NCBI GenBank assembly: GCA_051294375.1
Contig: JBJCIZ010001673.1
Location: 1 to 55,008 of the forward strand
Direction of reading: 5' to 3'
Source of the DNA: Paraspadella gotoi
Lineage: Eukaryota; Animalia; Chaetognatha
Length of the DNA stretch: 55,008 nucleotides
Shown here: positions 1 to 55,008 of the stretch, piece after piece
Numbering within the stretch: the first letter of the stretch is position 1
Layout: each line of letters opens with the position of its first letter
The notes under the pieces: generated by a model
What the model saw: only the letters and a program-made list of their open reading frames with translations
The model's database searches: none
Told to the model about the DNA's origin: nothing
Translations under genes and position numbers: made by a program

Positions 1-1063
1 GAGTTCAGAGTCATTTCATGAAATACGGAATTGTGTGTATGACTTTTTAATGCACTTTGTTTCAGATGCTTCTGCTTCCAGCAATTCAAGCTGTGCTTGC
101 AGCAAAATTTTTTGCCAAGCATATCCTTGATGTTGGTAGTCAGGTTAATCTTTTCATTCCAATTGGGAATCAGCGAGTGGCGTTTCTCCCTCCACAAGAA
201 GACGAGGCTCTGACGCTGGACAAATATCATTTTGTACCTATTCTCCCACGCGTAACTACTAGTACTATAAGGGACGAAGAGGTTTTTATTGTAAATAACC
301 ATGATGAAATTGATATTATTCTTGGTGGTTGTAATGCGTAATTCATATCTTTGACCCATTCTATTAAGTTCGGTGTTTGAGTTAAAAATTTAAAAAACCA
401 AACAAAAATTTTTAAAAATTTCAAAAAAACCCCCAAAAAATTTGCATTCTTGTTATTTGACCAGAGGTGCGACTTATATCCGAGTGACTCTTAGGACATC
501 TCTCGTAGGCAGCTTACTAGCGCTTGCCCCAGCCGTTAGGAGTCGATGGCTTATCAAGTTTCCCAGTGCCTCAAAAATTGTTTTTGTTCTGTATCATGCT
601 TTTTTATTTTAAATATTATTTACTTTTTTGTTTAATTTTTGTTTTTATTTTCATTTCCGAAGATATAAGGTTGTATTTTTAAATGCATAAACGGTAGAAT
701 AGGTTTTCTCCGTGGATATTTGGTCTGCTGTTCCCTCTGATGTTTACAAACGGGAGGGCAATTTAAAAATTCAAACTTTAAAATAAATTAATAAATTGAC
801 CCGTCTCATTTTTAATATTATGTTGATTTTATTTATAAATATTTTATTATATCATCACTTTGGTGATGGGAGACGATGGACTACTAAAATTTTTTTCTTT
901 TCTTTTTTTTCATAAGTTTAGAAACTTTGTAAATGAAATGAAGTTTTGGAATATTTTATTTTTTTCTTTCTTCCAAAGCGAATTTTCCGTCATTGTCCAT
1001 TCAGAAATTAGTTAAAAATGTTTTATCTGGACGATAAAACTCTAAACCCCGTTCTTTTTAACC
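1..1063 (+). mobile_element. Internally deleted copy (3' part) of the hAT-like element at 29.6-33.7 kb
   Basis: 1-134 matches 30338-30471. 139-1063 matches 32761-33746, including the C-terminal coding end and the 3' flank up to AAACCCCGTTCTTTTTAACC. About 2.3 kb of the catalytic core is missing. Confidence 0.9.
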
Positions 1064-1085
1064 TAGGAGTCTACGNNNNNNNNNN

Positions 1086-1620
1086 TACAATTTTTTCTCT
1101 TGGGTACTCAGCGGCGTACCCAACTCGTACCCATGAAATTTAATTCGAGGTACCCAATTTTTTATCAAAAATTTTAGATAACTCAAGGCTATATTTTTTA
1201 TCATTTAGAGATGCGAAATGGATGATCTGATTTGGAATTCCCAAATCATTCTGATAATTGTAATATGCAAATTAGCATATAGAAAAAAATATAATTCCTT
1301 TTTTCTATAAAAAAATGAGCTTTGACAGATACGAAATGGATTGTTTGATCTTTTTTGGAATTTCAAAATCATTTTGATTAACTGTAATATGCAAATTAGC
1401 ATAAAAATTTTTTTTCTTCAAAAAATGATCATTGAGAGATACGAAATGGATTATTTGATCCGAGTTTGAATTCCCGAATCATTTTGACTAACCTTGATAT
1501 GCAAATTAGCACATAATATATTTAAGTATATTTTATGGATAATTTTTTTTTTCTTAGATATTTTTTGTTTTCTTGAATTTATAAATTATTTTTATTATTC
1601 TATAAATTTATATTATAATT
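1086..1620. repeat. Left arm of a long inverted repeat (partner 28270-29239)
   Basis: TACAATTTTTTCTCTTGGGTACTCAGCGGCGTACCCAACTCGTACCCA is the near-exact reverse complement of 29192-29239. It is followed by three ~115-bp units (GAGATACGAAATGGAT...AATATGCAAATTAGCAT) mirrored at 28760-29160. 1545-1620 mirrors 28274-28345. Confidence 0.85.
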
Positions 1621-1631
1621 AATAATATCAT

Positions 1632-1846
1632 CGCAGGAGTATGTCTCACCAAAAGTGGAACCGGATCGGAGGATCTCCGCGGAAATGGAATCGCCGAATC
1701 CTGATTGGTCAAGCAGGGAACCGGAATCGACCAATCAGCTTGTAGAATCCATAGAACTGTCAAAATCACTCTTGCCTCTGATCCTCTCTCTCAGATATAA
1801 ATAGACTTGGCTCTTAGTTTCAGTAGCATTGATCAAGACTCCTGCG
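1632..1846. mobile_element. Small insertion with 9-bp terminal inverted repeats and promoter-like content (MITE or solo terminal repeat)
   Basis: The ends are CGCAGGAGT and ACTCCTGCG. Inside are opposed CTGATTGGTC / GACCAATCAG (CCAAT) boxes and TATAAATA. It is GC-richer than its flanks. Confidence 0.45.
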
Positions 1847-3360
1847 TGTATATTTATTATATTTATTATTATTTTTTATATTTTATTTATCTTTATGTAT
1901 CTTTTTTATTTTTTTAAACTTTTTATATCACGAGACTGTATATATTACGAAATTGGTACAACTAATATGAAAATTATATATTCATTTAATAAATAAGCTA
2001 TTTATAATATATAATTTATATGTTTGTAAATTAGATTAATTATTATTTAAACATATGGTTATCGTTTGATCTTGTACTCAACCAATTTTTTGGCCACAAA
2101 TTTGAAGGTTAGCGTGGTTAAAAAAACATTAGTATCAATTAAAAAGGCACAAAATTAACATATTAAAAACCAAATAAAAACAAGTTAAAAGCATAGTAAA
2201 AACAATTTAAAAAAAGAGTAAAAACAAGATAAAATATCGTGCATCTTAATAATATTTAACCTCTACTGGCTTTGAAAATTGTTGGCCGTCCGTTATACAA
2301 GATCAAATGCGACTCAATAAAGCTACGACCAACGCGTTTACTCAATGACTGCGCACGGAAACCGCGGTAAAAAAGATACAATTTCTTCTTGATATCTCTC
2401 GACGGTGATTGGTCGAGGCTTGCCAATCCAGGACCGCAGGGAAGAAGCTTGCATTTTGCGATCCAAAACGCGAAGGGGAACCGCGCGGCCCAACACATTA
2501 TATTTAGTCAATATTATTATCATATGAAATTGGTACAACCAATATAAAAATTATTTATTTATACAATATACATAGATTATTCAATACTTTTTAAGTTTAT
2601 AAATTATTTTTAATATTTTATAAATATATATATATATTTTTTTAAGTTTAAATTATTTTTATTGTAAATATTTATATTATTTTATTTAATATTATTTTAT
2701 ATTAATATTATTATTGTTTATATAAAATTTATATTTATATTTTTTATATATTTTGTACATAATGGATATGTATATGATATATATTATATATATGAATTTA
2801 TTTTATTATTCTTAAATTTTATAAATTAATATATATATTTATGTATGTATTTATTTACATTATTTAAATATCATTGTAATTAAGTTTAAATTATTCGTTG
2901 ACTCTCAAAATACCTATGACTTCCTGGCAAAGAGAAAGAAGATGGGATGATCATCAATTAATTATATTTTTAATTCTTGTAATTGTCTTTTGTTTATAAA
3001 TCTGCCGAGCCGAAGCATCCAACTTGAGAGCCCTCTGACAGTTTGTCTCGTCAGAGGGCAGCATAAGTCTTTTGTTTAGATTAGATAGTATAACATGGCG
3101 TCGCACCTGCGCAGTGGATCGTAACGTGGACATATATCGTTCACCGTTTAACTTTTTACGAAAAAAAAACTTTAGAAAAAAAAACTTCGTTCGGTTTTTA
3201 TCGCTTAAACGTTTTTAAATTTTTTTTTTGTGGATTCTTTTTGTTGACAAGCGGTTCCATTTCTCAGTTTAAAAAACTATCCAGATACAAGGTGAGATGA
3301 TACAAATAGTTATTATTTAAAATCTGTTTACAATATTTAAATATTTTTTAAATTTTTGGG

Positions 3361-3700
3361 GGGTTAATTTTACTTTCGTCGGCCGGGGTTAGGGGAGGTT
3401 TATTGGTGTTATTAGGTTAATAGTGGTTTAGGAGTGGTTGGGGTGGTTAAGACGGTTTAGGGTGAGGGTAATTGGGTTACTTTTATTTCCGCCGACCGGG
3501 GTTAGGAAAGGGTTAGGGTTAAAGGTGGTTTAGGGATGGTTTAGGGTTAGGGGTGTTTATGGTTATGGTAATTAGGTAATATTTTTTTAAATTTTTTTTT
3601 AAAAATAAGTATTTTTAAGTGGTTTTTCAAAAGCCGCCAAAACCGCGGTCAGCGAAATTAAAATTTAGCCCCCCGGTTTGCAAAAGCAAAATTTTACCCA
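3361..3700. mobile_element. MITE-like repeat with an internal degenerate TTAGGG tract
   Basis: The ends GGGTTAATTTTACTTTCGTCGGCC and GGTCAGCGAAATTAAAATTTAGCCC are imperfect inverted repeats. Related copies lie at 4140-4200, 47065-47170, 52160-52215 (-) and 53155-53352. Confidence 0.65.
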
Positions 3701-3849
3701 TTTTTTATATATTTGACCAAATTAATTTTGTATAATTTTAGATCGCTATTGGAAAAGGAAGATCAAGGTTAGAAGAGTTTAGGGTTAGGGCAATTAAATA
3801 ATTTTTTTTAGACATTATGTGAAAATCCTTTCTTTTTTGTTGTGTTAGT

Positions 3850-4125
3850 AATTAGGAACAGATTTTTGTTTCATGCAACAATTTTTATTATAGACGAACA
3901 TGTTTTGGCTTTAAATGCAAACCTTTATCAGCGCCAAATGAATTGTGAAGAATTGGAAAAATTATTCTACAAAAGAAGGGGAGAGAGAGAGAGAGAGAAT
4001 AAAAGAGAGAAAGGGCAAAGTTTCCAACATAGTTGAGAACAGGCTAAGGGTAAGGACAGATAGATTTTTAGTTTCGTCTATAATAAAACAAATTGTTGCA
4101 TGAAACCAAAATCTGTTCTTAATTT
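3850..4125. mobile_element. Inverted-repeat structure with a degenerate hammerhead motif (Penelope pseudo-LTR-like)
   Basis: Arms of ~50 bp: AATTAGGAACAGATTTTTGTTTCATGCAACAATTT... and ...AAATTGTTGCATGAAACCAAAATCTGTTCTTAATT. The minus strand reads CTGATAA-AGGTTT..AAAGCC-AAAAC-AT-GTT. The (GA)n spacer resembles 53480-53560. Confidence 0.55.
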
Positions 4126-5839
4126 TTTTTTAAACTAAGTATTTTTAAATTATTTTTCAAAAGCCGCCATAACCGCTGTCGGCGAAAGTAAAATTTACCC
4201 AATTTTTGATATATAAATGTTTGTTATTATTAATATTAAAAAATACTTGAAAATTTTGATAGGATAATTAAGATTTTTACTAGACATGTCGTTTTTCTTT
4301 TCTCGCGAAAAAATGATTATCACGACTTGGTCAAATTATCACCCAATTAAATTGGTTAAAAATAATAATAAATTAAAACCAAAAAATTTTCTTTTTTCTG
4401 CTTGTACAAGGGTTATAAAAACCATATATAGTACTGCCCTCTTTTGGAAACAAAAAATAAATTTTTAACCTGCTTAAGTTAAGGGGAAATTGCTATGCTG
4501 AGGGCAAGTCAACTGTTTAACTTTAAGGATAAATTTGTATGTTTTGAAATTTTTTATTAGCTGTTATTTTGCTCATAACTTTTGTCCGAATTCGAGATCA
4601 AGTTTATAATTATTTTATTTGAAACGGCAAGCTCTATATATTTAATTATCAAAAATATATATTTTAGGTTTTATCAAAACAAACAAATTTTCTCTTTTAT
4701 TTTTATATTTCTTTCTCTCTTTTCTCTTTTAATTACATGTCTCTCTCTCTTTCTCCCTCTCTCTTTTCCTTAGTCACTGATTCATAAGAGAAAAAAACGA
4801 GTCTGCAGGGACTTATTCTTTTTCTCTCTTTTCTCCTGCTGCTTCTGCTGCTGCCTTTTGATTTCTTTCTCTGAAGCTAACTCTACAGGGGCTTATTCTT
4901 TTTCTCTTTTTTTCCTGTTGCTCCTGCTGCAGCCTTTTGATTTCTTTCTTTTTCTCTGTCTCTCTGTGATTAATTTTTTCCTTCTAAAAACTTTTATTAT
5001 CTCCATTTATTCCCAAATTTACATCCAAGATTTTCGTGGATTTTTTTCTAAATATTCTAAATATCAAACACGATAATATTTTTTTCAATATATATTTACT
5101 TTATTATTTTATTTTACTTTACTTTATTTTATTTCACTTTAGTCTTTACTTCACTTTGTCAGTCTGATTCAAGTTTCACTTTGTCTTTTGTCTGGGAATG
5201 TTGACAGTGTTTAGAGAGGTCGCATTCAATCAAACTGCTCGCTTATGCGGGTTAAAAGTAAAACAAAAGTACCTTCAATAATGTTTCTCCAGACTGAGCA
5301 CTTGCTAAAATTAAACTCAAAAATATGTTATTTTACTATTCAAATCATCGTAGAGCATCCAATAGTTTTTTAAAAAAAAAGTTAGAAAAAGAGAATAAGA
5401 AAGAATAAAAGAAAGGAAGATAATATAATACAATATCAAAATGACTGAAATAAAAAACAAAAGTTAGGGGAAAAAATAAAATATAAATATTAAAAATAAA
5501 ATCAATTAAAGAAATATAATATTTGTTATAATTAATAATCTTATTAGCTGCTTACCACTAAATTATCGTGGGCAGATCCGACATTGTTTGCTTAAACTTG
5601 ATCTCTCTTGTTAGAATTTTTTTTAGCATTTGAATCAAATGTAAAATTGGCTGGTAAGGTCTCATTTCCGATCTGAGGTTCGGGGATGTTTGTTACTATT
5701 TGTATGAAATTGGTACAACCAAAAAAAAATTTACATTCAAAAATTGTGTAGCTATATCATTTGTCTGTGCTAAAATCAATGCAAAAAACTAAATTTCATT
5801 GCTTTTAATAGATCAGAACAATCTAAAAAGAATGTGACA

Positions 5840-8800
5840 ATGGGATTACCGCCCATATTTAAAACTTTTCTTCTCCAAAAAGCAACTGATCCAGAACATG
5901 TGGTTAGAATATCCTGCAATGAAGAAATTAAATGCAGTGACAGTTTTTGCTCTCCTAATTCCTACTTCACACGATTAAGTAAGTAACTATTTTATGAAAG
6001 TATATAAAAGTAAAGATAATGGTCTTTTTTCCCTATTTAGGATTGAATTACGAATCTCTGGAAACGTTTTCACATGATTATACTTCAAAGCTAAAAATTA
6101 ATTCATCAATTCATCTTCAAGTTGATATCGATCAAGGTCCTCCTCTCGTTTCTGGCAAATGTACTCGTATTGATAAATGTATCAATGACAAAGGTAACAT
6201 TTATATTTGCTGTTAAAAAAATCTGAAATATAATTCTACTAATCTTTTTAGGAGAATCATTAAACGATTTACAACAAAAACACTTTTGTCTGTTTAACCT
6301 GCAGTCACATCGTACTGAAGATATAGATCTTAGATGTCCCCAATATGGCTGGAACAGGTTAAAAATTGTTTTGAAATTATTATTTGATTATAATATTATT
6401 TTTGAATAAAATTATGCATTTTAGGCATCTTTTTTTAGATTATCTTTGTGGTGTAATCCTTTCGTTTCGTTGTGTAATGATTAGAAGAGTTTGAAATTAG
6501 TTTTCAACAATTAGTTGAAAACTAATTTCAAACTCTTCTTAGATTATCTTGTATTTTTTAATATCAAGGAAATATAGAAATATAACTGAACATAATTTTA
6601 ATTTTTTTTTTCAGGGAAGAATCCAAAATGCGTTTGAAATCCGGCAGCAATCGTACCCAATCATCTACATTATCCAACGTTTCTGGAGCTGCAAATATTC
6701 TATATCGTGTTCTTCATGGACCTTTGCAAGATCGAATCATTGCTCGTAATAGATCAAAGTTGATGTTTTGTCCTTTTGGATGCCAAAATGGAAAATGTTC
6801 TTAGTAAGTTTAATCTCTGATTCATTATATTGGATTTATTCAATCTTTATTTAAGCTGATTTAATTAATCTGATTCGTTCAATTTCTGATTCATTCAATC
6901 TTTGAATAGTTCAATCTCTTATTAATTGATATCTGATTCTTTTAATCTCTGATTCCTTCAAACTCTGATTCCTTCAGATCTCTGATTCCTTATCTGATTT
7001 TTGATCTTTGATTCCTTCAATCTTTTAATCTGTCAATCTTTTGATTTCTTGATCTCTTATTTCTGGATCTCTGATTTCTGGATTTCTGATTCCTCGATCT
7101 CTGATTCCTCGATCTCTGATTCCTTGATCTCTGATTCTTTGATCTATGATTTTTTTATCTGTGATTCATTGATTTATGATTTATTGATTGATTTATGATT
7201 CATTGATTGATTTATGATTCATTGATTGATTTATGATTCATTGATTGATTTATGATTCATTGATTGATTTATGATTCATTGATTGATTTATGATTCATTG
7301 ATTGATTTATGATTTATTGATTGATTTATGATTCATTGATCTGATTCCTTGATCTATGATTCTTTCATCTGATTCATTTATCTATGATTCTTTGATTTAT
7401 GATTCTTTGATTTATGATTCATTGATTTATGATTCATTGATTTATGATTCATTGATTTATGATTCATTGATTTATGATTCATTGATTTATGATTCATTGA
7501 TTTATGATTCATGATTCATTGAATTATGATTCATGATTTATTGAATTATGATTCATGATTCATTGAATTATGATTCATGATTCATTGAATTATGATTCAT
7601 GATTCATTGAATTATGATTCATGATTCATTGAATTATGATTCATTGAATTATGATTCATTGAACTATGATTCATTGAACTATGATTCATTGAACTATGAT
7701 TCATTGAACTATGATTCATTGAACTATGATTCATTGATCAATAATTCATTGATCAATAATTCATTGATCTATGATTCTTTGATCTGTGATTTTTTCATCT
7801 ATGATTCTTTCATCTGAATCATTGATCTGTGATTCCTTGATCTGTGATTCCTTGATCTATGATTCCTTGATCTATGATTCTTTGATCTGTGATTCTTTGA
7901 TTTATGATTCATTAATTTATGATTCATTGATTTTTGATTCATTGATTTGTGATTCATAGATCAATGATTCATTGATCTATGATTCATTGATCTATGATTC
8001 CTTGATCTATGATTCTTTGATCTGTGATTCTTTTATCTATGATTCATTGATTTATGATTCATTGATTTATGATTCATTGAACTATGATTCATTGAACTAT
8101 GATTCATTGATTTATGATTCATTGAACTATGATTCATTGATTGATTTATAATTCATTGATTGATTTATGATTCATTGATTGATTTATGATTCATTGATTG
8201 ATTTATGATTCATTGATTGATTTATGATTCATTGATTGATTTATGATTCATTGATTGATTTATGATTCATTGATTGATTTATGATTCATTGATTGATTTA
8301 TGATTCATTGATTGATTTATGATTCATTGATCTATGATTCATTGATCTATGATTCTTTCATCTATGATTCTTTCATCTGATTCATTGATTTATGATTCTT
8401 TCATCTATGATTCTTTCATCTATGATTCTTTCATCTATGATTCATTGATCTATGATTCATTAATCTGTGATTCTTTGATTTATGATTCTTTGATTTATGA
8501 TTCATTGAATTATGATTCATTGAACTTATCATGACTATGATTCATTGACTATGATTCATTGATCTATGATTCATTGAACTATGATTCATTGAATATGATT
8601 CATTGAACTATGATTCATTTGAACTATGATTCATTGAACTATGATTCATTGAACTATGATTCATTGAACTATGATTCATTGAACTATGATTCATTGAACT
8701 ATGATTCATTGAACATGATTCATTGAACTTGATCATTGCTATGATTATGACTATGATTCTGATCTGATTCATTGATTCATGATTATGATTCATGATTCAT

Positions 8801-11800
8801 TGAATTATGATTCTGATTCATTGAATTATGATTCATGATTTGATTCATTGAATTATGATTCATTGAATTATGATTCATTGAATTATGATTATTGATTATG
8901 AATTCATTGAACTATGATTCATTGAACTATGATTCATTGAACTATGATTCATTGAACTATGATTCATTGAACTATGATTCATTGATTTATGATTCATTGA
9001 TTTATGATTCATTGATCAATAATTCATTGATCTATGATTCTTTGATCTGTGATTTTTCATCTATGATTCTTTCATCTGATTCATTGATTTATGATTCCTT
9101 GATTTATGATTCCTTGATCTATATCTATGATTCTTGATCTATGATTCTTGATCTATGATTCTTGATCTATGATTCCGATTTATGATTCATCGATTTATGA
9201 TTCATCAATTTATGATTCATCGATTTTAATGATTTCATCGATTTATGATTCATCGTTTATGATTCATCGATTTATGTTCATCGATTTATGATTCATCGAT
9301 TTATGATTCATCGATTTATGATTATCGATTTATGATTCATCGATTTATGATTCATCGATTTATGATTCATCGATTTATGATTCATCGATTTATGATTCAT
9401 CGATTTATGATTCATCGATTTATGATCATCGATTTATGATTCATCGATTTATGATTCATCGATATTATATGATTCATCGATTTTATGATTCATCGATTTA
9501 TGAATCTCTGATTCCCTGATCTCTGATTCCCTGATCTCTGATTCCCTGATCTCTGATTCCCTGATCTCTGATTCCCTGATCTCTGATTCCCTGATCTCTG
9601 ATTCCCTGATTCTGATTCCTGATCTCTGATCTCCTTGATCTTGATTCCTGATCTTCTGATTCCTTTTGATCTCTGATTCCTGCATCTTCTGCATTCGCGT
9701 TGATCTCTTGATTCCCTGATTCCTTGATCTCTGATTCCTTGATCTCTGATTTCTTGATCTCTGATTCCTTGATTTCTGATTCCTTGATCTCTGATTCCTT
9801 GATCTCTGATTCCTTGATCTCTGATTCCTTGATCTCTGATTCCTTGATCTCTGATTCCTTTGATTTTTGATCTCTGCTTCTTTAAATATACAATTTGTTT
9901 TATCTCTGATATCTTTAATCTCTGATTTGATTTGTTGAATCTCTAAATTAATTTAATCTCAGATTTTTTGAATCTTTGATTTCTTTCTATGGTACAACCA
10001 ATATAAAAATTTCCAAATTATTTTTTAAAAAAATGAATAAAAGATTCTTTATTTAAATATAAGATTAGAACATATTACTAATGATATATTATAAAATTAT
10101 TTTTAAATGATTTACTCAAGGTTGACATTATACAATGTTTATTTATAGTTCCGAAAACTGGTCAAAACCACAAGAAATGGTCTCATTAAATGAACTTGGT
10201 GGTTTTTCTCGACTCAAATTTCATTTGTCGCGTGCTCACAAAATGTCACCAAAAACCATCAGTGCTATCATGCCTTTCATTATCATACTTTCGGATCAAC
10301 TGCTTTATGATCATGTGAATGAGGAAATAAGGTTTGTTTTTGTATTTTTAAAGATAAAACTAGTAGTGTTTATGCACAATTTGTGTTTTGACTTTTTTTA
10401 TTAAATTAATAATTGAGAGAAAACAAAATTTTTATTTGTTTCTAACAACGATTTTTGTATTAAAAAATGGACAGGTTTTGACTCTCATTTTGAGTTCTAT
10501 CAGGGCTTCATAAGCATTAATAACGACTTAAAAACAAACATTTTAAATTTTTGCTAAAAAATCTTTGTTTGCAACAAATAAAAACTTTTTTTAAAGATAA
10601 AAATATTTTATTATTTTTTTATTAACTTGTTTATAAAAATATTATTATATTGTTTATCAAAATTTTTAAGCATTAATAAATTTTTAGATTCAATGGAGAA
10701 TAATTTAGGGAGAAAAATTTTTAATATAATGATAAATGAGTTAGCTTTTTTAATGGTAGTACTTTGTTAGGGTTGTAATATTTAAATACCAAATTTTTAA
10801 TTCTCAGTTTGGTGGAATCCCAAGGATTATATGTAACCTCGAGTATGTCAAAACTATTTTCCAAAGAATATTTACAAAATCATCTATGCCATTCAGAATC
10901 AGATATCCCTGCCGTTTACAAAGTTGTCATTGATGGGCAATTTCAATATCCATTTCGACTTCCACAATCCAAATCTGGGGGTGTATTAGTTGATTCTGAT
11001 ATTGAGGAAGAAATTGAAAAATCAGATAATCAGGAATCTATTAAAAAAAATCAAATTCCTCAAAAAGAAGTTCGTGAAACTAACTCTCAATTCAGTTTAA
11101 GTGATTCAGATAATCAATTGATGCCCCAGGCAACTTCATTTCTGAAATCTTACCCATCAACAGAGCATTTAATTTTCATAGCTAAATCTTGGCGGGAAAA
11201 TAATTTTTTAAAAGATCTTTATTTAGATCACAGATGGCCTATTACCAAAAAATTATTGTTAATAGAAAATCCTTCTCTTACTGAAATCAATTTAATTGAT
11301 AATGAAATTGAATTATCAAGCAAAATTAACATGGAATGTTTAAAAATTTCTGATGGTGTCAAATTAGTGTCTCGCGTTAATTTAATATTGAAAATGAAAA
11401 AGAGCAATTACCAAACGTTTATTGGTCAATTGATTAGAAAACACGAACTTGCTTCTCATGGTTCATTGCTTGATCTGTCAACTGATTTGATTTTGTCACC
11501 CATTAGATGTTCCCACTATTCCACGCCTAAAGACAAAGAAAATGTTGAAACCCTTGACTTAAACCCTCAAATCATTCAATCTTCCAGAGAAATTTCAAAA
11601 ACACTAATGAGAGATAAAGAAAGATTGTTACAAATTAGTGGACGACCACAATCATCAAATGAAAAGGCAAATTTATTTATATTGAAAGAAATTAAATATC
11701 CATTTGTTGTCCTTCCTTGTAAAGCCGATGGCCATTGCGGTTATCATGCAATAATTAGACATTTTCTTCCTCACTACAATATTGAAAATGAAACCTATAT

Positions 11801-14690
11801 TCAACGAATACTTGACCTGAGATTTTCCGTCAAAACATTTAATCTTGGACATTGGAATGTTATGATTGAATCACAACTTTCTATTGATTATCCTTTTCTA
11901 TCTGGCTCAGGTGTCAATATGAAGAAAAAGTATGTTGAGAAATTTTCTTCATTAGAAATTTCTGAGTTAGACTTTGTTGCTTTGAGTATCATTCTTGAAG
12001 TTAAGTTTATAATTATAAGGATATCAATTACCGAGGAGGTATCCATTCATGAAATTTTTCATTTATCGTTATCTAAGGATCAGCTTCATTCCATTTTTTT
12101 GCTCCAAACAGGAGGAGATGACAATGCTGTTGAATATCGATCACATTATGATAGCCTTTTTCCAATCACAATCATTAATGAAAAAAATTTACAATCAGTA
12201 TCTGCAGAAGAAATAAAAAGAGTTATTGAATCTCAACCCCTTGGCAATCGATTTGTTAGTTTTCATAATATAAATTTTTCTAATCCATTCATGTGCTCAG
12301 AGATAATGGCCCCGCTCGATAAGTTTGTTTTAATTCTTGAAGATGGCATTAAAGAAAACGTGCTTCAAGAAAAAGATGAATATTTGAATCAGCCTTCAGG
12401 TGAAAATTCTGAAACGATTCCAGAAACAATTTTACAGAATACAACTAGCATATCTGATGTGGACGATTTAATGGGGACTCAAATTAACATTGATTTCATT
12501 TCTGAGGTGCATAGTCTACCTAAAATTCGAAAGGAAGAAATAGTTCTACTTGCAAAACCCATCAATGAAACTAATTTAAGAAAATGCTCTTTAAAAGCTA
12601 ATTCTGATATATCACGCAATCAGTTAATTTTAAAAAGGAAACCTTCAAATTCAAATAAATCTCGTTCTATTAGTCAAGAGATTGAAAATGATTCTTCCCA
12701 AAAAATCATTATAGAAACTATTGTTTTGTCTTCAGATGAAAATTTTACTCCATTGGAATTTGATATTGCCACGTTGGATGTTAGAAACTCTGAAGATCAA
12801 AATAAAAACACATTTTCAAATTCAGAGAAAAATTCCCAATGTATTGATGAACTCAATTCTGATTTTTCAACTCATGAACCTGGTAATATTAAAAATACTT
12901 TTTACAAACAAGCTTTTACATCCCTTTTGAATGAAGTTAAAGTGCGTGAAAAAATAATTGAAAATTCTGACTGTGATTGTGAAGATATATCTGGATTATT
13001 TCAACCAAATAGAATTGATGAGCTATGGGATGATGTGTCAGAATCTCAATATAGGCCAGTTGAGAAAAGTATCCATCAAATTCTAAAGATAGATGAAAGC
13101 ATAAAAGTAATGATTGTTAATCTTGAATATGTTTCTGCTTTAGGATATCCAATATCATTTTCTTACCATTTGAAACAATATTGGCGAGTGAATCAAAGCA
13201 ATTTGAACACGGATGCTAAGAAAAAAGCTCATATACATGTTAGAACAAATTATATTATAAATAATGTTGCTCGTTTTTTGTCTTTTGTGCGTGAATCAAA
13301 AAAGTTAAATCCAGTCAGTGAAACAGACAAGCAAGCTCTTTTAGGATCTGTAGAAGATCTATCATTAATTTGTGAATTTCTTTTAGTACTTGTTAAAAAT
13401 GGGAGAAAAAAAGACAGTTACTTTTCTAACATATCATCTCTTAGAAAATTTAATTCTTTCTTAATGGCTGGAAAATGGTTAAATAAATCAACCAAGTTTG
13501 AAGAGAATTTTATAGAGATGAAAACCTTATTTCATCCAGTCAGCCAATTTCAAGCAGATCGCAGTGTTGCTAAAAAAAATAGCCGTGCACAGCAAATAGA
13601 AAATTTTTCAACTGAAGAATACTCCTTATTGTTTCATGGAGATGAGCTTGATGTTGTTGGAAAAATGTGGGCTGATCAAAATTTTAATGAATTAGAAGAT
13701 GTAAAGCCATTTGTAACTCTGGTAGTAGGAATAGTTTATTTGATTTTACTTTTTTTTAATGCATCAAGATCTTCTGATAATACATCAATCACTGTTGAGG
13801 ATGTAAACAAGGCCATCAAAGATTTTGAGAAAAAAACTGATTGTAACGACGAGTTTTTAAGTATTTTTGGTCATTTACAAAACAAAAACACACATTTTGT
13901 TAAACCAAATAAAAAGGCAATAACGTCACACTTTCGTGCCACATGTGTTATATGGCCAGTTTTCAAACTAAATTTTTTGAAAAATTATATGATTGGATTA
14001 AAAAATTTGAAAGAAAAATTGATAAATGATGATAAGGATGTTAACGAATCAGTTTTCTTTATAAATAGTTTGGGTCAATCACCATTAAGAAAGCAATTGA
14101 TAATGTCCTTAAAAACTGCTTGTGAAGCGCTTTGCATCACGTTTTCGCCCTCTTTTTGGAGAAGCTATGTTGAAACATCTTCTAAAGAAAGACAATTAGC
14201 AGCATCCTTAATAGATCCCATTGCTGCCAGAGCCAATAAATCTATGCATGCTGTGACAGAGCATATGCAACATTCTGAGTTATGTGCCGAAGAGAATTAT
14301 CGCCTAACAACCAAAAATATTAGTAAAACAGCTGGAACTTTTGTAAGTTCTCTTATTTCTTCTCCAACTAAACGCAAAGTTGTTGAGATAAGTGCTAATA
14401 TGAATGAAGAAAGTCAAAGTACTACTGTTAATGATGATGATGATTTCTCGGATTTTCGAACTTCACATTCCAAAAGTGATCAATCATTTACTGATCGGAT
14501 TACATCATATAAGAAAAAAAAACAAACGAGAAGAATAGAAGAAAATGAACTCAAATTGAAAGAAGAATGTCAATTTTATGGTATTGAGTATGTACCTCCA
14601 TCATTGAATGAAACATATTTACAGAGGAACAAACGACAACAAAAGTGTCGTTATCGAATCAAAGTGGCAAAGAGGAATATGGAACAATGA
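5840..14690 (+). CDS. Spliced tyrosine recombinase with an OTU-like cysteine protease domain and a C2H2-like finger (Crypton-like), ~1550 aa
   Basis: Phase-consistent GT-AG exons: 5840-5978, 6041-6193, 6252-6357, 6615-6803, 10149-10331, 10808-14690; the frame is also open back to an acceptor at 5811. OTU motifs: PCKADGHCGYHAI, ELDFVALSIILEV, SHYDSL. YR motifs: FNASRSSD (R), NKNTH (K), SPSFWRSYVET (R), EHMQHSELCAEENYR (H, Y). Finger: CPFGC...RLKFHLSRAH across exons 4-5. Confidence 0.85.
6483..6539. repeat. Perfect 26-bp-arm hairpin in intron 3 of the recombinase gene
   Basis: AGAAGAGTTTGAAATTAGTTTTCAAC-aatta-GTTGAAAACTAATTTCAAACTCTTCT. Confidence 0.9.
6810..9980 (+). repeat. 15-bp satellite array (GATCTATGATTCATT consensus) filling intron 4
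   Basis: Tandem 15-mers, which generate the spurious YDSLI ORFs. Sub-blocks carry 19-bp, 22-bp, CGAT and CCCT variants, and the edges are degenerate. Confidence 0.95.
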
Positions 14691-15354
14691 AAGTTTTTCA
14701 TCATCACAACATTTTTTGTTACTCAATTTGATTTTTGTACAGATTATGTCAGATTTGTACTGCCTTTGCACAGATTTTTTTCTGATAAATACTAAAGAAT
14801 AGTATTTTAAAAGGCTTGTTAGTATTTTAAAATTATGCCACCTTAATTTTTTGGTAAAACATTTTTAAAGTTACAAAACAAAATGATTCTTTATTTTGTA
14901 AAATAGATATTTAGCTGTTGTATTAAATGATATTAAAAATATGAGCAGAGAAAAACGTTAAAATTGTGTACAGAAACATTTACATGAGGTTTAAAAATAT
15001 GGTTTGGAAAACCGGAATTCACCATTATGTAAAATTTTTATAATAAAATTTTCTATTAAGAATGTCAAAAAAATAAATAATTGGGAAAAAAAGTTAGTGG
15101 TTAGTTCTGAGAATAATAATTTATGATTTAAAACATTTTTTTTTATTCTGCTAATATTCGCGAAAAAAAAATAAGATTCAGCAAAGTATTTTTAATTTAT
15201 GAATATTTGATTTTAAAATTTTGCTAAAATTCAGTTCAGGAAAATTAAAGATTTCTTTTCATTCAATACATGTCATGTATAAATCCTTCAAATATCATTT
15301 GAAATGTGAATAGAAAAGTAGCATTTCTTTGAAAATCTAGATAAAATGGTTTGT

Positions 15355-15630
15355 AGAGTCATTGATGCACTGTTTAATTATTGATTAAGAAACGTCGAAT
15401 TTGGGTTTAAGTGCAGTATTTTTTTTTAATTGAAAACTAATATTTCGATATTTTTTGACATCATTGTTCAGGGTATTTAATTAAGTGAAATGAGGAAAAA
15501 AAAAGCTAAGAAAGAAAGCAGGTGACAGTCAAACAATAGAACAGGGATAAAATGTTTGGTGTGGGTGGATTTATCCGTGTTCTATTGTTTGAATTTCACC
15601 TGCTCTCTATCACTCTTTCTCATTTTTAAT
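15355..15630. repeat. Foldback MITE-like repeat, copy 1 (direct repeat of 17670-17920)
   Basis: Starts AGAGTCATTGATGCACTG. Contains the internal hairpin GCAGGTGACAGTCAAACAATAGAACAGGGATAAA...TTTATCCGTGTTCTATTGTTTGAATTTCACCTGC. Confidence 0.75.
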
Positions 15631-15709
15631 AGTTAAAATTATTTGTTAATAAAAAAGAGTTTCAGAAAAAAAAAAGATTGAGATAGGAAGATTGGGAATA
15701 TTAAAAAAA

Positions 15710-17668
15710 TGATCATGAAATCATAGATTAAGGAATCATAGATCATGAATCATAGTTCAAGGAATCATAGATCAGGGAATCATAGATCAAGGTATCATAG
15801 ATTAAGGAATCAGAGATCAAGGAATCATAGCCCAATGAATCAGATATCAGGGAATCATAGATAAAGGAATCATAAATCAAAGAATCATAGATCATGGTTC
15901 ATGAAATCATAGATCAAGGAATCATAGATCATGAATCAAGGAATCAGATATCAATAAATCATAGATCACGGAATCATAGATCAAGGAATCATAGATCAAT
16001 GAATCAGAAATCAAGGAATCAGAGATTAAAGAATTAGATATCAATGATTCAGAGATCAATGAATCATAGATCATTAATAATAGATCAAGGAATCATAGAT
16101 CAATGAATCAGAAATCAAGGAATCATAGATCCTTGATCTCTGATACCTTGATCTCTGATTCCTTAATCTATGATACCTTGATCTATGATTCTCTGATCTA
16201 TAAATCCTTGATCTATGATTCCTTGATCTATGATTCCTTGATCTATGATTCCTTGATCTATCATTCATTGATCTCTGATGCATTGATCTCTGATGCATTG
16301 ATCTCTGATTCCTTGATCTCTGTTTCTTTGATTTCTTATTTCCTGATCTATGATTCTTTGATCTATGATTCATTGATTTAAGATTCATTGAGCTATGATT
16401 CATTGATCTATGATTCATTGATCTATGATTCATTGATCTATGATTTATTGATCTATGATTTATTGATCTATGATTCATTGATCTCTAATTCCTTGATCTC
16501 GGATTCCTTGATCTCTGATTCCTTGATCTGTGATTCTTTGATCTATGATTCATTGATTTATGATTCATTGAGCTCTGATGCATTGATCTCCGATTCCTTG
16601 ATCTCTAATTCTTTGATCTCTGATTCCTTGATCTCTGATTCCTTGATCTATGATTCCTTGATCTATGATTCTTGATCTATGATTCATTGATCTATGATTC
16701 ATTGATCTATGATTCATTGATCTATGATTCATTGATCTATGATTCATTGATCTATGATTCATTGATCTATGATTCATTGATCTATGATTCCTTGATCTCT
16801 GATTCATTGATCTCTGATTCATTGATCTATGATTCTCTGATTCCTTGATCTATGATTCCTTGATCTATGATTCCTTGATCTAAGATTCTTTAATCTCTGA
16901 TTCCTTGATCTATGATTCCTTGTATATGATTCCTTGATCTCTGATTCCTTGATCTCTGATTCCTTGATCTATGGTTCCTTGATCTATGGTTCCTTGATCT
17001 ATGGTTCCTTGATCTATGATTCCTTGATCTATGATTCATTGATCTCTGATTCCCTGATCTCTGATTCCTTGATCTCTGATTCCTTAATTTATAATTCATT
17101 GATCTATAATTCATTGATCTATGATTTCTTGATCTATGATTTCTTGATTTATGATTTCTTGATGTATGATTTCTTGAATTATGATTTCTTGATCTATCAT
17201 CATAGATCAGGAAACATAGATCAAGGAATCATAGACCAATGAATCCGATATCAAAGAATCATAGATCAAGGAATCATAGATCATGGAATCATAAATTACG
17301 GAATCATAGATCAAAGAATCATAGATCAAGGAATCATAGATCATGAATCATAGATCATAGATCATGAATCATAGATCATGAATCAGAGATCAAGGAATCA
17401 TAGATCAAGAAATCATAGATCAAGAAATCATAGTTCATGGAATCATAGTTCTTGGAATCATAGATCAATGAATCATAGATCATTGAATTATATATAGATC
17501 AATGAATCATAGATCAATGAATCAGAAATCAAGGAATCAGAGATTAAAGAATTAGATATCAAGGAATCATAGATCAAGGAATCATAGATCAATGAATCAG
17601 AGATTAAAGAATTGGATATCAAGGAATCATAAATCAATAAATCATAGATCAATGAATCAGATATCAAG
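15710..17668. repeat. 15-bp satellite array with two orientation switches (- / + / -)
   Basis: AATCATAGATCAAGG orientation at 15710-16130, reversed at 16130-17197, and back again at 17198-17668. Confidence 0.95.
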
Positions 17669-17669
17669 G

Positions 17670-18025
17670 TAGAGTCATTGCATGCACTGTTAAATTATTG
17701 TTTAAGAAATGTCGAATTTGGGTTTAAGTGCAGAATTTTTTTTTTTATTGAAAACTAATATTTCGATATTTAATTAAGTGAAATAAAAAAAAAGCTAAGA
17801 AAGAGAGCAGGTGACAGTCAAACAATAGAACAGGGATAAAATGTTTGATGGGGGTGGAGGGATTTATCCGTGTTCTATTGTTTGAATTTCACCTCCTCTC
17901 TCTCACTCTTTCTAATTCTTAGCTCTCTTTTTTTTCCTCATTTTACATTTTTAAATACCCTAAGCACTAACGAGTAAAAAAAAATTAAAATATTTGATTT
18001 CAATAAAAATAATACTGCACTTGAA
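17670..18025. mobile_element. Foldback MITE-like repeat, copy 2 (more complete)
   Basis: Direct repeat of 15355-15630. The outer arms AAGTGCAG...TTATTGAAA and TTTCAATAA...CTGCACTT enclose the same inner hairpin. Confidence 0.7.
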
Positions 18026-19065
18026 CTAGGGGTAGCTGCACTCAATGGGGTGAGTCAAAAATTTAGAGTGAGTACAAGCTCAAACGAAAATTTATACATT
18101 TTTAAGTATACTATCAATGGACAAAAAATTTCTTATATGGCTCCATACCCTAGTAATTAATTTTTTAATATTTATTTATAGATAAAAAAATTGTTTTATA
18201 AATTTAAAATTTTAAGACCAGATTAAGATAGCTCATGAAAAGTTGTCTACACAAAGTATAATTCTTTTTTAAATATTTTTATGATAAGTAGGTCAAAAAT
18301 AAGAAAACCCCTCAAAAATTATCATCATCATCATATTTTGATAATTTTTTAATTTTTTAAAAATTTTTACTAAGAAAACGTAAGAATTTTTAAAAGCTGT
18401 AATTATATTTCTTGTTTAACTTTTTATGCTCTATCAGAATCAATTAAAAAATTTTAAGACTTCAAAAAAAATTTTTTGCTTTATATAGTATTATAACAAT
18501 TTTAATTAGGCTAGTACCCTCCAAAAAAATACTTTTTGACAAAAAATATTTTAATACTATGTTCATAATAGATTATTTTAATGTTCTATTCGTTAGCATT
18601 TAAATTTTATCGGCTATGGCTACTTGAACCCTTTTTAATTAATAGTTAATAAAAAAAGTTTTAGACAAAATAACAAAAATTTAGATATGAATATTGGGAA
18701 GTTTAAAAAATGTTAACATTTAAGGATAAGTGTTTTTGGCTTTACTAAAGGTTTGTACTCCGTTTTTATCTGCTCATTTCAGATAATAAAATTATGGCAT
18801 AATTTTAGTTTGTAAATATAGTTTTTGCAATGATCACATTTGATGTGTTTTACAAGTTGATGTATCAATATACGAATTTTGTTATAGTATATGCTATATG
18901 CTATATGCTATCCAGAAAAATTTTTGAAATTTGTGGACGTATTGCATGAATTTTTAACTCTGATTCAGCCATTAACATTGTTGCAAAGTGTGCAACTTAA
19001 ACGAATTTCGGTTCTAGAATCCAAATTGTATCCATTAACTTTGAAGCAACTTTTTCATCACTGTA

Positions 19066-19400
19066 TTGATGCAGGTTCAAGTTTGGAAACTCTTTTTAGT
19101 CCAACTATTTTTGAATTGTTTAGATCAAAATAATCTATCCTTCAAAGTCATGAACAAAACAAAATCAGTAGTTATTGACATGTCTGAAATAATAAGGACA
19201 AGATTTAAATATAAGAGTGGCATTATTTATTGTTGTACAACAAAAGAATGTGAATCTGTTTCAAAAAAATTAAATAATATTAGTTTGAAATGTTTATCCT
19301 TCCATTCTAAGCTCCCTTCTCCAGAGAAAGAAGAAGTCTTGCAAAAGTGGCAAAGTAATGAAATTAGGATTGTTGTTAGGACAATTGCTTTTGGAATGGG
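19066..19400 (+). pseudogene. RecQ-family helicase fragment (HelicC region), apparently isolated and degenerate
   Basis: LDQNNLSFKV (cf. FNRPNLxYxV), SGIIYCCTTKECESVSKKL (motif IV), SFHSKL (cf. YHAGL) and KWQSNEIRIVVRTIAFGMG (motif V). It ends at a G|GTAAAT donor. No Walker A, DEAH or downstream exon was found. Confidence 0.8.
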
Positions 19401-19774
19401 TAAATAAGAAATGATTTTATTTATGTTAAGAACATAATAATTTTTATATTCTGTTTAAAGCAAATTTTAAATTCCCCATCAAAAGTTGTTAAAATTGTTT
19501 TAAAGATAATCAAAATCATCAATAATTAAAATCATAGAAAATTATTTAAAAAAATTTTATAAGTAGGTTAAAAAATTTAAAAAAATATATTTACTGTACA
19601 AAAATTAATTTTCAGTTTAAAATATAGGTTTTTTAAAAAAGTTATATTTTTTTTCATCAACTTCTTATGAAAAATCCATATCTGCATATGAATCTTATAA
19701 AAATTTTTTTGAAATTTTAATATTTATAGGCTTAATACTATATATAAGTATAGTATACTGCGTAAATTGATATT

Positions 19775-21817
19775 TCTTCGAGAGAGTACCCAAGTAGTAC
19801 CCAACCAGTACCCAAGGAAAAAAAATGCTATATAGAGATATTTCTTCAAGAGAGTACCCAAATAGTACCCAAACAGTACCCAAGAAAAAAAAATGCTATA
19901 TAGAGATATTTTTTCGAGAGAGTACCCAAGTAGTACCCAACCAGTACCCAAAGGAAAAAAATGCTATATAGAGATATTTTTTCGAAAGAGTACCCAAGTA
20001 GTACCCCAACCAGTACCCAGGAAAAAAAATGCCTATATAAGATATTTTTTCGAGAGAGTACCCAAGTAGTACCCAACCAGTACCCAAAGGAAAAAAAATG
20101 CTATATAGAGATATTTTTCGAGAGAGTACCCAAGTAGTACCCAACCAGTACCCAAGGAAAAAAAATGCTATATAGAGATATTTTTCGAGAGAGTACCCAA
20201 GTAGTACCCAACCAGTACCCAAGGAAAAAAAATGCTATATAGAGATATTTTTCGAGAGAGTACCCAAGTAGTACCCAACCAGTACCAAGGAAAAAAATGC
20301 TATATAGAGATATTTTTTCGAGAGAGTACCCAAGTAGTACCAACCAGTACCCAAGGAAAAAAAATGCTATATAGAGATATTTTTCGAGAGAGTACCCAAG
20401 TAGTACCCAACCAGTACCCAAGGAAAAAAAATGCTATATAGAGATATTTTTTCGAGAGAGTACCCAAGTAGTACCCAACCAGTACCCAAGGAAAAAAATG
20501 CTATATAGAGATATTTTTTCGAGAGAGTACCCAAGTAGTACCCAACCAGTACCCAAGGAAAAAAAAATGCTATATAGAGATATTTTTCGAGAGAGTACCC
20601 AAGTAGTACCCAACCAGTACCCAAGGAAAAAAAAATGCTATATAGAGATATTTTTTCGAGAGAGTACCCAAGTAGTACCCAACCAGTACCCAAGGAAAAA
20701 AAATGCTATATAGAGATATTTTTCTTGAGAGAGTACCCAATTAGTACCCAACCATTACCCAAGGAAAAAAAATGCTATATAGAGATATTTTTTCGAGAGA
20801 GTACCCAAGTAGTACCCAACCAGTACCCAAGGAAAAAAAAAAATGCTATATAGAAGATATTTTTTCGAGAGAGTACCCAAGTAGTACCAACCAGTACCCA
20901 AGGAAAAAAAATGCTATATAGAGATATTTTTTCGAGAGAGTACCCAAGTAGTACCCAACCAGTACCCAAGGAAAAAAAATGCTTAATAGAGATATTTTTC
21001 GAGAGAGTACCCAAGTAGTACCCAACCAGTACCCAAGGAAAAAAATGCTTATATAGAGATATTTTTTCGAAGAGTACCCAAGTAGTACCCAACCAGTACC
21101 CAAGGAAAAAAAATGCTATATAGAGATATTTTTTCGAGAGAGTACCCAAGTAGTACCCAACCAGTACCCAAGGAAAAAAAATGCTATATAGAGATATTTT
21201 TTCGAGAGAGTACCCAAGTAGTACCCAACCAGTACCCAAGCGAAAAAAAAATGCTATATAGAGATATTTTTCGAGAGAGTACCCAAGTAGTACCCAACCA
21301 GTACCAAGGAAAAAAAATGCTTATATGAGAAATTTTTTCGAGAGAGTACCCAAGTAGTACCCCAACCAGTACCCAAGGAAAAAAAATGCTATATAGAGAT
21401 ATTTTTCGAGAGGATACCCAAGTAGTACCCAACCAGTACCCAAGGAAAAAAAATGCTATATAGAGATATTTTTTCGAGAGAGTACCCAAGTAGTACACCA
21501 ACCAGTACCCAAGGAAAAAAATGCTATATAGAGATATTTTTTCGAGAGAGTACCCAAGTAGTACCCAACCAGTACCCAAGGAAAAAAATGCTATATAGAG
21601 ATATTTTTTCGAGAGAGTACCCAAGTAGTACCAACCAGTACCCAAGGAAAAAAAATGCTATATAGAGATATTTTTTCGAGAGAGTACCCAAGTAGTACCC
21701 AACCAGTACCCAAGGAAAAAAAATGCTATAAGAGATATTTTTTCGAGAGAGTACCCAAGTAGTACCCAACCAGTACCCAAGGAAAAAAAATGCTATATAG
21801 AGATATTTTTTCGAGAG
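19775..21817 (+). repeat. ~68-bp satellite, about 30 units
   Basis: Unit GAGAGAGTACCCAAGTAGTACCCAACCAGTACCCAAGGAAAAAAAATGCTATATAGAGATATTTTTTC, with a period of 67-68 bp and three GTACCCAA motifs 11 bp apart. Confidence 0.95.
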
Positions 21818-21914
21818 AATTTTTGAAGAATTTTCACTCAAATTTCAAAAAGGTTTTGTTAAAAAAAGGAATGGTTGGGGCTATTAGGCAGGGTTTTAAG
21901 GGGGATTTTGCTTC

Positions 21915-22505
21915 TCTTGGTACTACTTAGGTACTAGTTGGGTACTACTTGGGTACTCTTTCAAAAAAATATCTCATAGGTTTTGTTAAAAAGGGGAATG
22001 GTTGGGGCTATTAGGCAGGGGTTTTAAGGGGGATTTTGCTTCTCTTGGGTACTACTTAGGTACTAGTTGGGTACTACTTTGGTACTCTTTCGAAAAAATA
22101 TCTCTATATAGAATTTTTTTCCTTGGGTACTGGTTGGGTACTACTTGGGTAATCTCTCGAAAAATTATCTCTATATAACTTTTTTTCCTTGGGTACTGGT
22201 TGGGTACTACTTGGGTACTTTCTCAAAAAAATATCTCTATATAGAATTTTTTTCCTTGGGTACTGGTTGGGTACTACTTGGGTACTCTCTCGAAAAAATA
22301 TCTCTATATAACATTTTTTTCCTTGGGTACTGGTTGGGTACTACTTGGGTATTCTCGCAAAAAATATCTCTTTATAACATTTATTAACCTTCAGTACAGG
22401 TTGGGTACTACTTTGGTACTAGTTGGGTACTAAATCGGTATTCTCTCAAAAAAAATATCTTTATATAGCATTTATTAACTTTCAGTACTGGTTGGATACT
22501 ACTTA
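21915..22505 (-). repeat. Inverted, more degenerate arm of the 68-bp satellite
   Basis: TTGGGTACTGGTTGGGTACTACTTGGGTACTCTCTCGAAAAAATATCTCTATAT units. The spacer 21851-22100 contains a ~125-bp duplication. Confidence 0.9.
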
Positions 22506-22552
22506 GATAATCTAGTTCCATATTATATATTATTATATTTATATTATGATTT

Positions 22553-22990
22553 TGTGGAGGTATATTCACACCGCCTCACGTCCACCATCGTTCAGCCAGA
22601 TCCATTTTCTCAGAGGGGGAACACACCATCCCAGGCGTAGTGTTCCATCCATCTGCGTTGGCAAAGCGAGACAATCCTAGGGTAGCCGCGCCAGTGACTG
22701 GATGCGTCACTGAGGGTCGGAAGCCTCCAAAGCCAACAGTGAGATGCCCCATCCCAATGGGCATTACAGGCAACTCGGCTGTTGCCATAAGTGGTGAGCC
22801 CTACTATCGAACACGCAACTTTTTAAGGGTACTCTACGACAAATTCCTATACCCTGCCAACTTTGGGTACGCTACAACAAAAGCCTATGCCCCTGGGGTA
22901 TGCTATGACAAACGCCTATGCCCCCACAACTCGCGCTTTTTCTCTCTTTCCCACTATGGTAACAGTCTTGTCAGACACCTCTCAGGCTTG
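22553..22990 (+). mobile_element. Truncated miniature LTR element, family B: 5' LTR (22553-22789), PBS and short internal region
   Basis: The LTR TGTGG...GCCATA is the reverse complement of the solo copy at 27693-27947. It is followed at 22792 by TGGTGAGCCCTACTATCGAACACGCAAC, resembling the complement of a tRNA-Trp 3' end. No 3' LTR was seen. Confidence 0.75.
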
Positions 22991-22999
22991 AACATTTAT

Positions 23000-23345
23000 C
23001 TTTGATTTCTTGATCTATGATTCATGATCTATGGTTCATGATCTATGATTCATTGATCTATGATTCATTGATCTATGATTCATTGATCTATGATTCATTG
23101 ATCTATGATTCATTGATCTATGATTCATTGATCTATGATTCATTGATCTATGATTCATTGATCTATGATTCATTGATATATGATTCCTTGATCTATGAAT
23201 CATAGATCATGGAATCATAGATCAAGGAATCATAGATCAATGAATCCTAGATCAAGAAATCAGAGATCAATGAATCAGAGATCAAAAATCATAGATCAAG
23301 GAATCATAGATCAAGGAATCATAGATCAAGGAATCATAGATCAAT
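23000..23345. repeat. Third 15-bp satellite block, switching + to - at a palindromic junction
   Basis: The junction GATCTATGAATCATAGATC lies at ~23190-23208. Confidence 0.9.
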
Positions 23346-23799
23346 AATATAAAATTATTCAGAATTTATGATTTATTTCATAAATAATCTGCAATCCTAG
23401 ATTTGAATACGTTCTGGAGGCTTATGGGAAAAAGATAAGAAAGAAGTTTGTTTCTTTATGAAAAAATACGCTGAATAAATATCGGATAAGATATTTGTTT
23501 TTATTTTTTTATTATTAAAATAAATTTTAAAATATTATTATTATTGTGTATTATATTATTATTTTGAAAAATTTTATTTAAATTAAATAATTTTTTTTGT
23601 TTTATTATATATTAAAATTTATTGAAATAAGATAATTTTATTAGCAAATATTTAGTGAGTTTTTATTAATTGCTTAATTAATAGTTTAAATAAACCCCCT
23701 GAAAAATTGCTAATAAAATGTATTACACAAATTATGATAAGTCAAAAGCTTTTTTTTACGAGACATGAATAATAAAGTGTAGTAAAAATTATAAATTTA

Positions 23800-24700
23800 A
23801 TTTTAATTAAAATTCTAAAAGTAAGGAATGAACAACATTATACTAATGAACATTTGTGTATAAAAAAATTTATTATAAATTTTACAGTTTACGCAGTAGG
23901 CTATATACATAATACTAATCCAATAAATGTAAAAATTTAAAAAAAAATTTTTTAAAGATTTTTTGACAGATTTGAATTCGTCGTGAAAAGTTGATATAAA
24001 GAAATTAACTCTTTTTTAAAAATTCTTTCATTAAGTTGGTCAAATATAAGAAAAACATATATATATATATATTTATATGTTAAATATAGTTTTTTTAATT
24101 TTTAAACCACCTCATGAAATAATTTTTAAAAATGATTTCTATTTTCTTTTATCAACTTTTGACAAGGAATTCAAATCTGCAATCAAAAATAAAAAAGCTT
24201 ATTTTCAAATTTTTAAATTTTATAAGGATAGTACTATATATATATATCCTACTACAAAAATTTAAAAAATAAAATTAATTTTTTTACAAATTAATATTCA
24301 CTGATGGTTAGGCCAGAACAGGTTAAAAAATAAAAGTTTTCTCAAATAAATAATGGTCAAGTGACTGTTAGAGAATATAAAAATACAAATAATTTTTAAA
24401 ATTTATCTTATTCATAAGTGTATGGAAGGATTTAAAAATTATTTTATTACTATATAAAGTAAAAATTTTTAAAAATTTTTAAAAATTTTTAATAGATTCT
24501 GATAGAGCTTTAAAAGTTAGATAAAAGTTATTATTACAACTTTTTAAAATTTTTTTTTAGTATTGATGAAAATTTAAAAAACCATAAAAAACCATAATGA
24601 TAATTTTTTAAGGTTTTTTATTTTTAACTACTTTATTGTCAAAATTTTTAAAAATTATAATACTAACTTTTTTTCAACTTTTCAAGCTTTATAAGAATCC
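23800..24700. mobile_element. AT-rich non-autonomous DNA-transposon-like repeat
   Basis: 24090-24310 (ATCAACTTTTGACAAGGAATTCAAATCTGCAATCAAAA...TTTATAAGGATAGTACTATAT) matches 49880-50070. Inverted pieces occur at 23860-24060 and 50130-50500. Confidence 0.55.
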
Positions 24701-25019
24701 GTTCTTAAAAAATGAAATAAAAAAAAAGTTTGTCATTTGTTATATATTAATTAATATTTAAAAGCTTCAGTGCAACAACCCAATAAACTAATTCAAGAAG
24801 TTGTATTAAAAATCGATTTAGTAATAGAAATAAAAAAAAATTTGAAAGAACTAAAAATTATAAAAAGTGTTCAATTTTGGCCCACCTTACCGATGGTATG
24901 TTGTTGATAATTGACTTTTAAAATTTTCGTAAATAATGAATAAATTAAACGTTGCTGTCAATGATTAAGGCTTACATTAAAGCTAAAACATATGTTTTTT
25001 ATAATTTTAAAAAGTTTAT

Positions 25020-25760
25020 TGTTTATAAATACTAATTGCTTCAAATATTGCTTCAGAAATTTAAATTATTATATACTTAAGCTGAGACTTAGTTTTAAAC
25101 TTATACTTGTATTATACTTATTGTATTATATACTTATACTTGTACACTTGTATTTAAGCCTAACTTAGCCTTAACCCTAACTTGCCCCTAATCCTAAATT
25201 ATCCAAAACCCGAACTAACCCTTTAGCCCTAAATTATCCCTAACCATAATTTACCCCTAACCTTTATAAATACTAATTGGTTCAAATATTGCTTCAAAAA
25301 TTTAAATTATTATATACTTAAGCTGAGACTTAGTTTTAAACTTATACTGTATTATACTTATTGTATTATATACTTATACTTGTACACTTGTATTGAAGCT
25401 TAACTTAGCCTTAACCCTAACTTGCCCCTAATCCTAAATTATCCAAAACCCGAACTAACCCTTTAGCCCTAAATTATCCCTAACCATAATTTACCCCTAA
25501 CCTTTATAAATACTAATTGGTTCAAATATTGCTTCAAAAATTTAAATTATTATATACTTAAGCTGAGACTTAGTTTTAAACTTATACTGTATTATACTTA
25601 TTGTATTATATACTTATACTTGTACACTTGTATTTAAGCCTAACTTAGCCTTAACCCTAACTTGCCCCTAATACTAAATTATCCAAAACCCGAACTAACC
25701 CTTAACCCTAACTTACCCTTAACCCTAAATTATCTCTAACCCTAACTTACCTTAGTCTAC
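25020..25760. repeat. Three tandem ~240-bp units ending in degenerate CCCTAA tracts
   Basis: TTATAAATACTAATTG recurs near 25023, 25264 and 25504. Each unit has GCTGAGACTTAG and AACCCTAA-rich ends. Confidence 0.85.
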
Positions 25761-27409
25761 TCCAAACCTTTAACTTTTTAGCTTAGCTTACCCTTATCCT
25801 ATTTTAAATTTTAATTTACCCTTCTTAACATAATCTTTACATAAATATTAATATAATAACAGTAATAACAAATATTACAAAATTCTTTCCAATTTATTAA
25901 GAAAAACTTTGCTCTTAATTTTCCCAGAGACCTTTAGAATGTATTAATCTCCTGGAATGCCAAATAATCTATCTTGCCCCTCACTTTGGTCAGGCCATGA
26001 TGGTTTAAGGCCTCCATCACTTTTAAAAGATAATTACATAGCTTACATATATAACTTAAGTCCAATTATTAGCAGAGCATACATATATAACTTAAGTACA
26101 AGTAATTTAACAATATAAACGCAATAAGAAACTAACCTTCAATTTGGGTTCCAGAATAAAGATAAAACATGGCGATTAAAAAGATTGTAAAACAAATTAT
26201 TAAAGAATTTTCCATTTCATTTTTAAAAACGTGTTTGAATTGACGATAAAAGACTTGCAAACGTATTCAACTAAAACTCAGCTAACTGATCGCGGGGCAC
26301 GGGGCGGAGAGATATCTAACAGAAAACAAATGATACAGATATTAGGTCTAACCAAAATGTACAACTTCGTCCTCAACTTGGTCAAGGTCACCACTTTTCT
26401 CAGCTCAAGGCGATATCCTCATTTTCTAAGGTCCGAACTTTTACCAATATCATAACCATTAACCACTCTGTTCTTTATCCTGATGAACGTCAGTCAAAAA
26501 AACTGCCAGTTCGACAATATATATATAAAATTATATATCTCTTTCTCTCTTTCACTTTTTATCTCTTTCTCTCCCTCTCGGTTTCTCCCTATCTCCCTTA
26601 CTAAGTTTTGTATCGTTATCCTTGTTGCACAATGATTTTATTACTATTGTAGAATATAATAGAAATTTATATAATAAAAATATATTTTACTACACCAAAA
26701 AAGATCTAAGAAAAAGAAATATAATTACAAAAAAAATAAAAAAATATAAAAAAGATACTTCACTTTTTTACATCGTTGCCCCCTTGCTGCGGCTCCTGAA
26801 GCAGCGAACTAAAACACACGCACAACACTCGTATCTTTTGCTGCTTCCATCGTACATGTAAATTATAATAATATAATTATTTTAATCATATAATTTAATA
26901 ATATAAATTAAATATATAATATATTAATATATATAATTATATAATGTAAATTATATTAAAATAATTATTTTAATCATATAATTTAATAATCATTTAATCA
27001 TATTATAATCATATATGTAAATTATAATAATATAATTATTTTATATAATAATAAAATTAATACTAATATAGATATAAAATTTTCATTACAAAAATTTTCA
27101 TTTAAATTACTAATTATTGATACAATCTCTAACTGGTGGGCTCTGGGCCTAACTAAGTCTCACGTCTAGTAGAAACCGAAAGGAATGGGAGGAGAATAAA
27201 TGTATTTCACAACTGAGGTCTAAACTCTATCAGAAAAATATAAAAGGTCCTAAAAAGGGGGAGAGAGAAAGAGTCTGAGAGAGAGGAGATGGACTGAACC
27301 TAAACTTGAACGCGACCCCGAATCCCCGTGAGGAGGATGAGGAGGGAGGAGGAAAAGAGAGAGAAGAGGAGCTGTAGACCAGCGTAGTCTACCGGCCTTC
27401 GATTCTGAC

Positions 27410-27660
27410 AATGATAATAAATTATTGATTCGATAATAATGAATTATTGATGCAATAATAAGGAGTTTTTGATACAATGATAACTAATTATTGATACAAT
27501 GATAATGAATTATTGATGCGACTATAACAAATTATTGATGAGATTATAACGAATTATTGATGAAGTGATAACAAATTATTGATGAAGTGATAACGAATTA
27601 TTGATGAAGTGATAACGAATTATTGATATGATGATAACAAATTATTGATATCTCAAATAT
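27410..27660. repeat. 21-22-bp minisatellite (GATAACGAATTATTGATGAAGT), duplicated at 28550-28765
   Basis: Tandem units with the same variant order in both blocks, each ending in ATCTCAAATATCATTTT. Confidence 0.8.
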
Positions 27661-27692
27661 CATTTTACTACACCAAAAACGATATAAGATAT

Positions 27693-27947
27693 TATGGCAA
27701 CAGCCGGGTTGCCTGTGATGCCCATTGGGATGGGGCATCTCACTGTTGGCTTTGGGGGCTTCCGACCCTCAGTGACGCCTCCAGTCACTGGCGCGGTTAC
27801 CCTAGGACGGTCTCGCTTTGCCAACGCAGAGGGAAGTCGTTAGGACTGTGGATGGAACACTACGCCTGGGATGGTGTGTTCCCCCTCTGAGCCAATGGAT
27901 TTGGCTGACGGATGGTGGACGTGAGGCGGTGTGAATATACCGCCACA
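27693..27947 (-). mobile_element. Solo LTR, family B
   Basis: TATGG...CCACA flanked by the 4-bp TSD ATAT. It is the reverse complement of 22553-22789. Confidence 0.8.
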
Positions 27948-27961
27948 ATATAATCTTGAGT

Positions 27962-28195
27962 TGAAGAGACAGTAATTATTGATATGTGTTAATGACAGAA
28001 CCGTTCAATATAAGCAGTCCCTGAGCTTCGGATCAGGCTGTAACACCATGTTACTGGCTGGTTAAGCGCCCCGTCCCTCTTAACTGCTAGGCAGCCACTG
28101 GGCTAGAACCCCGGACCTTTGGGTTGGGAGGCGAATGACTTGCCTCCGGCACCAATGGCCGCTGATGAACGGTTGGTGGATTTTAGTCTACCATA
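27962..28195 (-). mobile_element. Solo LTR, family A (tRNA-containing)
   Basis: Reverse complement of the LTRs at 40645-41292, flanked by the 4-bp TSD GAGT. Confidence 0.9.
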
Positions 28196-28269
28196 GAGTT
28201 ATCAAAAAAAAATAAAAAAGATACATAAAACAAATAGTATATAAATTAATATAATACTATTAAAAATTA

Positions 28270-29239
28270 TACTAATATAAATTTATATAATAATAAAAAT
28301 AATTTACAAACTTAGAAAACCCAAAATAATCTAAAAAAAAAATAAAAAAGATACATAAATATATATATATAAATTATAATAATATCTTTTTATATAATAA
28401 TAAAAATAACACTAACATAGATATATAATCTTGAGTAATCGAAATTAAAATATATAAAAAAATGTATACTAATCTTGCCAGCAGAATTGTCAAAAAAATT
28501 TAATTAAAAAAATTGTATTTGAAAAATATTTATTTGAAAAATGTAATGATAAATAATTATTGATACAAAGATAATAAATTATTGATGCGATAATAATGAA
28601 TTATTGATACAATGATAACTAATTATTGATACAATGATAATGAATTATTGATGCGACTATAACAAATTATTGATGAGATGATAACAAATTATTTATGTGA
28701 TGATAACGAATTATTGATGAAGTGATAACGAATTATTGATATGATGATAACAAATTATTGACATCTCAAATATCATTTTTTGATTGAAAAAAAAATTGCC
28801 CAAATTTTATGCTAATTTGCATATTACAGTTAGTCAATGATTTGGGAATATTGAATAATATCAAACAATCTATTTTGTATATCTCAAAGATCATTTTTTT
28901 ATTAAAAAAACGAAATAATATTTTTTCCTATACTATATCCTAATTTGCAAATTACAGTTAGTCAAAATGATTTGGGAATTCCAAATCAGATCAAACGATC
29001 CATTTCGTATCTCTCAAAAGATCATTTTTTGATTGAAAAAAAAAAAATCCTATTCTATATTCTAATTTGCATATTACAGTTAGTAAAAATGATTTCGGAA
29101 TTCAAAATCAGATCAAACGATCCATTTCGTAGCTCTCAAAGATCATTTTTGATTGAAACAAAGAAATTAAAAAATTTTCTTGGGTACGAGTTGGGTACGA
29201 GTTGGGTACGCCGCTGAGTACGCGAGAGAAAAAATTGTA
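28270..29239. repeat. Right arm of the long inverted repeat (partner 1086-1620)
   Basis: Three to four ~115-bp ATGCTAATTTGCATATTACAGTT units, then TTGGGTACGAGTTGGGTACGCCGCTGAGTACGCGAGAGAAAAAATTGTA. A 100-N gap begins 25 bp later. Confidence 0.85.
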
Positions 29240-29621
29240 AACCCGGGCTTTCGCCCCAAAAGAANNNNNNNNNNNNNNNNNNNNNNNNNNNNNNNNNNNN
29301 NNNNNNNNNNNNNNNNNNNNNNNNNNNNNNNNNNNNNNNNNNNNNNNNNNNNNNNNNNNNNNNNGAAACTTCCTTCCTCTTTATTCTCAGGTCAGCTTTA
29401 CAAAATAGCTTTTACTAAAACATTAGTTAAAAAAATTATTTAAAAAATATTTTTTAATAGTAATGGTGAATGGCGAAAAAGATTCACTTTTTCTCTTTAG
29501 CGNNNNNNNNNNATTATTTTATTGGATTATAGGGAATAATATTTAATAATAATTCTTTCCAAAGTAAATGTTATAATGTCTTAAACTAATTAAATTAATT
29601 AAATTAATTTTATATTTACAG

Positions 29622-32600
29622 TTGCTAGGTCGTTATCTTCACCTCATGAGGGATGGCTGCGGGTCGAGAACGAAGTCTGAAGCTTGTCAAATCGTCTCAG
29701 AAGAAGTGATCGCCCTTTGGGAGAAGGCCAACGTTCCTAGTATTAGTTTTCGTATAACAAAAGTAAAGGTTGAAAAACAGATAGATAGGTATTTCAAATT
29801 ACGTAAGTTTAGAGACAAAGAGGTGAAACAAGTGTGGTATACCACCGAGTTGGGAAAATGGGTCAAAGATATGAACGAGGTTTTTGACATAAAAATGGCT
29901 GATCACCTGATTAAAAATCATGAAAAGCGTACTAATATTCCGTACGGGAAAGAGGAGCAGGATTTTTATCAGGACCAGGTTACGAAGTCGTTCAACATGT
30001 CCATTCGCGGCGTTGATCGGAATGGAAGAAGAAGAATGATGCGAAATTAGAGAAGCAGAAAAGGTGAATAACAGTTATATAAAATTTTATTTTTAGAATT
30101 ATTATAATTTTTTTTTATTTAGTCAAGACGATCGCGATCGCAAATGGGCCGAGGAAAAAGAAGATGTGATGTCACCTTATGTGGTCGAGCCAGTCGCAGA
30201 TTTTTCTCTTTCCGATGAGTATCAAAATGAGAATAAAGACCAGATAGTTGAACGTGTCGTTTTTACACGAAATAAAAAAAGGCGTTTAGATGAGTGTGGG
30301 GAAATTGAAACCGAAAAGTCAAAAGATTTTGATCTAAGAGTTCGAGAGTCATTCATGAAATACGGAATTGTGTGTATGACTTTTTAATGCACTTTGTTTC
30401 AGATGCTTCAGCTTCCAACAATCAAGCCGTGCTTGCAGCAAAATTTTTTGCCAAGCATATCCTTGATGTTGATTGGTTGACGCAAGAAGAAGCAATTGCA
30501 GAAAAAAAAAAGGCGAAAGAGGAGGGCCGAGAGTTACCGATTCAGTTTTATAATTATGTCCTACCCTCAAATCAAGCACTAAATCGAATGAGGGATCAAT
30601 ATGCAAAAGCTACTGAGCAGAGCATTGCTAATCTTCTATTAAATTTAGATGAAACGGACACGGTGACTCATCATGGTGACAGTACAACGCGAAGCATGAC
30701 GGGGAAGCTATTCACTGCGCCACTAAGTATTGGGGATACGACGAAATTGTCTCTTCCAATCCAGCAGTTGAGTAGTGAAACCACAGAAGATATAGCTGAT
30801 GTGTATGAGTTGATATATAAACGTATGTCAGTGTTAACGGGTATACCATCAGTAAATTTTTTTGACAAACTTACGGCTTTTATGACGGATTCCGCCGCTG
30901 ACATGAATAATTTGGTACAAATTTTAAAAAATCGTTTAAATTCTGAGCATGAACCGTTTCACCTAAAATGCGTACTGCACACTGTACTTGGCTTCTCAAA
31001 CACTGAACTTAATGTAATATCTGGTTTAGAGCAATGTATTGGTCCAAGTAAAATTTATGGTACATCCAAGTGTCACGATACATCAAACGTTTGTAAAAGT
31101 AGTATTATCGCTATTTTGAAATTAATCTCACCCCAGTTTCAGCACAAACCGTACAACAAAAAGTCTGAGTTCGATGCTCTACTTTCTGAAACTGATTCTA
31201 ATAAAAAAAACGATGCCTTTTCATTAAGAAGTCATAGGTTTGGTGCTGTAGAAAAATCCGCCACTGTAGTTTTGTATCATTGGGATGATGTGCGAAATCT
31301 TTGTGATAGAATTGAAAATCGTAATGATCTTGTCATTTTTGTCAGGACGATTTTGGAGTGCGGTTTTATCAAAATCGTTCTGTTGTCCCTTGGTCTTATT
31401 GGATTGCATCTCGTGGAGCCCTTCATTGAATTGGTAACAAATTCAACTCATATCGAATTGCTTAGTTCCCTTCCATTGCTTTATTCGGAGTTGTCTAATT
31501 ACAAACAATTCGCTTCACGGGCATTGTCAACCACGCAAGCAGCTATTCCTCCTTTACAGCTTTCATTCACTGAGGTTTTAAATAAAAATGTTTATCCTAA
31601 ACGTTGGTTAGAGTCTTTGCAGTTGGAGATTGACGGGCTGGACAGCGAGACCGAGGAAACTCTGAAGAACATACTGGGCCTGATGAGTCACCACTGCGCA
31701 AAGACCTTACTACGGCAAAGAGGGGATGCTTACGGATTTTCAGCTAACTCAGAAAACAAAGGTTTTAATGAGTGATAAAGTTTTTATTTGCCTTTTATTT
31801 GGTTAATATACGGAATTTTATTATTTTTAAACCATACATACTGTTAAATTTTTTTACAGATGATGTTTCTCAAATTCCGGCACCAAAGTTAAAGCAACTT
31901 CCCGTGACGAATCTGGCGGCAGAAAATTCGTTTGGTCTTATTGATAGCTACCTCACTCGACTTCGGACTACAAGTGTAAAGTGTGTTTCAGACCGTCTCG
32001 TAATTCGTAGCGGTGGTATAAGTATCTATGGGACAACAGCTGCTCGTGAAGTAAGAAAGTTCAGTGCTGAGTTAGATTCGCTGCAAAAACNNNNNNNNNN
32101 AAAACAAAAACAGAAAAAAATTGATGCTGTTTCATCTTTAAAAGGGAAGGCAGCACTTTATCAAAAAAAGAGACTAAACCTTTTAGATAATTGTAAAAAG
32201 CATAATGGGCCTTTTTCTTCGTCTTCTGATGTTGAAAAATTTCTTGAAAGGTGCGAAATCAATGGAGTCTCGGATTTGGAGGTCAAAAAGGCGCTGAAGT
32301 CGGAGGTTTGCTACGCCCGCGAAACTCTGACGAAGAAACCAAAGACTGACGACGTTTTCCGGATCCGAGATCGTATCACAAATAAAGACCTTTCGGTGCA
32401 GCAATATTCTAGTAATCTAATTGCATTGTTTTCTAACATTTTAGCGGTGGNNNNNNNNNNTGTTGACGATATTAAAATTGCGATTGAAAAAGCTACTGCT
32501 GCCGCTGGTATAGAAGTCATCTGTGGTGAGGGGGAACCATCTAGTGAGGACAGCCCTTTAGAGGTTGACCCGGTTTTAGTTTCTGAGGTAGGCCCATTTG

Positions 32601-32965
32601 AGGCAGACCCAAAGGAAACAACTGATTTAATTCACAGTCCTTTTCTTTTTGAGAGCAGTGATATGGTAAAATATCAATTTGTTGCGGTTGCTGTAAGCAA
32701 GGAAAATGAAAAATCATGGTGTTTAGGAATGATTGATGATGTTTTTTCTTTTGATACAGCTCAGGTTAGTCTTTTCATTCCAATTGGGAATCAGCGAGTG
32801 GCAATTTTCTCCCTCCACAAGAAGACGAGGCTCTGACGCTGGACAAATATCATTTTGTACCTATTCTCCCACTCGTAACTACTAGTAACTATAAGGGACG
32901 AAGAAGTTTTTATTGTTATAACCATGAATGAAATTGATATTATTCTCGGTGGTTGTAATGCGTAA
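29622..32965 (+). pseudogene. Divergent hAT-like DDE transposase gene, spliced, with several small frameshifts
   Basis: Exons ~29622-30063, 30123-31761 and 31860-32965. Motifs: LWEKANVP..VFDI (N-terminal), HGDSTT (D), MTDSAA (D), CVLH (CxxH), RSHRFG, TNLAAENSFG (E). Frame breaks occur near 30020, 30352 and 32803-32930. Shared 3' flank runs to ~33746. Confidence 0.8.
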
Positions 32966-35944
32966 TTCATATCTTTTGACCCATTCTATTAAGTTCATGT
33001 GTTTGAGTTAAAATTTAAAAAACCAAACAAAAATTTTAAAAAATTAAAAAAAACCCAAAAAAAATTTGCATTCTTGTTATTTGACCAGAGGTACGACTTT
33101 ATATCCGAGTGACTCTTAGGACAACTCTCGCAGGCAGCTTACCAGCGCTTGCCCAGCCGTAAGGAGTCGTTCGCCTTATCAGTTTCCCAGTGCCTCAAAA
33201 ATTGTTTTGTTCTGTATCATGCTTTTTATTTTTAATTATTATTTACATTTGTTTAATTTTGTTTTTTATTTCATTTCCCGAAGATATAAGGTTGTATTTT
33301 TAAATGCGTAAACGGTAGAATAGGTTTTCTCCGTGGATATTCGGTCTGCTGTTCCTCTGATTGTTACGACGAACGGGAGGGCCATTTAAAAATTCAATCT
33401 TTAAAATATAAATTTTAAAACTTTCATACTCTTCCATTTTTTTAAAATTAAAATAATAAAATTAATTAATTAATATTATGTTGATTTTATTTATAAATAT
33501 TTTATGATATCATCACTTTGGTGATGGGAGACGCTGGACTACTAAAAATGTTTTTCTTTCTTTTTTTTCATAAGTTTAGAAACTTTGTAAATGAAATGAA
33601 GTTTTGGAATATTTTATTTTTTTCTTTCTTCCAAGCGAATTTTCCGTCATCGTCCAGTCATAAATTAGTTAGTTAAAAATGTTTTATTTGTGGACGATAA
33701 GTGTCTCTAAACGGTTGAACGGTCCAAACCCCGTTCTTTTTAACCCTTTTTTTTTAGGATTAGGTGATCTCATCTGTTACATTTAAACTACAGATTGTTA
33801 AAAATAACAATATAATACAACATTCATTTGTTATGCGACCGATTGGTAAGCAAATAGTCAGTTGTAGCGTTAGTCTAATTCGTCATTCTGAAAAACTTAA
33901 CTATATTGTATATTTAAAATATCCTTATTTTTATGCTTTTGTAAAGACTTGAAATAAGAATATTATTGTACTGTTTACGCTTATAGTATGTTTTAAATTA
34001 CTTTGTTATGCCTGAATTATGTTCCATTTAAGATTAATTATATCTGTGAGAAACTATCTTCTCGTTTAATTTTGAGGAAGAGGAATACTGTAGGTTTTCT
34101 ATAGGAGGAGGAAGAGGAAGAGGAATAACATGGCTTCCGACAGGATTTATTCGGCGAGTGCGGCCCGAACGGAGGTTCTGTCACAAAACGTCGAATTACC
34201 CGTGCTTTTAGGAAAAAAAAGTTGGAAAAAGTTATATCATATTAAAGAAAAATTGAAGTAGTTCTTTTGAGACTGTTCGCAACTCTTAAACTCGGATGCT
34301 CGGCTACCGCTAAACATATGCGGGGGGGGGGGAGATTCGAGTTCGCTCGGTGAATCGTGCGTAGCGGCGGTCCACGGAATTCCGCGAGGCGATCAGCAGG
34401 GGAGAGAGACGATATCGCGAAAATGAGTTAATCGAAATGTACGTCATCTTATTTGGTTCGATGACCAAAAATCGGCAAAACGATCCGGTTGTTTAAGAGA
34501 AGCGGAAAAATCTCCGATTCCGACGCAAAGAGATCGAAAAGATCGAGTCGCTTCTGGCGACGGATTAAAAATGAATCGTTTTATGTAGAGAAAAACATGC
34601 GTCTTTTTTTCCTGGTGGTCTTCGATTTTCGATAATTTGGTACCGATCGACGTGGAATTACGTCTAGTTTGCTGAAATAAAATTTCATCAAAATCGGTCC
34701 ACGCGTTCAAAAGTTATGGGCAAAAAACGACGAAAAAATAGCGCCTTCCGAGGGATCAACTTTCGGCGCTCAACGAGCGAAAAAGTGGTTAACATAAGAT
34801 TTGAACTACGTAGTACTAATCCTTAGTCCGACTGAATCGACGGTAAAGCCGAAATCCTCATTCCGGGCCAATAGAAATAAACGGAAAATTACGGAGCTGA
34901 ACACGGAGAGTAAATTTGGATATAAGAAACGAATTTATAAGAGAATGAGGAAATAATAATTACTGAATGGATGATAATTTATTTAATTATAAGTCCGTTA
35001 GTCCAAATTAATTGGATCTCTCTCTCTAAACCCTTCCGTGTGGATTGACCGGCTCGGAGAAACAGGAGAGAGGATATGTATTAGGACATTTTTAAATAGC
35101 GAGAAACGAGATTAAATTATTTAAAAAATGCAGGAGCATTGGTAAGAAAGAAAGAGAGAGAGATCATGGTAAAATATCTTCGGCCACTCGATCGGTGTAG
35201 CGTCGTCCACAATTTAATAATAAAGTTAACTACAATTGGATAGCGACTCCAGTGGCACTCCCGTGGTACCCTTTCGATCACTCGCTGCCTGCACTATCAC
35301 CAGTTAGGGGGTACGCGTGATTTGACTCGTAACATGTTCATTGTCTTTACCTGCTTTGTATTAGCGATGCTGGAGAGCAAATACTGAATACAGGAGATGG
35401 ACAATCTGAACTGCAAAGAATGAAGAGAGACGCAAGAAAGATTAGTGACAGCTTTTTTAACATATTCGAGCAAGTTAATTTATTAATAAAACTGGCTGTT
35501 AATATCTTAATTTGAAATTGTTAAAATCAACTGCATACGTAATTTATCCACCTGGTAAAACAAAATCAGCACCAAAGCTCTTTAGTCCTAACTTCAAAGT
35601 TACTTGCTTAAGCCCAAGATAAGGCAAGGAAAACTTAGTCTTGAAATTGGTTTACCAAAAAACTGCAACCTGAGATGCGGAATTGCGCCAAGTAACTCTC
35701 ATCTAAAACTTACTATCATTAAGCCATTGCGAATGTTTTTAAACAACTATCATCGCACTTAAATTAACTGGTTTTAAATAACGAAAAAAATTTAATAAAA
35801 GAAGACATTGAATCTATTTCAAACAGCTGTATTTAATGACAAAAGAAAACACGAAAGAGCATCTTTAAAAAAAATTAATTTAAAACAATCTTCATGACCA
35901 TTTCATAAAGGAACATATTACAACTATTTATCTCAAAACAGAAT

Positions 35945-36060
35945 TATCCCCGCGTTTTTATCTGCGAATAATCCCGGTATCTTTTATCTGCAAATCAGGT
36001 CCCGGAGTCTTTTATCTGCGAATCAGGTCCCGGCGTCTTTTATTTGCGAATCAGGTCACC
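35945..36060. repeat. ~28-bp minisatellite, 4 units
   Basis: CCCGGCGTCTTTTATCTGCGAATCAGGT variants in tandem. Confidence 0.75.
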
Positions 36061-36149
36061 GTTTCCTCTCATCCAGAAGTCATGCCGGCGTCTGTGAATC
36101 ATCTGTCTTTCATTTGCATCTTGTCTGTTTGATGCTCATTGATCCTCAA

Positions 36150-36700
36150 AGGTACTGGAAGCGCAAGGAAGGCCGTAAACCGCCTTTGGGGTGTGGAAAA
36201 CCCCCAATTAGTGTTCCATTGATGGCAAGGGGTTAAAAAAGTTACAGATTGTTGTCCTTAATGAGGATTCCTTATTTTCCTGTAACTGCAGTCGGGCGTT
36301 GCAATATGTTCGTTCACCCCGCCTATAAGCATTAAACCTTAAGTTGTGACTAGGTGGCTCTCTGAGTAATACCATCAGCTCATTACTGTCAGGTACCAGG
36401 ATCGATCTCAAATGGTACCAACCCCGCGCAAAGCGTGAGGACAGCTGTAAAACACCTCAAGCCTGGTTCCATGCCCAGGTACCGTTCCTTTGCTAGTAGT
36501 GGGGTTAAGGAAGTTGTGGATAGCACTTTGCGCCTTATCCACAGCCTTTTTCAGCACCATCCCAAGCAAGCGTTCTTTCTAGAGCTAACAACTTTTCACC
36601 GCGTTGGCGAAGCGTGACGGTATTCTTGTAAATACAAAGCTCCAAAACCCTTTAAGGAAACATGTGAGACGTCCATCCTAGCTGGGCAACATTAGCAACC
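36150..36700 (-). pseudogene. Degenerate non-LTR retrotransposon RT/thumb remnant (R2/NeSL-like)
   Basis: Minus-strand frames give ERYLGM, then SLRTTICNFFNPLP, then FHTP..GGL/GLPC across frameshifts. This is the order of the KYLG and R..W..LP..FH...GGLGLP motifs of RLE-type LINEs. Confidence 0.45.
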
Positions 36701-37240
36701 CAGCTCCTTGTTATAACTTTAGATAAAATATAGTTTATGGATTTCCCGAATTTTATCAAAAAATAATCATTTCTTGGAGTGTTTACCCACAGATTCAATT
36801 AAAAAAAATAATCATAAGCTTATAAATAATTATTAAATCGTTCAGTAGTTTCTGATCATCAGACCAAGATGAAACGCTAAGCTACAACTGGGTTAACCGG
36901 GCCATTCTTTGAATAATACATGTGGGTTTTTTACCAAAAAAAGACCAAACTTCTACCATTATAGAGACGATGATCGGCCAATAAAAATCCCATGGCAATG
37001 ATAAATTAAAAAGATTAAAAAACATTTTTTTAATAAATAATAGATTGTGCTCATAAGCAGAAAAAAAAATACCGGCTGGAAACATTTTAAACTGTGAATC
37101 TACCAATTTATCATTTATGAACCTATAATTATAATTGCATGGATGGCGGTAAATAAAAATGTTCACATTTAATATTTAAATATTGCTACAAAGAAGCAAA
37201 CAGTTAATAAAAATATGAAGCTAATTCTAAACAAACTACA

Positions 37241-37849
37241 TCAAAGATTTTCACAACAACTTTTAAGAACAGCATTTACTAAATGATCAAGCCCAAATGG
37301 GTTTAAATGTAACCCATCCATTGCAACAAAATCCATGTCTTGATAAAATAAGTCTGGGGCGACTTTAAAAATCGATCTTTCATGACAATCACAAGAAATA
37401 TTGTAAGAATTGAAAATTCTAATTACTTCATTTACATCACGAATATAATAACTATTCTTTGATTCTGGAAATCGGCTGTTCGGACACAAATTAACTTTTC
37501 GTGGGCAAAGAGGAACAACAAATATTTTTAAATTTGCATATTGTTTTAAAACATTGCAAACCAACATTTTAATTTTAAATGAAAGATTTGTAGCCAATTG
37601 TGATGGTACTTCATCGGACGATTTTATTAGCTGACTTATATCATTTTGTCCCATACTTAAGATCAATATAGAATGTTTAGAAGACAAATGATAATTCAAA
37701 TATCCATTTGGGCCAATCAGGTCTTCGGTGAGGGCTCCCGAGAAAGAATGTAACTCGATTTCATCAATGGGAGAATATGACGTAAGTTGTTTGAAATGCT
37801 CATTAGTCAATTTCTTTAGAATACTGTCAGAATAGATGAGGGCACTCAT
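37241..37849 (-). CDS. SGNH/GDSL hydrolase-fold protein of the type carried by mobile elements
   Basis: Block I LIYSDSIL, block II SFSGA, block III LSMGQNDI, LCPR, block V DGLHLNPFG. ATG at 37849; the ORF is open to 37915. Confidence 0.8.
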   Translation of the reverse strand: MSALIYSDSILKKLTNEHFKQLTSYSPIDEIELHSFSGALTEDLIGPNGYLNYHLSSKHSILILSMGQNDISQLIKSSDEVPSQLATNLSFKIKMLVCNVLKQYANLKIFVVPLCPRKVNLCPNSRFPESKNSYYIRDVNEVIRIFNSYNISCDCHERSIFKVAPDLFYQDMDFVAMDGLHLNPFGLDHLVNAVLKSCCENL

Positions 37850-38538
37850 CTTCTCGTAAATGTATCTAAACTCACTATTTATACAACTATCTATTAAAAT
37901 ACGATCGATTTCCAAAAGCGAAAATAAATATAAACAAATTTAAAAATGATGGTACAATAAAATTAACCAACGAATTCAGTGTGAAGGAGACCTACGAAGG
38001 ACAGAGAAGACGTGAGGATGTACGGATGGCGGAGTAGATGCACGGAGGACGTTGCGAACGTAAGGATGACAGAGTAGACGCACGGAGTAAGCACAAAGAG
38101 ATGGCCAATATTGAAGAGATGGCTGAAGCGGAAATGGATTAGGGACAATCGGCACAGTTAATTAAAAATTTTCTATCTGATAAAAAAACGACTTTATAAA
38201 AAAAAACTGGTTACTAGCCAAAGGAGTTAAGGATAGTGTTCAGCCGACTAAGTGCCTTATTCACATATAGACAATTACATGTTCGATATAAGTGTGGTTT
38301 TTTATCATTACAATTTTAGATATCTTGAATTTTCAATAAATGACTTCTTAACAAGAATGATGTCTAATATCTAATTAGAAAACTAGGGCAGAAAGCAACT
38401 TTTAACCTTGTGTTGAATAGATTCTCCCTCTATTTCCAGAAAACAACACTAACATCCCTCTCCCCATTACATTTTAAAAGAATATACCTTATATAAAGAA
38501 TATAATTAAATCTAATATTTTCCACTTCATTGATAGGG

Positions 38539-38735
38539 AAGCCAGGTACTCTGGGAGTGAATAAACGGGACTGTGAGAGAGTCTTGATTGAAAGCTTGCA
38601 GGGACCTGCTATGTCATTATCTTGTAAGAGTGATGGAGGCCTTAAACCACCAAAGCCTGTCCAAAGTCAGGGGCAAGATAGCTTATTTATTAAATGAATG
38701 GATAATTTTTATATTGGTTGTACCAATTTCATATA
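38539..38735. repeat. ~200-bp dispersed repeat; inverted copy at 46240-46730, partial copy at 25960-26045
   Basis: AAGCCAGGTACTCTGGGAGT...GTGATGGAGGCCTTAAACCA...CAGGGGCAAGATAG...TATTGGTTGTACCAATTTCATA. Its terminal ~30-55 bp recur near 1949, 2526, 5706 and 9990. Confidence 0.8.
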
Positions 38736-40262
38736 ATGAAATAAATTAAATTTTTATGTTTATTTTCAAATTTTAATAATAAAAAGTTTTAAAGTCAAAT
38801 ATAGTAAAACAAGTTATCTTGCAACTTTTCATAATAAACTACATTTAATTTTTTGATATCATACTCTTCCCATGGAGTGTGCAATAAATTAAATAATTTA
38901 CAAACTAATATTTTATAATTTTCTCAAACAGCAATAATTCATTATTTTTTCACTACGGTTTTTAAAAAAATCAACAGAACATTTTTCTACAAAAGTTACA
39001 AATATACAAAACAGAAATAAGAATTGTAAAAAAGGCAGTAAATGCTAAAGTTCATTTAAAGCTTGGCTAGCTTTGCTTGGTTAAAATAAGAAGGGGTGGG
39101 AGATTAAGCACGCGCGACAAAAAAATTATATAACTTAAGAGTTTGGACACTATCACTTCAGCTGCGAGACCAGGGATTGGAGTAATGAAATGTTGCGACC
39201 GGTGTAACCACGTCAAAAAAGCCACTTTTTCCGATGAGTTATTTCCTGAAAACCAACAGATTACATTATTACATTCTTCGTCTTCTACAAGATAAACATA
39301 TGTAAATAAAATATGAAATATTTTAGGTTTTTTTAACTGTTTGTGTCGTGAAACGTGAGTTGTGACGTGTGATGCAAGTAGAATTTGGAGCAAATATATA
39401 AATATCAAATCAAAATAGTTTAAGGAGAACAAAAGTTATTTATATACCCAAAAGATAGATGCCGTTACGCGAACCTTTGCCGAGTATTTGAGTATTTTTA
39501 TCAGTCATCCCGATGGTTTTGATAGTTATGATGCATTGGACAATAAACTAAAAGAAAAACTTGAAGCTTTTGTAATAGGAAGACCTCATGCGAAGCATTA
39601 CCTTTTGGTTGTTGACAAAAATAATGCCCTTGATATATGATGCCAAAAAAGTGAACCCATAAGCCATGAGATTTAAAGCGCATAATCCACGGACGAAAAT
39701 CTCATAAGCACTGCAATATAAAAGCGCGTCATCCACTATTGATAATAAAAGTCACAATAAAAAATTATTTATATTTAAAACTTACCTTTAATACAAATAT
39801 CTTCCAAAATTTAGAAATATTAAGATAAATAGATGTAGACATCGTCAACGATCCACAATTTCAACCATAGCATTCTATTGTATTTGATTGCAGATGAATG
39901 ACGAATAAAATAACTGGAAAACTAAGAGAGAGTTCCAGAAACATTCATAGACATAAATGTCAAGTTCAGGAAATGAACTTTATAATTTTAAAAACGACCT
40001 GTTCAATAAAAAGTGATTTTTAAAAATACAATGAATTTCTATAAAATTGAAATGATATTAAAATTACAAAGCTAGAATTGATAGCTTATGATAATTAGTT
40101 ATAGCTAATATTAACAATATTTCAAATTAAACAATTTATAGCGCGCTCCCTGGGAAGGATGAAATATCAAAAAAAAATTAATTGTATTATATACTTAATT
40201 TTAAAAAAAAGATTCATAGAATTTTGAGAATAAAGATTTTAAAAAGATTTTGGAATCTCAAA

Positions 40263-40414
40263 TAGCAAAACAAAGACGACAAATACAATGAAGACAACGA
40301 CGAAGTCTTTCTACTTTTCGACCCATATTTTTTGGAATTTTGGAATTTTAAAAAGCAAAACAAAGACGACAAATACAATGAAGACAACGACGAAGTCTTT
40401 CTACTTTGCGACCC
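40263..40414. repeat. ~60-bp direct duplication
   Basis: AGCAAAACAAAGACGACAAATACAATGAAGACAACGACGAAGTCTTTCTACTTT occurs at 40264 and 40354. Confidence 0.85.
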
Positions 40415-40644
40415 GTAGGGATCAGCAAGAATAACCTAGAAAAATTGGACCTGGAATTTGATTCAAGCCTACATCAGCGCTTTTAGAATTTGGTTTCTGG
40501 AAACATTGAGAGTGAGAAATAAAGTTCCCAACAAAGATTTTAGAAATGGTTAATATGTGAGGACAGATTATGTTTTGCCAGAGAGATAAGTTGAGGGAAA
40601 GGAAATGAAATTTGGAGAGTAAGAAAGAGAGAGAGAGAGAGGGG

Positions 40645-41292
40645 TATGGTGGACTAAAATCCCCCAACCGTTCATCAGCGGCCATTGGTGCGGAGGCAAA
40701 TCTATCGCCTCCAAACCAAAGGTCCGGGGTTCTAGCCCGGTGGTCGCCTAGCAGTTTAGAGGGACGGGGCACTTAACCCGCCTGTAACTGGGTGTTACAG
40801 CCTGATCCAAAGCTCAGGAACTGCTTATATTGAAACGGTTCTGTCATTAACACATAATAATAATTACCGTCTCTTCATTGGCGAGCCCGACTTCGAACAC
40901 AACAGCAACAACAATTTCAGGCGACATGCCTCAACCTGGCGATGCACATTCCGCCCACAACACATCAGGCGACATGCCTCAACTTGGTGACAAACTTTCC
41001 ACCAACAACAATTCACTGAAGAGACGCAACAGACTTCTCCCTACGGGAGGGGGGGATGTATGGTGGACTAAAATCCCCCAACCATTCATCAGCGTCCATT
41101 GGTACCGGAGGCAAATCTATCGCCTCCAAACCCAAAGGTCCGGGGTTCTAGCCCGGTGGTCGCCTAGCAGTTTAGAGGGACGGGGCACTTAACCCGCCTG
41201 TAACTCGGTGTTACAGCCTGATCCGAAGCTCAGGGACTGCTTATATTGAACAGTTCTGTCATTAACACATGATAATAATTACTGTCTCTTCA
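40645..41292 (+). mobile_element. Complete TRIM (miniature LTR retrotransposon), family A, with a tRNA-derived segment in each LTR
   Basis: LTRs 40645-40877 and 41059-41292 (TATGG...TTCA). PBS TGGCGAGCCCGACTTCGAACAC at 40879. PPT GGGAGGGGGGGA at 41045-41056. TSD GGGG. The tRNA-like segment at 40678-40747 has a GCGGCCA/TGGTCGC stem, an A-box-like TGGTGCGGAGG and a B-box-like GGTTCTAGCCC. Confidence 0.9.
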
Positions 41293-41639
41293 GGGGTTAG
41301 CATTTTGGTAAATCAATACATTAGGCAATGTACAACAATGATTTTTAGAAGTAAATAGATAAACTTAATAACTAAACTTAGAAATAAATTTTAACTCCAG
41401 AAGTAAAATTTAGGACCTGGAATAACATAGTTTTCAGCCAATGTAGAACATATATAAAATTAGAACATTAAAAAATTCATAAAAATCCTGAGAATAACAT
41501 TAACATATTTTTTTTGACACTTTTGACAATTTTATCGGAATGACAATCTGTTTTGTAAATGAAAATGACAAAATCAAAATCAATTCAATTTTTCCATTGT
41601 TAGTCACTCAGACCAGTTATGGATAATGTTGCACAAGGT

Positions 41640-41900
41640 GATTGTCACTTAGACAATTTTAATCATAATGTCACTTAGACAATCTGTTTTATAATTCATA
41701 ATGACAAAATGAATTATTTTCATAAGGTCACAAAGACCTTTTATAGAAAAAGATGCACTCAAATCGGTGCTTGTCACTGAGACAATTTTAATCAAAATGT
41801 CACTTAGACATTTTATAATGTCACTTAGACATTTTATAATGTCACTTAGACATTTTATAATGTCACTTAGACATTTTATAATGTCACTTAGACATTTTAT
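41640..41900. repeat. 21-bp minisatellite (ATGTCACTTAGACATTTTATA) downstream of the intact transposase
   Basis: About five perfect units at 41797-41900, plus scattered TGTCAC/GTCACT motifs from 41600 to 41990. Confidence 0.85.
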
Positions 41901-42095
41901 ACTGGAAATCAAAATAAAATGAAAACAATTTTTTCATTGTAAGTCACGCAGACCTGTTTTGGATAATGTTACACTCAAAAAGTGACAAAATGTTTGAAAG
42001 AAAAAAAATCATTGAAATTATAAAAGTACTTATCACTTAAACAATTTATATAACAACGGATGTCTATACATACAGGAAGAAAACAGTGAAATAAT

Positions 42096-45000
42096 TTAAA
42101 ACTTATTTAACACAATTAAGTTTCCCTTTTTTAATTCTAGAAGCAGCATTTTGTGCATAATATCGCCATTAATTTCGGTTTTAAAACAAATCGACTTTTT
42201 AATTGGTTTGACAATATCATGTACTATTCCTTGTAGCCACTCACCATTGACCTTTATTTCAAATTTACAATTTATCAATTTTTCAGGCTCTTGCAAAAAC
42301 ATACCGTAAAGCTTTTGAGTACGTTTTACAGATTGCTTCTGTACAGCATTCAGCCTCTTTTGTTGCAGTGCAGTGACAACAACTTCAGCCGCGTCAGTAA
42401 CATCAATGACAGCAGGTGGTATCTCTTCACAAAAGTCCAGTTGCTTCAGATGTGGATTTTCTTGATAAATTTTGTCCAAGTGAACCAGTTTTTCAGCCAA
42501 AGAGTATTCTTTTTTGTTCAATGTTTTGTTAAAAACATTTTTATTCGAACAAGTAGCATCACCAATTTTATGCAAAAATTCGATTAATAAATTTAACGCG
42601 GGTAGTTTTTCTTTGTCATTATCGATCAAATCAAGCTTGCTTTGCACTTCATGTTGCAACCATGGAGGACCATAAGTTTCAGTAAACTTTCTTACTATTT
42701 CCAACTTTTTTCTTCCTTTAATATCCTCACTGACTTTTTTAGAATCTATATTTTTTTGGCGTTTCTTCAACAAATCTGCTTTATAATTTCTATCAATAAT
42801 TATTTCTTCTGATTTACGTTTTTGATAAGATTTTCGAGCAGATTCAATTATTTCTTGACGTTCCGAATTATTTTTGCTGTCAATATAATCAACAGGACGA
42901 TTAGTCCTCAACATACAATGTGCTTGCAAAGTAGTTGATTTTGCATTTGGTTTAGAATCTTTAATAAACCGCGCAAGTCCAAAAAGTGATTCACCACGTT
43001 GGTTTGTTGTTGGAACGCTAAGCGTTGCCATAACAAAATTTGGATCATCTTGAAGCTCATCGAGCCTTCCACCATTTAGGAAATCGGCTGCTTGGGTTGT
43101 CAAAGTAAGAAGCATTGCTTCAGCAATAACTTGAACTACTTCAATTATTTGTGTCCTGTTTAAATTATTTGCCGCAATTGCTTCCATAACCTTATTGACT
43201 TTGTCCTTTTCCAGAAATGCTTCAGGGAAAGGCGATTTTCCATCTAACATTTGACTTCCATCATGACTAACATCAAGTAAAAAATTCTGTAGACTTTGCA
43301 AATGAGGAATTAATTCAAGAATATGAACCTTAGTTTTTCCATATTCGTCGTAGCGATCCTTTCCATACAAAATTCTCCAGAAAGGAGCAATAACAAGAAC
43401 ATTATAAAGACTCATTGCTCCTACTTGATTTAATGCTACTTGATCATTTAAGTCATGTTTGATCGAAAGATATATTTGTGAGGAATCTTCATATTCAAAA
43501 AATTCTTTAAGATATGCCAGTAAAATTAGAATTCTGGTCGATGCTGGAAATTCTATTGCAGCTCTGTTATGCTCATAATGCACAACATTTGGATCTACAA
43601 TTGCTTTGATTTGCAGAAAAGCCTTCCATAGCTCCACAAGCCGCCAAGTTTGTTCATTCTGGTGTGGATGCAATACTAATGAAATATTTCGATTCAATCG
43701 CTGAACAGCTGGTGATTCTCCCGTGTAAGCATGAGGGTTCCTTTCTTGTGGAACCGAAAGAGATTCCAATTGTTTTAATGCATTTATTGTCGAGGTGGAC
43801 ATATTCGACAATAAATGCATTTTACAATAAAATATATTCACTTTTTCCAAATTATTAAGTTGGGCTGGTGTAAAGTCATTATTAGCCAGAACCATAGGCA
43901 AAAAAGTTTTTTTAAAATCTTCAAGTTGATTTGCAAATGCGCCATTCACGGGTGCCTGATCACTCATTACGTTCGTGATCTTAGTAATTAATTCTGCAAG
44001 TTTGCCTAACTCATCTTCATCAGGTTTTAATCCTTCTCGAGCAATCTCAGAAAACTTTTCGTGAACATAACCCAATAATGACTTCGCATCTTCTTGACAA
44101 ATGGCTCGCAAGCCAAGCGTGTAGGTAGATCCATCAGCGAAATGAACTTGAGAACCAAGAAAACTAATTGATTTATGGGTTGCTGAATCAATCGATAAGG
44201 TTATATCTTTTTCTGACTCTAACTTTTCAGAAAGCTGTTTCATTAATAAGCAATGACTCTCTGTCACAAGTCTAGAAACAAAACTTCTAGATGGACATCT
44301 TTTCAAATCTGTCCAGCTAATCGCTGCAATAACAAAAGTTTTTTTTGCCTGAGGTATTTGTCTGGCTGGTATCCCGAGTTGTAACAGGTCCCAGGCGCAA
44401 ACACGGAGCTCGTCACTGTACATACCATTTTCGAACAAATTAATTTCATTATTTTTTAAACTCTCGTTCATATTCTCCAAAATGGATATTTCTTTGGATT
44501 TTTCTTGGAATTTTTTTCTCATTTGCTCCATAACATCTTTTTTATTCCGATCTTCTTCTACCTTTCTTTCCATAAACTGTTTGGTTTTGTATTTTCTACG
44601 CGCTAGTTGTAATTGTAAAACGCGATTTTTATTTTTTTCTTCTTCCAACTGCGTTGAAAGATCGAGAATTCTTCCGTCTTTTTTCTCAATTAGCTTTTGT
44701 CGTTCTGAAGCTATTTTCATGGCGCGTTTGAAGTCTGCTTTTACTTTTGCAAGTCGCATCAAATTTTTCATTTTCAACATTTTTTTACTTTTCCTTAACC
44801 TTTTGATCTTAGTATTTAAATTATTTTTCTTTTCATCCCCACAAAAATCAGGAGGACACACATTAACTTCCTGGATGTCCAAATCAGCAGTAGAAACAAT
44901 TCCAGGATTTGACAAATTTTGTCCGGCAACAGTGTCCGAAAACGTGGGTAAAACTCGTTCCATATCTGTTGTTAGGGCAGAAAAACCCGTATTTTCTCCC

Positions 45001-45758
45001 AAGTTATTAAAACTGGTAACATTGATTTCTTGTATTTTAAAAGCTGTCGAAGGAACAACATTTGGCACGGGCTCATCGTGTTCCCCTTGTGGGGCAAAAA
45101 CAGAAATCTCCTCTGAACTTGGGACAGATTCTTCATCAGCTAAAATATTTTCATTTCTCTCGGAACGAGATTCAAGAGATCCAATATCTAAAAAAAAAAT
45201 ATTAATAATTATTTTTAAACTTTGAACCCAAATGAATAATCATTATTCCGTAGCATTCTGCCAAGTTTTATAAATACTGTAAAAAAGTTTTAACTATTGC
45301 AAAGTGTTTCTTCTGCAGACGTTTCCCTCACTGTGGCAGCTATTATTGTTTCAATAAAAAGATTTTTCTTAAATGAAAAAAAGAAATTTAAAAGAATTAT
45401 ATATTTTATTAGTATCAACATTTAAGGTAATAAAATTGATTTATTATAATAATATAATAATAATAATGTTTATACCATGCTTATTGTAATCTATTTTACG
45501 TATCTGACTAATTACTATAAAAAACTAACCTTTAAAATCTTCATCCGAAAAAAAAGGGGCGGATGAATAAGCCTTTGTTGCTTGAGTGTTTCTCGTTAAG
45601 ACTTTACGGAACTTCCAACGAAGTTTCCTTAGTTTTGATCCAAAGCTTTTTTTGGAAATACAAATGTTTGGATACTGAGTTTTAACTAATTGCCAACTCG
45701 TGGTTTGGTTGAGCCCTTCAGTGATTTTAAAAACTTGTGAATTGGTAATAAGTTCCAT
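42096..45758 (-). CDS. Intact divergent hAT-like DDE transposase, two exons, ~1106 aa
   Basis: Exon 1 45758-45530 (MELITNSQ...DFK, donor G|GTTAGT) joins exon 2 45187-42096 in phase 1. It has a coiled-coil N-terminal region and the motifs YSDELRVCAWDLL, PSRSFV, LSIDSATH (D), VMSDQAPVN (D), FYCKMH (CxxH), HNRA and PTTNQRGESLFG (E). Confidence 0.85.
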
Positions 45759-46287
45759 TTTCAATTAATGTCTATAAAGTCAGTCAATGAAACTAAAAGA
45801 AAAAATCTTAAAAGCATGAGGATCGTCGCAATCGCATAAGAAAAATCTGGATTGACGACAAATTTTGATACTAAAAAAAATAAAATTTGAGAAAGAAATA
45901 TAAAAATAAAAGAGAGAAATTTGCTTGTTTTGTAAAACATAAACAAAACATATTTAATAACTGTCCAGACTTAATTTTAAGCTGTATATAAATTTTCAGC
46001 TTCATACACCCAAATTTAATCATAAAAAAGGCAATCTATAATTTGGAACACCGACGACGACGCCACTTATGTGCAAAACCACAGCAATAAAAATATTTAA
46101 TTTAATAAACATTGAAGAAGAAAAACCTTTAATATGAAATAAAAGTTTGGAATCAAAATTAACACTACTATAATAATGAGTACTATTCTGCATTAATTTT
46201 TTTTCCCTATTGTAATATCCCAATTAGCAAATTTTGTATTAAATTGGTTCAACCAAAATAAAAATTGTCAATTCATTTAATAATCTA

Positions 46288-46528
46288 CATTGTGACCATT
46301 TGAAACCCACCGCTATAAAAAATTCACCAAATGGCTGTTGAGGGGGGAGATGATTTTCAAAGCCATCTTTTACCTCTCACTGTTTAAGTAAAAGTAAACC
46401 GAGGGACATGATGTTTATGCATAAAAAATGTATACACCTTGTCTTTAACTATATTACAAATTTTAAAATCTCTTTTCATTTTCGTTTGGTGAATGTTTTC
46501 TAGAGGCGGGTTTCAAATGGTGACCCTA
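46288..46528. mobile_element. Tc1/mariner-type MITE nested in the 200-bp dispersed repeat
   Basis: Imperfect ~40-bp TIRs: GTGACCATTTGAAACCCACC...TTCACCAAA and TTTGGTGAA...GCGGGTTTCAAATGGTGACCC. TA lies at the flanks. The segment is absent from the 38539-38735 copy. Confidence 0.7.
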
Positions 46529-46939
46529 TTATCTTGCCCCTGACTTTAGTGGTTTAAGGCCTCCATCACTCTTACAAGATAATGACATAGCAGGCCCCTG
46601 TAAGCTTTCAATCAAGACTCTCTCTCTGTGAAGTATTTTGATGCTTCACGCCCGCGGAATCGCGCGCTCGAAACGTCGGTAGTTTTATTGAAAACTAGCT
46701 GAATTTTGTTTACTCCCAGAGTACCTGGCTTGCGAATAAAACGAATAAAACAAGGATTTGGAAATTGTGTAATAACAATTTTTATGAAAATCCGTTTTTA
46801 TTAAAGTTCGAAACTTGAAAACAATTTTTTAATGATTTATAGTAATATGATAAACTTTAAATGCTATGAAATTTTGTTATTTCTAAAGGATACTTTATTT
46901 ATATAACAGAACTCTTAGTTTTTACTTTGTTCTGTCTTA

Positions 46940-47170
46940 GTGGTTAGGGGTAGTTATAGTTCGTGGTGGTTAGGTAGGGGTAGTTAGGTTAAAAGGTGGT
47001 TTGGGTTGGGGATAGTTAAGGTGAGGGGTGGTTAAGATAATATTCGAAAAACAATTGTCCTTTTGGGTTAATTTTACTTTTGCCGACCGGGTTTGGGGTG
47101 GTTTAGGGTTTGGGGTGGTTTAGGGTTAGGGGTGGTTAGGGTTGAGGGTTTAGGGTTAGAGTAATTAGGT
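46940..47170 (+). repeat. Degenerate TTAGGG tract belonging to the MITE-like family
   Basis: GGGTTAATTTTACTTTTGCCGACCGGG at 47065, followed by GGTTTAGGGTT repeats. Confidence 0.65.
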
Positions 47171-47542
47171 AATAAATTTTATTAGGTTTGTGCCCATAAG
47201 CAGAAACAAAAATTCGCATAAACCTACCTTAACCCTTCATATAACCCTTTACAAATGCTAATTCATTTAAGCATAGTAACACAATAATAACATAACAAGT
47301 TTGAGCAAACAATGCCGGATCTGCCCACAATCATTAGCGGTAAACAGCTGATCAGATAATTATTTAATATTAATTTTTTTGGGTGTTAAAATCGTTTTCC
47401 ACTTTGTCTCGCTTCTCAATCACAAAATTTATTAATTACAAATAATTAAAAATTAATTACTTATTTATTAATAATTAATTAATGCAGCTTGAATTTACAT
47501 TTAATATTTTGTGATTAAACTTTCTTTCGTTGTGTTTTGAGA

Positions 47543-47814
47543 TATTTGGAATTAAAGACGAAGTCTTGATACAACAACGATTTTTATTTTTATTGTTCAG
47601 ACAAGTTTCGGCTTTCATTCAAGCCTTCATCAGTGCTTTAATAATTCACATTTTCATGTTTTCCAAATTGACTTTGGGAGAGAGAGAGAGAGAGAGAACA
47701 TGAAAATGTGAATTATTAAAGCACTGATGAAGGCTTGAATGAAAGCCGAAACTTGTCTGAACAATAAAAATAAAAATCGTTGTTGTATCAAGACTTCGTC
47801 TTTAATTCCAAATA
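47543..47814. mobile_element. Perfect 118-bp inverted repeat with a hammerhead motif in each arm (Penelope pseudo-LTR-like)
   Basis: Arms 47543-47660 and 47697-47814, separated by a 36-nt (GA)n-rich loop. Confidence 0.85.
47712..47766 (+). ncRNA. Minimal type I hammerhead ribozyme motif (mirror copy on the - strand at ~47591-47645)
   Basis: CTGATGA-AGGCTT-gaatg-AAAGCC-GAAAC-TT-GTC: conserved core, stem II and a minimal stem III. Stem I is short and interrupted. Confidence 0.7.
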
Positions 47815-47879
47815 CATTTAATATTAAAATAAAAAAAGAATAATAAAATGGTGAAATAAATTGTTTGTTTTTTCCATTT

Positions 47880-48170
47880 TAACTCATTTCCACTTGGACA
47901 ATTCCATCGAAACTTGATTTCCAGCTCAATCACACACTTTCCTACCCACACACAAAATTTCATTCCAATCCATTCATCAAATCACGAGTAATTGGTATTT
48001 TTTTCTAAGGTGGGACGAACGGATGGACAGGCGGACATCATTTTTTTGGGGGATAATTAATCGTAATTCGATGTTCTGACATGATATAAGTGAATGCCCG
48101 ACAGGATTAGGGAGGCGGACCGACGGACCAACCAAGTGAATTAATAGAGCTGGAATGAATCCAGCTAAAA
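47880..48170 (+). mobile_element. Helentron-associated (HINE/DINE-like) non-autonomous element
   Basis: GGAC/GACG microsatellite patches, and a subterminal hairpin AGCTGGA-atgaa-TCCAGCT followed by AAAAA. Confidence 0.45.
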
Positions 48171-49044
48171 ACGCCCTATAATGATGTACGACAGCACATA
48201 ATAAATACGCAAATTTACACTTCAGTCCACATCCGTTTGAAAGATAAGCTTAACGAGTCCGGCCTCTCCAGCGAGATAGGTGGCGTAAAATCCGATGAGA
48301 ACGATGAGAACGAAGACGATAATCGTGTTTAATTCCTAATTTTAAAAACAAAACTATTAGACATGTTGATTTCCGACAATATTAGCATTAGGTAAACGTT
48401 CAGGGTACTTTAACACTTTTCATCTATGGAGGTTTTATTTTTTTTTAATAATATTTTTGCCCGAGCCATGGTTGTAAAATTACCAAAATGATAAAATTCT
48501 TGTTTTTGTATTTTGTGTAAATGAATAGATTTAGAATTATATTAATTTTAAATAATAAATATAATAATTTAAGAAAAAAAAATTTTAATGGGCAACAGCG
48601 ATTTATTAACATCTTATTTTCGAGTCTTCATCAGTGAGTTTGAATCAACGAGTTTGGTTTCACAAACATTAAGTTGGTAAGAGAGAGAGACAGAGAGATA
48701 GTTTCCAATGAAGAATTAATAAACAATGATCCAATTTAAAAAAATATGCAAGTTGAAATAATGCTGCAAGTTGAAAAAAATTATTTGTACCGCAGTAACA
48801 GAAAAGTAAAATCCCTTTCAAGCAATTTATATGTATTGGCGCCACCACTGGTTTTTCTTTCGATTAGTTGAATGAATTTAGATTTAAAAAAAATGTTTTA
48901 GTAATAGCAAATTATATATACAGACTTGTCTCGACTATGGTGATTGGCTTCACCAGCGCAGGATATGCTATTGGAGGCTATCACCATGGTTGAAACACGA
49001 TTATTGAAAGAATCTTTTTAAAAATGAAAACAAACAAATCTTAC

Positions 49045-52000
49045 TTGTTTTGACAATCTCTGGCAATGTGCCCTGGTTTCCCACAGACGTAACACCTCCG
49101 TTTCGTTTCGGGGCTGAATGTAAAACATTAAGAAAAAAAATTTAAGCTTTTAAAGTGGGGTACTCTATAACAATGATTCAAAAATTTGAATACAATTGAG
49201 CATACATTGAACAAAAATGTATACATTTTTGAGAATACTTAAATATATAAAAAAAATTTCAACATAACTTTATACCCTATATATTAATTTTTTAATATTT
49301 ACTATGGATGGGAAAAGTTTTCATAACATCTCAACTTTGAAATCTATGAAAAAAAAATGCTCAGTGAAGAGACAGTAAATATTGTTATGTGTTAGTGACA
49401 GAACCGTTCAATATAAGCAGTCCCTGAGCTTCGGATCAGGCTGTAACACCATGTTACAGGCGGGTTAAGCGCCCCGTCCCTCTTAACTGCTAGGCGGCCA
49501 CCGGGCTAGAACCCCGGACCTTTGACCTTTGGGTTGGGAGGCGAATGACTTGCCTCCGGCACCAATGGCCACTAATGAACGGTTGGTGGACTTTAGTTCA
49601 CCATATCAGATAAGAAAATTTTAAATTTTTATAAGAAGCTTTGATTTTTAAATAGTTGCAAAAAGTTGTCTATTTTTTTATCAGAAATAAAAAAATACTA
49701 ATTAAAATAATAATAATAATTAATAATAATTTTTTTATTTTTTTTTAACTTTTAATGCTTTATCAGAATTATTAAAAAAATATCTGGGGTTAATGTTAGG
49801 TATATAATGTTCATTCAGTCGTATGCATTAAAGCGTAGTAAAAATTTTAAATTTAACTTTAATTTTAATTTATAACCCACTTAATGAAAGAATTTTTAAA
49901 ATTTTTTTACATCAACTTTTGACGAAGAATTCAAATCTGCAATCAAAATTAAGAAAAACCTATTTTGAAATTTTTCGATTTTATAAGGATAGTACTATAT
50001 ATAAATATAGCCTACTGCGAAAATTGAACATAAAATAAATTTTTTTTACAAATTAATGTTTACTGATGGTTAGAGGGTAGTGAAAGTTATATACGGAAAT
50101 TTTAAAAGTCAATTATGAACAACTTACCATCAGTGAACATTAATTTGTAAAAAAAATTAATTTTATGTTTTTTTTAATTTTCGCAGTAGGCTATATTTAT
50201 ATATAATATTATTTTTATAAAATCAAAAATTTCAAAATAGGCTTTTTTTAATTTTTATTTCAGATTTGAATTCCTCGTCAAAAGTTGAAAGAAAATATAA
50301 ATAATTTTTAAAAATTCTTTCATTAAGTGGGTTAAAAATTTAAAAAACTATATTTAATATATAAAAAGTTAATTTTCAGCTTAAAATATAGCTTTTTTAA
50401 TTTTTGACCCACTTAATGAAAGAATTTTTCAAAAAGAGTTATATTTTCTTTTTATCAACTTTTTATGACGAATCCAAATCTGAAAAAAAAATCTTAGAAA
50501 TATATAATGTTGTTTGTTTCTCACTTTTAGAATTTTAATTAAAGTTAAATTTAGAAATTTTACTACGCCTTACAGATGGTATATCGTTCATAATTGACAT
50601 TAAGAATTTTCGTACGTAACTTTCACTACGCTCTAGTATGCATATTTGCGTGTTACATTTCACTTACCTAAAAACTAACTTCATTGTTCCAAATATTCCA
50701 CGGGAGCTGGAAAGGAATAAAATTCTAAAATAAATCTCAAGTAAAGATTTTTTACGAGTCAAAAGTAGTATTTGTTGAACCAAACAATCAGTTGGAATTA
50801 TCTAATAAGTAACAAAAGGTTGCATTGAATAAGATTTAATATTATAAAAATGTTACAAACATTGTGAAAATGATCCATTTATTGTAAAATATATACTTTT
50901 TGACAAATCAGATGATAAACTAAGAGCATGAATCGGCTAGAAATTAATTAAATTAATATTTATGTCAAAAAGCAAGAAAAACATTGAAAGCTTTCATTGT
51001 TTGAATACTAATTACAGAACGCTTCATATTATAAAATTATGATAGTTTTTTATGACCAGAATCTGTTTTGCAAAAAAAAAAAAAAAAAATTATTGAAATT
51101 TGGTACAAATGATCCTTACGTGAATACAATTAGAACTATCGAAGTGAATTTCAATATTTCACCCTTGAGCCGAAATATTTTCTTTTAAATTTTTAAATAT
51201 TTTTAAATATTACACAGACGTTTACTTTTCCAAAAAAATATTTGTTACCACAAAAATATTATTTTACCTTAATTTTCAGCGGTTCAGTCAGATTTTTAAA
51301 AAATAAAATTAAAAAAAATGTCAAACCCCAGGGCCCTGTATCTCTGGTCAGGGGTTGAATATCATTATTAGCCTCAATAGTTCCATTTATATCCACTGTG
51401 GTCACAAAAAACCATAACCTCATTTTCAAACGTGAAGCCTTCTGAATAAATTAGTTTAAATTTAGATTAGTTTAAAGCACTCTACAAATAAACTTTTACT
51501 TACATTATGACTTCCTTGTCTCGTCCTCTTTTTTGGCGAGATTGTCGAGACGCCGCGGCGGGTAGTTCCGAGACGCCGCGGCGGGTTGTCGAAACGACTC
51601 GGCGGGCCGTTGAAACGACTCGACGGGCCGTCTAAACGACTCGCGGGCCGTCTAAACGACTCGGCGGGCCGTCTAAACGACTCGGCGGGCCGTCTAAACG
51701 ACTCGGCGGGCCGTCTAAACGACTCGGCGGGCCGTCTAAACGACTCGGCGGGCCTTCGAGACGGACTCGGCGGGCCTTCGAGACGACTCGGCGGGCCTTC
51801 GAGACGACTCGGCGGGCCTTCGAGAACGACTCGGCGGGCCTTCGAGACGTCACGGTGGGCCGTCGAGACGCCGCAGTCGAGCTAAAAAAAGAGAAAAATT
51901 CACTCTACTTTATGAATGATGTAAAGAAAAATAGGAACAAGCGGAAAGAAGTCAAGGTGACTAGAATTTTTTTTCGCCGACTGGGATTTTGACTTCTTTT

Positions 52001-53915
52001 GAATAACAATTGCAAAAAATATTATTATTATTTTAGAGGCAAAATTTGAGCAAGTTCAACGATTTATTTGTATTGTAACGGACATGTTTCGGCTTTATTT
52101 GCAAGCAAACAGAAAGGATTACAATACAATATTTTTAAAAAAATTACAAACCACCAAATTACCCTTACCTTAAACCCCTTTAACTCTAACCAGCTGGCGT
52201 AAGTAAAATTACGTAATTTGTATATTCATTTTTTATATCAAAGCACACTTTTTAAACAATAATAGACTAATTCAAATTTTTAAAAACTACCATAGAAAAA
52301 ATAAAAAGCGGAAAAATAAAAAAAATAAACAGCAAGGAGAAGAAAAACCACTATCAGCAACTCGAGCAAAACAATTACCTTGAATAGCTTTTGAAGTAAT
52401 GCGGATGAAAATATTTCCTTTTTTCTCTCCCTTTGCATTCCGGATGGTGGAGCGGGAGGAGACGACTGGAATTGGAGAGGCGAAGGCAGAAGGTGGGGGA
52501 ACGATGGGGGCGGGGGAGGAACAAAGGGAGGTGGGGGAGGAACGAAGGGGGGCGGCGGAGGAACGAAGGGGGGCGGCGGAGGAACGAAGGGGGAGGCGGC
52601 GGAGGAACGAAGGGGGGTGGTGGAGGAACGAAGGGGGCCGGCGGAGGAACGTAGGGGGCCGGCGGAGGAACGAAGCGGGACTGCGGAGGAACGAAGCGGG
52701 ACTGCGGAGGAACGTAGGGGGCCGGCGGAGGAACGAAGCGGGACTGCGGAGGAACGAAGCGGGACTGCGGAGGAGCGACGGGGGTCGGCGGAGGAGCGAC
52801 GGGGTCGGCGGAGGAGCGACGGGGGTCGGCGGAGGAGCGACGGGGGTCGGCGGAGGAGCGTCGGGGGTCGGCGGAGGAGCGCGGGGGTCGGCGGAGGAGC
52901 GACGGGGATCGGCGGAGGAACGACGGGGGTCGGCGGAGGAACGACGGGGGTCGGCGGAGTAACGAGTCCCGGAGGCGGGGAAATGAGACCGGGAGGTGGC
53001 GGCGCGTCCGCCTCCATCGCTTCGTCCCTAATGACAGGGCAATTACAGATAAAAAATAATTAATTCATAGATATCTTACATCTAGTATCTATTTTAAAAA
53101 TATAAAATAATTTATGGCTATTTTTTGTTCTTTAGATTAAAAAATCTTGTTTTGGGTTACTTTTACTTTCGCCAACCGGGGATAGGGAGGGGTTAGGGTT
53201 AAGAGTAGTTTAGTGGTGGTTTAGGGTTGAGAGGGTTTAGGGTTAGGGTAATTGGGTTTTATTTTTTTTTATTTTTTCTTAAAAAATAAATATTTTTAAG
53301 TGGCTTTATTAAAGCCGCCAAAACCGCAGTTGGCAAAAGTAAAATTTAGCCCTTGTTTTTTATTGTTGAAACAAAAATAATGGACACGTTTCGGCTCTGA
53401 TGAGATCCTTCTTCAGCGTGAAAAATACTGTTTTGTGAAAATAGTTTTTCACAGAATTTGAGAGTTAGAGAGAAAGAGTGAGAGGGACGAAGATAAAGGT
53501 TTCCAACAAAGAATTGAGAAAAGGACAGTAACAGGTTAAGTAAGGACAAATAGAGTGAGGGAGTGAAAGAGAAATAAAATTTCGTCAAATTATTGAGATA
53601 CAGTGAAATACATTTGGCAATGTAAGTAAACAAAATATTAAAACTCTCTTTCTCTCTCTCACTTCAAATTCTGTAAAAAACTATTTTCACAAAACAATAT
53701 TTTTCGCGCTGAAGAAGGCTCTTACCAGTCCGTTATTTTTGTTTCAATTTTACCGTTGTTTCTAAATAATAATAAAAAACGTAACTACAACTTACTAACA
53801 ACAACGAATTGAAAGAAATTATATATTTTATAATCGAATTACCTTGACCCCGCAGCGGCAACTTCGGCTGCCCAATCAGTTACGGTTGGGACCCAACCAT
53901 ATCCAAATTCGTTCG
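49045..53915 (-). CDS. Multi-exon gene (ends uncertain): Pro-rich and repeat exons plus a CCHC zinc knuckle
   Basis: GT-AG exons: 53915-53843 (NEFGYGWVPTVTDWAAEVAAAG), 53027-52379 (Pro-rich), 51881-51504 (RRPAES repeats), 50706-50668 and 49113-49045 (PETKRRCYVCGKPGHIARDCQN). Several junctions are phase-2 compatible. The repeat exons contain 1-bp frame breaks. Confidence 0.55.
49365..49605 (-). mobile_element. Solo LTR, family A (intronic)
   Basis: TGAAGAGAC...CACCATA flanked by the 4-bp TSD TCAG. Confidence 0.9.
49700..50620. mobile_element. AT-rich foldback DNA-transposon-like repeat (same family as 23800-24700)
   Basis: 49875-50070 and 50125-50340 are inverted copies. GTAGTGAAAGTTA (50078) pairs with TAACTTTCACTAC (50616). 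Confidence 0.6.
51545..51880. repeat. GC-rich 21-bp minisatellite (GACTCGGCGGGCCGTCTAAAC)
   Basis: About 15 tandem units between a minus-strand acceptor (51882) and donor (51503). Confidence 0.9.
52490..52975. repeat. G-rich 21-bp minisatellite (GGCGGAGGAACGAAGGGGGCC variants)
   Basis: About 22 units; the minus strand encodes PPPTPVV/PPPPPFV-type repeats. Confidence 0.9.
53155..53352. mobile_element. MITE-like repeat with an internal TTAGGG tract
   Basis: GGGTTACTTTTACTTTCGCCAAC and GTTGGCAAAAGTAAAATTTAGCCC are terminal inverted repeats. It is homologous to 3361-3700. Confidence 0.7.
53357..53750. mobile_element. Inverted-repeat structure with a hammerhead motif (Penelope pseudo-LTR-like)
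   Basis: The minus strand at 53384-53417 reads CTGAAGA-AGGATCT-catc-AGAGCC-GAAAC-GT-GTC. The inverted arm at 53641-53747 holds a deleted version (CTGAAGAAGGCTCT...GTCCGTTATTTTTGTTTCAA). Confidence 0.7.
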
Positions 53916-55008
53916 CTGTATTAACATAAATATGATATTTTGAATATTATGCATACAATAATATTTTGAATAAATCAAAATTAAAAAAAAATTATATAAC
54001 AAAAATGACGAATTAGGACTTGTGCGTTTTAAAAACGACTTACGGTTGACGTGTGAATTCATTCCTAAAAGATTTCACATCTAGTTTATTTCGGGTATTC
54101 AGAGTTCCTGGTTTCATCGAAAAATAAGTAATGTAAAAGAACCCCCTCCTTTACCTAAGTCCTAACGAAGAGGGAGAAGTCGTCTGGAGAGAAACCGTGT
54201 TGAAGACCGGGATTGCAGGCGCCGTAATGTTTATACAAAGTTTGTTAGACTCGTGAATCGTGATATCTGATTTCGGACTCTTAGTCACAAGGAATTATCA
54301 TTTGAGATCATTTCATCATTTGTGCTTACGTCGTTCGTTACTTCAGTCCTTTCGTCGAGATTCATCATCTTTTTAAATATATTCATTGGTTTCTGAATTT
54401 ATGCTGATTTTTTTTATTTTTTTGAATGTTTAAATACTAATTTTGATAGTTTGTTTGTTTAAATATCTATATGCTTTATTTTATGAAGCTAACCTTTTTA
54501 AACTCTTCATAAACTTTAAGAGAAATAGACTATTTGATCGTCGATCTGCTCAAGAGACCAAGGAGGGCGGACCGGCGGGTCCTAACAGTTTAATTGGGTA
54601 GCTTAATTATAAATTTTCAGTAAATCGTCGCAGCAAGCAAAATAAATACGAAAATATATACAAAATAGAGCGAAAATCTATCTTTTCATTATAATTTTCG
54701 TAAAAAAGAAAAAAAAACTGGCGGGAATAATGTTTACAACAAAAACACTTTTGATTCGTGGACCGCGTTTCGCTCGACGGAAGGCCATGGCTCTCTGATT
54801 GGTTAAGATTACGGTAACGATGTTATGCGCATTCGGGGCCGCGAAGAGAAGAGTTGGAACAAAAAAGCCCTTTTGTTTGTTCTTGTTTCTCATTAAAAAC
54901 ACGTAAATTTTTCGAGTGCTCCACCCAGAAACAAAAGACAAGGTAGTAATCAGGCTATGGGTAACCTGAAAAGAACTAATTAAGACTGGCGACACGCGGG
55001 AATTAAGG

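Follow-up and report, generated by a model that had tools for sequence, protein, structure and literature searches.

An OTU-like protease and a putative tyrosine recombinase predicted in a single protein of the chaetognath Paraspadella gotoi

The window analysed here, the whole 55,008-nucleotide stretch of contig JBJCIZ010001673.1 from Paraspadella gotoi, contains a gene which represents a new, divergent family of predicted recombinases. Its predicted product is one protein of 1550 amino acids with a C2H2-like finger, two modules and predicted OTU protease and tyrosine recombinase (YR) domains, and this protein is, with a little better than even confidence, the enzyme that mobilises a so far nameless family of DNA elements in eukaryotes. 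Judged from its residues, the recombinase family is deeply divergent and apparently catalytically intact; it is missed by Pfam, NCBIfam and PHROGs at their cut-offs, and an intact full-length member is now available for expression and assay.

An earlier note, made from the letters alone, had proposed six phase-compatible exons giving about 1550 aa, longer than the 1293-aa open reading frame. Exhaustive GT/AG pairing near the proposed ends bears this out: six GT-AG exons at 5840-14690 on the plus strand give an open frame of 1550 aa, and the two junctions singled out for confirmation, 6803/10149 and 10331/10808, both lie within the open predicted exon chain. Only two GT/AG combinations stay open; the acceptor of exon 3 sets them apart by a single codon, and the longer chain was adopted, as follows:

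5840..5978, plus strand: predicted exon 1, aa 1-46, His/Cys-rich; ATG at 5840 in the context ACAATGG; matched by no relative
6041..6193, plus strand: predicted exon 2, aa 47-97, preceded by a 62-nt intron
6252..6357, plus strand: predicted exon 3, aa 98-132; acceptor 6255 is also open
6615..6803, plus strand: predicted exon 4, aa 133-195, with the CPFGC half of a C2H2-like finger (6769-6783)
6804..10148, plus strand: predicted intron 4, 3345 nt long and made up largely of a 15-bp satellite
10149..10331, plus strand: predicted exon 5, aa 196-256, with the HLSRAH half of the finger (10222-10239)
10808..14690, plus strand: exon 6, a single open frame of 1293 codons carrying the modules from QYPF to the C-terminus

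Both halves of the finger described in the earlier note are present. Splicing is predicted, and the upstream exon chain exceeds chance: when splice sites are filtered strictly, the upstream DNA outside the satellite yields a four-exon chain of 587 nt, against a mean of 44 and a maximum of 344 nt in 200 local shuffles, and the G+C content is 33-38% in exons 1-5 and 19-26% in the introns. The 15-bp satellite of intron 4 (7042-9860, about 195 copies) is also found at 15711-17669 and 22993-23342. Exon 5 has the weakest acceptor (10149, which fails the strict filter), and its in-frame skipping is possible. An extra coding exon further upstream was considered and rejected; joining acceptor 5811 to the best donor, 5654 (GTAAGG), creates a stop, and therefore such an exon would be untranslated.

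A reading in which the fusion is genuine while exons 1-5 are wholly or partly wrong, with the true start near exon 6 or in other upstream exons and the split finger a product of chance, is rather improbable. Residues 1-256 are matched in none of 42 relatives (which were collected with a query lacking these residues), the exon-5 acceptor is weak, and all four relatives with the QYPF module start at about the exon-6 boundary; all of this would suit such a start. The shuffle result and the G+C contrast speak against it, as do the two finger halves on adjacent exons and a relative, P0008, whose similarity begins at aa 258, before the first Met of exon 6 (aa 270), so that an upstream exon is likely needed. 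The fusion of the two enzymes is independent of the splice model, because both enzyme domains sit in one 3.9-kb exon, whose parts are these:

10809..11081, plus strand: conserved 'QYPF' module, aa 258-348, common to P0008, P0006, P0013 and P0019
11175..11537, plus strand: another conserved module (aa 380-500); four relatives share the modules that precede the OTU domain
11700..12173, plus strand: predicted OTU-like cysteine protease domain, with D564-G-x-C567 (11727-11738) and S-H703-Y-D705 (12141-12152)
12306..12965, plus strand: linker, about aa 757-976, S/T/N/Q- and acid-rich, poorly conserved
13098..13550, plus strand: predicted core-binding (SAM-like) helical domain of the recombinase, with structural matches to integrase N-terminal domains
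13563..14360, plus strand: predicted tyrosine recombinase catalytic domain, from fold and conserved residues
14529..14678, plus strand: conserved basic C-terminal motif, L..eC....ieY.PP...E....R..R...R, matching P0002 and P0005, and P0003 over a longer alignment

The OTU deubiquitinase call is supported at the sequence level, because the D-G-x-C and S-H-Y motifs are conserved and there are weak Pfam and PDB matches and language-model neighbours that agree. Across the rows, D564 is kept in 11/13, G565 in 12/13, C567 in 11/13, H703 in 9/10 and D705 in 7/10. The Pfam OTU family PF02338 matches below its cut-off (E 0.14; 13.1 bits against 23.3), and two of 16 rows match PF02338 and two match Otubain weakly. 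In addition, the OTU family profile matches viral OTU structures in the PDB at E 0.002, and there are Atlas language-model neighbours at 0.94 with PF02338. The likely triad is C567, H703 and D705. The earlier note had drawn the triad from DGHC (11727-11738) and HYD (12144-12152); both motifs are present there, but the His of DGHC is not conserved and was rejected as a triad residue.

Within a mobile element the OTU domain might mainly process its own polyprotein, freeing the recombinase or the N-terminal finger part, and the probability of this is low. The linker between OTU and recombinase is long and poorly conserved, as such a role would allow, and the vOTU of polinton polymerases has been suggested to detach their terminal protein (bioRxiv 10.1101/2024.03.18.585575, as far as its available text goes), but this self-cleavage is hypothetical too, the linker alignments show no conserved motif at which a cut might fall, and those related transposon proteases that have been assayed act on ubiquitin, according to the available parts of PMC9741609.

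The predicted structure supports the assignment of the C-terminal domain to the tyrosine recombinases, with core-binding and catalytic fold. The AlphaFold2 model of the C-terminal part reaches pLDDT 80.6 with a 27-row alignment (single-sequence model of the recombinase part, pLDDT 35). A Foldseek search of the PDB with the model, a tool that the earlier note had called for, gave tyrosine recombinases in all of the best 10 rows, with no match at E<=0.001. Recombinases or fold relatives fill the first 23 of the best 50 rows in a structure search of 48,161 chains and the first 38 of the best 50 in a second structural comparison; we take SroF, MrpR, Ndc10, ALOG and CLOLEP_01837 among the structural matches to be relatives of the recombinase fold. 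The best match is XerA (Z 8.8, rmsd 15.7, 235 aligned), and the best Z over both comparisons, 8.8-8.9, is moderate for a mostly helical model; Cre (Z 8.1, rmsd 7.0, 253 aligned) and the XerD catalytic domain (Z 6.8, rmsd 3.9, 144 aligned) also match, while the first unrelated row of the structure search has Z 5.4. The core-binding domain, model residues 45-195, matches 3nrw (Z 6.8, rmsd 2.8, 99 aligned). By sequence, the YR family profile found no recombinase in the PDB, a profile comparison with Cre alone was negative (probability 0.1), XerC of NCBIfam was matched in 3/41 rows, all sub-threshold, and whole-protein searches of Pfam, PDB sequences and PHROGs gave no useful match.

The recombinase is predicted to be active from its conserved R, D, K, R, H and Y positions, whose presumed equivalence to Cre residues follows their order and the secondary structure. 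Among the rows covering each site, the window included, they are kept as R1244 (13767) in 11/12, D1247 (13776) in 11/12, K1283 (13884) in 11/11, R1375 (14160) in 14/15, H1412 (14271) in 12/13 and Y1421 (14298) in 13/13. The His of the HxxR motif is replaced, by S1372 (14151) in the window, and 15 rows have His once and Arg seven times; such a replacement occurs in active tyrosine recombinases. The recombinase motifs of the earlier note (R at 13767, SFWR, MQHS and Y at 14298) are all found, FWR at 14154-14162 and HMQHS at 14262-14276, and the domain around them is the one that matches the recombinase fold.

A protein search found 41 unnamed relatives at 22-61% identity, mostly short pieces and some lacking catalytic residues. 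Both enzyme domains occur in only one, P0008, whose frame stops before the catalytic Arg; in the called frames of P0002 and P0003 the recombinase is preceded by some 500 residues of low complexity and by no OTU. Short, partly residue-less relatives are what decayed mobile copies would be, and can instead reflect short contigs, introns and prokaryote-style gene calling. All ten relatives looked up are unnamed or hypothetical, occur as singletons or pairs and derive from metagenome assemblies; no named proteome is represented among them. No relative came out of the word-indexed protein searches (one of them, confined to proteins of 2647-5000 aa, is uninformative), no related locus was found in prokaryote genomes or phages, and none was present in the searched JGI metagenomes, where one pattern match had no protein similarity.

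The flanks share no repeat longer than 20 nt, shorter repeats, such as the 4-6 bp direct repeats of those Cryptons that have them, being inseparable from chance with one copy, and element ends, target repeats and a further copy of the gene were not found in the window. Because of this we infer mobility only indirectly, and this gene copy may be immobile now. The gene could be a domesticated one, formerly mobile and now fixed, that serves its host, for example in programmed rearrangement or in deubiquitinating chromatin at particular DNA sites; we consider this unlikely. Its 4.65-kb frame is intact while other genes in the window are broken, four relatives begin no more than about 6 residues away from the exon-6 boundary, fitting a conserved intron, and the lack of ends in the flank repeat search points the same way. 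Its five introns, one of them holding a 2.8-kb satellite, would be equally at home in a resident gene, but introns also occur in Ginger1 and fungal YR elements, as far as the literature available to us describes them. Moreover, the catalytic residues are retained, unlike in most domesticated Crypton genes, which lose them according to the accessible text of PMC3212892, and the nameless metagenomic relatives, in singletons or pairs, also tell against a fixed host gene.

Somewhat less probable still is an integrase left behind by a large phaeovirus-like or nimavirus-like DNA virus, whose genome it would insert into host chromosomes; it would have gained introns, and its OTU would counter ubiquitin-based antiviral defence. 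The viral cluster 'EsV-1-213-like' (0.96) and OTUs of giant viruses are among the Atlas neighbours, but the best neighbour is a cluster from eukaryotes (0.98); of the viral structures, a Feldmannia virus protein matches with the highest probability (prob 0.98, E 0.045). No viral core genes were seen in the window, a Pfam test of four other long frames gave no viral family, and the IMG/VR viral contigs, in scans that reach only close relatives, gave no relative. The nimaviral YRs (Kawato et al., PMC10871703), compared by description only, carry a C2H2 finger and a SAM-like domain with the YR, are in some cases multi-exon, have an incomplete set of the seven key residues and have related non-viral animal genes; they differ from this protein in lying in viral genomes, and OTU is mentioned 0 times in the available portion of that paper.

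As for the preferred reading of a DNA-element mobiliser, the earlier note had called it Crypton-like. This holds only for the predicted way of working, that of a eukaryotic tyrosine recombinase without reverse transcriptase: exon 6 and 26 relatives have no Pfam match at E<=1 to DUF3504, GCR1_C, Ndc10-like or DUF3435 (Starship) families, and ends and copies are lacking. Animal Cryptons are described as having no C-terminal domain (PMC3212892, in part), unlike this protein. The accompanying statement that eukaryotic YR-only DNA transposons are Cryptons was too narrow, since Starships are also YR-only in the description available (PMC11162782). Starship captains are likewise large eukaryotic YRs that mobilise DNA, mobility being predicted here, but they are fungal DUF3435 proteins in that same description. 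The gene differs from DIRS, Ngaro and VIPER in that no reverse transcriptase or RNase H frame lies beside the YR, since the four further long frames that were compared with Pfam match no such family. Cre, XerA/D/H, integron and phage integrases (1f44, 1kbu, 5hxy, 5dcf) share the order of core-binding and catalytic domains, the fold and the R, D/E, K, R, H and Y positions; this protein departs from them in 6-17% identity in structural alignments, the replaced HxxR His and about 1000 extra N-terminal residues.

OTU as cargo of other transposons, also claimed earlier, does occur: in Ginger1 and Helentrons the mobilising enzyme carries a deubiquitinase (OTU/VTD) in the same protein, and the genes often contain introns, although their mobilisers are DDE integrases or Rep-helicases and not a tyrosine recombinase (PMC2836005, PMC6431247 and PMC9741609, in their available parts). 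In oomycetes, CryptonF-2_PS and CryptonS have a ubiquitin-like cysteine protease (C48/Ulp1) besides the YR (Kojima and Jurka 2011, PMC3212892, in the text available), whereas the protease here is OTU-type, N-terminal and in the same chain as the YR. An OTU-recombinase single chain was not found in the literature searched, but the novelty is lower than the earlier note implied because of these known cases, Ulp1 besides YR in CryptonF-2_PS and OTU on Ginger1 and Helentrons.

By analogy with Cre, Xer and Crypton biology, four recombinase copies would bind short element ends, Y1421 would cut DNA through a 3'-phosphotyrosine and a Holliday junction, and a circle would be excised and then reinserted; the finger and basic tail may add DNA binding. 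By analogy with transposon deubiquitinases, the OTU (C567, H703, D705) would strip ubiquitin chains off its own protein or host proteins at the site, which would shield the complex from proteasomal or ubiquitin-guided silencing. Helitron-borne VTD deubiquitinases are reported active on K48/K63 chains, and transposon OTU domains were described in 2022 as untested for activity, in the available sections of PMC9741609. The repeated recruitment of deubiquitinases by eukaryotic transposons would extend to a third mobiliser class, permitting a direct test of why, and a new eukaryotic site-specific recombinase could serve genome engineering, provided that its target site is found. More doubtfully, the gene may be the first known member of a superfamily of large eukaryotic YR elements that is as yet unclassified and distinct from Cryptons and Starships, with a spliced mobiliser that brings its own deubiquitinase and perhaps a RecQ companion, linking animal-type genomes with putative giant-virus OTU-recombinase fusions.

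Elsewhere in the window, Rfam and tRNA searches gave no match, and 14690-19400 holds no non-repeat frame longer than 120 aa. The window is rich in dispersed repeats and transposase-like frames, and a RecQ helicase remnant lies 4.4 kb downstream of the gene on the same strand.

The window, an A+T-rich eukaryotic stretch laden with repeats, whose introns (short, of GT-AG type) and repeats would point to an animal, holds a real, intact gene that belongs to a new divergent family of tyrosine recombinases (YRs) and carries a predicted OTU domain in the same chain. When every GT is paired with every AG close to the exon ends proposed, only two six-exon combinations stay open, one codon apart, and the longer gives 1550 amino acids, so the six-exon model of about 1550 residues in the earlier note stands, including the predicted junctions 6803/10149 and 10331/10808; its motifs all lie where it placed them.

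Exons of the OTU-YR gene
5840-5978, forward strand: predicted exon 1, GT-AG pairing, open frame
6041-6193, forward strand: predicted exon 2, GT-AG pairing, open frame
6252-6357, forward strand: predicted exon 3, GT-AG pairing, open frame
6615-6803, forward strand: predicted exon 4, GT-AG pairing, open frame
10149-10331, forward strand: predicted exon 5, GT-AG pairing, open frame
10808-14690, forward strand: exon 6, single open frame

The OTU and recombinase domains both lie in the one open frame of exon 6, and the fusion is therefore read directly. Upstream, exons 1-5 have 33-38% G + C and the introns 19-26%, and a four-exon chain of 587 nt passes a strict splice filter in the non-satellite DNA, against a mean of 44 and a maximum of 344 nt in 200 local shuffles. 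The same filter rejects the predicted exon-5 acceptor, and this exon can be skipped in frame, yet it supplies the second half of a C2H2-like finger. Residues 1-256 are matched by none of 42 proteins, which were found with a query lacking those residues. Four relatives bearing the QYPF module (aa 258-348, before the OTU domain) have their start no more than about 6 residues from the exon-6 boundary. In one of them, P0008, similarity begins at aa 258, ahead of the first methionine of exon 6 at aa 270; this would fit a conserved intron and upstream exon. That the 5' exon model is wrong, a separate question, is given a small probability. A 15-bp satellite that also occurs elsewhere in the window fills intron 4.

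Whole-protein searches of standard libraries (Pfam, PDB sequences, PHROGs) gave no useful match, and word-indexed protein searches gave no relatives. With aa 537-1447 as query, phmmer found 41 related proteins at E<=0.001 among 1.84 billion representatives: the recombinase is the sole region covered in 26 and the OTU domain in 11, three span the QYPF module and OTU, and P0008 runs from QYPF through OTU into the first part of the recombinase, ordered as in the window gene. Ten were looked up (nine ENA, one JGI), none with an informative name. Two relatives, P0002 and P0003, have the whole recombinase and the basic tail, but their called frames lack an OTU and contain some 500 low-complexity residues; OTU may therefore not be universal in the family. 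No DNA loci of relatives were found in viral contigs, JGI metagenomes or prokaryote genomes.

The AlphaFold2 model of the recombinase reaches pLDDT 80.6 with 27 alignment rows, against 35 without them. In the Foldseek comparison suggested earlier, tyrosine recombinases take all ten top PDB rows, but no match reaches E<=0.001. A structure search of 48,161 chains has nothing but recombinases, topoisomerase IB and relatives of their fold in its top 23 rows, five of them being presumed assignments: XerA is best (Z 8.8, rmsd 15.7, 235 aligned), Cre has Z 8.1 (rmsd 7.0, 253 aligned), the XerD catalytic domain Z 6.8 (rmsd 3.9, 144 aligned), and the first unrelated chain Z 5.4. A second search is concordant (Cre, Z 8.9, rmsd 7.3, 248 aligned), and a profile comparison with Cre recovered no relationship at the sequence level. 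The scores are moderate, but the core-binding and the catalytic domain of the model both match and the ranking is one-sided. Covering rows keep R1244 (11/12), D1247 (11/12), K1283 (11/11), R1375 (14/15), H1412 (12/13) and Y1421 (13/13), and the HxxR histidine in one of 15; the conserved positions make up six of the seven that an excerpt of PMC13465315 lists for the YR active site. Fold and residues together bear out the YR call.

In the Atlas of language-model clusters, the recombinase lies nearest a eukaryotic unnamed cluster (0.98), an EsV-1-213-like viral cluster (0.96) and a third (0.95) with PF00589 on 15% of its members. EsV-1-213 is a phaeovirus integrase (excerpt of PMC11890097), and nimaviral YRs, some with introns, share the C2H2 finger (excerpt of PMC10871703); a stranded viral integrase is judged improbable.

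The OTU call is likewise upheld, at the level of sequence, by the conserved Cys loop (D564 11/13, G565 12/13, C567 11/13) and His-Asp residues (H703 9/10, Y704 10/10, D705 7/10), by OTU clusters in the Atlas at 0.94, the ten best named matches all falling in one family or clan, and by a family profile matching viral OTU structures over the Cys loop (E 0.002); the Pfam OTU match (E 0.14) is under the cut-off. By established OTU chemistry, C567, H703 and D705 are likely the triad.

The modelled fold and the catalytic residues are observations, and the chemistry, mobility and OTU target are inferred: the most likely reading, at modest confidence, is that the gene mobilises a YR DNA element, which would leave as a circle and insert again along the Cre/Xer pathway. 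The OTU domain would strip ubiquitin from the protein itself or from any host proteins found at the site. OTU self-processing, a separate matter, is proposed likewise for polinton polymerases (excerpt of bioRxiv 10.1101/2024.03.18.585575) and is considered unlikely here. The Crypton-like label suits the proposed way of working, but exon 6 and the recombinase relatives match no CryptonA, CryptonF or Starship profile in Pfam at E<=1. Pairing a protease with a mobiliser follows a known pattern: a C48/Ulp1 peptidase is encoded alongside the YR in oomycete CryptonF-2_PS and as a second, separate protein in some CryptonS elements (PMC3212892), and, according to excerpts, Ginger1 transposases and Helentrons carry OTU domains (PMC2836005, PMC6431247), while the VTD deubiquitinases of Helitrons have activity (PMC9741609). 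Full-text searches of mostly open-access papers turned up no description of an OTU-YR chain. A new superfamily of active elements is a doubtful proposition. The window holds no second copy of the gene and no repeat over 20 nt common to both flanks. Among the rival readings, a domesticated gene is considered rather unlikely.

Satellites and dispersed repeats separate the gene from a single exon-like RecQ helicase piece (19111-19401, forward strand; motifs IV-V, ending at a GT donor), 31% identical to residues 205-299 of E. coli RecQ (E 5e-12; Pfam Helicase_C E 6.5e-8), with no further RecQ pieces in the window. Two long frames, 30333-32836 (forward) and 42096-45239 (reverse), have D...D...CxxH...E patterns resembling those of cut-and-paste transposases; they match no Pfam family and cannot be aligned with each other, and the first has a deleted copy at 1-1047. 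A 232-aa frame (37241-37939, reverse) is weakly similar to SGNH/GDSL hydrolases (E 0.001, under the cut-off), a domain frequent in retroelement ORF1 proteins. A 16-nt motif (6-bp hairpin, 3-nt loop) has seven matches against 0.9 expected, one 116 nt upstream of the ATG and another just past the intron-4 satellite; it may mark one end of a non-autonomous element, whether Helentron-associated or of another kind. Two repeat families have 87-95% identity; family 1, with A- and B-box-like words by eye, may be a SINE, and no tRNA or Rfam matches occur in the window. A direct repeat (15354-15628 / 17670-17921, 83%) flanks arrays of the 15-bp satellite that flip orientation at ~16130 and ~17198, and a 57-nt near-perfect palindrome (6483-6539) lies inside intron 3.

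Repeats and motifs of the window
1952, 2529, 5709, 9988, 38712, 46243, 50769: 16-nt hairpin motif
27962-28195, 40644-40877, 41058-41292, 49365-49605: dispersed repeat family 1, about 240 bp
22546-22790, 27692-27954: dispersed repeat family 2, about 240 bp
6483-6539, 47543-47814, 49845-50366, 23847-24300: palindromic or foldback elements
19769-21818: 68-bp minisatellite
25022-25741: 240-bp minisatellite
51579-51870: 21-bp minisatellite
52498-52965: 21-bp minisatellite
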